From a virus (lineage: Duplodnaviria > Caudoviricetes): a DNA stretch of 52,656 bases. The stretch lies in IMG/VR virus record IMGVR_UViG_3300031801_000001, positions 1 to 52,656 of that record; one strand, 5' to 3'. Within the stretch, counting starts at the first letter, position 1; each line of letters starts with the position of its first letter. Under the pieces are notes generated by a model. That model saw only the letters and a list, made by a program, of their open reading frames with translations, searched no databases and was not told where the DNA came from. Shown here piece by piece: positions 1 to 52,656 of the stretch. The position numbers were made by a program, and so were the translations under genes.

Positions 1-128
1 GAATCCTGAAAAAAATCTCTGGGCGTTTTTCTGACATGTTCTATATTTTCAAAAATTTCTCATCCATCGATAACGCTGATCTAGTCACCGTTACCGCCAA
101 TATCCCCATAGGGACATACATTCCGGCA

Positions 129-152
129 CTACCCCCCTACCCCCCCCTACCC
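129..152. repeat. C-tract repeat (CTA-C6-TA-C8-TA-C3); G-quadruplex-capable on the minus strand
   Basis: ctacccccctaccccccccctaccc-type run directly after the last ORF. Confidence 0.6.
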
Positions 153-427
153 TATGTTTTGATTTTTGATACTAGCTTGAGGTTAGCCAAAGATTGATAA
201 TTATGCGCTTGCTTGTTGGCATCATCGCTTAGCCAAACGACTTCAACAACCCTGTGTTTATTATCCGAGCCCTCCCTCGCTGCGAGGGAGGGCTCGACGA
301 AGCCGTCCCTCGCCTGGAGCCGATATGGATTACCATAGCCAATCACGAAGCCGAGAAAGTTGTCTTGACCTAGCCAGGATACTAGATCTCCTACTTGAAT
401 CATTGGTTGAATCATTGGTTGAATCAT
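152..427 (-). CDS. Small SH3/KOW-like protein with palindromic insert
   Basis: IQVGDLVSW...LGFVIG...VEVVWL family pattern; N-terminal MIQP repeat. Confidence 0.65.
   Translation of the reverse strand: MIQPMIQPMIQVGDLVSWLGQDNFLGFVIGYGNPYRLQARDGFVEPSLAAREGSDNKHRVVEVVWLSDDANKQAHNYQSLANLKLVSKIKT
266..296. repeat. Perfect 15-bp inverted repeat with 1-nt spacer inside a CDS
   Basis: CGAGCCCTCCCTCGC-T-GCGAGGGAGGGCTCG. Confidence 0.9.
395..427. repeat. 12-bp tandem repeat, about 2.75 copies, giving three alternative ATGs
   Basis: (TTGAATCATTGG)2 TTGAATCAT = MIQP MIQP MIQ on the minus strand. Confidence 0.9.
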
Positions 428-430
428 GTT

Positions 431-616
431 CTACCTATTGCCTTTGCTTACTATACTGAGGGGGTTTACTTTTGGATCCCACTCTTTGGCTATGCCATGT
501 CCTGCCCAATTGATGCTTATAAGTTTATATTTTTCATTACCCTCGGTCGCAATTACCAAGCCAAAGTAGGTTCCAGACAAATTAGTATAGCTTATTAGAT
601 CTCCTACCTCAATCAT
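431..616 (-). CDS. Small SH3/KOW-like protein
   Basis: MIEVGDLI...FGLVI...INW. Confidence 0.65.
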   Translation of the reverse strand: MIEVGDLISYTNLSGTYFGLVIATEGNEKYKLISINWAGHGIAKEWDPKVNPLSIVSKGNR

Positions 617-619
617 GGT

Positions 620-850
620 TTATCTACTACCTTTGCTTAATATCTTAATGCGTGTTAGGTTTACTGGAAAGCTTTTATTGAAGAATTTTCGGCTTTGTGG
701 ATCAACCCAATGAATTTTCATTCTTTTGTTTTCGTGGTAGCCCTCAAATCCTACCACCAACGCCATGTAGGTTGCTCGCTTAGCGGGTTCAAGTTGAGCA
801 GCAAAGGCGGGGCTCCACTCAATAAGATCCCCTAACTCAATCTCAATCAT
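620..850 (-). CDS. Small SH3/KOW-like protein (start reassigned to MIEIELGDL)
   Basis: ELGDLIEW...ALVVG...KIHW; start overlaps the end of the upstream gene. Confidence 0.65.
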   Translation of the reverse strand: MIEIELGDLIEWSPAFAAQLEPAKRATYMALVVGFEGYHENKRMKIHWVDPQSRKFFNKSFPVNLTRIKILSKGSR

Positions 851-1130
851 TTTCACCCTCGTTGAGTTCAACAATGTTCTCAAGTAGGCATGTTGAAGGC
901 AAAGATTCATCGCCAAGGGGCATCCACTGAATATGATAAGCTAACGCGCCGACGCGGCGGGCGAGGGGTCCGCATGGGGCGCGGTGCGGCGCACGACGTA
1001 GCAAGCTCGGTCGCTCCCCGGGCGCCCACGGTCTAACCTTAACAACCAATCCAAGATAACCCTCAAGTGGATCATCCTCAAGAATGGGATCAGCCCACTT
1101 AATCAAATCTCCTACCTTGATGGCTTTCAT
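843..1130 (-). CDS. Small SH3/KOW-like protein with GC-rich loop insert
   Basis: IKVGDLIKW...LGLVVKV-[insert]-YHIQW. Confidence 0.65.
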   Translation of the reverse strand: MKAIKVGDLIKWADPILEDDPLEGYLGLVVKVRPWAPGERPSLLRRAPHRAPCGPLARRVGALAYHIQWMPLGDESLPSTCLLENIVELNEGEND

Positions 1131-1163
1131 TTTTGTAATTCACCTACCCAGATCTTAATGATT

Positions 1164-1370
1164 TTAGCTCTCGGAGACGATATCAATATGGAGGTGGCTG
1201 TAAAAGAGTGGAGGGCGAGTATCCCCCGCCCAGGCAACCTGAAGCGCGGCGGGGGCGGGTGGAGCGGCGGAGCCGCGCCGGGGCTGCACAGCGACAATCA
1301 GCCCCAACTTATTAAAGCCGGGATCGTTCTCGTGCAACATAATACCAACCACCAGATCTCCAACCTTCAC
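1164..1370 (-). CDS. Small SH3/KOW-like protein with GC-rich loop insert (GTG start)
   Basis: VKVGDLVV...LGLIVAV-[PRRGSAAPPAPAA]-LQVAW. Confidence 0.6.
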   Translation of the reverse strand: MKVGDLVVGIMLHENDPGFNKLGLIVAVQPRRGSAAPPAPAALQVAWAGDTRPPLFYSHLHIDIVSES

Positions 1371-1371
1371 G

Positions 1372-1467
1372 TTAGCGCCCTCGGCGGCGGTGGGGGGATG
1401 GCGGCTCAGTACCTCGGAGATAAAGTCCAAAACCAGCGGCAATCAACAAACTCAATCCAATTTCCAT
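1372..1467 (-). CDS. 31-aa hydrophobic mini-protein (not in ORF track)
   Basis: MEIGLSLLIAAGFGLYLRGTEPPSPHRRRGR*; its stop abuts the next start. Confidence 0.35.
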   Translation of the reverse strand: MEIGLSLLIAAGFGLYLRGTEPPSPHRRRGR

Positions 1468-1558
1468 TACGCAACCTTATGCAAGTAGAATGCCAACAAT
1501 GGCGAGAATCAATCCCCCAATGGAGATCAACAAAAATAGTTCAAGGATATGGTTTTAA

Positions 1559-1783
1559 TTAGGCTCGCTCAAGATCCTTCAAGTCAACCGATGGAATCCA
1601 AGGACTTCCTTGGGTCCATTGAACAATCGCCCACGGGCGGCGGCAGGCGGGCGGCGGCAGGAGCACATGGGTCGGGGTCAAGGCGGGGAGAATTTCAACA
1701 ATTAGCCCACAATTTTTATACTCTCCCTCTCCACCGCTATATCCCTTGATGCGGACAAGTTCTCCGGGTTTGAAGCTAGGCAC
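1559..1783 (-). CDS. Small SH3/KOW-like protein with GC-rich loop insert
   Basis: FKPGELVRI...CGLIVEI-[insert]-AIVQW. Confidence 0.6.
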   Translation of the reverse strand: MPSFKPGELVRIKGYSGGEGEYKNCGLIVEILPALTPTHVLLPPPACRRPWAIVQWTQGSPWIPSVDLKDLERA

Positions 1784-2009
1784 GCTCAAGATACCTTGAC
1801 CTAACATAGTTAGGATTTTCTAGTTCTGGGGTCCAGTTCCACTCAACCACGGCATAAGCTTCTCGGTCAACGCCGGGTCCACCATGCTGCGGACGATCCT
1901 TGTCGTATGGATAGAACTCCAAAACCAACCCATCGTAAGAATAGCGAAAGGGGAGATCCCCAATCGAGCGTACAATCTGCACCTTATCACCAGGCTTAAA
2001 TTCCGTCAT
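1776..2009 (-). CDS. Small SH3/KOW-like protein
   Basis: FKPGDKVQI...DGLVLE...AVVEW; ends LERA like its neighbour. Confidence 0.65.
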   Translation of the reverse strand: MTEFKPGDKVQIVRSIGDLPFRYSYDGLVLEFYPYDKDRPQHGGPGVDREAYAVVEWNWTPELENPNYVRSRYLERA

Positions 2010-3286
2010 TAACTCTTATCCTCGATTGAAATAACCCGCTCGTTAGTCTGGAAATAAGGGTTGCGAGCATATTGCGCCGTCGTCATCCACATACGCTGCG
2101 CACGGCTCTTGATCGGCTTCGGAGCGCACATATCAGTCAAAATGATATGCCCGTCAAAGTCACGCTCGTTAACGTACTTAGTAGGAGGATCGAAGTCCGT
2201 CCCGCCGTACCGCACACGCTCCCAGGGGCGGGTTTCGCCCTTTTTCCAAACATACACGCTTTCGGTAGCCACTTCGGAATCAAATGGGATAACCGTGAAT
2301 TCTGCGAGGGTGGAAAGCTTATTTAACTCCGTGAAGAAAGCCGCCAGCATTCCATCGTCCACAGAACCGGACTGATCGATGCTGATAGCAATCTTAGCCT
2401 GCCGGTTAACCTTGCGTCCAGGGTGAATGTACGGGAACCGCTTATTGAGTCTGCGCACCGTTGAGGACTTGCTAGCCCGCTGCGAGCATTTAATGAAGTA
2501 CCTCAAAACTTTCTTCCAATCCACACGGGGAGTTAGTCGATCCATGATCGCTTGCCGGGTGCTGGCAGTAATAGTGCCCCAAGAATTGGACTTCTGAGCC
2601 TCGCCAGCGGCTTTCTGGATGATATCCTTAATCCGCTCTTTGGCGATCTCGTTGGCGGCGGAGGCGGCGGGCGAACCGTCCCCGCCCCAATCGTCGTGGG
2701 AATCAAACTGGTCGGAAGGGCAAGTGCAAGTGCCCTCGCCCCCTTCGCCACCGTCACCGCCACTCTGGCAGTCGCCGTTACACTCGCCCTCGCCCTCGCC
2801 ACCCGGATTCTCGGGGAGGCGATCTAGATACCATTCCGCAGCCTCGAAGGGCGGAAGGTCCGCAAACGGTCCCTGACCGGGCATCAAACAGCCCTCGGGC
2901 AAATTGGAAAGGTGCGAGTTGATCGCCAAGTCGGTAGCATAATTCCACTTCTTATGATCAACGCCCTCGGGCTTGCGTCCGGTGACGTGATCGAAAACGA
3001 GGTGGTAAAACTCATGCTTAAGCACGTCAGCTTTCTGAAGATCCGTCATCTTTGCGAAGAAATCAGGATTGTAGAGCAATTCAAACTGAGCAGTCGTCGG
3101 ATTGACCCGAACGCCGGCAGTCGGAATGCCCTTATAGGGTGCCTTGTTGACACGCCGACTAATTGCGGCGAAAAACGGCTCATTCATGAGCAGGCGTGCA
3201 ACGTGCATATTGAGGTTAAATTCATCCTCGGGCGCTGTGGGCGCTTCGGAAGTCTCGGGGGCGGGCGTGGTTTCAATGTCTGACAT
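2009..3286 (-). CDS. DUF2201-type putative metallopeptidase with VWA-like domain (AAA ATPase partner)
   Basis: HEFYH (HExxH), WNYATDLAIN, IDQSGS MIDAS-like motif, GGTDF; start moved to MSDIET after AGGAAAGGA because the listed start lies inside the promoter. Confidence 0.85.
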   Translation of the reverse strand: MSDIETTPAPETSEAPTAPEDEFNLNMHVARLLMNEPFFAAISRRVNKAPYKGIPTAGVRVNPTTAQFELLYNPDFFAKMTDLQKADVLKHEFYHLVFDHVTGRKPEGVDHKKWNYATDLAINSHLSNLPEGCLMPGQGPFADLPPFEAAEWYLDRLPENPGGEGEGECNGDCQSGGDGGEGGEGTCTCPSDQFDSHDDWGGDGSPAASAANEIAKERIKDIIQKAAGEAQKSNSWGTITASTRQAIMDRLTPRVDWKKVLRYFIKCSQRASKSSTVRRLNKRFPYIHPGRKVNRQAKIAISIDQSGSVDDGMLAAFFTELNKLSTLAEFTVIPFDSEVATESVYVWKKGETRPWERVRYGGTDFDPPTKYVNERDFDGHIILTDMCAPKPIKSRAQRMWMTTAQYARNPYFQTNERVISIEDKS

Positions 3287-3308
3287 CGTGTTCCTTTCCT
3301 TCATACAT

Positions 3309-3337
3309 AATTTAAGTACGATCTCGGGGGTTGTCAA
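3309..3337 (-). promoter_or_regulatory. Sigma70-type early promoter
   Basis: TTGACA-N17-TAAATT. Confidence 0.8.
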
Positions 3338-3378
3338 CCCCTAAAATAATCTTTTTCTGCCCTCTGAGCGTTAAACGT

Positions 3379-3394
3379 TGGCACGGGGCTTGCA
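3379..3394 (+). promoter_or_regulatory. Sigma54 (RpoN) -24/-12 box
   Basis: TGGCACG-GGGC-TTGCA, full consensus, intergenic; a weaker opposing box TGGCATAAACCTTGAA lies at 3397-3412 (-). Confidence 0.6.
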
Positions 3395-3545
3395 AGTTCA
3401 AGGTTTATGCCAAATTCTATTATATCGCCTAAAAAAGCACAGAAAAAGCCCTCGCTTCGCTCGGGGTTAGTACCCTAAATATTCTATACAACTCCAATTT
3501 CCCACTTAACACCCATCATATACCATTCTGTCCCACTCACTCCCA

Positions 3546-3743
3546 TCAGATGACAATCAATTCATACTCATAAAAACTTACCTGATTCTCTTTAACAAGA
3601 ACATAATAAAAATCACTACCAGGAATTGTGTGTTTGATCCTTCTTATGACTAACCCTATTCTATTAGAGTGACAACCGTTCATATGTATAGATTTAATTC
3701 TTACAAGTGAACCGACCTTGATCTCTTTCTCTTTCTTCTCCAT
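3546..3743 (-). CDS. Small SH3/KOW-like protein
   Basis: EIKVGSLVRI...IGLVI...YYVLV. Confidence 0.65.
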   Translation of the reverse strand: MEKKEKEIKVGSLVRIKSIHMNGCHSNRIGLVIRRIKHTIPGSDFYYVLVKENQVSFYEYELIVI

Positions 3744-3860
3744 CAGATAACAGTCATTTACAATTCTGGAAACAATTGATATTCTATTATGTAAGACACT
3801 TACTCAACAGTCTACTCTTGCCAAGTCTCCTACTCTTATTTCTTTTGTTGTCTCGGGCAT
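3744..3860 (-). pseudogene. Degraded SH3/KOW-like paralog
   Basis: MPETTKEIRVGDLARVDC then in-frame TGA; same start context as the gene at 4046. Confidence 0.5.
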
Positions 3861-3863
3861 AAG

Positions 3864-4046
3864 TTAACTCAACAGTTCAACGCCACTCTTAGCATAAAAT
3901 TGTTTCACTCCAGAAGTAAGCAAAACATAAAATGTATTTTTAAACTCAATAGTTTCTAACACAAGTCCAATCTCTCCCGAGTATACATAAAGTTCAGTTA
4001 TTTTCACTAATGAACCAACTTTAATATCTTTTTGTGTCTCGGGCAT
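3864..4046 (-). CDS. Small SH3/KOW-like protein
   Basis: DIKVGSLVKI...IGLVLE. Confidence 0.65.
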   Translation of the reverse strand: MPETQKDIKVGSLVKITELYVYSGEIGLVLETIEFKNTFYVLLTSGVKQFYAKSGVELLS

Positions 4047-4049
4047 AAG

Positions 4050-4253
4050 TTAGCTCATAAACTCAAGTTCTTCGTTCTGAAACCATAGGCGCTCGTCATC
4101 AATCAAAACAATAAGTCCAGGGGGAGCAGCATCGCACCCAAATCCCATCACCAGTGCCAACGTGCCCACCCGATTCATATACTTAGTCACAGATGGTGAA
4201 TGTGTTATTTTCACAAGCGAACCAATCTTAATTTCTCTTTGTGTCTCGGACAC
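4050..4253 (-). CDS. Small SH3/KOW-like protein
   Basis: EIKIGSLVKI...LALVMG. Confidence 0.65.
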   Translation of the reverse strand: MSETQREIKIGSLVKITHSPSVTKYMNRVGTLALVMGFGCDAAPPGLIVLIDDERLWFQNEELEFMS

Positions 4254-4462
4254 TATCGTTTCACTAGAGGGAAGAATTTAAGTCCACTAAGAGCAGTGCT
4301 GTGGTTGTATTTATTATAAGTATTTCTCCACCGTTCACTACCGGGTGAGGTCCACAATACACTAATCTCATCAGAGTCAACACTCAAAATCAAACCCCAA
4401 GCATAGGTGTGTGCAGTATATTCAGAACGCAGCAAATCACCAATCTTATAATGCCTCATCAC
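4253..4462 (-). CDS. Small SH3/KOW-like protein
   Basis: YKIGDLLR...WGLILSV...ISVLW. Confidence 0.65.
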   Translation of the reverse strand: MMRHYKIGDLLRSEYTAHTYAWGLILSVDSDEISVLWTSPGSERWRNTYNKYNHSTALSGLKFFPLVKR

Positions 4463-4734
4463 TAATCAATTGCGTAAGAACAATCCGCTCCATACAGAAA
4501 GAAAATACTCTGTTCAAATTCAATGTCTCCATCGTTATCATATAGCTCGACAGTGAATCCATTGAGTCTAAAAACAACCACGGAGTTAGGCTCAACTGGA
4601 AACACAAAGTATCCGTTTTGAGACTCGCATACAATTTCTCCAGCTTCACGAAGATGGAATCCACCTTCAAGGAAGCTACAACCGCTTGTCAACAAAACAA
4701 GTATTGCCGCCGTTGCTGCAATAAACTTTCTCAT
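4462..4734 (-). CDS. Putative lipoprotein
   Basis: Signal peptide with lipobox LTSG-C; AGGAG RBS. Confidence 0.65.
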   Translation of the reverse strand: MRKFIAATAAILVLLTSGCSFLEGGFHLREAGEIVCESQNGYFVFPVEPNSVVVFRLNGFTVELYDNDGDIEFEQSIFFLYGADCSYAID

Positions 4735-5059
4735 ATCTTCTCTCCTATTGAAACTTAAACAATAACTCGATCACAATGTTTGTTTGCCAATAATCTTTAG
4801 TGTCATTCTTCTTGATTGTATAATACTCTTTGCGAGATATCTACACTAAATATCGCAAGCCTTTACAAACCTAGAGACATCGAAGCGGGGATTACTCCCC
4901 TGGAAACAAGATGCAAAAGCGAGTGCAACATCCCTGCGAGTGCAGTCTTTAGGGAGGACGGCGATCAGATTTGCGATAGTGATAAAATGTGTTCTAGTCA
5001 GCTTCATTTTCTTCTCTTCTCTCTCAAATTAAAAGGGGAATCGGAGGTAACCATCTGTC

Positions 5060-5728
5060 CTAAACACCCTTGACGATCTTAAGCTGCCGCTCCTCGACGG
5101 TAACCATTTTAGTTCCGCCGAACGGTAGCACCTTATACTTCTTTGCGCCCTTCGCCGCACTTGTAACGGGAGAAGCATCAGACTGAATCACGATCCCTCG
5201 CCAGCCAGCTACAAAGAAAGTTTTGAGTCCAGGCGAGCGTGCGGGAACCCGTAGCTCGACAACCGCACCATCCTTGAAAAGAGGCGGACCGTGGACGCCA
5301 GCTAGCACCTTGGCGGCGTACTTGTTGCCGCACATAGCCTTGTAAGCCTTCTCAGTCGGCACAAAGTCAGGATCCGTCAGGACACGATCTGCGAGATCGG
5401 AGAAATATGGAGGATTTGCCTTGTAAAACGAAGCGCAGATCTTAGCGATTTTACGCTCGGGATCACCATAGCTCGCCTTCCAAGTCGCTGAAGAGGCGAG
5501 GGCAGCAGCAGAAAACTTTTGCTCATTCTTGACGAAGATATCAAATTGGCGCTGAGTCAAACCGCCATATTTATTGAATCCCTCAAGAATCGAAGTAGAG
5601 AAATTGCGAGTCCAATCGTCAACGTGAGGATTGTCCCTCAGCGCCTCAATACGAGCCTTGAGGGCGTCGCTCTTAAGGTGCGCAGACTTCTCAACCGGCG
5701 TGCGACGACGGTAACCGTAATAACTCAT
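5060..5728 (-). CDS. Hypothetical protein with C-terminal SH3-like domain; paralog of 27656-28435
   Basis: Shared IAxICAxxY and KKYKVLPFGxTKM motifs; start MSYYG via TAATG coupling. Confidence 0.75.
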   Translation of the reverse strand: MSYYGYRRRTPVEKSAHLKSDALKARIEALRDNPHVDDWTRNFSTSILEGFNKYGGLTQRQFDIFVKNEQKFSAAALASSATWKASYGDPERKIAKICASFYKANPPYFSDLADRVLTDPDFVPTEKAYKAMCGNKYAAKVLAGVHGPPLFKDGAVVELRVPARSPGLKTFFVAGWRGIVIQSDASPVTSAAKGAKKYKVLPFGGTKMVTVEERQLKIVKGV

Positions 5729-5892
5729 TAATTGTTGTCCTGAGCCGAAAGGCGACAAACATTCTTATTGAACTGACGCAACGAGCGGGAGAACGCCTTG
5801 CGGGCGTACTTGTAATCCACACCCGAACAATGGCGGCGTTCAATCTTTGCGATGTTAGCCTCGGAACGGGCTTTGGCGAGTTTGCTATCCAT
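5728..5892 (-). CDS. 54-aa basic protein (not in ORF track)
   Basis: MDSKLAKARSEANIAKIERR...QDNN*; follows a promoter and GGAGG; TAATG-coupled to the next gene. Confidence 0.6.
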   Translation of the reverse strand: MDSKLAKARSEANIAKIERRHCSGVDYKYARKAFSRSLRQFNKNVCRLSAQDNN

Positions 5893-5918
5893 AACTGATC
5901 ATTCCTCCCTGTACCTAT

Positions 5919-5947
5919 AATATAAGTACGATCACGGTCAAGGTCAA
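5919..5947 (-). promoter_or_regulatory. Sigma70-type early promoter
   Basis: TTGACC-N17-TATATT. Confidence 0.75.
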
Positions 5948-5963
5948 CCCCTAAAAATGATTA

Positions 5964-6197
5964 TTATTCAATCTTGATCAAATGGTTTTCAATTTCATAA
6001 TTGATCGAGCCACCTTGCCAAAGAATATTAAATCCCCGGCGGTTGTCGTAGTCGGCGCGGCAAACGATGATCAAGCCGATTCCCTTAGTTTTCATAAATT
6101 TCACCACACGCTCAGCGTCATTATCAAAGACAATGTTGAGCGCATCGGCATCGTAAACGACGGTATCGCCAACGTTGATCGTGCTACTCTCCCTCAC
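5964..6197 (-). CDS. Small SH3/KOW-like protein, probably leaderless
   Basis: INVGDTVVY...IGLIIV...NILW. Confidence 0.65.
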   Translation of the reverse strand: MRESSTINVGDTVVYDADALNIVFDNDAERVVKFMKTKGIGLIIVCRADYDNRRGFNILWQGGSINYEIENHLIKIE

Positions 6198-6203
6198 GCA
6201 TAT

Positions 6204-6231
6204 AATTTAAGTACGATCTTGAGAAAGTCAA
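6204..6231 (-). promoter_or_regulatory. Sigma70-type early promoter
   Basis: TTGACT-N16-TAAATT. Confidence 0.75.
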
Positions 6232-6251
6232 GGGGTTAAATTGAATTCTTT

Positions 6252-6488
6252 TTAGATCTCGACAAGAAAATCTGTGTACTCCCAATAAATCTTTCCGTTC
6301 CAAAGAACTTCAACCCAATTATTAGTGAGCCCAGGGCGAGGAGGGCGAGGGCGAGGGCGAGGAAGGCGAGGGAGAGGGAACCGGAGGCGCTGGCGTCGGA
6401 CCGGCTCCGTCAAAACCAATCCACAACCAAACTCTTTCGTGTCGTCTTCAAAGCATTTAGGATTGAATTCAACCAGATTACCAATCAC
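6252..6488 (-). CDS. SH3-like variable-insert paralog A
   Basis: FGCGLVLTEP-[26-aa Pro/Arg loop]-NNWVEVLW. Confidence 0.7.
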   Translation of the reverse strand: MIGNLVEFNPKCFEDDTKEFGCGLVLTEPVRRQRLRFPLPRLPRPRPRPPRPGLTNNWVEVLWNGKIYWEYTDFLVEI

Positions 6489-6790
6489 GAAACAACCTCA
6501 AGATTACAGCACCACTCCAAAGTTTCAACTCCGATCTGCCACAGGACTTTTATGCTACGACAGGAAAGTCTTATCTCGTGGCGGGGTCCGTCCCTAACAA
6601 ACCTTTCAACGTTCCGAAGATCATCGAACATCCAAAGTCGAGGCTCAGAAAGTGCCAAGCCATGTTGGGGAAGCAAAACGGTCGAATAAATTACAGTATC
6701 ACCGTACCTATAGGGATGGAGAAATTCAAGACTCTTTGCACGTTTCGACCACGTTACCAAATTACCGGGTTGCATGATTATTTCCCTCAA
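6485..6790 (-). CDS. SH3/KOW-like protein related to paralogs A-D
   Basis: PGNLVTW...GLALSEP...IKVLW. Confidence 0.6.
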   Translation of the reverse strand: MREIIMQPGNLVTWSKRAKSLEFLHPYRYGDTVIYSTVLLPQHGLALSEPRLWMFDDLRNVERFVRDGPRHEIRLSCRSIKVLWQIGVETLEWCCNLEVVS

Positions 6791-6842
6791 AGAAAGGTGG
6801 GGCGAGGGGAAATGAGGGAGGGAGTTTAAATCCCCCCGCCCC
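6790..6842 (-). terminator. Probable intrinsic terminator after the AAA ATPase
   Basis: GGGGCGGGGGGA...TCCCCTCGCCCC stem followed by ACCTTTCTTT on the minus strand. Confidence 0.5.
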
Positions 6843-6850
6843 GTTTAATT

Positions 6851-7942
6851 CTACTCCTTCTCGGTGTCGGTATCGTCGCCCTGGAGCATTGTGACCATGT
6901 ACTCCCCGACAACCGTACCATCGGCAGCAGTCGCCTTGTGGAGTGCGATCACGTTCTCCTGATTGCCGCAGTTACCAACCACCGTCCAAAGCTTCATGGC
7001 GACCTCTGAGGGCAGCGTCACGAAATAGCTGGCGAGGTTAGTCACCTGATCAGAGGAAAGCACCTCTCCGAAGCAACCGTGAGCCTCAAGCTTATCGACC
7101 ATCGCCGTGTGCTGATTGATCTCAAAGTCGGCAGTCTTGGCGAGATCGCCGTGATCGAGGATATCCTCTACCGTCACCTGACGCTCATACTCACGCACAA
7201 AGTCATTAAAAGCGATGGCACCCTCAAACCCAACAAACGAAGCCGCAAGCTGGTAAAGAGTCTCACCGGACTCTTCAAGCAAGTTAGCCGGGGCGGCGCA
7301 CTTATTGAAGCGGTCCCAAGAACGGCGGGAGGGGTAAACCTTATTTGGCTCAAACTCGCCCGCGTGCTCAAGGTGCTGGCGGTTCTGGTTAATGAAATCC
7401 CAGATCACACCGTCAACCTTGTTCTTAGCCCAATCCAGCCAATCTTCAACGGACGGCTCAACATCGAAAACCGCATAGCGGTCCAACTCTGCCGGATCCA
7501 TCTCGGACACCTGATACTGGGCTCCGTGCTCACCGCCGTTGATTGCGGCAAAGATCAGAGTACCAGGGTGTACTTCATTGCCGGCGATCTTGCGAGAGTC
7601 GCACAACTCAAAAATGCCCTGGCGAACCTCCGTGGTCGCACGGTCAACCTCGTCCAAGAAAAGGACAACGGGGGACTCGCACGCTTCGGCAAACCAATCG
7701 GGGCTGTTCCAGCTAGTCCGATTGCCATCGGTGGACGGCAAACCCAAGAGATCGCCCTCAGTCATTTGCGACGCTCGGCGCTCGACGACGGGCAGCCCGA
7801 TCTGATTAGCGAAAGCGTAGACAACGGCGGATTTACCGATGCCGTGGCGTCCACGGATCAGAACCGGGAAAACCGCTTCGTCGTCAGTGTTAGTGACCAG
7901 AGGCACGATTGCGTGAAAAGTCTTAAAGTCAATAGCTGCCAT
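6851..7942 (-). CDS. MoxR-like/AAA_5 AAA+ ATPase
   Basis: Walker A GRHGIGKS, Walker B VLFLDEVDRA, sensor AAIN, MDPAELDR, PSRRSW. Confidence 0.9.
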   Translation of the reverse strand: MAAIDFKTFHAIVPLVTNTDDEAVFPVLIRGRHGIGKSAVVYAFANQIGLPVVERRASQMTEGDLLGLPSTDGNRTSWNSPDWFAEACESPVVLFLDEVDRATTEVRQGIFELCDSRKIAGNEVHPGTLIFAAINGGEHGAQYQVSEMDPAELDRYAVFDVEPSVEDWLDWAKNKVDGVIWDFINQNRQHLEHAGEFEPNKVYPSRRSWDRFNKCAAPANLLEESGETLYQLAASFVGFEGAIAFNDFVREYERQVTVEDILDHGDLAKTADFEINQHTAMVDKLEAHGCFGEVLSSDQVTNLASYFVTLPSEVAMKLWTVVGNCGNQENVIALHKATAADGTVVGEYMVTMLQGDDTDTEKE

Positions 7943-7970
7943 GTTTTCTCTCTCTCCCTGTTACCTATAT

Positions 7971-7999
7971 AATTTAAGGACGATTTGAGGGTTTGTCAA
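7971..7999 (-). promoter_or_regulatory. Sigma70-type early promoter
   Basis: TTGACA-N17-TAAATT; core identical to the copies at 9380 and 10376. Confidence 0.85.
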
Positions 8000-8013
8000 C
8001 CCCCTAAATCAAT

Positions 8014-8121
8014 TTAATTTGTACCCTCAAGGGCATCCACAAGCTGCGCTACAAACAAGTTAAGATTAGGAGCCAAGGCAACCCAACCAAGAATCAGAAC
8101 AGCAGCGACATGAAGCATCAT
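8014..8121 (-). CDS. 35-aa hydrophobic mini-protein (not in ORF track)
   Basis: MMLHVAAVLILGWVALAPNLNLFVAQLVDALEGTN*; fills the gap between two promoters. Confidence 0.45.
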   Translation of the reverse strand: MMLHVAAVLILGWVALAPNLNLFVAQLVDALEGTN

Positions 8122-8166
8122 TTATCATCCAAGTTTGGAGAAGTTCATTCTCCCCCCCGTACATAT

Positions 8167-8195
8167 AATTTAAGTACGATCCGGGGGTAAGTCAA
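8167..8195 (-). promoter_or_regulatory. Sigma70-type early promoter
   Basis: TTGACT-N17-TAAATT. Confidence 0.8.
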
Positions 8196-8214
8196 CCCCC
8201 AAACTGAAAATAGT

Positions 8215-8421
8215 TTAGTTATCCTCGGGTAGTTTCCACCGGCGCTCTTGGCGCAGATACAGGAACGAGCGAAGATCCCAAGCGAAAGCGAGGGCAATGA
8301 TCGTTCCGCCGATGAGTAGCCCCAAAGATGAGGTAGGTTCAAGGATCAGAATTCCAACGGCACAACCAACTAGAAAGTTATCCAAATATTTGCTACAAAA
8401 CTCTCGTACAAAATTAATCAC
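8215..8421 (-). CDS. Small membrane protein
   Basis: Two hydrophobic segments; overlaps the upstream stop. Confidence 0.55.
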   Translation of the reverse strand: MINFVREFCSKYLDNFLVGCAVGILILEPTSSLGLLIGGTIIALAFAWDLRSFLYLRQERRWKLPEDN

Positions 8422-8665
8422 TTTCTACCCCAACTACATAATCAACGTACTCGCAAAAAACCTTGCCATCCCAAAGGACTTCAACCCAATTATCGGTGGG
8501 GCGAGGGCGAGGGAACCGAGGGCGAGGGTGAGGGTGAGGGTGCCACCGAGGGCGAAGGCGAAGGCGAGGGCGAGGGCTTGGCTCCGTCAAAACCAATCCA
8601 CAACCAAACTCTTTCATATCACCCTCAAAATATTTACAGTTGTACTGTACAAGCCTGCCGATCAC
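8414..8665 (-). CDS. SH3-like variable-insert paralog B (GTG start)
   Basis: FGCGLVLTEP-[28 aa]-DNWVEVLW. Confidence 0.7.
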   Translation of the reverse strand: MIGRLVQYNCKYFEGDMKEFGCGLVLTEPSPRPRLRLRPRWHPHPHPRPRFPRPRPTDNWVEVLWDGKVFCEYVDYVVGVESD

Positions 8666-8669
8666 GATT

Positions 8670-9350
8670 TTACTTCCGCTTAAAAAGTTTATCAACCGGA
8701 GCCGTATCGTTGACGAAACCTGCCGGGGGGGCAAAAGGTGTGGAAGAGGGAGAAACGATATCAATAAGCGCCTCTCCGCACGCCGCCCAGCTTCCCTTGA
8801 TCAAAACCGTCTCGCCATCCATTCCGAACATATCCGGGGGATCGATAGATACTTTCCGATCAAAACGGATCATTTCCCTAGCTTTAAAAAGGCGCACCTT
8901 GCCGCCAGAAAGAGCCGCCGTGCAAAAATCCCAATGAATACCAGTCAAGAAAAACAGGCGATCATTGCCAGCGTGGTCCCATCCGTGCTGCGGCATCTTA
9001 ACCAAAGCACCGGGACCGATCCCATCACGCTCAAGGCACGCCACAAAGTCAGCACGCCACTTACGGCTAGCAGCCAAATGCGCAATCTTATCACTCTTGA
9101 GCCGCTTGCAAGTGCGCCGGTTATGCCCGGTGGCTTTATTCCGATCTTTCCAATCTAGCACGAGGACACAGTAGGAGCATTTGCGGGGGGCACGATCATT
9201 CTTTCGCTGGATTGCTTTCTCTGCGCCATAATCCCACTCAACCTCGCCACTCTCAAGTTTGCGGACCCGCTCCAAAAGGGAGGGGCACGTCGCCCGGTTA
9301 TGTCCGGTGGCACTACAATTGCTACAACGGCTTGGGTAGCGAAAACTCAT
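8670..9350 (-). CDS. Double CCHC Zn-knuckle protein, paralog 1
   Basis: CSNCSATGHNRATC (C-x2-C-x4-H-x4-C), CSYC...GHNRRTC, GIGPGAL. Confidence 0.8.
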   Translation of the reverse strand: MSFRYPSRCSNCSATGHNRATCPSLLERVRKLESGEVEWDYGAEKAIQRKNDRAPRKCSYCVLVLDWKDRNKATGHNRRTCKRLKSDKIAHLAASRKWRADFVACLERDGIGPGALVKMPQHGWDHAGNDRLFFLTGIHWDFCTAALSGGKVRLFKAREMIRFDRKVSIDPPDMFGMDGETVLIKGSWAACGEALIDIVSPSSTPFAPPAGFVNDTAPVDKLFKRK

Positions 9351-9379
9351 TCTTTAATCCCTCTCCTGTCTACTCATAT

Positions 9380-9408
9380 AATTTAAGGACGATTTGAGGG
9401 TTTGTCAA
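9380..9408 (-). promoter_or_regulatory. Sigma70-type early promoter
   Basis: TTGACA-N17-TAAATT; 9375-9422 is identical to 10371-10418. Confidence 0.85.
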
Positions 9409-9428
9409 GGGGTTAAATTGAATTCTTT

Positions 9429-9671
9429 TTAGATCTCGACAAGAAAATCTACAAACTCCCAATAAATCTTTCCGTTCCAAAGAACTTTAACCCAATTGTC
9501 AGTAGGGTGAGGGTGAGGAAGGCGAGGGCGAGGGTGAGGGAGAAGGCGAGGGTGAGGGTGAGGGCGAGGGACCGGGCGAGGGCTTGGCTCCGTCAGAACC
9601 AATCCACAACCAAACCCTTTTATATCACCCTCAAAATATTTACAGTTGTACTGTACAAGCCTGCCGATCAC
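9429..9671 (-). CDS. SH3-like variable-insert paralog C (GTG start)
   Basis: FGCGLVLTEP-[28 aa]-DNWVKVLW. Confidence 0.7.
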   Translation of the reverse strand: MIGRLVQYNCKYFEGDIKGFGCGLVLTEPSPRPVPRPHPHPRLLPHPRPRLPHPHPTDNWVKVLWNGKIYWEFVDFLVEI

Positions 9672-9681
9672 GATCCGACCC

Positions 9682-10347
9682 CTAAACTGTGAAAAACTCT
9701 TCAACGGGCGTCGGGTCATCAACAAACCCAACCGGGGGAATAAACGTCAGTTTAGATGGCGAAGCAACCTTGATGTTGCTAGCGCCGCAATCGAGGCTGC
9801 TCATTTTGGTTAGCGGAGTTACGCCGTCCATACCGAACATATCAGGAAGGGCAATACTGGTCGTGCGATGGAATTTATCCATCGAGCGGACCGTCAAAGC
9901 GATAATCTTATTTTTAGCCTGCTCAGGCGTGCAACGATCCCACAAAAGATCGACCGCAAAGTAGAGCATAGAACCCTGAGGTTCTGCCGAACGGGGAACC
10001 CTAATCAAAGCACCGGGACCGATCCCGTCACGCTCAAGGGCATTCAGGAAATCACCACGCCAAGTACGAAATTCCGCCAGCTTGGTAACCTTATCACTCT
10101 TGAGTCGCTTGCAAGTGCGCCGGTTATGACCTGACGCAAGCTCGCGCCAGTCGAGGAAGCGGGTGCAATAAGAGCATTTATTCGGGCGTCTCCCCGCCTT
10201 TCGGCGGATCGCTTGCGAGGCACTATAATCATAATCGATTTCGCCACTCTCAAGTTTGCGGACCCGCTCTTTGAGTTCGGGGCACGTTGTCCGGTTATGC
10301 CCGGTGGTATCACAATTGCCGCAACGACTTGGATAACGAAAGCTCAT
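9682..10347 (-). CDS. Double CCHC Zn-knuckle protein, paralog 2
   Basis: CGNCDTTGHNRTTC; CSYC...GHNRRTC. Confidence 0.8.
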   Translation of the reverse strand: MSFRYPSRCGNCDTTGHNRTTCPELKERVRKLESGEIDYDYSASQAIRRKAGRRPNKCSYCTRFLDWRELASGHNRRTCKRLKSDKVTKLAEFRTWRGDFLNALERDGIGPGALIRVPRSAEPQGSMLYFAVDLLWDRCTPEQAKNKIIALTVRSMDKFHRTTSIALPDMFGMDGVTPLTKMSSLDCGASNIKVASPSKLTFIPPVGFVDDPTPVEEFFTV

Positions 10348-10375
10348 ACTTAGTGTATCTCCTGTCTACCCATAT

Positions 10376-10404
10376 AATTTAAGGACGATTTGAGGGTTTG
10401 TCAA
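10376..10404 (-). promoter_or_regulatory. Sigma70-type early promoter
   Basis: TTGACA-N17-TAAATT. Confidence 0.85.
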
Positions 10405-10441
10405 GGGGTTAAATTGAACTTTTTTAATTGATCGAATTCAA

Positions 10442-10630
10442 TCACGGTCGAAGCTTGGATGCAATTTCAAGTTCCTTGCTGGAAAATTCACATTCATTTT
10501 CCTCGCCAGAAACCCACGTTACCAAATAAGATGTGCGAACCATATCATTTACCACTTCACGGACCACGCCAAGATCAGAGCGGGTGGCATTATAGCAAAT
10601 GAACGTTACCAAATCTCCAACCTCAATCAT
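10442..10630 (-). CDS. Small SH3/KOW-like protein
   Basis: MIEVGDLVTF...LGVVREV...YLVTW. Confidence 0.65.
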   Translation of the reverse strand: MIEVGDLVTFICYNATRSDLGVVREVVNDMVRTSYLVTWVSGEENECEFSSKELEIASKLRP

Positions 10631-10633
10631 TTT

Positions 10634-11356
10634 TTACTTCTTGAGATCGAAAATTGCCTTAACCGGCGCAGGATCATCATAAAATTCCTCAGGAACTTCA
10701 AACTCCAAAGTCGAAGGACTAGCAATGCTCCACTTGCTCTCGCCAAATTCCCGCCACTGCTCCCTGGTCAATTCAGTCTTGCCGTCCATTCCCAAAAGGT
10801 CAGGAGTACCCACGGTGCAACGCTGATTAAACTCAGTCATAGCTCGACCTTCAAAAATAGCGTTGCGGGGGTTCCCGATCCGAGAATATAGGCAATGTTC
10901 CCACTTGATTTTATCAAGGAAATAAAGCTTCGACGGGCGGTGATAACGAGATTTTGGATCGTCAAGATCCTCGCCAATCCACTTAATGATCGCGCCGGGA
11001 CCGAGCCCCTCACGTTTCAGAACCCTTACGAAATCCTTGCGCCAAGCCGTATTCCTTTTAATATCCTCAGCTAAATCAACCTTGAGGGTGGCGCAACTTC
11101 GGCGGTTATGCCCGATAGCCTTGTGCTGGTCATCATAATCGAGGATGCAACGGCAGTAGCTACATTTACGCTTGATTGTCGCATTCTTACGGCGGATCTT
11201 GCGCTCTTTCTCGCAGGTAGCGGCGTAATCGTATTCAACCTCGCCCTCGTCAAGCTTGCGGATCCGCTCAGTCATTGTAGGGCAAGTTGTCCTGTTATGT
11301 CCCTTGTCGAAACAAATTCCACAACGGGGGCGGCGGCGACCACTATAATAACTCAC
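10634..11356 (-). CDS. Double CCHC Zn-knuckle protein, paralog 3
   Basis: CGICFDKGHNRTTC; CSYC...GHNRRSC; GLGPGAI. Confidence 0.8.
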   Translation of the reverse strand: MSYYSGRRRPRCGICFDKGHNRTTCPTMTERIRKLDEGEVEYDYAATCEKERKIRRKNATIKRKCSYCRCILDYDDQHKAIGHNRRSCATLKVDLAEDIKRNTAWRKDFVRVLKREGLGPGAIIKWIGEDLDDPKSRYHRPSKLYFLDKIKWEHCLYSRIGNPRNAIFEGRAMTEFNQRCTVGTPDLLGMDGKTELTREQWREFGESKWSIASPSTLEFEVPEEFYDDPAPVKAIFDLKK

Positions 11357-11384
11357 GCTTATCTATTCTCCTGTCTACCCATAT

Positions 11385-11413
11385 AATTTAAGAACGATTT
11401 ACCTAAAGGTCAA
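11385..11413 (-). promoter_or_regulatory. Sigma70-type early promoter
   Basis: TTGACC-N17-TAAATT. Confidence 0.8.
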
Positions 11414-11604
11414 GGGGTAAAACCAATTTTGTTGAAAGAATATTCTGACTCGATCTTGGTTTTAATCTTGCATGAAGCGCATACAGTATAAATAGAATTA
11501 TTCACGATATGAGCCTTGTACAAATAACGTGCCATATTCCAAGAGCCAACAAACCCTACGAGTCCAACGACGCCGAGAGTAGAAAGTGCAGTAATTGTAA
11601 ACAT
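11410..11604 (-). CDS. Small membrane-anchored protein
   Basis: N-terminal hydrophobic helix, CxxC. Confidence 0.5.
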   Translation of the reverse strand: MFTITALSTLGVVGLVGFVGSWNMARYLYKAHIVNNSIYTVCASCKIKTKIESEYSFNKIGFTP

Positions 11605-11808
11605 TTATAGCATCTTAAAGCAATTAGATGGAATTGTAAATGACTTCCCGCCGTTTACATAAATTCTGTAAAGTTTTGTTCCTCTTCTCCCAATTTTAAC
11701 TTCTTCAATGATTACACAGAGAACACCTGAATTAATCTTTGGATATCGTCCCTCAAGGCTAGGCGTTAGAGGAATAGGAACATTAAATTCAACCAATTTT
11801 TCGATCAT
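11605..11808 (-). CDS. Small SH3-like protein
   Basis: MIEKLVEFN...LCVIIEE...YRIYV. Confidence 0.55.
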   Translation of the reverse strand: MIEKLVEFNVPIPLTPSLEGRYPKINSGVLCVIIEEVKIGRRGTKLYRIYVNGGKSFTIPSNCFKML

Positions 11809-12053
11809 TCTTTGATCTCGGCAAGATAATTTGCGTACTCGCAAAAAACCTTGCCATCCCAAAGGACTTCAACCCAATTATCGGTGGGGCGAGGTCGACC
11901 CTGGTGAGAGCGAGGGCGAGGGCGAGGGCGAGGGTGGAGGCGAGGGCGAGGGAGAAGGAGAGGGCTTGGCTCCGTCAAAACCAATCCACAACCAAACTCT
12001 TTCATATCACCCTCAAAAAACTTGGAATTGAACTGAACAAGCTTGCCGATCAT
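11805..12053 (-). CDS. SH3-like variable-insert paralog D
   Basis: GGAGG RBS; FGCGLVLTEP-[28 aa]-DNWVEVLW. Confidence 0.7.
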   Translation of the reverse strand: MIGKLVQFNSKFFEGDMKEFGCGLVLTEPSPLLLPRPRLHPRPRPRPRSHQGRPRPTDNWVEVLWDGKVFCEYANYLAEIKE

Positions 12054-12068
12054 CTTTCCTCCACCCAT

Positions 12069-12097
12069 AATATAAGCACCCTCAACCCCAAAGTCAA
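12069..12097 (-). promoter_or_regulatory. Sigma70-type early promoter
   Basis: TTGACT-N17-TATATT. Confidence 0.8.
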
Positions 12098-12122
12098 GAG
12101 GGCAAATCAAAAAACTTTATAA

Positions 12123-12205
12123 AACAAGAAACGTGCCAAGCTTCAACCAGATCCAACCTCACGCATATAAAAGAATGACGCACGCGCGTAGCAAGAAATG
12201 TGCCA
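12123..12205 (-). promoter_or_regulatory. Two tandem sigma54 -24/-12 boxes
   Basis: TGGCACATTTCTTGCT (12205-12190) and TGGCACGTTTCTTGTT (12138-12123) in the divergent intergenic region. Confidence 0.6.
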
Positions 12206-12225
12206 AAAAAAGATCATTTAACCTC

Positions 12226-12253
12226 TTGACTTAACGAAACGACGACTTATATT
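12226..12253 (+). promoter_or_regulatory. Sigma70-type promoter, divergent
   Basis: TTGACT-N16-TATATT. Confidence 0.7.
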
Positions 12254-12259
12254 ATAGAG

Positions 12260-12475
12260 GTGACAAGTGTAACCAATGATTATCTAAAAAATGGCACCCT
12301 TGTTCGGTGGCATAACGATTTCATTACAAAAGACCTACCTATAAAATCATATCTTGGCACCGTTCTTAATGTACGCGCAACGGAAGGAGGGCTTCCTGAA
12401 TATAAAATCTTATGGGCTGTCGATGGTAGAATTGACTGGACTAATTCGATCTCGGAATATGAGATTGTAGCATGA
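12260..12475 (+). CDS. Small SH3/KOW-like protein
   Basis: KNGTLVRW...LGTVLNV...YKILW. Confidence 0.65.
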   Translation: MTSVTNDYLKNGTLVRWHNDFITKDLPIKSYLGTVLNVRATEGGLPEYKILWAVDGRIDWTNSISEYEIVA

Positions 12476-12669
12476 ACCAAAAATATAAGATCGGTGTTCT
12501 CGTTCGATGGCACAATAACGAACTAAGTGAAGATCTACCCGACGATTCATATCTCGGCTTGGTTGTTGATACGGAAAACTCTTTAGGCAATCCTGACATT
12601 AAAGTTCTTTGGAATGATGGACTTTCTTCATGGTGTTATGCTGACGGGGATTTTGAGATTTTGTCGTGA
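12472..12669 (+). CDS. Small SH3/KOW-like protein, paralog of the previous gene
   Basis: KIGVLVRWHN...SYLGLVV...IKVLW. Confidence 0.65.
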   Translation: MNQKYKIGVLVRWHNNELSEDLPDDSYLGLVVDTENSLGNPDIKVLWNDGLSSWCYADGDFEILS

Positions 12670-12809
12670 GCAATAAAATCAAAGTTGGGGATCTTGTCTC
12701 AAGTCTAGATAATTCAAGTGCGCGAGTTCTTTGGAACGATGGAAAAATTAGTTATATCTGGTCAGATGAGGATTTGTTAAGCCCAAATTACGAACTTTTA
12801 GTCCCTTGA
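12666..12809 (+). CDS. Shortened SH3/KOW-like protein, 47 aa (not in ORF track)
   Basis: IKVGDLVSS...RVLWNDG. Confidence 0.5.
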   Translation: MSNKIKVGDLVSSLDNSSARVLWNDGKISYIWSDEDLLSPNYELLVP

Positions 12810-12834
12810 CAACTCCAACTTTCATGCTTATATT
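12806..12834 (+). promoter_or_regulatory. Sigma70-type promoter
   Basis: TTGACA-N17-TATATT. Confidence 0.8.
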
Positions 12835-12920
12835 ATACACATGGAAGAAACATTTTCACTTTTTACTTTTTTCATTGTCCTCGGAACATTTTGGTTCGAG
12901 TTGACTCAGGAAGATAACTA

Positions 12921-13616
12921 ATGCGTTGTTCTTATTGCTGGAATCGTGAAGGTCATAACCGGCTTGGATGCCCGAAACGAAAAGCAATTATTATTGCCAA
13001 CCCTGACGGGTGGGAAGCAACTAGGGAAGCCCAACGACAAACTGCACTCACGAAGCGCAAATGCTCTTATTGCCGAAAGGTTACCCGGCAAGGGACCGAA
13101 AAAGAGCAAGCAAGCGCATTTGGGCACAACCGACGTAGCTGCAAAAAACTCGCAACTGCCTCTGCAAAAGCCAAAAAGCTTTGCCGTAAGTGGCGACAAG
13201 ATCTTAAAGATACCTGCAAAACGGAAGGCGTAGGAGTGGGTGCGTTACTTAGCGTTCCTCAAGATGAATGGTCTAATAATGGAGAATACACACCCACTAG
13301 GAGACTATTGCTCGTAACGGGAATCAGCTTTACAACATGGGATCATCAAGAGCTTAACCACGAAAGCGCAAATACAGATATGAGGTGCAATCCCTGGATT
13401 ATTCAAGGACGATGGGTTCACAACAACCAAAAAGGATCTTCCAAATTTCCAAAACTTATTCATTCTGATTATGAAAGTGGATTTCTACTTTCTGAGGCAA
13501 GCAAAAGCCATTTTGGTTCAGAAGGATGTACAATTGTAGCCCCATCTAAGGGAGAGCTTGGCTTTACCGATAGCTGGATCAACGATGAAAAAGCGGTTGA
13601 TCATCTTTTCAGGTAG
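12921..13616 (+). CDS. Double CCHC Zn-knuckle protein, paralog 4 (divergent)
   Basis: CSYCWNREGHNRLGC; CSYC...GHNRRSC; GVGVGALL. Confidence 0.8.
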   Translation: MRCSYCWNREGHNRLGCPKRKAIIIANPDGWEATREAQRQTALTKRKCSYCRKVTRQGTEKEQASAFGHNRRSCKKLATASAKAKKLCRKWRQDLKDTCKTEGVGVGALLSVPQDEWSNNGEYTPTRRLLLVTGISFTTWDHQELNHESANTDMRCNPWIIQGRWVHNNQKGSSKFPKLIHSDYESGFLLSEASKSHFGSEGCTIVAPSKGELGFTDSWINDEKAVDHLFR

Positions 13617-13685
13617 AATTAACGGAAAAATCGTTTGGCTCAACCGATCAAGTTTTAAGGTTTTGGAAAACGACCCAAATCAGTA

Positions 13686-15063
13686 ATGCGCAAAATCCCT
13701 AACAAATCCGAACTTTCCTACAGTGGTCTAATCGTGGGAGATCTCGTATACGCATACGATCCTGAGGATGATGCAATTGCTAACGGGGATAGGGGTATTA
13801 TTATTGAGTTGATTGAAGAAGTTGATGCGGTTCAAGTTCATTGGACTCGCCGGAAAGAAGTTAAGGCTGAGAGTTGTGAAAATCTTTATTGTCCTCGATT
13901 GAATTAGCTGATGAAAAATTTGTTAAAGATTGGTTCAATTATTGAATATTCTGTTAATGACGCTCCCGTAGATGTTGGAATCGTCATTAACCAAACCGCA
14001 ATAAACAACGAATTTGCAGTATGGAGAGTGTGGTTTGCGGCAGGGGAAAAGTTTCATTATATCAACGAAACTTGGTTTTACGAACGCTACCGTTTGATTC
14101 AAAAATAGGTTTTTGATTTTATGTCTCGCGAAAAATTCAAGGTTGGTCAGTTAGTTAGACATCGTAGTTGGAGTTATGGCTTTGGATTAGTTATTGGTTT
14201 TGACCACGACGGAGATCCGACAATTGCGTGGAATAGTGGAGAAACTTCTTCAGAGTGGTATTCTCACGTTTTAATTGTTTCAGATATTTCATAGGTTTTT
14301 GATTTTATGTCTCGCGAAAAATTCAAGGTTGGTCAGTTAGTGCGTTTTCCAGCGAATCGCTGGAAATTTCTAGCGAAAGATAATAAACGTAATTACGATA
14401 AAATTGAATCATTAATTGGTTTAGTTGTAAGACTCAGAAAGCCTGACAATGCTCCAGTTGTTTTTTGGAATAATGAAAGAACTTATCAAGCGGATCCATA
14501 CGCCATTGAAGTTATCTCAGACGTTCCATAGGGTTTTGGATTTTGGAAAAAATTAAAGTTGGAGCTTTGGTTAAAATTACCACTGCAACAGACTGGTTTG
14601 GGATTTGCATTGTTTTGGAAATTCATGAGAAAAGCGGGGCAGCGTGGATGAAGCATCCAACAGCAAAAATCTGGACAAAGCACGGAATTCGTCATAAGAT
14701 TGTGCAAGATTTAGAACTTGTTAGATAATAAATTCAAGGTTGGAGATCTTATTGTTGGAAACATCAAACAATACAAATTATTTATTTGGGATGAAGATGA
14801 ATTCAATTATTATGTTGTTGATGTTGAAAATTCGTTGAAACAATGGATTATGTTTAAGTCCTTGACAGATGATAGCTATGAAAAAATCTAAGTTTAAAAT
14901 TGGTGACTTGGTTGTCTACGATGCAAATAAAACCACAATATGGGAAAGAGAAAAGCAACTTATTGGAATAATAATTGAAACGTTCATCAAAACAAGTCTT
15001 ATTTACTGGAACAACCGAAAAAGACATCACGAACATAACGATTACCTAAAAGTTATCTCATAA
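13686..15063 (+). CDS. Tandem run of six small SH3/KOW-like genes (13686-13907, 13911-14108, 14121-14294, 14307-14531, 14543-14728, 14869-15063)
   Basis: Each has K/IVGxLV...GLV/GII...V-x-W; 14121-14294 (MSREKFKVGQLVRH...) is absent from the ORF track. Confidence 0.65.
14105..14341 (+). repeat. 51-bp exact direct repeat (14105-14155 and 14291-14341)
   Basis: ATAGGTTTTTGATTTTATGTCTCGCGAAAAATTCAAGGTTGGTCAGTTAGT occurs twice. Confidence 0.9.
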
Positions 15064-15759
15064 TCATCTTTTTGAATTTTGATTTTTGACTTTCTTACAA
15101 CTCACTGAAACTTCATAGAACTCTGGCTTTTCAATAAAGCCTCTAGTCTGACAGTCGATGCAGGGATCGTTAATGATCTTTCCCCTTCCGACACAAATCG
15201 GACACATCTTTGAAGAGTGATACATCGCTCCACCCATTTGTTTAACTTCGATAATTTCACCATTTTCGCAGTTTTTACAATTTTTCTTTTCTTTTCCTCC
15301 GACTCCATCACAAGCCTTGCACTTGTCATGCGACATCACCCTAAACATTTGTTTGGCTATGCCTTTTTTAAGCTCAACTAAAGAAATTTGAAAACTAAAC
15401 ACCGCGTCATCAGGAGAGGGCGACTCGGGTGTGTCACTGCCACCGGAGGGATTGCTATCACCAAAACCTCTAAAGCGAGCGCCCCCACGGTGTCTAAAAT
15501 GATTTAAAATATCATTAAGATCCATTCCATGAGTATCTTGTCTTTGTGTTGCATGTCTCCTGAAGTCGTACTCACTTCTTTTTGCTTCATCGCCAAGAGT
15601 ATCATACGCAGCAGTGATATCTTTGAATCTAGATTCAATTTTTTCGTTATTTGGATTCTTATCTGGGTGATATTGTTTCGCTAAATCTCGATAAGCTTTC
15701 TTCAAATCATCTTGCGACACATGTTCATCAACGCCTAAGACTTCATAGTAATCAGTCAT
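15064..15759 (-). CDS. dnaJ: DnaJ-like co-chaperone: J domain plus Zn finger, C-terminally short
   Basis: DYYEVLGV, YHPDKNP, CKACDGVG, CPICVGRG. Confidence 0.9.
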   Translation of the reverse strand: MTDYYEVLGVDEHVSQDDLKKAYRDLAKQYHPDKNPNNEKIESRFKDITAAYDTLGDEAKRSEYDFRRHATQRQDTHGMDLNDILNHFRHRGGARFRGFGDSNPSGGSDTPESPSPDDAVFSFQISLVELKKGIAKQMFRVMSHDKCKACDGVGGKEKKNCKNCENGEIIEVKQMGGAMYHSSKMCPICVGRGKIINDPCIDCQTRGFIEKPEFYEVSVSCKKVKNQNSKR

Positions 15760-15781
15760 TTGTTATCCTGTTGTTACTAAC

Positions 15782-15810
15782 AATATAAGCACTTTTTGTG
15801 CGTTTGTCAA
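15782..15810 (-). promoter_or_regulatory. Sigma70-type promoter for dnaJ
   Basis: TTGACA-N17-TATATT. Confidence 0.75.
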
Positions 15811-16277
15811 GGGAGAATAGTGATTCCGAGTTCTAATTCAACCGTCTCAAGAATACATGATTGTGCATCACATACTGAATATCTTAGATTTAATTTCAAG
15901 ATCTCTGAGCCGATCTTAATGGGAACAAACTTTATAGGAAGAATGACAACTTTAAGGTTTTCATCAAAATAGAAACTGTCTTTCTCATAAAGTACATAGG
16001 GGACTTTAATAAGCGAAGGTTTTCTACTGAAAGATGTTTTTGCAGGGAAATCTTTATTCCACTTGAATCCATCATAAGCCCTAAACCCAATCATCAACTG
16101 TTCACTCTCACCCAATTGATATTCACTTGACATTTTAAAAAAGCCTTTGCAATATTGGACGGCTCGCACCATTATGACACTTGAATGAGTTGCATCTGCC
16201 TTGCTTTCGTCAGACACGAACAAAGCCAACATTAAAACCAAAAAACTAACGAGCTTTACCATTACATTTCTCTTCAC
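15807..16277 (-). CDS. Exported protein resembling the DsbD N-terminal domain
   Basis: Signal peptide; C-terminal YSVCDAQSCI (C-x4-C). Confidence 0.5.
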   Translation of the reverse strand: MKRNVMVKLVSFLVLMLALFVSDESKADATHSSVIMVRAVQYCKGFFKMSSEYQLGESEQLMIGFRAYDGFKWNKDFPAKTSFSRKPSLIKVPYVLYEKDSFYFDENLKVVILPIKFVPIKIGSEILKLNLRYSVCDAQSCILETVELELGITILP

Positions 16278-16488
16278 AATTATCTCCTAAACAGCGTCGG
16301 CAACACTGTTGTCTTTGTTTTTCCAACATTATATCAGATAAATCTTTGTTGCATTGCTGTGCTCTTGCGAAGTCTCTATTCTCTCTGAGACGGATACATC
16401 TTGTCGGGGATGTTACCGGATGAGTGCTGCAATCTGATACTGTTGTGCATGGGGCAATTAAAGCCAACGATATAGCAATTAAAGCCAT
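16246..16488 (-). CDS. Small Cys-rich exported protein
   Basis: Hydrophobic N-terminus, many Cys. Confidence 0.45.
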   Translation of the reverse strand: MALIAISLALIAPCTTVSDCSTHPVTSPTRCIRLRENRDFARAQQCNKDLSDIMLEKQRQQCCRRCLGDNCEEKCNGKAR

Positions 16489-16501
16489 TTTCCAATCTAT
16501 T

Positions 16502-17734
16502 TTACACTCTCTCCATAAAATTAACTATATCATCATGATTGTTTTGAATCTCGCCAGTTTGAATTACACTAATTATTGCTTTTAACATAGAACCAACCTG
16601 CCCACCGGAGAAACCGAGTTTCATGATATCATGTCCTGTGATATCTAACTCTTTGTTATTAATTGGATTTCCCAAAACCAACGCAATCTTTAACACATCA
16701 TTCTGATAGTGTAAACCAAAACGCTTGAATAACTTATGAAGTAGTTGCAATCTTCCTCTTGAAACTCCATCCATCTCCCAAATGTTTTTATTGCCCTGGG
16801 CAATTTGCTTGGCGAGGTTCAAGATTCCAGACATTTCTTTTGTTGGGCGCATTCGCTCTGGCTCTCCGCCTCTTAAAAAGAATGCAACAAAATTAGTCAA
16901 CATACTCTCGTCAGTATCAACGAATGGAGGATTGATCTCCAAAGGTTCAAACCCAAAACCAAATAAGAACTCACCAATTCCTAATTCTTTTAAAAGTTCA
17001 ATGAGATGACTACTATCTTTTCTTCCTTTTGTCCAAGCCTTTTCAAACTCCATAAAAATTCTTTCAACCGCAATAGAACGAAGAAGATGAAAGTTATTCT
17101 TTATACTTCGCTTTGTTTTTTCCTCAATATCAAAATCAAGGCGGACAGCAAACTGAATTGCTCTCAAAATTCTTAATGGATCTTCAGCAAATCTTTCATC
17201 GGGATTTCCCACTGTGCGTATAACTTTGTTTTGGATATCTTCAACGCCACCAAATATATCAATGATATTGCCCTCTGAATCTTTAGAAAGAGCGTTCATT
17301 GTAAAATCTCTTCTTGCCATATCATCTTCTACAGTTGCAGTGTGATCTGACACAATATCAAAATCCGTATGTTTAGTGCCAGTCTTCTTTTCGGTTCTTG
17401 GAATTGAGAAATCATATTCATCACCGTCGATGACAGCCTTAATGATACCAAAAGACTTTCCAACTTCAGACACCTTACCGAGAGCAGACAATATCTTTTC
17501 TAAATCATCCAAGGGAATTCCAGTTACAACAAAATCAATATCTTTTGGTTCAGGGGCATCGGGGATTAACTCGTCTCGCACAGCACCGCCAACAATAAAA
17601 GATTTACCTCCATTCTGACGAATTAGTCTGTGAATATTATTTAGTGTTTCTGGGGAGGGGGCAGCTTCGGTTAGAATGTAAGAATCAGCATCTTCAACAA
17701 CATAACTATTCCACGATGACATGAATTCTCTCAT
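16502..17734 (-). CDS. cca: Class II CCA-adding tRNA nucleotidyltransferase, no HD domain
   Basis: VGGAVRD...DIDF, RTE with full-length flexible loop, RRDFTMNA, EDPLRILRA. Confidence 0.9.
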   Translation of the reverse strand: MREFMSSWNSYVVEDADSYILTEAAPSPETLNNIHRLIRQNGGKSFIVGGAVRDELIPDAPEPKDIDFVVTGIPLDDLEKILSALGKVSEVGKSFGIIKAVIDGDEYDFSIPRTEKKTGTKHTDFDIVSDHTATVEDDMARRDFTMNALSKDSEGNIIDIFGGVEDIQNKVIRTVGNPDERFAEDPLRILRAIQFAVRLDFDIEEKTKRSIKNNFHLLRSIAVERIFMEFEKAWTKGRKDSSHLIELLKELGIGEFLFGFGFEPLEINPPFVDTDESMLTNFVAFFLRGGEPERMRPTKEMSGILNLAKQIAQGNKNIWEMDGVSRGRLQLLHKLFKRFGLHYQNDVLKIALVLGNPINNKELDITGHDIMKLGFSGGQVGSMLKAIISVIQTGEIQNNHDDIVNFMERV

Positions 17735-18186
17735 TGATATAATTCTTCAACTTCGCCGCAAACATTAAAGGCTTCAATTGATTTATAATCGGCTTCAGAA
17801 AATTCATTAGACATTTCTGGTTTTCCACCTTTCGATGGATGAGTGGCAATTGTAATATGCGGAAGCCCCTGAATTTTAAATGGAACTGGTATATCTTTCA
17901 TATCAATTTTAACTGCCATGACAAAATCATTTTGTGCCATAGCAACAACGGTTAAACAATCGTTAAATCTATGCCACCGTGCAGGAATTCTACCCATCTT
18001 TTGTTCGGAAGGATTAATTAGTGTCATGTGGTGAGCATGAATCTTCCATTCAGCGGGAGCGTAAGACGCAAGCTTCTCTTGAGATTCTTTATCTAGTACA
18101 TATGCTGTATAATGCATACGCTTCGTTGGCTTGCGCATGTTCATCTCTTTAAGATAGTTATTCCAATTTTCAAATATCTTCTTCAT
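17731..18186 (-). CDS. 2H phosphoesterase (cyclic phosphodiesterase-like)
   Basis: Two HxT motifs, HHMTL and PHITI; GGAGGGAGG RBS before MKKIFENW. Confidence 0.75.
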   Translation of the reverse strand: MKKIFENWNNYLKEMNMRKPTKRMHYTAYVLDKESQEKLASYAPAEWKIHAHHMTLINPSEQKMGRIPARWHRFNDCLTVVAMAQNDFVMAVKIDMKDIPVPFKIQGLPHITIATHPSKGGKPEMSNEFSEADYKSIEAFNVCGEVEELYQ

Positions 18187-18829
18187 CAATCCTCCCTCCG
18201 TTTCCAGCAATTTCCTTCAACTTTTCAATAGTTGTTTGAGCTGAATGATGGTGAATACCCTCGCCGCCGGCTTCAATCCACGGATCAAGAAACTTCAACA
18301 TATCATCAATTAACAAGCTGTTTTCAGTTGCGTGCTTGAACTTATCGTGTGTTAAAATAACTTTTGATTCATCAATTCCTAAATTTCTTTTAAGCCAATC
18401 AAACTTCCCTTGCGATGAACCCTCACCACTCATCGGCGCTGAGAGTATGATGGGGTTAAACTTCTTAATATAGCTCCAAACAGCCTTGCCTTCTGGCATC
18501 CACTTTAAATTTGCCCAAAACTCTCTATTGTTGCCAACAAGCTTGTACATATAGTTTCTAGCTGATTTGAGCCTAATTGATTTATCAAAACTAATATCTT
18601 TAATTGTAATTTTGTGTTCTCTGCCCAATCTATCAAGGGCGGTTCTTAACTTTTCTTTATATTTATTTCCATTCTCCACGTTTTGAAGACTGTTGTTGAC
18701 ATAATCAATCACTCCATCTTGAAAATTCACCAAAACTCCATCCATATCACAATAGATTTGATAAGGAAAAGTGGAATGTCCCCCTTCAGATAGGAAAGAT
18801 TTCCATTTATTTAAAGCATTCATTGTCAT
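18170..18829 (-). CDS. HAD-superfamily phosphatase/nucleotidase
   Basis: IYCDMDGVL, ILSAP, K...W, LLIDD. Confidence 0.85.
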   Translation of the reverse strand: MTMNALNKWKSFLSEGGHSTFPYQIYCDMDGVLVNFQDGVIDYVNNSLQNVENGNKYKEKLRTALDRLGREHKITIKDISFDKSIRLKSARNYMYKLVGNNREFWANLKWMPEGKAVWSYIKKFNPIILSAPMSGEGSSQGKFDWLKRNLGIDESKVILTHDKFKHATENSLLIDDMLKFLDPWIEAGGEGIHHHSAQTTIEKLKEIAGNGGRIDEEDI

Positions 18830-18833
18830 AATT

Positions 18834-19265
18834 TTAAATAAGTTTGTTAACCCCGATTAGCTTGTTGATTGTCAATCCGACAATTGTTTTCATTTGTGAT
18901 TTTAAAACTTTTTGAACATATATTCTTGGAGTCAATTCAACCTGGGAAATGCAGCAAAATTTAACTCTCAAACGTACAGAGGTTCCTGTTGAGTCTTCTA
19001 TCGAATGCCCAAATGGCGTAACGATTGTAACGCCAGGGATTGATCTAATTTCTGCCCATGTTTGTTCTTTGTCACCTCCGAGTTCCTTAGAGACATGAAC
19101 AATAAAAACAGCCTCCCAAACATCTTGGCTAAAATCTGTGCCTGTTTCATTTATAAACTCTTTCCACGATGCATCTGGAGTTAGAGGTTTAATTTCCCAC
19201 TCATTATCTTCCAAGATTGTAATCACAGACTTCTTAAATATTCTTTCGTTATTATCGTTTTGCAT
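18834..19265 (-). CDS. Hypothetical protein
   Basis: ORF leading the HAD-2H-CCA run; contains EIRSIPGVTIV. Confidence 0.65.
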   Translation of the reverse strand: MQNDNNERIFKKSVITILEDNEWEIKPLTPDASWKEFINETGTDFSQDVWEAVFIVHVSKELGGDKEQTWAEIRSIPGVTIVTPFGHSIEDSTGTSVRLRVKFCCISQVELTPRIYVQKVLKSQMKTIVGLTINKLIGVNKLI

Positions 19266-19272
19266 ACTATAA

Positions 19273-21357
19273 TTATCTACAAACTTCTGAAAAGATATCA
19301 TTCAAGTAACCTCTAATCTCTTCGCTCGTAATCCCTCCATATAAATTATAACAAGTCATTGCAATATTGGACGGCTCGCACCATTCATTGTTGAACGCTT
19401 GAGGCACGATTGCGTATACCTCAAATACATCTTCTTGTCCGCAATCACCCACTTGACAAGGAGACAATGAATTTCTCACAGTAGCAGCAGTATTTCTTTC
19501 TGTTGATTGTGCTACTTCATCAGTGAATACAACCATCATAGGAAAAGCATCATCTCTAAACGATAAAGCATAATCATTTCTTGCTACATGATATACTGCA
19601 TCATATTGTGGTTCTCTTCCCCCCAAATTACAACCAACACCATTAAGAGCAATTTGAAACTGTTCTGCAGACACAAAATTAATTAAAACATCCGGGGCGT
19701 TTCCAAAGGAGCCAGGAACATTAATAATGGCAAATCTATGTGGAGTACCAATATATTCTAGCACATATGGCTGAATTCCTCTCTTTAATGCACGAATCGT
19801 TGAACACATAGAACCACTTCGATCAATAACAAAAACCATATCCACCTTATCGTGAGCATCTAAATCTTCATCTGTCTCTCCGTCACAGTCATCATCTAAA
19901 TGATTGCAAACCTCTTCTGTTGGCAGTGTTTGCGCCGGACAAAGATTTTCTATAAACACATCTCCAGCATCATCACCCCAAATTCCCCTCTGACAAGTCT
20001 GTCCTCCCTCGGCACAAACCCCTACATTTAGTGTACCAAGAGGTCCGGTATAACAACTACGAGAAAGATCTTCATCAACTTCTTCATCACAATCATCGTC
20101 CCAATTGTTACAAATTTCTGCTTCAGGCAATCCTAAATCTGCTATACATCCCTCTTGAATCTCAGGACGATATACGCATAAAGCCTGACATACTGTATAA
20201 TGCGTTGTAATACATTCGGGAGTATCACATTCGCAACGCATATAACCCAAACCGCAAGTCAATATAGGATTGCCATTACAGGGAAACAACCCTCCAACCA
20301 TTTCTGGTGGACATGCGCAATTTAAATCTTCATCAATCAATCCGTCGCAATCATCGTCAAGTCCATTGCAAGATTCTTCAACGGGCAAATTTGCCGTGCA
20401 ATCAATCCAACTACCAGCATTGCAAATTTCAAAACCTGAGCCACAAATCGTTTGACAAGGTTTAACTAACAATTCATCCACGGCTCCGTCACAGTCGTTA
20501 TCTAAATTATCGCACACTTCTGTCTCTGGTAATGCTGTATCTTGACACTCCAAGTCTGCCTTTGAACCATTCCATACGCAATCATAATGTCCATATTCGC
20601 AAATACCCTCATCAGTCATTCCACATTCCGCACCAACGCCTCTAGCTCCCTCATCTACAACGCCGTTGCAATTGTTATCTATACCGTCACACAGTTCCTC
20701 TGAAGGCAATACTTCGTGCAAACATCCGGTCCATCTTGCAAACTGACACGTTTGAATGCCCTTTTTACATGGTGATGAATTCACTCTCGGATCATTAAAT
20801 ACCAAATAATCCAATGGAGTTCCATCTTGTTTTCTAGGTCCGCTCCAACATGAACGTTTAAGGCTTTCATCAACTGAGTTATCACAATTATTATCGCGTC
20901 CGTCACAAATTTCTGTTGCGGGAAGTTGAATATCAATACACAATCCCTTTACCCAAATATCATCGCCAGTACCTCCAATTCGATCTGGTCCTTCTTCCCA
21001 AGCACCTAGTTCAGAGCCCCCTTCTGGAAGAAATCTGCAAACTTGTCTACCGTAGTCGCATATTCCATGCAATGAACCAAAATCTTCTCCGCTTACTGTA
21101 TAAAACTCAATTGGATAATCATCGTTCCAACACTCTCTCGGATCATCAAGAAAACACTCGCACCCTTCATCGACTTCTCCGTTACAGTTATTATCTTTAA
21201 AATCACACAACTCGGGAATAGAAGCATCTGACTCAGCCAACGGATTATCTTCAGTACATGAAATATCAAGCGAACCTGCAACAAATTGTTTTTCATCTGC
21301 ACACATCGAACATGCCTGAAGTAGCAAACAAAACGGAATAAACTTAATCCACTTCAT
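19273..21357 (-). CDS. Myxobacterial-type Cys-rich lipoprotein with MopE-like repeats and a C-terminal VWA domain
   Basis: Lipobox LQA-C; seven ExCDxxD[ND][ND]C[DN]xxVDE-type repeats; VFVIDRSGSM MIDAS motif. Confidence 0.8.
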   Translation of the reverse strand: MKWIKFIPFCLLLQACSMCADEKQFVAGSLDISCTEDNPLAESDASIPELCDFKDNNCNGEVDEGCECFLDDPRECWNDDYPIEFYTVSGEDFGSLHGICDYGRQVCRFLPEGGSELGAWEEGPDRIGGTGDDIWVKGLCIDIQLPATEICDGRDNNCDNSVDESLKRSCWSGPRKQDGTPLDYLVFNDPRVNSSPCKKGIQTCQFARWTGCLHEVLPSEELCDGIDNNCNGVVDEGARGVGAECGMTDEGICEYGHYDCVWNGSKADLECQDTALPETEVCDNLDNDCDGAVDELLVKPCQTICGSGFEICNAGSWIDCTANLPVEESCNGLDDDCDGLIDEDLNCACPPEMVGGLFPCNGNPILTCGLGYMRCECDTPECITTHYTVCQALCVYRPEIQEGCIADLGLPEAEICNNWDDDCDEEVDEDLSRSCYTGPLGTLNVGVCAEGGQTCQRGIWGDDAGDVFIENLCPAQTLPTEEVCNHLDDDCDGETDEDLDAHDKVDMVFVIDRSGSMCSTIRALKRGIQPYVLEYIGTPHRFAIINVPGSFGNAPDVLINFVSAEQFQIALNGVGCNLGGREPQYDAVYHVARNDYALSFRDDAFPMMVVFTDEVAQSTERNTAATVRNSLSPCQVGDCGQEDVFEVYAIVPQAFNNEWCEPSNIAMTCYNLYGGITSEEIRGYLNDIFSEVCR

Positions 21358-21577
21358 TATCTTCTTCCTCTTCCATTGGAGGAGCAGACTTACTGCGTTC
21401 TTCTGGCGGATCGACATCAAAAGGAGCCTCTTCTTTTTCAACTCCTTTTATCGTTAATCTATTTCTTTTATGTTTTTGTCTGACGGCTCTTTGAAGTGGC
21501 TCTTCTTCAAACAGAAGAGTAGGAACATTGTGTGGAAATTCTATAAATTTCTGCCATTGTTCTAATATGCGCTTCAC
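21344..21577 (-). CDS. Hypothetical protein with W-leader
   Basis: MKRILEQWQKFIE; ACTAGTTA motif 4 nt upstream. Confidence 0.6.
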   Translation of the reverse strand: MKRILEQWQKFIEFPHNVPTLLFEEEPLQRAVRQKHKRNRLTIKGVEKEEAPFDVDPPEERSKSAPPMEEEEDNEVD

Positions 21578-21601
21578 TTATTAACTAGTTGCTAATATTA
21601 T

Positions 21602-21961
21602 CTAATTTAATTGTTTTTTGATTTCGTCCTGCTCTCTCTGCAATTTGGCTCTAAACAATAAAAGGTTCATCACTGCACGATATTGAGAGTTGGTGATTTC
21701 TTCTCCATCATAATTCGTATTCATTCTCAATAAATTCTCTAAGTCTGCTGTATTGGAGACTAGGGATTTATCAAATTTACTAAACTCATGAATGTCTATA
21801 AGACCTTCAGACACAGTTTCAAAAATCTTAACTGCCTTGTCATCATCCCAATCGCACGCTTCGACCAACTCCATCATACAAGAATAATACTCTGCAAATC
21901 CTTTAACTGATTCTTCTAAAAGCTCAAATGCCTTTGCTCTATCTTCATCATCTTGTTTCAT
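21602..21961 (-). CDS. Hypothetical acidic protein
   Basis: ORF in a co-directional run. Confidence 0.6.
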   Translation of the reverse strand: MKQDDEDRAKAFELLEESVKGFAEYYSCMMELVEACDWDDDKAVKIFETVSEGLIDIHEFSKFDKSLVSNTADLENLLRMNTNYDGEEITNSQYRAVMNLLLFRAKLQREQDEIKKQLN

Positions 21962-21999
21962 AATTTATTGTTCTCACTCAAATTTAACGTATCGCTTAA

Positions 22000-22269
22000 T
22001 TATTGCTCCTCGGGTAATCTTAGAGAAGAATTAGCTTCAGGAGTAGCCACTTTCTTATTTCCCTTTGACGTACTCCTGATACAAACTGCAATCACTGCCA
22101 TAATAAAAGCAGCATATAAAAACAAACCACCCCAAGCCACAATTTTATTTTGAAGAACAACCCCAAGAACAACCATAAGAAACATTGACTTCGCCAATAC
22201 GAAAAGTGCAACAGCTAATTTTGTAGTGTTATTTGTATCTAAAAGTGCATTAACTAACATTGTGCCCAT
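22000..22269 (-). CDS. Membrane protein
   Basis: Two long hydrophobic segments. Confidence 0.55.
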   Translation of the reverse strand: MGTMLVNALLDTNNTTKLAVALFVLAKSMFLMVVLGVVLQNKIVAWGGLFLYAAFIMAVIAVCIRSTSKGNKKVATPEANSSLRLPEEQ

Positions 22270-22299
22270 GCATTATATTCTCACATATAGACGCAATTG

Positions 22300-22713
22300 T
22301 TAATCGATTTTAACCAATCTGAACTCATAAAATACAAATCCACCAGAAAGCGTGGAGTCGCTTTCGTTCTTCAAAAAAATATACCCCAGTTGATTATCTT
22401 CGTTATTGGGATTAACATTGTGCCCTCGCAGGAATTCAAGAACCATCAACTTTGTCAACGTCTGAGAGAATTCATTCCAATCTTCTGCATATCCTAGAAC
22501 GAATAGATCATCGAAACCCATACACTTCTCTGCTCTAATAACAAACATATTCGTGCCGAAGACTTCAAATGGAAAAGCCATTTGTGGATTCGGACACGCA
22601 TCCTTCATCTTTTCGACTGTCAATTTATCAATTCTCTTGGAGCGTTCCACATAAGCGCAGCTATATGAACCAAGTAGTATGAGTGCCAATAATGATGCCA
22701 ATAATTTTCTCAT
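22300..22713 (-). CDS. Exported or lipoprotein
   Basis: MRKLLASLLALILLGSYSC signal. Confidence 0.6.
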   Translation of the reverse strand: MRKLLASLLALILLGSYSCAYVERSKRIDKLTVEKMKDACPNPQMAFPFEVFGTNMFVIRAEKCMGFDDLFVLGYAEDWNEFSQTLTKLMVLEFLRGHNVNPNNEDNQLGYIFLKNESDSTLSGGFVFYEFRLVKID

Positions 22714-22718
22714 TTTCT

Positions 22719-25289
22719 TTATCCTTTGTTTTTGTTCTCCAGCATTAATTTTGCAATCTTAACTGTCTGAAGTACAATTCTTTTTACTGTTTCATTTAGT
22801 TCTTCTGGATCAATATCTGGATTGGCATTTCTAATCCTAATTTTTAGAACATTCATTAGGGCTCTAATGTCATTAGATGGTACTGCATGTCCTTTTCTGT
22901 CTGCGTCAAATATGGTGTCAATTAACTTTATGGCAGCATCATTAACCTTTTGATCTTTAGGGAAGCTTTCTCTGGCTTTGGTGGCAAATTCTTTGGCAGA
23001 ATTCCTTAACTCAATTGAGGTTTCAAGTTTTATGTCCTTATCTATTACAATCATTTCCTCAAGAATAAGTTTTGCAGTCTCCAAAACAAAATCCATATTC
23101 TTGTCTAAATATTCAAGCATAAGGAGAGCCGCCTCTGCGTTACTTTCGTGGGTACTAGATGGTAAAAGCGATATAGCCTTCAAAGATAATTTAGTTGAAT
23201 CTCTATCGTCTGTCTGTACGTGAATCACAAAATCCACAAACATAGGCAACGTCATTGAAATAATTGAATGTGGCTTCTCTTTCGGTCCCTCAATGCCTGG
23301 AAGGACTAACTGTTTTGCGGCATACTCTTGAGCTTCGGCTTCTTTTGATTTCAGTTTTTTATACAAATGATCGTTAAATGTATTGGAGCGGAATTCATTA
23401 TATTCAACGCCGCTAAACAGCTCTTTAAAGATTTTGTAATCTGGACTGGATCTGTCCATTGAGGCTATGATAAATTTGTCTGTTTGCGGATCTGTTTTGA
23501 GTTCCAAAACGCCCTCGTCGTATTCCCAGTCGAAATTTTCAAATTCAATCTCTTCGCTTTCAAGCTTGCTTAAAACAGAATCCGTATAAGATGGTTCAAT
23601 ATGTCCATTTTCAACCAATACCTGTCTAATGACATCTTTTACAATCTTATATTTATTATCAACGTCATAAGCGTAGTCTACAAAATCGCTAAATCCATCG
23701 GGGGTGAATTCGTGTTCTATCTCTAGATCAAATCTAATTAAAAGAGTTTGGGAATTAGATTGCCCCCAAGGATTATCAAATAGTATGTCACTGTACCAAA
23801 TATCAGCATCATTAAGAGCATCGCCCAGTTGATTATAAAGTACTCGTTGTTCTTGCCATTCACTCGGCAAAGAATCCAAAATTTCAAATTCCTCAGAATG
23901 GAACTCAACAGCCATCGAGCCTCCAAAAGATAAGTAAACATCATCATCCCAATCACCACCTTCAACTTCAGACCAAACACCGACATACTGTAATCTTCGA
24001 TCTGCATCGGTTTGAATTTGTTCTCTCTCTTCTTCATATTGGTCTGCCAAGTTTGGACCAACTTGTTCAGAATCATCTTCCACGTCACCCGAATATTCTG
24101 TTGTGTGAAAAAAGTCATTAAACATAGAAGACGAATAAGAATCTGAATAACTACCTCCCTTTCTCACAAAATCGTGCATGTCAGGAAGCCCTGTTCCAAT
24201 CAACTTCCCCTCCTCGTCTCTATCAAATTCAATATCTGGATCATTCTGTTCAAGATACTCTCTTTGCGCTGCGAGTGCCCAATCAGAAACAGCCTCTCTA
24301 AAACCAACATAACCGACTCCATAAGTTTGTTCTTCTGGAACGGCTAAATCGTAATCATCGTCTACATTGAAGAACCTTCTTAATCTAACTCTCGCCAAAG
24401 GTTCAGCACCCTCGATACGCCTAGAGGGATCTTCGAAGATTTCTTCGTCTTGTAAATCAATCCCTTCCAATTGTTCGGTTTCTACTACATATGCAATTGG
24501 ACCATGACCTTTTGATTCTGCCATAGCACAATCAAAATAACCTGAACCTTCGCTGTGGCATGAATGAATCTTATTGAAATCTGACATTCTTACAACGTCA
24601 ATTGGATGGCGAGAAACTACAATGGAGAATTTACTAGCAGTCATTATATCTTCTGGGTGGGTTCTGTAATATTCGGACTTGGCGTTCCAGAAATTTAATA
24701 GTTTCTTTGCGTCAACATGATTTATTATTTCACTGTTTCTACCGAAAAGCTTTTGCCATTGTTGATATAATTTTTGCTTTAATTTTCTAAGCTCTTCTCG
24801 CCGTGGATGCGCGACGTAGCCACCGTCGTCAGGGACAGAGACTCGGTGCTCGTAATCCGAGACAGAGCGCCAATATTCTTGATCAAATTTTGTGTATTTC
24901 TCACTTATTTGAGCTGCTCTATTCAGCAACTTTCCGATTTTTGTCTTTCTTTCTTGTGTACCCTTTTGAGTTTCTACTTCCACAGAGACAGTACCAGTAG
25001 AAAAATCCACTTTGTAACCTGCTCCTTCAAAAAATTTAATTAAATCTTGAATTATTTCGTCGGCATAAGTTTGCATCGGAAACGCAACTCGCCACTTTCC
25101 ATCGAACATATGTGCGAAAGAATAGTCATCAATATTGTCGGCTTGTGCCATCCAATCTTTAACTCTTTCATAGTTTGAATCGGTAATTTCGGCAAGAACA
25201 TTTTGTTCAATTTCTTGAAGGACTACTTCACTTAAAAGAGTTTTTTTGGACTCAAGAAATTGTTTCCACTGACCATGAAAATCATTCAT
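22719..25289 (-). CDS. Large acidic hypothetical protein with W-leader, possibly virion-internal
   Basis: 856 aa; MNDFHGQWKQFLE; CCTAGTTA and GAGGA upstream. Confidence 0.75.
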   Translation of the reverse strand: MNDFHGQWKQFLESKKTLLSEVVLQEIEQNVLAEITDSNYERVKDWMAQADNIDDYSFAHMFDGKWRVAFPMQTYADEIIQDLIKFFEGAGYKVDFSTGTVSVEVETQKGTQERKTKIGKLLNRAAQISEKYTKFDQEYWRSVSDYEHRVSVPDDGGYVAHPRREELRKLKQKLYQQWQKLFGRNSEIINHVDAKKLLNFWNAKSEYYRTHPEDIMTASKFSIVVSRHPIDVVRMSDFNKIHSCHSEGSGYFDCAMAESKGHGPIAYVVETEQLEGIDLQDEEIFEDPSRRIEGAEPLARVRLRRFFNVDDDYDLAVPEEQTYGVGYVGFREAVSDWALAAQREYLEQNDPDIEFDRDEEGKLIGTGLPDMHDFVRKGGSYSDSYSSSMFNDFFHTTEYSGDVEDDSEQVGPNLADQYEEEREQIQTDADRRLQYVGVWSEVEGGDWDDDVYLSFGGSMAVEFHSEEFEILDSLPSEWQEQRVLYNQLGDALNDADIWYSDILFDNPWGQSNSQTLLIRFDLEIEHEFTPDGFSDFVDYAYDVDNKYKIVKDVIRQVLVENGHIEPSYTDSVLSKLESEEIEFENFDWEYDEGVLELKTDPQTDKFIIASMDRSSPDYKIFKELFSGVEYNEFRSNTFNDHLYKKLKSKEAEAQEYAAKQLVLPGIEGPKEKPHSIISMTLPMFVDFVIHVQTDDRDSTKLSLKAISLLPSSTHESNAEAALLMLEYLDKNMDFVLETAKLILEEMIVIDKDIKLETSIELRNSAKEFATKARESFPKDQKVNDAAIKLIDTIFDADRKGHAVPSNDIRALMNVLKIRIRNANPDIDPEELNETVKRIVLQTVKIAKLMLENKNKG

Positions 25290-25327
25290 TTTATATCCTC
25301 AAACCTAACTAGGTTAATTGTTTAAGC

Positions 25328-25480
25328 TCAAGGACTGTCATCCCTTTTATAAGATTCATTTCCCTCTTGAACTTCTTCTTCCTCTTCGCTAATTTCAGTT
25401 TCTTCAGAAACTTCTTTATTCAGAAGATGAGAGATTTCCTCTTGAATAATCTCTTTTAGTCTAGCTTTTGTAATGACCAT
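25328..25480 (-). CDS. Small acidic protein with an LKEIIQEEI helix
   Basis: AGGAG RBS; ACTATTTA upstream. Confidence 0.55.
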   Translation of the reverse strand: MVITKARLKEIIQEEISHLLNKEVSEETEISEEEEEVQEGNESYKRDDSP

Positions 25481-25523
25481 ATAATTACTCCTTGAAAATT
25501 CGTAGTAAATAGTTTTTAAAACA

Positions 25524-25553
25524 ACAAAAGGGCACCTCAATTTGAAGTGCCCC
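25524..25553 (-). terminator. Intrinsic terminator after hsp20
   Basis: GGGCACTTCAA-A-TTGAGGTGCCC-TTTTG on the minus strand. Confidence 0.7.
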
Positions 25554-25582
25554 TTATTTTGTTGAATCTCTTACGGTTTCGT

Positions 25583-26029
25583 TTACTTAATAGGAATCGT
25601 AACCGATGCAACTGTGGCTGACGAAGGCTCAACCTCAATAGTTAAAACACCATTGCGATGAGAAGCCGTCACGTCATCGGCAACAACACCTTTATCAACC
25701 TGCCACGAACGAACAAAAGGCTCAATAAACGCCCCTGGATTGTCTTCGTTAGCAAAAAGCTCGACAATTAAAGCAGTGTCGGCAAGACTAATCAAAAAAT
25801 CCTTTCGCATAACTCCTGGGGCTGCAATGATAACTGTCAAGCCTCCATCGTTACGATGGTTTACTGAAGTCTGCGGAATAGACTGCGAAGCGGGCTGCAG
25901 AGCAAACTCAGGAAAGCGGGTGGTGATCCAAGGCTCGTACTGCGTAAGACTGGCAAAGGGACGCCAACCGTCGTTGTCATTAAAGCTCTCAAAAAAATCT
26001 CGATATGGTAATGTTCTTAGTGAATTCAT
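25583..26029 (-). CDS. Small heat-shock protein (Hsp20/alpha-crystallin)
   Basis: APGVMRKDF, FVRSW, ASHRNGVLTI. Confidence 0.8.
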   Translation of the reverse strand: MNSLRTLPYRDFFESFNDNDGWRPFASLTQYEPWITTRFPEFALQPASQSIPQTSVNHRNDGGLTVIIAAPGVMRKDFLISLADTALIVELFANEDNPGAFIEPFVRSWQVDKGVVADDVTASHRNGVLTIEVEPSSATVASVTIPIK

Positions 26030-26052
26030 TGTTTTCTCCTTTATAATGTTAA

Positions 26053-27659
26053 TCACTTACTTCTTCTAACTTTCAAGAATCGGGAGACTTTTTGACCTTC
26101 CCCCCAAAACTTTTTGTTCTTTCTATCGTCAGTCACCAAGAGAGTAGAAATAAACTTCTTTCCATCGCCTCTCCAACCATCACTGACGTTAAACCTGTAG
26201 AGTTCTAAATTTCCATAAGGTCGTTTTGGTTCTTTCTTTGCGTACTTCTTACGGGGGGGTTTGATATTTAAGTGTGCAACACATCCATTTACAATATCTT
26301 CCTCGCTCATACCTTCCTCAAGAAGAGAATCGATATCAAGTCCAATAATGTGAGCAGCAATCACCCACCTCTCTTGACCAAACTCTTTCACGTTCCAGAA
26401 AAATGAACCGTGATATCTGCCCTCACGAAGCTTTTCATCTTCCTTAGCCAAAATTGTATACTTTTCAATTGTGCGAAATAAACATTTAATTTTCTTCAAT
26501 TTCTAACCCTTTAACAAAGCTTTACCGTGCAACTTGCCTTCAATAACTTCAGGAGCGCCAATCACAGTAAGATCGATTCCATTATGTCCCCTCAACATAG
26601 AAATTGTTGAAAACTGATGATTCTTATCCAACTCTTCTGGAAGTTTTCCTTCTGTCAAAAGCTGTTTGAATCGTAAATCTTCTCTAACAAGAACTACATG
26701 CTCAGGGTTAATAAACACTTCACGAAATCCATACGACGAAACATCAGACTCGATTGAATGTTTTGCAACCCCTCTATTGTTTACAACCTCTGTCAACTTA
26801 ACAACCATTTTTATTCTCCTTATTATCTTGTAAAAATGTCTCTTTCACGAACTAACCAAGTCTGTCCATCGTGTATGATCCTACAATAAGGATCGCCGGG
26901 AGAAGGCTTGGAAAGTAAAACTACGTTAATAGGTTCCTCAAGCAACGTTGCTCGGCTCATACCTCGATTGCTTTCAGCAATCTGCATTAAATAAACATTG
27001 GATGGAATATAAACCAATTCCCCTATATTATTCAGCATCATTAGACTCCTCAGGTAATGATTCTAATGTTGGCAAAGCTTCTATTTCCGCTGCTTGGGCG
27101 AGAGTGTCTGCTAACGCTGTGGCTTCTTTTTGCTTCAAAATAGTTAAAAATCCTTTAAGGATATCTTCGCAATCTTGAAGTCTAACATCTGTTTTTGACA
27201 ATGAACATCTTGTACTTTCAACGTTGAACATAGCTTTTTCAATGGACTCAATTAAATTTCGCTCACGGAGATCATCACTTGCTAAGTTCAAACTCATTCG
27301 CGCATCTTCCAAAGCAATTCCAGCACCGCCAATTAAATCAATCAATTCTTCAGGAATGTCATCAACATCTACTGTATACTGAATTTTTACCTTCATATTT
27401 TCTCCTACATATAATATAAGCACTAAACTTCATCTTGTCAAGCTATTCTTGAAACTATTTTTAAATATTTAATTGCAACATCAGTGGTGGCATTTACACG
27501 ATCCAAACCTTTAAACCAACGAACGCTCACCTTTATTTCAAGAGGAGATTCCCAATGGTTCGGCGCTGCCTCTTCAAAAACTACACCCATAGGACTAAGC
27601 TCAGGAAGCCACCAAGAAAGTGTAACCATGTCTCCGATTTGAATCTTTTCCTCACTCAT
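26053..27659 (-). CDS. Run of five hypothetical genes (26053-26499, 26503-26808, 26823-27041, 27028-27396, 27438-27659); 26823 and 27438 are SH3-like
   Basis: Tightly packed ORFs; IGELVY and IQIGDMV motifs. Confidence 0.6.
27413..27441 (-). promoter_or_regulatory. Sigma70-type promoter
   Basis: TTGACA-N17-TATATT. Confidence 0.75.
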
Positions 27660-28435
27660 TTCTTATACTGCTTAATGTTTTTTTCCTCAACCTCAATCAT
27701 TTTAGTATGACCAAATGGTAAAACTTTATATTTCTTTGATCCCTGAGGTTTCGATGATGTGATTCCTGAAGAATTTGCGACAATCACCGTTGCCATTTTG
27801 TTGGCTGATACGTATTCACCTAAATCAACCATAGCGACAAAACCTTTACGGAACTCAACAATGCTGCCGGGTTTATATTTTGAAAGAGAACGCACTTCAA
27901 CCAACAACTCTTTTGACTGTGGACTTTCACATAGTTTTTTATATTGTCTCTTGGACAAAATCTTATTGGGAATTTGACGAACACTAAACGCCAACTCGTA
28001 TAAAGAACTAGAATAGTAGCTATATTTCATGAAATCAGTCGTGGTCCCTCGCCGTCGCCGAAGGCGACCATCTTTTGTTCGTCTCCACATACGGATGTAA
28101 TATTCAGCACAAATTCTTGCTATCTCTTGCTTACGTACACCATAAGAATCAATCCACTTTTGGCGGCGGTTAATAGCTGACGGGGTATATCTGTTTGAAA
28201 TTGAATTTAACTGTCCTACCTCTTGTTTAGACAATCCTTTTTGAAGGTGAAACTTTTCACGGAGAGCTACAAGTTTCTTCTCGTCATCAAACAAATATTC
28301 CACACCATCGATATCCAAAATCCTATTGATTTTATTCAACAGATTGGATGTTGCATCAAAACCGGGCGCCCAATGCTTTTTACGACTACGATGCTGGCGA
28401 TTGATGAGATTGCGCTTAAGGTGGTTGTTACTCAT
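27656..28435 (-). CDS. Paralog of 5060-5728
   Basis: IARICAEYY, KKYKVLPFGHTKMIEVEE. Confidence 0.7.
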   Translation of the reverse strand: MSNNHLKRNLINRQHRSRKKHWAPGFDATSNLLNKINRILDIDGVEYLFDDEKKLVALREKFHLQKGLSKQEVGQLNSISNRYTPSAINRRQKWIDSYGVRKQEIARICAEYYIRMWRRTKDGRLRRRRGTTTDFMKYSYYSSSLYELAFSVRQIPNKILSKRQYKKLCESPQSKELLVEVRSLSKYKPGSIVEFRKGFVAMVDLGEYVSANKMATVIVANSSGITSSKPQGSKKYKVLPFGHTKMIEVEEKNIKQYKK

Positions 28436-28442
28436 TACATAT

Positions 28443-28471
28443 AATATAACAACGATTTAAACAAATGTCAA
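28443..28471 (-). promoter_or_regulatory. Sigma70-type promoter
   Basis: TTGACA-N17-TATATT. Confidence 0.75.
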
Positions 28472-28476
28472 GGGTT

Positions 28477-29310
28477 TTATTGTATGGCAGCAAGAAGATG
28501 TTTAATTGCCTTGTTCTTCTCTTCTTCGTTGTATGAAATATCTTTTATATAATCAACAAACCCACTCAAACGTGGAGCGATTGCTGGAACTGATAAAAGA
28601 TATTGAACTAAATCTTCAAAAGTATTTATATCCTCTGGATTGGCATCTAATCCTATGGCTTTCAAAATCTCAACTGGTTCTGAAATCTTGCTACCGATAT
28701 TTTGCCATTTTGTTTTACTTTTAGGATCGTCTGGATCAAATTGAAGGGGGAGTTCCTTTTTCTGCAACCCGCCAGGATAAGAAATTACATTGCGGGAACG
28801 AGGAGTTCTTTGTAAACTGGCAACATAATTCAATAGAAAGTTTCTAAATGCTCCCTTTACTTCACTCACACGGCGTCCAGTCATCAACCACGATGTATGA
28901 GTAATGTTAGGAGACGCCATTAAATCGATCTGAACAAATTCATTGCTTCCTACAATGGGATATTTTACTGCAATATTCTGTCCCAACAACTTGACGTTGT
29001 TATCTCCTATTGTTTTTTTAAGTTTAGATGTGAGATCGTTCTTAAACTCTATTACGTCAGAGTCTCCCGAACTAATAACAATATCCAAATCTCCTGATTG
29101 TGATTTCTTGCCGGTCGAACCAATTGGTTGATATTCCATAACGCCCGCCGGTTTTAAATATCTTTCAAGAAAATCATCAAGTGTGGACTGAACTGCCGCT
29201 CTTTGTATAAAGGTTGTCTCGCTTCTACCATCTTTGTCTTTAAAAGCTTCGCCACCTTCAGTGAGGAAGGTAAATTCACGCCAATTTTCAAACAATAATT
29301 TCATACTCAT
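28477..29310 (-). CDS. Pol-beta-superfamily nucleotidyltransferase with W-leader
   Basis: IGSTGKK-SGDLDI and VQIDLM catalytic Asp pattern; MKLLFENWREF. Confidence 0.7.
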   Translation of the reverse strand: MSMKLLFENWREFTFLTEGGEAFKDKDGRSETTFIQRAAVQSTLDDFLERYLKPAGVMEYQPIGSTGKKSQSGDLDIVISSGDSDVIEFKNDLTSKLKKTIGDNNVKLLGQNIAVKYPIVGSNEFVQIDLMASPNITHTSWLMTGRRVSEVKGAFRNFLLNYVASLQRTPRSRNVISYPGGLQKKELPLQFDPDDPKSKTKWQNIGSKISEPVEILKAIGLDANPEDINTFEDLVQYLLSVPAIAPRLSGFVDYIKDISYNEEEKNKAIKHLLAAIQ

Positions 29311-29322
29311 AATATTAAAAAT

Positions 29323-29592
29323 TTAAATAATTTGTTGTTTGAGTACGAGAAAAAGTATACCCAAAAGCCCAGGGATGATAATCCAAACAACCTTAGTGTA
29401 AGTCGCTTTCCAGTTCTCTAATACACGCAAGCGAGCATAGATTCCCTCATCAGGATTATAGACGGCTTCCTTGATTTGCTTAACATCTACAGCCATTACG
29501 TCCTGCTTATCTTTCAAGGACTCAATTCCATCTAAGGTTCTTTGTATTTTAACATCAAGTTCAATAAATTCGATACTACTTTCTGTTGGCAT
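29323..29592 (-). CDS. Coiled-coil protein with a C-terminal TM helix (holin/XhlA-like architecture)
   Basis: Coiled coil then VVWIIIPGLLGILFLVL; ACTAGTTA upstream. Confidence 0.5.
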   Translation of the reverse strand: MPTESSIEFIELDVKIQRTLDGIESLKDKQDVMAVDVKQIKEAVYNPDEGIYARLRVLENWKATYTKVVWIIIPGLLGILFLVLKQQII

Positions 29593-29609
29593 GTCACCCA
29601 TAACTAGTA

Positions 29610-31178
29610 TTAAATCTGTACAATGGCATAATTTGTTGTGATTAATGTAGAAATCACTGACGCTGCATTTTGTAATGCACACCGCACAACTTTGGTTGGA
29701 TCTACCACTCCACCTTCAAACATATCAACCATTTCGTTTTTAACGACATCGAAACCAATATTCTCTTCGCTCTCTTTTAGGGTTTCTAATAAAAGCTCTG
29801 GGGATTTCCCGGCGTTGAGCATAATCTGTCTAAAAGGCGCATGGGCTGCAGTGCAAACAATATCAACCCCAATTTGTTGTTCTCTATTATCTAATTCAAG
29901 CTCCAAATTTCTTGAAGCTTTAATAAGAGCAGAACCTCCACCTGGAACAATCCCCTCTACTTGAGCAGAACGGACAGCCTCTAATGCATCTTCTACTCTA
30001 TGTTTCTTTTCAATCATTTCGATCTCTGTTGGAGCACCAACTTTAATAATTGCCACTCCGCTAGCCAATCTTGTGATTCTTTCCTGAATTCTTTCACACT
30101 CGCTTAAATTCTCTGTTTGAACAAGTTCCGATTTAAGTCCTTCTATCCTCTCATCAATCTTTTCGTAGTTTGCCTTTCCTCCAATAATTGTTGTACTGTT
30201 CTTCAAAACCTCAACCGTTTTTGCAGTACCCAAGTGCTTAAGCTCCACGTTTCTAATTGCTAACCCAGAGTTTCTAGTTACAAATGTGGCTCCAACTGAA
30301 AGTGCAAGATCTTTTAATATTTCTCTTCTTTCCTCGCCATACTTTGGCGCTTTGACTGCGACAATCTTCATTGTGCCACGAATTGCATTCATAATAAACG
30401 CAGCCAACGCCTGTCCTTCGATCTCATCTGCAACGATAATCAAAGGTCTTCCATCTCTTGCAACAATTTCTAAAACCGGAATGATTTCTTCGACGGCATC
30501 TAATTTATAATCAGTCACCAAAATAAATGGTTCATCATATCTGGCAGAACTTTTTCTCTCGTTAGTGATAAATTGTTTTGCCACATATCCGGCATCAAAC
30601 CTGAATCCCTCAATAATATCGAGACTAGTCTCAGACGATCTAGCTTCCTCAACTGTAATTGAACCGTCTTTGCCAATTTGATCTACAGCAGTCGCAATTA
30701 ACTCACCAATAGTTGTATCTCCGTTGGCAGAAATAGTTGCAATGTGTGCAATATCTTCTTTCGATCTGATTGGTTGTGAAAAGGAAATAATATTCCGAAC
30801 AATAGCTTCAACTGCCTTATCCATTCCCTTTTTAATTTCAACTGGTGAGATATCTGAAATTGAAACACTAACCGCCTTGTCAAACATTGCTCTTGCTAAT
30901 ACTGTTGCAGTTGTTGTGCCATCGCCAGCATCAGTATTTGTCTGCAGCGATACTTGTTTGACGATTTGTGCTCCTAAGTTTTCAAAGGGATCATCAAGTT
31001 CAATAAACTTTGCCACGGTTACGCCGTCTTTTGTAATAATGGGGCTCTTATCTTTCAACTTGAGAATAACGTTTCGTCCTTTCGGACCCAAAGTGGACGC
31101 TACATTGTCTGCCAGCGTATCGATACCTCTTTTGATTTGTTGCTGCAACTCAACATTAGAATTATAAATCTTGGACAA
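29610..31178 (-). CDS. groEL: Chaperonin GroEL
   Basis: TLGPKGRNV, ITKDGVTVAK, AGDGTTTATVLA, GIVPGGG. Confidence 0.97.
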   Translation of the reverse strand: MSKIYNSNVELQQQIKRGIDTLADNVASTLGPKGRNVILKLKDKSPIITKDGVTVAKFIELDDPFENLGAQIVKQVSLQTNTDAGDGTTTATVLARAMFDKAVSVSISDISPVEIKKGMDKAVEAIVRNIISFSQPIRSKEDIAHIATISANGDTTIGELIATAVDQIGKDGSITVEEARSSETSLDIIEGFRFDAGYVAKQFITNERKSSARYDEPFILVTDYKLDAVEEIIPVLEIVARDGRPLIIVADEIEGQALAAFIMNAIRGTMKIVAVKAPKYGEERREILKDLALSVGATFVTRNSGLAIRNVELKHLGTAKTVEVLKNSTTIIGGKANYEKIDERIEGLKSELVQTENLSECERIQERITRLASGVAIIKVGAPTEIEMIEKKHRVEDALEAVRSAQVEGIVPGGGSALIKASRNLELELDNREQQIGVDIVCTAAHAPFRQIMLNAGKSPELLLETLKESEENIGFDVVKNEMVDMFEGGVVDPTKVVRCALQNAASVISTLITTNYAIVQI

Positions 31179-31228
31179 TTCTATCTCCTTATTTGTTTAA
31201 GTAATTTTATCACCATAATCGATGATGT

Positions 31229-33319
31229 TTAAACCTTTCTTAATTTTAGTTTTTCTTCTTCACGTTCAAGGGTTTGAACGCTTGCATCTAGAATATCTTC
31301 AATCTCTTTCAAAACGCCTTCGCCAGCATCATACTTCAAATACTTGGCATATTCAACAAAAGTCATAATATCAGTCATACCGTGCTTCTTTTCAAGTAGT
31401 GTTCTCCAAGTATGTCGCTGTGACGAACGAGAAAACTCATGTTTAAGTCTAATGGCGAATACCTTTTTTTGAGGCTTAGGAAGCATTGAATTCAGTTTCT
31501 TAATTACCATATCCAATATATCGTTCTCAGATAAAACCCCATAAACCAAATTAGAAGAAGTTTGTTGATTGAGGTGTCTACTGACTACCATTTTAAACGC
31601 CTTTGATCTAATTTTCTCAAGAGCTTTGTTAGTTAATGTGCGTCGTCGGGGCGTGGCTTTCTCAACCATAGCATCAAATTCTACTTTCATTTCTGGTTTT
31701 AACTCAAAAAGCCTTTCGGCACTGTTTGCGTCAAAAAAATCAGCTAAGTATTCACTTCCTTTAGATAGTGATTTTTTAATTTCACTTACCTTAACCTCAA
31801 ACTTATCTTCAGGACATTTCACACCGGGAGTAAAGAGACATATACTTTCTCTCTGAATTGAATTTGCTATTGAAGTGTAAACCGTTGGTTGATTTACCAC
31901 GAAGTTTCCATACTCCTCTAAAATTCTTCCAGTTTCTATTCTAGAAGAGTCAAACTCAAAATGCCTTGAATATTTTGCAATTAACCCAGGAAACGCCCTA
32001 ATGGTAGTTTCTGCACTTGTTCCCAAATTTACATATTCCATATCAAGCTCTTCTTTTGTTTTGGTAATCATGATCGCTAAACCGCCCAACATTTGAATCT
32101 TGTATTTCTCTTCGTTGAGTTTTTCATTAATGCTGTTGGCAAATGCCAAAGCAGTGTCATTCCAAACATCAATATGAACTTGAATTGTTTTAGGATCGTG
32201 CATTTCGTCACTAGATGGAGCCGAACCACAAGGAGCGCCGGGGTTAGATTGTGGTTTGGTATATGAATTATCAATGCAATTATAAAATTTAACTGCATCA
32301 ATAGGCATTGCGTTTTGTTGCAAACCGAACTTCAAAAACATGTACTCAATACCACCGCCAACGGCTCCGCTCTTGCTAGTTTGCCTGCCCGAGCCGGGTC
32401 TACCAGTTTGAAAAATTTGATCGCTGCCTTTCTTTAGGGAATAACTAAACAATAACGTTCCCGAATCATCATCACCAATTTTAACAAATGCATCTGCAGT
32501 TGTAGCTAAATTGGCACTAATGCCATCTGCAACCACGCTCAATGTAGTAAGTGAGTCAGTAATTTTCTTAGATAAATTATCTGAATTCAGTTGGTTTACA
32601 GTGTCGGCTACGATATCTTCATAGCCTCTTTTCCCACCACCAGATTGATTCCAAAACGCAGCAACACTGTTAGCTATTTGATAGAATTCTTTAACTACAG
32701 GATTAAGTTTCTGTTGAAGCAAGGTTAGCGCCTTTTGACGTTCAACGTCATCGTTCTCTGTATTTAAGATAATAGCCGACAACATAGCCCAACTATCTGT
32801 ACTGTCTGATTTAAGATCCAGTAAGTGAGTTATAATGTACTCATGTTGAGATTGCAATTCATTTAAAGTATCTGGCAACTCACCTAAAGGAAGAAACAAA
32901 GTAACCATATCTGGTGCGTTGAGAGCGATCTTTAAATTGACATTAATACCCTGCGGAAAATGGGAACTAAAATCATTAATACTAGGTATCATTACCTGTA
33001 AAATTTGTTGAGCCTCCGTGGAACCTTTCCTATATTCAGAATACAGAGATTGAATAACGGAAACAATATCATCTTTACTAATCGGGGAGCCTCCTTGCAT
33101 CGCGGCAATCAACCCAATAACAAAAATCCCTTCAGCAGTATTTCCCATATTAACAGGAACTCTGCCCCTTCTAATAGATTGTCCGGCGACGATATCATGA
33201 TTGGCTGTTTTCGCCAAACCCTCACCAACAAGCTTAACGATATCCTCAAATAATAATTGGTCAGCCCTCTTTGAGAAAAAGTGTCTGACTTGCTCGTTAA
33301 CTATTTGTTTCTTGCTCAT
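31229..33319 (-). CDS. Large hypothetical protein, possible PD-(D/E)xK nuclease
   Basis: GNTAEG...TADAFV...YSLKK spacing. Confidence 0.45.
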   Translation of the reverse strand: MSKKQIVNEQVRHFFSKRADQLLFEDIVKLVGEGLAKTANHDIVAGQSIRRGRVPVNMGNTAEGIFVIGLIAAMQGGSPISKDDIVSVIQSLYSEYRKGSTEAQQILQVMIPSINDFSSHFPQGINVNLKIALNAPDMVTLFLPLGELPDTLNELQSQHEYIITHLLDLKSDSTDSWAMLSAIILNTENDDVERQKALTLLQQKLNPVVKEFYQIANSVAAFWNQSGGGKRGYEDIVADTVNQLNSDNLSKKITDSLTTLSVVADGISANLATTADAFVKIGDDDSGTLLFSYSLKKGSDQIFQTGRPGSGRQTSKSGAVGGGIEYMFLKFGLQQNAMPIDAVKFYNCIDNSYTKPQSNPGAPCGSAPSSDEMHDPKTIQVHIDVWNDTALAFANSINEKLNEEKYKIQMLGGLAIMITKTKEELDMEYVNLGTSAETTIRAFPGLIAKYSRHFEFDSSRIETGRILEEYGNFVVNQPTVYTSIANSIQRESICLFTPGVKCPEDKFEVKVSEIKKSLSKGSEYLADFFDANSAERLFELKPEMKVEFDAMVEKATPRRRTLTNKALEKIRSKAFKMVVSRHLNQQTSSNLVYGVLSENDILDMVIKKLNSMLPKPQKKVFAIRLKHEFSRSSQRHTWRTLLEKKHGMTDIMTFVEYAKYLKYDAGEGVLKEIEDILDASVQTLEREEEKLKLRKV

Positions 33320-34169
33320 GCCGCAAATCCTCTAAAATCTCATCCAACTTTAACCCAGCACAATCAATCTTTTTCTTGGTCACATTATAATGATTTGCAA
33401 CGCCCCTAAACTTTCTTTCACCTATAGACTCGTCAACAGTTTCAAGTAGTTTTCCATCCTTTAAAGGACACTTAAGTTCTATTCCATAATGTTCATGAAG
33501 AGCTATTAGTAAAGCATTGAGAGCGTTAACTTGAACTTCATAATATCCCAAGTGAGCACCTAATCTTCTACCATGAACTCGGGAATTTAAAACAGGACGA
33601 TTTCCAAAACCTCTCTTTCTATACCAAGATTGATATTTTGTATAAAATGCATTACTGAAATCGATTCCAATGCTTATTTTGTTTACTTTGCCTGCGTGCC
33701 ATGCAATATCGTTTGTATCGACCATTTGAACAATTGTTCCATCATTGTCAATAACAAAATGAGTTGAATACTTTCTCTTTCTCAAAATCTTGTATGCTGA
33801 ATTTGCAGACAAAGCTGCATCCCAATGTAAAATGGCTTGATATGGCTTGCGTTCTTTTTTTGATTTCTTAAAAGTAAAAGTAGGAAGAGGATGTTGTCTG
33901 ACTTTCCCCCACGCTATGGGAATCTTATCCCCATGACAAATAATATAACTTACTGATTCAACTAAATCTTTGTTTGCTTCTCTTTCAGTCATGATTAGCC
34001 GATAAGTCTCCTTCCCGCATAATCCGTCAACTTTTACATTAAAACGCCGCTGAAATGATTCAATTGCTTCAAGTAAATTATTATCAAAATTAAGTGTTCC
34101 AAACCACTCAGGCTTCCAACCAAGTTTAAGGGCACTTCTTTTATTCCATCTATTCTTCCAGTAAGACAT
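33297..34169 (-). CDS. N-acetylmuramoyl-L-alanine amidase (Amidase_2) with PG-binding domain; endolysin
   Basis: FQRRFNVKVDGLCG; ILHW, STHFVID, AWHAG, SIGID, HY...KIDC. Confidence 0.85.
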   Translation of the reverse strand: MSYWKNRWNKRSALKLGWKPEWFGTLNFDNNLLEAIESFQRRFNVKVDGLCGKETYRLIMTEREANKDLVESVSYIICHGDKIPIAWGKVRQHPLPTFTFKKSKKERKPYQAILHWDAALSANSAYKILRKRKYSTHFVIDNDGTIVQMVDTNDIAWHAGKVNKISIGIDFSNAFYTKYQSWYRKRGFGNRPVLNSRVHGRRLGAHLGYYEVQVNALNALLIALHEHYGIELKCPLKDGKLLETVDESIGERKFRGVANHYNVTKKKIDCAGLKLDEILEDLRHEQETNS

Positions 34170-34200
34170 TCGCTATCTTAATTAGTTCGAAATATGAACT

Positions 34201-34839
34201 TTAGACAATTTCATCAGCAATTCCATACTCAACAGCTTGGTCGGCTGTTAAATAAACATTTGTATCTCGTTCCATTAGCTCACGAATAAACTCTTCAGTC
34301 ATATTGGTTTCTTTAACGAGAGATTTAATATTCTGTTCCTGAGTCCAATTCACTTCTTCAAGTTCGCTTCTGAGTTCATGCAACGAACCTTGATGGTGCG
34401 AAGAAACACTATGAAGCATTACACGACAATTTGCACCAATCTTTCTCTTACCCTTAGTCCCTGCCGCTAAAATTAAAACACCAGCCGACATCACCTTGCC
34501 AATACCAACAGTATGAATTTCACAATCCTTCCTAACCATGCGCATAACATCATAAACTGCAAACATATCAGCAGCCGCCCCGCCGTGAGTAGAAACATAG
34601 CACTCAAATGACTTATATGATACAGTACCATCATCATCGACTTCCTTGCCTTCGTCTTTAAGCGTCAACATTGCATAAATTAGCTCAGAACACTTAGCTT
34701 CCTCAACTTCACCATAAAGACCAATAACTCTAAGTCTTTCTCGCTCTGATTCGGAGGGAAAAAGCATAACATTAGATTCCGATTGAGTTTGTTCAGCCCC
34801 CTCAGGGGTTTCATCTTCCGGCTCTTTGCTATAATTCAT
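34201..34839 (-). CDS. clpP: ClpP protease subunit
   Basis: STHGG, GKVMSAG (catalytic Ser), RVMLH, YLTADQAVEYGIAD. Confidence 0.9.
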   Translation of the reverse strand: MNYSKEPEDETPEGAEQTQSESNVMLFPSESERERLRVIGLYGEVEEAKCSELIYAMLTLKDEGKEVDDDGTVSYKSFECYVSTHGGAAADMFAVYDVMRMVRKDCEIHTVGIGKVMSAGVLILAAGTKGKRKIGANCRVMLHSVSSHHQGSLHELRSELEEVNWTQEQNIKSLVKETNMTEEFIRELMERDTNVYLTADQAVEYGIADEIV

Positions 34840-35222
34840 TTTTTAACCTTTTTTTTGATTTCGTATAATCTACCAGAACGTTTTTGTTCATAAAGAGGAT
34901 ATGGAAAAGTTTTTCCCCACTTTACAAATGCAGCTTGGGACGAAAATTCTCGATAACATAGATAAATTTCATACTTCTTTTTAGAATTATATCCCCCCTT
35001 GTTAATTCGCCAACCATCTAATGAACGAGAAATTCTACTCTTGTTCTTTAAATTGACACCATCAACCTGAAGACAAAAACTAACATCATTATTCTCTGAA
35101 GGTAACTTCCATACAACAGCTTTCACTTTACTCTCCTTTTCTTTACTGCTTTTCTTTGCTTTTTGCATATAATTTATCGCCTTTCCGTTGTAAGAATCTC
35201 TTACTACAACATCTTTAATCAT
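34836..35222 (-). CDS. Basic hypothetical protein
   Basis: ORF overlapping both neighbours. Confidence 0.55.
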   Translation of the reverse strand: MIKDVVVRDSYNGKAINYMQKAKKSSKEKESKVKAVVWKLPSENNDVSFCLQVDGVNLKNKSRISRSLDGWRINKGGYNSKKKYEIYLCYREFSSQAAFVKWGKTFPYPLYEQKRSGRLYEIKKKVKK

Positions 35223-36417
35223 TTTTCTTCAGTACTAATTTAATCACTTCTTCTATGTTTGTCAACCCTCTAATTGTAGGAACGTGGGGTTTTTTGTGTC
35301 CCCCGGAGCCAGCAACGTCATCAGTGGCAGTTCTTTTTGTTTTTGGTATTATATTTTTCAAATCTAATTCATCAACATCTGACAATGCGAGGGCTGCGGC
35401 AATAATATGATCATTGTTTGCATATTTTGAATGTCCAAGAGCAGGAATTATATCTGTGAAATTTTGTCCAATAACTCCGTTAGAAAGAGAAACCAAAGCA
35501 CGCATTCCTTTAAATATTTTTCTTCCTCGGGGATTTAAAGGTCCAGCATTTGCATTGCTCAAAAACTGTGCAGTGTCATTTTGAATATTTTGTAAAATTG
35601 CCATAGCAATTTGTGGAGTTATGTTTGCAAACGGCTTTACGATTTGTCCCAAATCATCTTCAACTTCTTGACCAATCATTTCATCAGTAACACCGGACAA
35701 ATATTTTCCATAACTATCCGAATCACAAACCCTATCAGAAAGACAAAAAATATTAGGAAAAACAGCATCGCCAAGAAGAGTAACATTGGGCAAAGCACGA
35801 AGTTGTTCAAAATAGCCTTCCGACGCTACAACATCTTCTTGAAACTGGGTGGAAATTTGTTTAGTAATCGTTTTTCCAACTGTTCTTTTTCGCTCTTGAT
35901 CTCTCTGAATTGAAAATTCCGTTGGAACGTTAACCTGTACAACTGCAACATCATATCCAATATGAGCTAATGACTCAATTCTATTAGTTAGTTTTTCCAC
36001 ATTTTCGCCAGTTGTATCAATAACAATGGGACTACCCTTTAAAATTAAATTTGCCATATGGCTTGAAGCTGCATTTTGAGCAATAGCTCTTGCTGCCATT
36101 TGTATTTTTTCTAATCTCTTGCTCTCTGGAGTTGATTCAAGATCATACGCAAATTTTAAACTGATTCCAAATCTAGTGAAAATATCTTCTGCTCTTTCAT
36201 CAGAACTTGTATCATTAAACTCTTTGGGGAAGTTCATATAATTTTTGATAAAGGTCTTCCCCGATCCTATCGGACCAAAAATAAATATTGCTTTAAATGG
36301 ATATTTCTCCCTTAAAATGCTGACTTCATTTAAAGGAAATTTAAGAAATATTGATTTATCTTCCTTAATCTCGTTAATTAAGGTTTTTATCAATATTTTT
36401 ATATTTGTCGTTTTCAT
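35215..36417 (-). CDS. P-loop kinase (Zeta toxin/AAA_33/PNK-like)
   Basis: KAIFIFGPIGSGKT, IVIDTTG, RDQERKR lid. Confidence 0.7.
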   Translation of the reverse strand: MKTTNIKILIKTLINEIKEDKSIFLKFPLNEVSILREKYPFKAIFIFGPIGSGKTFIKNYMNFPKEFNDTSSDERAEDIFTRFGISLKFAYDLESTPESKRLEKIQMAARAIAQNAASSHMANLILKGSPIVIDTTGENVEKLTNRIESLAHIGYDVAVVQVNVPTEFSIQRDQERKRTVGKTITKQISTQFQEDVVASEGYFEQLRALPNVTLLGDAVFPNIFCLSDRVCDSDSYGKYLSGVTDEMIGQEVEDDLGQIVKPFANITPQIAMAILQNIQNDTAQFLSNANAGPLNPRGRKIFKGMRALVSLSNGVIGQNFTDIIPALGHSKYANNDHIIAAALALSDVDELDLKNIIPKTKRTATDDVAGSGGHKKPHVPTIRGLTNIEEVIKLVLKKND

Positions 36418-36844
36418 CGGAGTCCTCGGTAGCTTCTTCTGCAATTGCATGTGCCCTAAGATAAGTATCTTCTACTAACCTCAAAGCCTCTTCCCAAGTT
36501 TTAAAAGGAATGGTTGACCACATTTTTGGAGGATAAATTGAAAAAAAACTATTAATACACGAAACTTGCCAATTTTTGATGAAATTCTCGTCCAATTCCC
36601 TCACAAGTCTAATGTTTTTCTCTGAAAGACCGGCTTCCAACATTTGTCTATATTTAATTGTTTGAATGAAAACTAAATCTTTTTCAACAGAAGTCAACAA
36701 TCGAATTGCTAACTCATTGATTTGTCTAATAAAGCTCACTCCATGAACATAGTTAGTTAGTGTTCTAATGAGCCTATAGCAAAAAACTCCAATCACAAAC
36801 CACAAAGCTGCATTGGCTACACTTGATTCAAATAATTCAAACAT
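36374..36844 (-). CDS. Membrane-anchored hypothetical protein
   Basis: N-terminal TM helix; GAGGA RBS. Confidence 0.6.
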   Translation of the reverse strand: MFELFESSVANAALWFVIGVFCYRLIRTLTNYVHGVSFIRQINELAIRLLTSVEKDLVFIQTIKYRQMLEAGLSEKNIRLVRELDENFIKNWQVSCINSFFSIYPPKMWSTIPFKTWEEALRLVEDTYLRAHAIAEEATEDSDENDKYKNIDKNLN

Positions 36845-36924
36845 TGCATTTCCTCGTTTTACGACTCATGCAACAGAATATCATATTTTGTGCTCTCACT
36901 TAATATATTTTATTATTGATTTGT

Positions 36925-36958
36925 AAACACACGAACACAATGCTGTGTTCGTGTGTTT
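36925..36958. terminator. Perfect 15-bp hairpin, probable terminator
   Basis: AAACACACGAACACA-ATGC-TGTGTTCGTGTGTTT. Confidence 0.7.
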
Positions 36959-36990
36959 TTATTGTGAAGGGATTAAACTGACAGTTTAAA

Positions 36991-37524
36991 TTATTTCTTT
37001 GCACTCTCACGCAAAAGCCTACGAGCAACTCGGCGAGCGATTTCTGCCACTAAGGCATCTTCATCAGATTCATCTTTTCCAGCTTCGTTAACTTCAACAT
37101 CAGCAGCGTTTAAATCTTCATCGATTTCATCACTAGCTGATTCTTGCATTGGAACCTCTTCATCACCTAAGTCAAGAGGAAGTTCTCCTTCTGGTTCGCC
37201 CAATGGGGGCTCTTCCATGGGAAGCTCGTCGCCCCCCTCCTCACCCGTTACCGAAACATCAATTCCGGTTTCTGCAGTAATGGCATCGGCAATAGCGTCA
37301 ACTAAGTCTTTTACTACTTCTTCATCTGCAACCGGACCAGCATCCAATTCCGGCTCCAACTCGCCTTCGGGCTCAGGAAGCACTTCACCTTCTTCGTCAG
37401 GCACCGGCATTTCATCCAACTGTTGTCTATCGAAAAAGCTTTCAGTTAGTTGATCACCTTGACCAGCTAGATGCATAAAGCGTCTAATATTTTGCTCTTC
37501 TAAAAGCTGCTTTTTATCGCTCAT
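36991..37524 (-). CDS. Very acidic protein, scaffold/head-core-like
   Basis: E/D/P-rich with a terminal LVAEIARRVARRLLRE helix; ACTATTTA and AGGAG upstream. Confidence 0.6.
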   Translation of the reverse strand: MSDKKQLLEEQNIRRFMHLAGQGDQLTESFFDRQQLDEMPVPDEEGEVLPEPEGELEPELDAGPVADEEVVKDLVDAIADAITAETGIDVSVTGEEGGDELPMEEPPLGEPEGELPLDLGDEEVPMQESASDEIDEDLNAADVEVNEAGKDESDEDALVAEIARRVARRLLRESAKK

Positions 37525-37601
37525 TGATTTGTCTCCTTGACGAGTTTCATCAATAAATAGTGTTTCATATTAGTAAAACCCATTTCTTCTTTACTTAAAC
37601 T

Positions 37602-37841
37602 TTACTTAAAAGAAAAAGCAAAACGTTTACTCAATTTATCTTTTAATTTATCTTCAATCTGTTTAATGCGAACAAAACTTAGTCCCAATCGATTTCCAAC
37701 TTCTCTCAAAGACATTTCACCATGTCGATCAACCGCAATAAGAACACAATTATTATCTTCTTCGTAATCAATCCACGATCTACAGTCCTGAACCGGACAT
37801 GTTACATCTAATTCTAAACATTTTTTGCTACATTCTCTCAT
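37602..37841 (-). CDS. Stand-alone sigma70 region-4 HTH with Cys-rich N-terminus
   Basis: MSLREVGNRLGLSFVRIKQIEDK. Confidence 0.75.
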   Translation of the reverse strand: MRECSKKCLELDVTCPVQDCRSWIDYEEDNNCVLIAVDRHGEMSLREVGNRLGLSFVRIKQIEDKLKDKLSKRFAFSFK

Positions 37842-38161
37842 AAATCTGGATGCTCCTTTTCCATAACGTCAAATATATTTTCAATATCTTTATCGTTCAG
37901 TCCGAACTGATCAATTGTCTCTAATCTTTTCTCCATCAATTTCTTAGATTTATGTCGTTTCATCTTATTGAGAAGAGCTTTTTGTGCTACATAATTCTCT
38001 ATAAATATAAGAATATTTTCATCATGTTCTAGATAGCCAGTCACAAATAATCTAAAAAACTCTGATCTTGTCATGCCATCATATTCCAATCTAATTTTCA
38101 ATCTCGCATGACGTTCCTCTGTGTCAACAAATAAGAAACGCTTCTTAGTTTCTTTAATCAT
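37838..38161 (-). CDS. Hypothetical protein, possibly ribbon-helix-helix
   Basis: RFLFVD...HARLK...MTRSEFFR. Confidence 0.5.
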   Translation of the reverse strand: MIKETKKRFLFVDTEERHARLKIRLEYDGMTRSEFFRLFVTGYLEHDENILIFIENYVAQKALLNKMKRHKSKKLMEKRLETIDQFGLNDKDIENIFDVMEKEHPDL

Positions 38162-39186
38162 TAATACCTCGTTAAAATATGTGGATTACTTTCTTGTTGT
38201 CCTGCGGAAGTTTGAATTATAAATTCAGCAAGGGACCAAAACTGTCTAATATTTCTTGCACCAGAATACGAAAAACCGGACACAATACCCTCTTTAAGTT
38301 CATTCATGATATAACTCACCGCTCCCTTATAGGGCACTACCGTAGAAATCCCTTCAGCGTAAGCAGCACTTCCCTTCCAACTCGCTTGAGCCTTTTTAGA
38401 AGCCATTCCTCTATATTCTTTATATTTTACTCCGTCTTCCGCTACCATAGTTAATCCTGGGGCTTCGTTAGTTCCAGCAAAGAGCGAACCTGCAATGACA
38501 AAATCTGCTCCTGCAGCCAAAGCCTTTACAATATCTCCAGAATTTCTCATGCCTCCGTCTGCGATGATTTTCGCATTAGTTCTCACTTCAGCACAGTCGA
38601 GAATGGTTTGAAACCCTGGGACTCCATGACCAGTTTGAACTCTTGTTGTGCAAATAGAACCTCCGCCAACATTGCACCTAATGCTGTCGGCTCCCCAATC
38701 AGATAAATCGGTATAACCGTCTCCGCCTGCAACATTTCCTGCCATTAAATGAAAGCAATTAGAAATTTCATCCTTTAATTTCTTAATTGTTCTTTCCATC
38801 AAAACATGATGTCCATGAGCCACATCAATACAAATAACTTCTACACCAATATCAATTAGTTCTTTTGCTCTTTCGACAAAATCACCCTTCACGCCGACTG
38901 CAGCAGCAACCGCGCCGGGGGGATCCAAACCCTCAACGGCGTCCTTCGCCATTTTAACTTGGCGATGCAGATCACAATATCTATGAATAATTGCCATGCC
39001 ACCGGCTTTAGCCATAGCGATTGCCATCTTCTCCTCTGAAACGGTGTCCATTGGACTAGAAATAATTGGAATGTCCAACCTGATAAATTCGTCTAATCTG
39101 TTGCCAATATCGATTTCCTTTCTGCTTTCAATGCTACTATATTTAGGAACCAACAAAACATCATCATAGCTCAACATCTTATCCAT
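38161..39186 (-). CDS. IMP dehydrogenase/GMP reductase family, no CBS domains
   Basis: [43 protein letters not shown]. Confidence 0.92.
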
Positions 39187-39650
39187 TACTTTCTCTCCAT
39201 AAAGCTCATCATGGGAGCCATATTTTCTCCATCAAATATCACAACCATCGATGGAAAAGGAGCAGAGTTCTTGGAGTTTCCAAATTTCAATCTTCCTTTC
39301 ACAAATCGAATCTCTCTAGCGTGGGTACAGTATTCGTGAAAATATCTAGTATCTGTTCTTGCGGGCAGCAGACATACTATAATTGCATTTCCTCTCTCGT
39401 TGTAAGCTTTCTTAATCCAATTCTTAATCTTAGAATACGGTGGATTCATAAACACAATATGCTTTGCCCAAGATTTAGAAAGTCCATCATCTTCCTCGGT
39501 AAAATATTCATCACACTTATGATTCTTGTCAGAAGCACAAGGATCAAGCGTGAAACCAAACTGTGAGTTTAGTTTATCATAAAACTCCAAAGAAGTACTC
39601 CAACTATCTGATTTGGAACTGAACATTGTTTTCTGAGTTGATTTATTCAC
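39186..39650 (-). CDS. Phage N6-adenine DNA methyltransferase (Dam-like)
   Basis: FTLDPCA, DGL..SW, FMNPPYS, LLPARTDT. Confidence 0.9.
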   Translation of the reverse strand: MNKSTQKTMFSSKSDSWSTSLEFYDKLNSQFGFTLDPCASDKNHKCDEYFTEEDDGLSKSWAKHIVFMNPPYSKIKNWIKKAYNERGNAIIVCLLPARTDTRYFHEYCTHAREIRFVKGRLKFGNSKNSAPFPSMVVIFDGENMAPMMSFMERK

Positions 39651-40098
39651 CAGTTGAACCCAAAGAACCCTCGCCGCGTTCACTGATCGTAATTGGATAC
39701 CACTCATATAAATCTTCACTACCTTCAACCGCTCTAAATGAAACAACTGGAATCATTACCAATTGTGCAATCTTTTGTCCAGGCTCAATTATTTGTATAT
39801 CATTTCCGACATTATGAAGATTGATAAAAACCTCCCCACTATATCCCGAATCAATTACATGAGCACCAACTAATAAACTTCGCTTACCAGCAACGCTTGA
39901 TCTGTTTTTAACCTCCAGCATAAAACCGTGAGGAATTCCAAAACGCAAACCAGTTTCCAGCATAACGCTATTGCCGGGACGGAGATCAACACTCAATCTA
40001 TTTTCAGGGCAAAAGAACACATCCAGTCCCGCATCAGATGGATTTGCCCTTTGTGGAGGAATTGCGTCTAAGTGCGTTCTTACGTATTCAATAATCAT
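39643..40098 (-). CDS. dut: Trimeric dUTPase
   Basis: DAGLD, RSS, VIDSGYSGE, IAQLV, RGEGSLGSTG. Confidence 0.95.
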   Translation of the reverse strand: MIIEYVRTHLDAIPPQRANPSDAGLDVFFCPENRLSVDLRPGNSVMLETGLRFGIPHGFMLEVKNRSSVAGKRSLLVGAHVIDSGYSGEVFINLHNVGNDIQIIEPGQKIAQLVMIPVVSFRAVEGSEDLYEWYPITISERGEGSLGSTGE

Positions 40099-40277
40099 TG
40101 TATTTTCTCCATTTCTTGACAGTGAAAAAGCAATTCCTGTTCTCTAACCAAAACTCTATAAATTTCATATGGTTCGTCAGAAGAATAGCCAGTAATGCTC
40201 ATTCTGTTTATACTACTATCTGGGGCGCCCCCCCAAAACCTCACAAGATCTCCAACTTTTGTACTTGCTTCTTTCAT
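40095..40277 (-). CDS. Small SH3/KOW-like protein
   Basis: KVGDLVRF...YRVLV. Confidence 0.55.
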   Translation of the reverse strand: MKEASTKVGDLVRFWGGAPDSSINRMSITGYSSDEPYEIYRVLVREQELLFHCQEMEKIQ

Positions 40278-40278
40278 A

Positions 40279-43200
40279 TCATCCCAACAACTTCAAATTC
40301 TTCCAAAGTTGCCTGACGCTGAATCCCCACTGCTCATCGTAGTCCAACTTCCCCATGTATGGATGATTTATAAAAATCTTATCCTTTTCTGGACGGACTC
40401 CCCAACATTTGATTCTAGTAATTGTGCTGGAGGAATCAATCACCTTCATGATGTAGTACGCCTTATTGTTCTTTGTTTTCTTGAGAACTACCTCTCTCGG
40501 AATAAACCAAGCAACTCCTAAATTATTATCCCATTCACCAATTGGCGGAATGCAATATTCATCTAATTTCTTAACAACAGAATCATCCATCACCATTTCT
40601 AAAGGAAATTTGCCAGTCAAACTAACAATGTTTTCAAGCTTCTCTTGGTTAGTAAACTCGCCTTCGGGTTTATACAATTCAATATTCTCCAAAAACTTTA
40701 CTTCCTTTCTCGCTCGATCCACAGCCACACAACTCCAAAAGTGTTTTGCACCAGAGAACCGTTTATCCATCAGAATGTCCAAGGCGTCGCTGCGGCATAA
40801 AACATCCAAAGCCTTCTTGTTGAGTTTACTATAAACAATACTCTCGTTAAAAAGAAAATCTTCAATATTTTTAAATGGTCTATTTTGCATAATTTGTGCA
40901 ATTGCAGCTTCGCCCAAACCTTTAATTGTATTGAGAGGTTGAATTAGGGTTTTGCCATCATCAGAAAGCTCCCAAACAACTCCTGAGGAATTTATGTCAA
41001 GGCTCTTAATTTCATAACCAAATCCCTTAACTATTGTAATTGCTTTTTCCTTTTTGGTATCGGAAGCATTATCTAAGTGTGCAGCCATCCATTCATCTTG
41101 ATAATAATTTAGCAGCCAAGCGCACTGATAGGAGATTAAGCTATACGCAATTGCATGGGATTTATTAAAACCATATCCCGAAAATAATACAAACTTGTCC
41201 CACAAATCCTGTGTCTGTCGCTCGGTCAACTTCTTCTCTTGACAACCATCAAAGAACTTCTTCTTGATTTTATTGAGCTTTTTAACACTCTTGCTGGCAT
41301 CCTGCTGACGAGCCTGGGAATGCTCAGTTACCAGAAGCTTTCTTAATACATTGCCCTCGTCCAGAGAAATATTCTTGCCCAACTTGTGAGCGAGCAATGC
41401 AATCTGCTCTTGGAATATAAGCAGCCCATATGTTTCCTTGGTTACATCCTTTACCAAAGGATGAACATACTCAATGGAACTTGGATCTTCTTTGGCTTCT
41501 AAATACATCTTGTCCGCGCCGGCACCTAAAGTGGCAGGACGATAAATGGCAGTAATTGCCGCCAAGTCAGTAATGTTTTGAGGTTTAGCTCTTTTACAGA
41601 AATTCTGTGTTCCGGCTTCTGTAAACTGAAACACACTCGCCCACTTACCAGCATGATAAATGTTTTTGTATACACTCTGATCATTCAAATCAATTCGATC
41701 TGGGTGGAGCTTCTCATTGTAATAATCCTTAATATCCTCAAAGGTTGGATCTTCAACTCCCTCATGTCGAACGAGAATATGATGGATTGCATTCTCTAAC
41801 ATCTGTAAAGTGTCGAGAGCCAAAATATCAAACTTAATAAAACCCATAGGCTCTAAGTGCTTGACTCGTAAACCTTCCGTCCACGGAGTTTGTCTAACGT
41901 CCTTGCTCTTGATAATGGGCATGTATTTAGACATATCTTCAGCAATCACAACGCCGCCAGCATGGCGACCGCACGACTTAACTGAGCCATGAATGGATTC
42001 AATGTGAGTGCCAATATCAGGATGCTTGGTCAAGAAAGCTTTAAGTGAATCACTATATAACATCACCTCTTCGTATGTTGGCTGATACACTCCAGCCTTG
42101 ATTCCTTTCGCTGCTTTAGCTTTAGGAGTCGCCTCTTGCATCATTCTGTTCGTGACAGCATTTACTTCTTGAAATGAGATGTTGTAGAATTTAGAAACGT
42201 CCTTAATTAAACTTCGAAGCTGCAATGTATTCCAATTAGAAATTGGAACCACTTTATCTTCACCCCACTTTTCAATCAATCTTTCTTTCACTCTCCAGTT
42301 GTTTCCAATATCATAATCAATATCTGGATAGTCTTTTGCGTCTGCTCTCAAAAATCTTGAGAAGAGGAGATTGTATTTAATTGGATCAACCTGTGTGATT
42401 CCCAACACGTATGCAACAAGCGAACCTGCCGCAGAACCTCTACCGGCTCCAGAAATCTGTTCACTTGAAGCCATGTCTGCAATGGCTTTCATCATCAAAA
42501 AGTATTTTGAAAAGCCTCTGTCTTTAATAATAGAAATCTCACCCTTTAATCGATCAATATATTCAGTATCAGTCAAACCCATATTCTTCATATTGTCCAC
42601 ACAAAGCCTAACCAATGCCTGCTCCGGGGTATTGCCTGCGGGGACAACAAAATCAGGAAGCCTTACCGTGTTATCGGGAATGAACTTTTCAATTCTCTTG
42701 TGAGCAATGTCGTGTGTTCTTTCCATGCTTTCGCGGATTTCATCATCGTTATATTCAATACCAAGATTGCCTGAATACTTCTTGTAAGCTTCCCACATTT
42801 GCTCCCCATTTTTAGGGTATAGCTCATAGCCTGTTTCATCAACAGAAACGGGAATGTCGTCAGAAAGCCAGTCTGGTCTTTTCCTTCCAATCCAGCCTAA
42901 TCTTTTATAGAGTTCGCGGTCCTTCCACGATTCGGGAGATGGGTAATGACTGTCAGCAGTGGAAATTAATTGCGTCTCCATCTCTCTTGCAATTTGAATT
43001 ATATATTGATTTAATTCATGTTGTTCTGGGATACTATTCCATTGAACTTCTGCGTACCATCTGTCGCCAAAGGTGTCTTGCATCTTGCGAGTTGTCTCTC
43101 GCATTGTTTCCAAAACTGCCTCCGAACCTTGATCTTTGTTTTCCCAATAATCTTTGGCGTAGATGCCACCAAGACAGGCTGAAGAAGCGATAATTCCCTC

Positions 43201-43731
43201 GCTGTGTTCTCTTAGCATAGAATAATCCATGCGAGGATAACTATAAAAATTCTTTGGATCATACGACTTGGTTACAAGCTGAAATAGATTACTCAGCCCA
43301 ATTTGATTCTGCGCAAGAAGAATGATGTGATTTCTTCGATTCAGCTTTTTGTTGCTCTTCCTCGATAAACCCTCATCCTCAATAGAAATACCAGACTCGT
43401 CACCTTCGTCCTTTTTCTTTCGACCTTTCTTTTTAGCTTTCTCGATCTCAAACTGGGCGCGTTCCTTTCGCCATTCCTCAATTGAGGAAATAAAATAGGC
43501 TTCGATTCCATAAATTGGTTTAAAGTCTTTGCCATCTTCAAGCATTTTCTTTGCGTGCAAAACCTGATAAGGCAAACCATTCATATTGCCATGATCTGTC
43601 AAAGCCAAGGCATCAGAACCATTCTCAAAAGCGAAATCCATATGTTTATTCGGGTAACCAAGTCCGTCAAAAGGTGAACCAGCAGTAGAGTGAGCGTGTA
43701 AACCTACAAATGGAATTTTACTCTTGCACAT
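40279..43731 (-). CDS. dnaE: DNA polymerase III alpha subunit (family C)
   Basis: PHP domain LHAHS...ALTDHG, GRGSAAGSLV, PDIDYD, KFDIL, YGFNKSHA. Confidence 0.96.
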   Translation of the reverse strand: MCKSKIPFVGLHAHSTAGSPFDGLGYPNKHMDFAFENGSDALALTDHGNMNGLPYQVLHAKKMLEDGKDFKPIYGIEAYFISSIEEWRKERAQFEIEKAKKKGRKKKDEGDESGISIEDEGLSRKSNKKLNRRNHIILLAQNQIGLSNLFQLVTKSYDPKNFYSYPRMDYSMLREHSEGIIASSACLGGIYAKDYWENKDQGSEAVLETMRETTRKMQDTFGDRWYAEVQWNSIPEQHELNQYIIQIAREMETQLISTADSHYPSPESWKDRELYKRLGWIGRKRPDWLSDDIPVSVDETGYELYPKNGEQMWEAYKKYSGNLGIEYNDDEIRESMERTHDIAHKRIEKFIPDNTVRLPDFVVPAGNTPEQALVRLCVDNMKNMGLTDTEYIDRLKGEISIIKDRGFSKYFLMMKAIADMASSEQISGAGRGSAAGSLVAYVLGITQVDPIKYNLLFSRFLRADAKDYPDIDYDIGNNWRVKERLIEKWGEDKVVPISNWNTLQLRSLIKDVSKFYNISFQEVNAVTNRMMQEATPKAKAAKGIKAGVYQPTYEEVMLYSDSLKAFLTKHPDIGTHIESIHGSVKSCGRHAGGVVIAEDMSKYMPIIKSKDVRQTPWTEGLRVKHLEPMGFIKFDILALDTLQMLENAIHHILVRHEGVEDPTFEDIKDYYNEKLHPDRIDLNDQSVYKNIYHAGKWASVFQFTEAGTQNFCKRAKPQNITDLAAITAIYRPATLGAGADKMYLEAKEDPSSIEYVHPLVKDVTKETYGLLIFQEQIALLAHKLGKNISLDEGNVLRKLLVTEHSQARQQDASKSVKKLNKIKKKFFDGCQEKKLTERQTQDLWDKFVLFSGYGFNKSHAIAYSLISYQCAWLLNYYQDEWMAAHLDNASDTKKEKAITIVKGFGYEIKSLDINSSGVVWELSDDGKTLIQPLNTIKGLGEAAIAQIMQNRPFKNIEDFLFNESIVYSKLNKKALDVLCRSDALDILMDKRFSGAKHFWSCVAVDRARKEVKFLENIELYKPEGEFTNQEKLENIVSLTGKFPLEMVMDDSVVKKLDEYCIPPIGEWDNNLGVAWFIPREVVLKKTKNNKAYYIMKVIDSSSTITRIKCWGVRPEKDKIFINHPYMGKLDYDEQWGFSVRQLWKNLKLLG

Positions 43732-44626
43732 TATCTACCCCCACGAGATTAAATTCTCTATAACAACGAATGATATCAAGTTCTGGTCTTATAATCTCTA
43801 AAGCGTCACCGCTTCCCAAATATTTGCCATAATTTTCCCAGCTATCAATACCATAATAAAACAACAATTCGTTCAAAATCCAACTATCTTTTGTTTCTTC
43901 ATATGTAATCTCTATATTAACAGATTTAAAGATTTTGTCAAGAGAAAAGAACCTAGCTGAATATCTTTTTTCCAGGGGGAGCCTTTTGGTTTGTATTTTT
44001 GGATGACCTTTTTCTTTAATGCCGGTGCCTTCTTTTATTATATAATTCTTTATGTCTCGCAACTCTTCAGCAGTAAACGTGAACCCTAAGTATAAACCAT
44101 CTTTAATAGTTTGTCCATTATAAGCAAGAGCAAATCCTCTATTTGAAGATATATATTTTCTCATTGAACCTAAAAATTCTACTGGATAAACGCCATAAGG
44201 AAATGAAACATAATATCTATTTGGCGCTGTCCATCTGCTAATATTAGAGCTAACTGATTTAGCTGTCATAGCGCCATGAATCACACTCCACCCTAATGAA
44301 TCTCGCCTTCCCCTGTCTCTCGGATTGATGGGAACATAAAAAATAGGAATCTTTCTGTCTCTCTGTTCAAAATTAAGTCTACTCATGCAAATAGGATCTT
44401 GAGCAAAATCACCAAGCCGATGTTTTATCAGTGGTTCAATATCGTCATTACAAACAATCCAAATAGTTTCACAACCAGCATATGCACACTCAACCACGGA
44501 ACGTTCAACTGCCAGATAGTCTTGTCCTACGGGCATCAACGCATCGTGCCATGGCATATTGAAGTCTAATTTTTGACCAGCAACAGGAACAATGCCAGCT
44601 AAATGAAACGCACCATTACCGGGCAT
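43718..44626 (-). CDS. Sugar-phosphate nucleotidyltransferase-fold protein (GT-A)
   Basis: GIVPVAG...ALMPVG...ECAYAGCETIWIV. Confidence 0.6.
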   Translation of the reverse strand: MPGNGAFHLAGIVPVAGQKLDFNMPWHDALMPVGQDYLAVERSVVECAYAGCETIWIVCNDDIEPLIKHRLGDFAQDPICMSRLNFEQRDRKIPIFYVPINPRDRGRRDSLGWSVIHGAMTAKSVSSNISRWTAPNRYYVSFPYGVYPVEFLGSMRKYISSNRGFALAYNGQTIKDGLYLGFTFTAEELRDIKNYIIKEGTGIKEKGHPKIQTKRLPLEKRYSARFFSLDKIFKSVNIEITYEETKDSWILNELLFYYGIDSWENYGKYLGSGDALEIIRPELDIIRCYREFNLVGVDNVQE

Positions 44627-45545
44627 TTAAATAAATCTCTCCTCCCAAGGTCTGAGTTGTCTTGTACAGATAATCATCTATGGGAAATTGTAGCTTATAA
44701 TCTTCAGCAATCTCTTCTTCGCTCAACGCAATGAATGTAATATCGCCTTCTTGTTTTGAAGAGAAATCATAAAATGGAATCACATCCCTTCTCTCATATT
44801 CAATTGCTGGTAAATAATAAGAGTATTTACTTGGATCATGTACATCTTTTCCATTTCTAGTGCCTCGGATTCCAAGCTCTTTCATTATTTTAAGTACTTT
44901 GAATTTAACAAACGTGTCAGTATACTGAACGTCTCTAAGTTGTTGTCCAACCATAAAAGAAATTGCCGCAATATCTTTAGCATTTCTTATTTGTGCCTTA
45001 TAAAAATAAATCTCTTTTACGAAATCATCATTAGTGAATGTGTAATCAATATTATGTTTATTGCCTCTCCGAACATTAAACCAATCAACAACCTTATATT
45101 TTTTGATTCTGTCAGACAAAGAGAAGGGCAAACCCCGAACATTCTCGTTATCAAATACAAACAATTTACCAAATTTGCCCTTAATAACTCTAGATCTCCG
45201 AGTTACAACTTTAAATTCATTATCATCTTGAATTCTAAATGAAGCCGACTTAAGAGAAAGAGGACACAATCCCGAAAGAGATAAAACAAAAAACAACTTT
45301 TGCCATACCTCAAATCTCGGCAGACCAACCTCCACAATACCATTCCCAGTGTTTAGTTCATAGCTTCTCGGTTCAAATCCAAACTGTCCAAGATCAAAAT
45401 TTGAATCAAAAAATTCAAATGGTAATGGAGGTTTGTCGGCATTAATAATTATTGGATATTTGTTCAAATAAGCAAACATCAATGCATTTAAGCCACTTCC
45501 TACAACCAAATTATCGTATGAATATGAATGATTAAGTTTAATCAC
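44616..45545 (-). CDS. Hypothetical protein with an N-terminal Rossmann/FAD-binding-like motif
   Basis: YDNLVVGSGLNALMFA. Confidence 0.5.
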   Translation of the reverse strand: MIKLNHSYSYDNLVVGSGLNALMFAYLNKYPIIINADKPPLPFEFFDSNFDLGQFGFEPRSYELNTGNGIVEVGLPRFEVWQKLFFVLSLSGLCPLSLKSASFRIQDDNEFKVVTRRSRVIKGKFGKLFVFDNENVRGLPFSLSDRIKKYKVVDWFNVRRGNKHNIDYTFTNDDFVKEIYFYKAQIRNAKDIAAISFMVGQQLRDVQYTDTFVKFKVLKIMKELGIRGTRNGKDVHDPSKYSYYLPAIEYERRDVIPFYDFSSKQEGDITFIALSEEEIAEDYKLQFPIDDYLYKTTQTLGGEIYLNAR

Positions 45546-45561
45546 GTAAACGTATCAAATG

Positions 45562-46566
45562 TTAAATAATTTCTTTATTCGAACTGAAAGTGATGTCCAC
45601 TGTTGGGTTAGTACCACTTTTGATAAAAGTCTGCATTTCGTCCATGGATTGGAATCTTTTCTCTTCGTCTCCAACTAAAATAACAAAACCACCGTACTCT
45701 TCCAAAACATCAATCTTGTTGATAATGAGATCGGTGACTCCATTAACTTTAATAGCACGTTGTAGTCTTTCCCAGTTCATCCAATTACATTGTCTTGGGC
45801 GCCCTGTGGTTGCTCCAAACTCTTCACCTAGCCTTCTAATTGTATGCCAAAATACCTGATCGTGAGGTTCAAATGACTTCGCACCAACATATGTTTCATA
45901 AATCTTCGCTACGCCATAAACCCGGCGAATCGCTTGAGCGGGAATACCTGAATTCAAAACTGCACCAATGCCAGTATTTGAGCTTGTAACAAATGGATAG
46001 TCACCATGATCAATATCTAAGCAAAATCCCTGAGCCCCTTCAAATAAAGCCACAACTCCATCACCATGTAGCTCATCAATTGAATCAACAAGACGAGAAC
46101 GCAAAAGAGGCTCGTCCACGTCTTCTGCTCGGATACCCCTGCGTGCAAACTTATCAGTATAGCACTGACCAATACCTCTCTTGGTTGTTCCGATTTTAAC
46201 ATCTTTTGAATCTTCATTAAGATGCTTGTCTGTAACAATATGAGCGTTATGAGCAATTCTTAGATTGTCAAAAGCTTTAATGCCCTTGCTCTCCAACTCT
46301 TCGATCTCTTCAAAGAGAGTTTTTACATTGATAACGCAACCGGGTCCAATAATTGATGTTTTATTGAAAAAAACACCCGCTGGAAGGAGGTGAGTAATGC
46401 ATTTTTCGCCCTCATGATAAATTGTATGTCCAGCGTTTGCTCCGCCGTTGAATCTTACAACATGAGTGTACTCTGGGTTCTTCGCCAGATTGTAAGATAC
46501 TTTACCCTTGGATTCGTCTCCATGTTGAAGACCTAAAACTACATCAGCTATCATTGCTTTCTCCAT
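45562..46566 (-). CDS. purA: Adenylosuccinate synthetase, short form
   Basis: QHGDESKGK, GGANAGHT, EGAQG..LDIDHGDYPFVTSS, GATTGRPR, NKID. Confidence 0.93.
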   Translation of the reverse strand: MEKAMIADVVLGLQHGDESKGKVSYNLAKNPEYTHVVRFNGGANAGHTIYHEGEKCITHLLPAGVFFNKTSIIGPGCVINVKTLFEEIEELESKGIKAFDNLRIAHNAHIVTDKHLNEDSKDVKIGTTKRGIGQCYTDKFARRGIRAEDVDEPLLRSRLVDSIDELHGDGVVALFEGAQGFCLDIDHGDYPFVTSSNTGIGAVLNSGIPAQAIRRVYGVAKIYETYVGAKSFEPHDQVFWHTIRRLGEEFGATTGRPRQCNWMNWERLQRAIKVNGVTDLIINKIDVLEEYGGFVILVGDEEKRFQSMDEMQTFIKSGTNPTVDITFSSNKEII

Positions 46567-47300
46567 TTGGTTCTGTCAGAACCAAATAGATTCCATTTGG
46601 CTCAATGATCGTACAACCGCATTTAACAGATATACTATCAAGCCAACCATTTGCATCCTCCACACTCCACACAATTTCTTTAACTTGATTGTTACCTTCA
46701 TCTGACTTAAAAATTTCAGATACCGAAACATGATATTCTTCCTTTTTCACGTCTAAGCCATGAAAATAGTTTGTTCTAACCATTGCAATTCCATTTTCAA
46801 TAATAATAGTGCCTAATTCAATCATCTTTAACCGCCTTTTTAATTTCCATTTCTTCCAATAAATTCAAAGCTTTATCAACAAATTCAGCAGTTGGTCTGA
46901 CCTTATTAAGAGTCATGGCAGCTTTTTGCAATGTCGCCTTAATCAACTTTCTATAAACATCGGGACAATTAGATTTATTTACCACCTCCTCGGCAATATA
47001 CTTTTCAATATTTTCTAGAACTTCCCATGAAAGCAATTCAGTTTTGGCAGGATGAAATACTTCAATTTTCGATTGAGAACGAACAGGAACGAAATAATGT
47101 AATACATTTTGTGCCTTGTCCTTGTTTTCTATTTTGTTTTGAGTTCTCTCTAGATGAGAGACAACATCATGCGGGGGAATTCCGCTTACATCGATATACA
47201 CAACAACAATGGGCATTAAACCATTCTTAACGCCTTCTTCCAAAACAACAACTCTCTTCTTTAGTTTATTGATATCTTCAAAATTCCGACTAGGTAACAT
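46544..47300 (-). CDS. Two hypothetical proteins (46544-46825, 46818-47300)
   Basis: Overlapping ORFs in the run. Confidence 0.55.
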
Positions 47301-47591
47301 TTAATCCATTCTCACAACTGCCAAAACATAATTCTCAAGAATCAAATGTTGGGTTTGTTCCTTAAATGTAACATTCTCAATCATCTGATTGTTAACCACC
47401 ACAACGTCTCCTTTAAAGACAGAAACGCTGCAATCCTTTGCAACTGATTTAACTTTATAAAGTTCATGAAAGCTTGCAACTGTCACATGTGATTCAGGAA
47501 AAAGAACCAAAGATTCCTCTTTTTCTTCTTCTTCTTTCTCAATCGGATCAAGAGTGAGATACCTATTAACAGGCTCTAAACTATATATCAT
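47301..47591 (-). CDS. GroES-like co-chaperonin
   Basis: LEPVNRYL...LVLFP...VKSVA...VFKGDVVV...LILENYVLAVV; 96 aa. Confidence 0.7.
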   Translation of the reverse strand: MIYSLEPVNRYLTLDPIEKEEEEKEESLVLFPESHVTVASFHELYKVKSVAKDCSVSVFKGDVVVVNNQMIENVTFKEQTQHLILENYVLAVVRMD

Positions 47592-47803
47592 TCATCGTTC
47601 CATTGCCAAATTGAAGGCTGTTTTCTCAACATTGCCAAAGAAAGTTCAGGGGGATCTCCGTGAGGTTGCTTGTGAACTGTTGTAACTTGAAAAAGCAATT
47701 TTGCATCTCCCTGTACAATAATATCACCTTCGCGTAATTCTTTAAGTTCTTTTTTAGACCATTTTCCATTTCTAAACGTTTCATAAATCTCATTTTCATC
47801 CAT
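47588..47803 (-). CDS. Hypothetical protein
   Basis: LREGDII motif. Confidence 0.5.
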   Translation of the reverse strand: MDENEIYETFRNGKWSKKELKELREGDIIVQGDAKLLFQVTTVHKQPHGDPPELSLAMLRKQPSIWQWNDE

Positions 47804-48056
47804 TTTTAATTCCTTTATACCCTCGGGTATTTCTTTTCAAGCAGCTTGTACATCTTTTGGATTTCTGCCAAGTCTGCATCATTGTGTTCCATGACGCCTC
47901 TAAACAAATTACAGAATCCCACTTACATTGTGTTGTGCCATATGACAAATCACATAAAATCATATCAACCGAACCATCGTCAACAATGGGCAACAATCGT
48001 AAACAACCACCCTGAATTATTTTGTTAAGCAAACTATCCGCACTTACTAAATCCAC
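47796..48056 (-). pseudogene. Truncated N6/N4 DNA methyltransferase remnant
   Basis: IIQGGCL...SVDMILCDLSYGTTQCKWD (D-x-P-Y motif altered to DLSY); similarity is lost afterwards. Confidence 0.7.
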
Positions 48057-50442
48057 ACGACTTGCAAGTCACGCAGCCCTCAACATAAATCAAATCTGCT
48101 CCACAACTCTCACAAGAGATACCATCAACCTGTTCGCCATCTTGAATATACTTTTTCAGTACTCTGGCAATACATTTTGAAAAACTAAACATTTCACTGT
48201 CTCTGTCCTTCATCAATTGCTCGACCAAGAATTTAGTTTTCGCTCCGTGTCTCAATGCCAATGAAAGCATTCTTGTAAAAGCTGAATGATTTGCATTATC
48301 AAACACTCGTACAATATCCTTAACAACAACTTCGCTTTCATCGTCTCCAAATCTTAAATCGTATTTAGAATTTGTAGTTTTCCTTGAATTCTTCACAAGA
48401 ATTCCTTTTCCATACTTTTTCGGAATCTCAATCAAATCCGACTTACCGCCCATAACCTCATAAGGTTTATCACCATACAATCCAACCAATATCGTCCAAG
48501 GCTCTCCTTGAATCGTGGTATGGTGAATTTCGCACTCTAACTCTTTTGGTCGTTTTGGGGAACATCGTTGTGGAAAACCATCTTCCTTTTTCTCTGTCAC
48601 CAAAACTCCGGTACGAGAACCATCTACGTAAACAGTGATTCCCTTAAGTCCTTTCTTCCATCCCTTAAAATATAACTCTCCTACAACATCTGGAGACGTG
48701 CCTGCAGGAAGATTAATTGTTGAACTAATCGAATGATCAATATACTTTTGAATGGTCGCCTGTATTTCAATTCTTCTATTCCACTCAATTGTATCTGAAG
48801 AAATAAAGAATTTAGGCAATTCAGTTGAACCATTCACTTTGAATTTTTTCCTCCATTGCTGAATGTTGTGGTGAAACACTTTATATTCTTTCCATCTATC
48901 TCCGAGATCGTCTACAAAATCAGCCTCTTCGTTAATCTGATCATGATTGAGCTTTCTTCTACGAAGATACCAATTTCTAAATACCGGCTCAATACCAGAG
49001 CTTGTCTGAGACAAGATAGAAACCGAACCAGTAGGAGCATTTGTCAATAGTGAAATATTACGTCTCCCAAATTTGGAAATTTTGTCCCGCAAAAAATTTG
49101 GCAATCTTTTAATATAAGAATTGTTTTGTTCCACAGCCCAGGAAAAAACAGGAAAAGCTCCACGTTCCTTAGCCAACTCAACGCTCTCGGCATAAGCTTC
49201 ATTTCTAAGGATTTTATAAATTGAATCAATAACCTTGAGAGCTTCTTCGGAATCATAAGCTAAATTCAAGCACGCCAAAGCATCAGCCAATCCGTGCGTA
49301 CCCAAGCCCGTCCGTCTACCACCCTCGCAAGCCTTAAGCATCTTAGTCCACAAAACCTTTTCAGATTCAGTATCTACGATATCGATAATGCCCCTAAGCT
49401 TCTCAATTTCAAGCTCAACCAAATCATCTGATAAACGCATTGCCACTGAAACTGTCTTTTTGAAAGCCTTGAAATCAAAAACTGGTTCTACAAAGGGACT
49501 TTTAATAAAGCCTTTGAGGTTTAGTGAAATCAAACGACACGAATCATATGGAGACAAGGCAATTTCACCACAAGGGTTAGTTGTCACAGTCTTATACTGT
49601 TCATAACACTGAGCGGGTAAATTCTTGAGAATATTATCCCACATCAGCAATCCCGGCTCAGCATTTTCTGTAGCCGACTTAACAATTGATTGCCACAAAT
49701 CTTTTGCCTTGATTGTCTTGGTATATTTTGGCTTTTTGGAATCAATAGGAAACCTTAACTCAAAATCTTTATCTGCCTCGACGGCTTTCATGAATTCGTC
49801 ACTAATTTTGACTGAAACATTCGCTCCAGTTACTTTTGACAAATCATTTTTCATTGTCACAAATTTCTCAATATCTGGGTGTGCGACATCCATTGAAATC
49901 ATCAACGCTCCACGCCTATTGTTCTGACCAATCATACGACAAACAAATGAATAGAAATCTGCAAAACTCCAAGCTCCCGTCGATGTTCCGGCTGAATTGC
50001 TTACTCTTGCTTTCTCAGGACGAAGAGTTGAGATATCAATACCCACCCCACAACGGCGAGCAAATAAATTAGCCAATTCTTTGCCTGACTCCATGATGGA
50101 GGAAATACTATCTTGGGGGGATGCTACAACCACGCAATTTGATAGGGAGACATTAACATTATTGTTGCCAATGCCATACATTGGTGAACCTTGAGGGACA
50201 ATCTTTGAGAAATTCTTGAAATAAGAATAAATCTCCTCTTCGGATAGCTTTCTATCTCCTCCAAATTGTTCTTCTATTCTCGCAAACTCTTTCGCTAAGC
50301 GGTGATGCATTGCATCGGGAGTAGACTCTAAAATTACTCCCTTCTTGTTTTTAAGGGCGTACTTATCAAATACATTAGCAGCTAACTCATCATCATTGAA
50401 ATATTTTAAAGACTCATCCTTAAATTGTTGCTCGGTAAACAT
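48034..50442 (-). CDS. nrdJ: Class II (B12-dependent) ribonucleotide reductase
   Basis: SLSNC, RRGALM, ANVSV, TNPCGE, APTGS, C-terminal CESCG...EGCVTCKSCG; no NrdB nearby. Confidence 0.92.
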   Translation of the reverse strand: MFTEQQFKDESLKYFNDDELAANVFDKYALKNKKGVILESTPDAMHHRLAKEFARIEEQFGGDRKLSEEEIYSYFKNFSKIVPQGSPMYGIGNNNVNVSLSNCVVVASPQDSISSIMESGKELANLFARRCGVGIDISTLRPEKARVSNSAGTSTGAWSFADFYSFVCRMIGQNNRRGALMISMDVAHPDIEKFVTMKNDLSKVTGANVSVKISDEFMKAVEADKDFELRFPIDSKKPKYTKTIKAKDLWQSIVKSATENAEPGLLMWDNILKNLPAQCYEQYKTVTTNPCGEIALSPYDSCRLISLNLKGFIKSPFVEPVFDFKAFKKTVSVAMRLSDDLVELEIEKLRGIIDIVDTESEKVLWTKMLKACEGGRRTGLGTHGLADALACLNLAYDSEEALKVIDSIYKILRNEAYAESVELAKERGAFPVFSWAVEQNNSYIKRLPNFLRDKISKFGRRNISLLTNAPTGSVSILSQTSSGIEPVFRNWYLRRRKLNHDQINEEADFVDDLGDRWKEYKVFHHNIQQWRKKFKVNGSTELPKFFISSDTIEWNRRIEIQATIQKYIDHSISSTINLPAGTSPDVVGELYFKGWKKGLKGITVYVDGSRTGVLVTEKKEDGFPQRCSPKRPKELECEIHHTTIQGEPWTILVGLYGDKPYEVMGGKSDLIEIPKKYGKGILVKNSRKTTNSKYDLRFGDDESEVVVKDIVRVFDNANHSAFTRMLSLALRHGAKTKFLVEQLMKDRDSEMFSFSKCIARVLKKYIQDGEQVDGISCESCGADLIYVEGCVTCKSCGFSKCG

Positions 50443-50452
50443 TTATTTCCTA

Positions 50453-51817
50453 TTATTTCTTCTTTTTAAAGTCAGCATATTTTCTCTTTAGACTCTCAGC
50501 CTGTTCTTTTGTTGATGCTGTTACAATCTGATCAATTGTCTCAGTTGTCTGTTGCATCACTTCAATTTTTACTCTCGATGTGTCCATCAGGATAGGATAA
50601 ATCAAACCATCTGGACCATTTCTATTCTTTGCTATAAACACTCTTCCGCCGTTGTTAATCTTATCCTCAATTGTCCGAGAGACAGTGAAAATAAAGTCAG
50701 CAACAAAACACTTGTTATAGGCTTCCGAAATGGCTTCCATTGTAATAACTTCTGCATTCAATCCTGATCTATTCGTCTGAGAGGCTGTGAAAAGCGGACA
50801 TTGAAATTCCTGAGCCAGTGAACGAAGCTCTTCATAAATAGATTCCAGTTCATATCTTTTCTCTTTTCTTATCACTGTTGGACGCAATAAATCACCATAA
50901 TCTACAATAATCATATCAATAGATTCGCCAAAACGACGAAGCTTCTCTAAGTGATTTCGAATTGTATTTACCGAAGCAGATTTAGTTGGATATTCCTTAA
51001 CAATCAATTTACCTTGTAAACTTTTAACTTTTTCAAGAATATCGTCCTTAAAAAGAGATAACTCATCCAAAGGAACATTTGTCATACAACTATCATATCT
51101 TGAAGCCACAACTTTATCTTGAAGCTCTAAAGTATAATGTACTACATTCTTTCCCTGCAACAAAGCCTGCACACCTAAATGCACAAGGCACATGCTTTTT
51201 CCTGCACCTGTCGCAGCGATTACCACTCCCAATTCTCCATCACCCAATCCACCACTAGTGATTGAATCAATCTCTTTCCACCCAGTTGAAACTGGATTAC
51301 GAAATCTTGGTTTAAATCTCTCTTCAAAATCTTTCAAATAGTCATAGCCAACATTATTATCTAATCCTAATTTAAGAGCGTCCAAAATGGACTTTGAAAT
51401 CTCATCAAAAGATGATGTTTGCAACAATTTTGAACTTTTAATCATTGCTTCTTTGAGTTTTTGCTTCTTACAAAAATCCAAAGCCGTTTCTTTGATGTAT
51501 TTCATTCCATCTACGAAGTCAGAGGATTGCACACGGGCGAAGAAGCTCCTCACTTGCATCTGTAGGGCTTCTGGCTCATCATCCATGTCAGACTTAAGGA
51601 TGGAGGTTAAAGTGTTGTAGGATGGATGTGAGCCGTACTTCTCTCTGTATTCAAAAATCTTCTTTGTAAAGATCTGTAAGTACTTGAGTTCTAGGAACTG
51701 AATATCGAGAACTTCAGAAATTTGATCACAGAATGGTCTGTCTTGAAGGATTAGTTGACACAATGACTCTTGAAATGCCTTTCCGTATTTAGAAAAAGAA
51801 ACCTTATCTTTATTCAC
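50453..51817 (-). CDS. Replicative SF4 helicase (DnaB/gp41-like)
   Basis: AATGAGKS, TLEL, IVDYGDLL, TASQTNR, AKNRNG. Confidence 0.93.
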   Translation of the reverse strand: MNKDKVSFSKYGKAFQESLCQLILQDRPFCDQISEVLDIQFLELKYLQIFTKKIFEYREKYGSHPSYNTLTSILKSDMDDEPEALQMQVRSFFARVQSSDFVDGMKYIKETALDFCKKQKLKEAMIKSSKLLQTSSFDEISKSILDALKLGLDNNVGYDYLKDFEERFKPRFRNPVSTGWKEIDSITSGGLGDGELGVVIAATGAGKSMCLVHLGVQALLQGKNVVHYTLELQDKVVASRYDSCMTNVPLDELSLFKDDILEKVKSLQGKLIVKEYPTKSASVNTIRNHLEKLRRFGESIDMIIVDYGDLLRPTVIRKEKRYELESIYEELRSLAQEFQCPLFTASQTNRSGLNAEVITMEAISEAYNKCFVADFIFTVSRTIEDKINNGGRVFIAKNRNGPDGLIYPILMDTSRVKIEVMQQTTETIDQIVTASTKEQAESLKRKYADFKKKK

Positions 51818-52085
51818 TAACCAACTCCAAAATTTCTATTTCTTCATTTCGGGAACCGATATTTCCTCCCCATAAAACTATGTATTGTTCAGTCTCCTGC
51901 CACGTTTCAGGGGGATCTTTACCAATATCTTGATACTCTGTTGATTTTGCTACACCAGTAACCAAACCAACCTTCCCATGAAGCTCTGAAAGTATTGTTG
52001 GGTCGCCTTTTGAATCGCAACCCATTGTAAGAGCGTCATGCACACGAACCAAGTCTCCAACTTTAATTTCTCTTTTCTCACTCAT
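51810..52085 (-). CDS. Small SH3/KOW-like protein
   Basis: EIKVGDLVRV...VGLVTG...YIVLW. Confidence 0.65.
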   Translation of the reverse strand: MSEKREIKVGDLVRVHDALTMGCDSKGDPTILSELHGKVGLVTGVAKSTEYQDIGKDPPETWQETEQYIVLWGGNIGSRNEEIEILELVSE

Positions 52086-52332
52086 TCCAATCTCGTTCCA
52101 ATGCCTTTTGTGGCTCTTCTTTGTGGATCAGCAAATGTTCTTGCAATGTAGCCATATTAACCTTTTTGTTCGGAACTTTTAAGGCAAATTTTGCGGCAAC
52201 TTCTTACTCAAGTTCGGGAAAAAATCGTTGAAACAACTCTTTGACTTGTTCTTTGGTTGCATTTTCGATATTTACAATATATCCGCCAACAACTTTATGC
52301 ACACTAATATTATTTACATAATCATTACTCAT
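52078..52332 (-). pseudogene. Remnant resembling a BCS1-like AAA ATPase C-terminal lid, with an in-frame TAA
   Basis: ATKEQVKELFQRFFPELE*EVAAKFA...MATLQEHLLIHKEEPQKA; TAA at 52204-52206. Confidence 0.45.
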
Positions 52333-52520
52333 TCTGAATCGTATCTCCAGCAATCCTCAATCCAATGTTCGCTCAAATGAATTTTGGTTCCACAGTGCAA
52401 CATAATAATATAAAGTAAACTACCTTCAACATCTATTTGTCCCATTATAATACCATATTTACCTGATATCTTTTCTCTAATAATGCTGGAATCTTTAACT
52501 TTTATTAGGGTGCCAATCAC
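52329..52520 (-). CDS. Small SH3/KOW-like protein
   Basis: MIGTLIKV...YGIIMG; ACTAATTA 4 nt upstream. Confidence 0.55.
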   Translation of the reverse strand: MIGTLIKVKDSSIIREKISGKYGIIMGQIDVEGSLLYIIMLHCGTKIHLSEHWIEDCWRYDSE

Positions 52521-52656
52521 ACACTAATTAGTTATCCGTTAAACCTCTAATAGATAATTGCCACTAATGGTGAAAGGTTTATTCTCTCCGCACAACATCA
52601 CTCTAACAGTGGAGGGATCCCATCCTTGTTCTCTCCCGAGAATCTCTAGAACCAAA

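Follow-up and report, generated by a model that had tools for sequence, protein, structure and literature searches.

A hexanucleotide array in small-barrel phage genes carries a Gly-Glu codon signature on the strand opposite to the coding one

Four paralogous genes for small early phage proteins carry an internal array of 6-nt units in which substitutions follow the codon degeneracy of a Gly-Glu frame on the opposite strand, rather than that of the translated frame. The genes lie in a 52,656-nt stretch of a viral record, hereafter the window. The anatomy and the signature were present in every homolog examined, and the opposite-strand signature is a robust, genuine anomaly. Judging from the sequences, array evolution appears unlike that of a sequence selected for its peptide. 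We tentatively favor, at less than an even chance, the idea that the arrays are inverted DNA of the Gly-Glu-linker type, that repeated exchange of patches keeps them so, and that the protein tolerates the result as a variable loop of cationic character.

Array genes and their neighborhood

Genes A (6252..6488, 78 aa), B (8414..8665, about 83 aa), C (9429..9671, 80 aa, GTG start) and D (11805..12053, 82 aa, ATG start) are minus-strand paralogs of about 78-83 aa. As the original prediction had stated, all four ORFs contain the flanks GCGLVLTEP ... T[DN]NWV[EK]VLW, and these conserved flanks bracket the inserts. Alignment with A and D (for B, also with C) indicates that B and C most likely start with GTG at 8665 and 9671, and the upstream TTG of the mechanical ORF list is probably not their start. 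The products of A and D are identical to P0002 and P0008, respectively, in the public protein set.

The inserts were found at the predicted positions and with the predicted lengths: array A (6324..6401, plus strand) has 78 nt, while arrays B (8495..8578), C (9501..9584) and D (11883..11966), given on the same strand, have 84 nt each. Their GC content is 0.70-0.75, and Tandem Repeats Finder detects period 6 in all four, while higher-order periods (18 and 21) are also reported for C and A. In the sense frame they encode P/R/H/L peptides. The plus-strand translations quoted earlier are matched exactly in frame +f2 of every insert, the antisense frame being GEGEGTEGEGEGEGATEGEGEGEGEG in B, GEGEEGEGEGEGEGEGEGEGEGPGEG in C and GEVDPGESEGEGEGEGGGEGEGEGEG in D. 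Array A is of the (GARGGN) type with a degenerate gene-proximal third, which reads VRRQRLRF in sense and GTGGAGVG in antisense. The stops beside A (TAG and TGA) and C (TAG) confirmed that the antisense frame holds no gene. The sole other array-like stretch of the window (2781..2800, minus strand) consists of three GGCGAG units and does encode Gly-Glu (GGEGEGE) within a 442-aa gene (2009-3337); this linker is not conserved in the homolog of that gene in contig L007.

No Pfam or PHROG family was found for A-D. The model predicts a five-strand SH3-like small barrel (in gene A its loop is rich in P, R and L), and it places the insert in a predicted beta2-beta3 loop that is made of Pro/Arg/His/Leu and strongly cationic. 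As the insert is a loop of such a barrel, the earlier suggestion of a variable peptide display is compatible with the anatomy. The best fold matches are small SH3-like barrels (KOW, Tudor, ribosomal eL14, NdhS/PsaE-like and the Bacillus-prophage YorP), with low Z values that indicate a common fold only (6zu5_LM0, Z 5.2, rmsd 1.8, 50 aligned; 5oho_B KOW, Z 5.2, rmsd 1.6, 45 aligned; YorP 2heq, Z 4.6). Unlike the proteins studied here, these families showed no hexanucleotide-encoded loop of 25-47 residues in the searches made. The nearest ESM Atlas clusters, which are leads only, are viral hypothetical proteins of 65-72 aa with scores below 0.9.

Directly upstream of B lies a gene for a 226-aa protein (8670..9350, minus strand) with two Cys-Cys-His-Cys knuckle-like motifs (Pfam zf-CCHC_2 below cut-off; model pLDDT 81.9) and a C-terminal small-barrel-like domain with weak barrel matches (Z <=5.3). 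Alignment identifies its paralogs: one of 221 aa directly upstream of C (9682..10347, minus strand), one of 240 aa (10634..11356, minus strand) followed by a 62-aa small ORF without an array (10442-10630), and one of 231 aa (12921..13616, plus strand) on the opposite strand to the other three. Read by eye, a further small ORF (6485..6790, minus strand, 101 aa) has the N- and C-terminal pattern of A-D, but where these carry arrays it has an insert of another kind, about 30 aa long and without repeats. A MoxR-type AAA ATPase gene (6851..7942, minus strand; Pfam AAA_5, E 4.9e-9; phrog_1297, E 2.4e-47) is located between B and A. Its placement between array genes is kept in contig L005, where the same 101-aa-ORF arrangement follows the ATPase gene. 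The promoters proposed earlier agree with an enrichment of sigma-70-like sites (26 vs 9.9 +/- 2.8 in shuffles), all of them consensus pattern matches only. One match lies upstream of D (12069..12097, minus strand), and TTGACA-17-TAAATT-like matches recur on the gene strand (10376-10404, 9380-9408, 7971-7999, 11385-11413 and 8667-8695).

The signature in the untranslated frame

DNA was available for ten arrays, four from the window and six from five metagenome contigs. Gly or Glu accounts for 243 of their 265 antisense-frame codons. Glu behaves as a two-fold codon family (GAG 83, GAA 35, GAC 2, GAT 0) and Gly as a four-fold variable one (GGC 68, GGT 32, GGA 17, GGG 8). The usage of these phantom codons resembles that of the region's genes, with a GAG share of 0.70 vs 0.69 and the same rank order GGC>GGT>GGA>GGG. 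Where the arrays are interrupted, the Gly-Glu frame has residues typical of linkers (A, T, P, S, D, V, Q, K, R), and the sense frame has W, F, C and Y. On the translated strand, Pro is CCT in 78/94 cases, Arg is CGC in 65/73 and His is CAC in 26/26, compared with 0.25, 0.31 and 0.59 for these codons in neighboring genes. The wobble bases of the translated frame are thus near-frozen within the arrays, whereas in the flanks they differ by about 39% between homologs (mean pairwise difference 10.4/27). The flanks (8 sequences, 27 codons) have 10, 9 and 21 variable sites at codon positions 1, 2 and 3, which we read as normal gene evolution in the sense frame.

The codon usage of the region was then applied in 2000 recodings of each sense peptide. 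The observed antisense Gly/Glu fractions (0.68-0.85) were never reached by the recodings (maxima 0.61-0.75) in any of the ten arrays. The claimed excess of antisense-synonymous variation over chance therefore stands, and the Gly-Glu codon signature is real in 10/10 homologous arrays with DNA. In other viral contigs, Pro/Arg arrays in the longest open frame vary at the Pro wobble and keep their amino acids (16/18), and the family arrays are unlike these arrays truly read as Pro-Arg. Viral contigs commonly contain real Gly-Glu arrays: in 67 of 120 loci the longest open frame (at least 100 aa) is E/G. In four seawater runs, the summed contig depth of Gly-Glu-type arrays is 2000-3000x.

It might be supposed that a second frame is translated and that its product imposes the constraint, be it an opposite-strand Gly-Glu peptide or a Pro-Ser frame entered by -1 slippage on C-CCU-C. 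The antisense Gly-Glu frame is indeed open through the whole of every array, positions 3 and 6 are the variable ones for the Pro-Ser frame too, and this frame ends at one or two stops 1-6 codons past the array (12 arrays). However, both frames lack a conserved start, stops immediately upstream close the Gly-Glu frame in A and C, and variation in the flanks tracks the sense frame only. Moreover, although Pro is four-fold degenerate, the same-strand Pro-Ser reading uses only CCC/CCT (2/120 otherwise vs about 46 expected, p 5e-22), and phantom Ser usage is opposite to the region's real usage. We consider this explanation very improbable.

Maintenance of the arrays

Among 14 family proteins the loop spans 25-47 residues. 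The proposed near-fixed insert length thus applies to the four copies only and fails family-wide, and the proposed size-constrained slot is not supported. In 14/14 proteins the loop is cationic, with 72-93% P/R/H/L, and the array has one common orientation and frame. Two pairs of near-identical strains (L005 vs P0004 and L007 vs P0005) differ only in multi-base patches within the array. The loop of P0013 shares its beginning with P0012 and its end with P0010, so that it looks like a mosaic, and comparison of the sequences reveals mosaic exchange among family arrays. In B and D, unrelated arrays sit between identical flanks of about 57 and 75 nt. Flanks of the paralogs are homogenised beside the arrays, and therefore gene conversion is active there.

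According to the exchange reading, what keeps an array Gly-Glu-like would be homology-driven exchange with arrays of the same type, which overwrites patches of the interior time after time. The partners would be paralog arrays and, ultimately, true Gly-Glu-coding arrays in co-resident phage or host DNA, and the barrel would tolerate, and may exploit, any stop-free cationic loop that results. This reading assumes that imperfect 6-base repeats undergo ectopic exchange faster than mutations arise at the sense-wobble sites, of which an array has about 28. We infer that genuine Gly-Glu-coding donors supply the array pool. The capture from a host that was originally predicted found no support: an exact 34-mer of D had no match in genome contigs of 185,579 species genomes, and two patterns built from the non-repetitive parts of D and A, degenerate for Gly-Glu, had none in IMG/VR. 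Similarly, a better-than-randomised match to real Gly-Glu arrays had been expected, but the longest exact matches (119 IMG/VR loci) exceeded wobble-randomised controls in 2/10 arrays only and were no better in the other eight. The shortness (18-20 nt) of the window's only true Gly-Glu stretch and its lack of conservation in L007 also speak against exchange.

A second family sits in a phage record of 275 kb with 87% completeness. No other such array occurs elsewhere in this record, and therefore any donor there must be outside that genome. Its phantom Gly is GGT in 24/33 cases, vs 16/67 in neighboring genes; this mismatch with its own genes counts against exchange, and it points to selection on the sense His or to an unidentified donor. 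CAC makes up 100% of array His codons, while the genome has CAT:CAC 25:6. In a recent paralog pair, sense-wobble differences amount to 0/10 in the array vs 7/10 in the flanks (Fisher p 0.003). A decayed paralog has drifted to the genome-preferred CAT, CCA and AGA, whereas two intact arrays retain CAC and CCT.

On one hand, the array could be an ordinary coding microsatellite grown on the spot from a CCTCGC seed, with the sense loop under diversifying selection and concerted evolution, between units and between paralogs, erasing neutral wobble variants. The favored changes (among Pro/Leu and Arg/His/Leu/Pro) would be second-codon-position changes, and the opposite-strand pattern would be a by-product of the genetic code. 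The composition and length range of the loops, the periods of 18 and 21 and the gene conversion beside the arrays all fit this idea. Strong concerted evolution leaves two effective wobble sites per lineage, and therefore the invariance is less improbable than raw counts imply (about 0.05-0.1 by our own estimate). In the second family, position 6 favors the codon for His, contrary to how the genome encodes Gly, which suggests that the sense residue matters. Nevertheless, identical neighboring units are not in excess (109 adjacent-same wobble pairs vs 108.8 +/- 5.8 in permutations, p 0.52); wobble states are randomly ordered, and therefore do not point to recent slippage with homogenisation as the source of the frozen sense wobble. 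Homogenisation should also fix or lose CTT, CAC, CTC and CCC, yet these are frequent in all lineages. Radical changes (Pro->Leu, Arg->Leu) are common, while milder first-position ones (to Ser, Ala, Thr or Gly) are rare. The wobble contrast in the second-family pair and the exclusive use of CAC for His there are likewise difficult to reconcile with a microsatellite, which we regard as unlikely, if deserving serious consideration.

On the other hand, the constraint could act on nucleic acid, the transcript or DNA tract (NCCYUC repeated in the sense RNA, 80-140 nt) being selected in situ for complementarity to (GARGGN)n. In line with the antisense/guide RNA idea put forward earlier, which is compatible with the substitution pattern, it might pair generically with mRNAs of host or phage that encode Gly-Glu linkers; or it might be a repeated CCYUC protein- or RNA-binding motif. 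The protein loop would then be a by-product. With one assumption this covers every feature of the pattern: the four bases fixed in every unit have G, A, G and G as pairing partners, position 3 is restricted to a pyrimidine in RNA (C or U, both of which pair with G), and position 6 is free. No donor is necessary, and old arrays with randomly ordered wobble states are accommodated. The single orientation and frame in 14/14 proteins, an argument against exchange, is as simply explained by such constraint in situ. The presence of four copies, the promoter-like sites enriched on the gene strand and the abundance of Gly-Glu-type arrays in co-occurring seawater organisms also agree with it, and the drift of the decayed paralog is as expected if constraint acts on intact arrays only. 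Against it, there is no known target, and the Gly-Glu stretch of the window itself is short and lacks conservation. The tract has no Rfam match and an unremarkable RNA structure (z 0.28), and, spread over about 100 nt, selection on each base would be very weak. If position 6 were free, it should drift to local composition, but it is C/T-rich on the plus strand, and the in-frame siting within a conserved protein loop in 14/14 members is left unexplained. This possibility seems to us decidedly unlikely.

Relation to known variable loci

Coding microsatellites and contingency loci exist in bacteria and phages. The family resembles them in having a short tandem repeat within an ORF whose length varies among relatives. 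In contrast to them, its substitutions obey codon degeneracy on the opposite strand and not in the translated frame, its units bear no sign of recent slippage, and, with a unit of 6 nt, on/off frameshifting does not occur.

Pilin or VlsE-type antigenic variation is a cassette-type gene conversion into an expressed slot. Constant flanks, variable and mosaic interiors and several copies per genome are common to both systems. Silent donor cassettes were not found here, however; on the exchange reading, the role of donor would fall to common Gly-Glu linker DNA, read on its opposite strand, and the recipient is an early gene of a phage rather than a surface-antigen gene.

A hypervariable patch with conserved flanks in a phage protein also recalls the variable regions of diversity-generating retroelements, and hypermutation of the loop by such an element, or by a similar templated mutator, would account for a hypervariable slot in several paralogs and for one site per unit taking all four bases. 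However, no reverse transcriptase (PF00078) was detected in the window record or the 275-kb record (control genomes were positive), the window holds no invariant template copy, the variation is not adenine-specific, and the protein is a small barrel. The window record is about 29% complete, and therefore absence of the enzyme from the whole genome is not proven. This origin appears extremely improbable.

Bac7 and oncocin are proline-arginine-rich antimicrobial peptides. In composition, the loops are similar to them, with PRP runs in a cationic Pro-rich stretch; Pro-Arg-Pro motifs are mentioned in PMC11678341. Unlike a free exported peptide, the stretch studied here is an internal loop of a predicted folded intracellular protein, its amino acids are not conserved, and it does not evolve as a selected peptide would.

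Genes A-D and their variable loops

Genes A-D are four minus-strand ORFs with 64-67% identity to A, in which, according to the alignment, invariant blocks flank a variable middle. Gene A lies at 6252-6488 and gene D at 11805-12053; alignment with these two places the most likely start of gene B, which ends at 8414, at GTG 8665, and that of gene C, which ends at 9429, at GTG 9671. The variable inserts have exactly the positions and lengths (78, 84, 84 and 84 nt) that the original prediction assigned to them, and their GC content is 0.70-0.75. All four are imperfect arrays of period 6, reading GARGGN on the plus strand. As that prediction also had it, the quoted Gly-Glu strings come from one plus-strand frame (the antisense, or phantom, frame), the sense frame gives peptides of Pro, Arg, His and Leu (P/R/H/L), and stops close the antisense frame next to A and C.

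An exhaustive profile search returned six proteins at E up to 0.001, with P0007 (1588 aa) being a low-complexity match, and a word-indexed search, in which 8000 candidates were scored, gave 13 family proteins at the same E limit. Contigs of 88,059 and 166,429 bp are the sources of family members according to public protein records. Family members were found neither in IMG/VR, where protein patterns and a flank DNA pattern were used, nor in 185,579 species genomes. The gene is carried at six public metagenome-contig loci, two of which hold identical sequence and one a second partial copy; at the DNA level, the window's four arrays and these loci together make up a set of ten distinct arrays (n=10). 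The P/R/H/L loop sits at one common place in 14/14 family proteins, where these four residues constitute 72-93% of the loop, and it is net positive. Its length ranges from 25 to 47 residues across the 14 proteins, so that across the family the slot lacks the size constraint that had been supposed.

An AlphaFold2 model based on 14 sequences of the family, with a mean pLDDT of 77.9, predicts a small barrel of five strands (5-8, 23-25, 60-65, 68-73 and 77-79), in which the array insert forms a loop of low confidence that joins strands 23-25 and 60-65. All leading matches among 48,161 solved chains were SH3-like small barrels, and the structural neighbours of the predicted barrel, at the level of fold only, are eL14, KOW, Tudor, NdhS and YorP. 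As the structure matches are to small barrels only and the best Z is just 5.2, an SH3-like small beta-barrel fold is supported for the modelled products of genes A-D, while membership in a named family is not. Searches of Pfam (E up to 1) and PHROGs (E up to 0.01) assigned no family to any of the four proteins.

Codon usage in the arrays and their flanks

The flanks of the arrays behave as a normal gene read in the sense frame, with 10, 9 and 21 variable sites at codon positions 1, 2 and 3, and a mean pairwise wobble difference of 10.4 of 27. In the ten arrays, however, the sense-frame wobble is nearly frozen (Pro CCT 78/94, Arg CGC 65/73, His CAC 26/26), while the second codon positions vary freely, giving Pro/Leu and Arg/His/Leu/Pro; the corresponding usage in neighbouring genes is CCT 0.25, CGC 0.31 and CAC 0.59. 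Read in the antisense frame, 243 of the 265 codons are Gly or Glu, Glu being two-fold degenerate (GAG 83, GAA 35, GAC 2, GAT 0) and Gly four-fold degenerate (GGC 68, GGT 32, GGA 17, GGG 8). The phantom Glu usage is 0.70 GAG vs 0.69 in real genes of the left arm of the record, and the phantom Gly usage follows the rank order found in these genes. When the sense peptide was recoded with local codon usage (2000 times for each array), the observed antisense Gly/Glu content was never reached in 10/10 arrays. The antisense codon signature originally noted in the window has not only been borne out but strengthened in ten arrays.

Selection on a peptide is expected to leave variation mainly at the sense wobble, which is what we see in the flanks and not in the arrays. 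Peptide selection alone cannot freeze the sense wobble while the second positions run free. A translated segment keeps, family-wide, the degeneracy signature of the opposite, untranslated strand, with flanks that are about 40% diverged at synonymous sites.

Actual translation of the second frame is very unlikely. An antisense gene was rejected, as the Gly-Glu frame has no conserved start and meets stops directly upstream in A and C, and as the flanks show sense-frame variation. A same-strand Pro-Ser ORF was rejected as well: it has no start, and its phantom codon usage misfits (2/120 where about 46 are expected, p 5e-22; Ser usage reversed), the variable positions being shared by this reading. 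An even less probable source of the variation is a retroelement mutator. The PF00078 reverse transcriptase of a diversity-generating retroelement was absent from the window record (G000, whose completeness is estimated at about 29%) and from a 275-kb phage record that holds a second array family (G001), the controls being positive; no invariant extra copy that could be a template repeat was found in the window; and the array differences, which are C/T at one variable site and G/A/T/C at the second, are not confined to template adenines.

In the portion of the literature covered by our searches, no prior description of an antisense Gly-Glu codon signature was found.

Exchange, constraint and selection as sources of the pattern

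Like coding microsatellites, the arrays have a short tandem unit within an ORF (period 6, 4/4) and differ in length among relatives. Adjacent units were the same in 109 pairs across the ten arrays, vs a permutation mean of 108.8 (sd 5.8, p 0.52). As neighbouring units are not alike, homogenisation by rapid slippage is unsupported. In genes B and D, unrelated arrays are enclosed by identical flanks of about 57 nt on one side and 75 nt on the other, the situation in A and C being similar, and in the 11 codons before the array the wobble bases are identical in all four window copies, which indicates gene conversion among the paralogs. Moreover, near-identical strains differ solely by multi-base patches inside the array (metagenome contig L005 vs public protein P0004, and L007 vs P0005), and P0013 seems to be a mosaic in which the sequences of P0012 and P0010 are combined. 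Segments are thus exchanged among the arrays of this family. Inspection by eye revealed no inverted repeats of an invertible segment in the array flanks.

The explanation to which we tentatively lean is that patch exchange from a pool of Gly-Glu-linker-type DNA would renew the array, and that the barrel loop would tolerate the resulting cationic by-product; we infer that true Gly-Glu genes have also contributed to the arrays. The more specific proposal that host linker DNA had been captured here did not find support in the donor searches: an exact 34-mer had no hits in genome_contigs, two Gly-Glu-degenerate patterns had none in IMG/VR, and long exact matches of the arrays to sampled real Gly-Glu arrays were not in excess, so that no donor or host sequence emerged. 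In public runs (Logan contigs), several seawater samples contain the phage at low depth, and its sequence outside the arrays is near-identical there; no contig bridging an array was present among the pieces listed, and the runs listed as containing the phage include no RNA dataset. Unrelated contigs reach a summed depth of 2000-3000x on arrays B and C, which means that co-occurring organisms very commonly have such arrays; over A and D, the bins stay near zero. In four seawater runs, phage contigs stop at the arrays within 8389-8587 and 9384-9582, and unrelated GC-rich contigs align there in their hundreds. Breaks at the array loops are likely in assemblies of phages from this group.

At least 120 IMG/VR loci carry six GARGGN units. 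Among the matches listed, the longest open frame (at least 100 aa) is E/G in 67, P/S in 22 and A/F or A/L in 9, and it is shorter than 100 aa in 8, with the caveat that the longest open frame across an array is not proof of a gene. The second array family lies in L044 (the same record as G001), a 275,542-bp phage record, 87% complete, with a GC content of 0.33 at the locus. About ten translationally coupled small paralogs at 5800-10300, which start with 'MIF(D/E)..' and end with '..G(V/I)(V/I)I', form a family apparently unrelated to genes A-D. In two of them the array is translated as His/Leu/Pro and its antisense frame is perfectly Gly-Glu; another one has a decayed version. Since the locus was found by the GARGGN pattern itself, it is not independent evidence for that pattern, but two contrasts within it, the copy differences and the decayed paralog, are independent of how it was found. 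Between the two copies with intact arrays, 0/10 array differences fall at the sense wobble vs 7/10 flank differences (Fisher p 0.003). The decayed array of the third paralog has drifted to the genome-preferred CAT, CCA and AGA, and the intact arrays use CAC for every His, where nearby genes show CAT 25:6. The phantom Gly usage (GGT 24/33) is unlike that of the phage's own genes, and no other array of GARGGN type was found in this genome.

The His preference in this second family hints that the sense residue matters, as it would under in-situ diversifying selection combined with concerted evolution. We consider that alternative somewhat unlikely; in its favour, concerted evolution leaves fewer sites that count as independent.

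Arrays of another type offer a different comparison. Among 117 IMG/VR loci with six CCNCGN units, Pro-Arg is the longest open frame in 18, and in 16/18 of these arrays the amino acids are kept and the Pro wobble is variable. In CCN-CGA arrays (IMG/VR L131-L244), which are very common, a single base of each six is hypervariable and the other wobble site always has A; their frame varies by contig, being Pro-Arg, Thr-X, X-Asp, Gly-Arg, Val-X or Ser-X. As they are widespread in differing frames, frame-blind position-specific variability is not unique to the window.

An in-situ constraint on the nucleic acid, a putative antisense function included, would fit the pattern as well as patch exchange does, but we regard it as unlikely. 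It is more doubtful still that a putative antisense tract of 80-140 nt in early mRNA is kept by selection complementary to Gly-Glu-linker coding sequence, the cationic loop being its translated shadow. If this were true, such a generic tract could pair with many host (GE)n-linker transcripts, and any six-base register would do. The complementarity of the arrays is generic only, to any (GARGGN)n. A known RNA family was rejected, with no Rfam match at E up to 1 over 4500-13800, and so was a stable RNA structure, the folding of 8400-8700 giving a z of 0.28.

Two possibilities follow. On one hand, under patch exchange, low-complexity linker DNA would move between genes, strands and frames faster than mutation, which would bear on the origin of phage 'ORFan' proteins and disordered loops. 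On the other hand, a function at the level of the nucleic acid may be hidden inside a coding loop. Either would be new for phage early genes, and four copies in a small protein make a compact, testable case. Repeat-rich peptides such as PRPRP should meanwhile not be taken at face value.

Neighbouring genes and the phage record

Arrays A-D are located in the GC-richer arm of the record, among numerous small minus-strand genes. Genes B and C each directly follow a paralogous knuckle-motif protein of 221-226 aa, and between D and a third copy, of 240 aa, lie two more small ORFs. Gene A is preceded by the gene for a MoxR-type AAA ATPase and by another small ORF, which has a different, non-repetitive insert at the position matching the arrays. 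The arrangements of A with the ATPase and of B and C with the knuckle protein recur in the related contigs L005 and L006.

The knuckle-protein paralogs (221-240 aa) are encoded at 8670-9350, 9682-10347 and 10634-11356 on the minus strand and at 12921-13616 on the plus strand, with members in relatives at 226-942 of L006 and 4905-5621 of L009; they adjoin small barrel genes in three contigs. Their features are a pair of Cys-Cys-His-Cys knuckle-like motifs and a long helix, and the C-terminal domain weakly matches small barrels. The spacing C-X2-C-X4-H-X4-C is kept in the four window copies and the L006 copy, and in the L009 protein the first motif is three residues longer. No Pfam or PHROG family was found above threshold for these proteins, zf-CCHC_2 scoring 13-18 bits vs the Pfam cut-off of 27.

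Further small ORFs, recognized by eye, lie at 5964-6197, 6485-6790 and 10442-10630 on the minus strand and at 12260-12475, 12472-12669 and 12666-12809 on the plus strand. They share the pattern '(V/I)GDLV ... (V/I)LW.G ... E(I/V)', and many are also present in L007, L008 and L010. By this visual comparison they look like array-less relatives of A-D with different loops.

The GC content is 0.45-0.52 in the first ~13.6 kb and 0.36-0.41 in the remainder (13600-52656). Codon usage is GC-rich in the left arm, 1-13600 (Glu GAG 0.69, Arg CGC/CGT), vs Glu GAA 0.63 and Arg AGA 0.53 in 13600-52656, and these look like two compositional compartments of one phage record. A consensus scan, and this only, gave 26 sigma-70-like promoter matches in the left arm vs 9.9 +/- 2.8 in shuffles, together with a recurring promoter-like TTGACA-17-TAAATT.

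By megablast, the stretch 5000-13700 has no match in a set of 50,697 phage records. The DnaE-type polymerase of the window shows at most 30% identity among the 10 matches listed of 1435 phage records, and all 1435 fall in an identity band under 60%. A large phage is suggested by the minus-strand genes for this polymerase (40279-43731), a GroEL-like chaperonin (29610-31178), a tRNA nucleotidyltransferase (16502-17734) and the large subunit of ribonucleotide reductase (48034-50442).

Near the MoxR-type ATPase gene, a 442-aa protein (2009-3337, minus strand) matches phrog_1314, which PHROGs labels 'HNH endonuclease'. It was rejected as a target or donor of the arrays, its GGEGEGE stretch being short (18-20 nt) and absent from the L007 homolog. 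The protein has an HEFYH motif and a linker rich in Cys, Gly, Glu and Asp, which differs between the window and L007.

A 334-aa protein (45562-46566, minus strand) matches phrog_1211 (E 3.4e-72), named '2-aminooxy adenylosuccinate synthetase' in PHROGs; it may be the PurZ-type enzyme known from phages whose DNA contains 2-aminoadenine.
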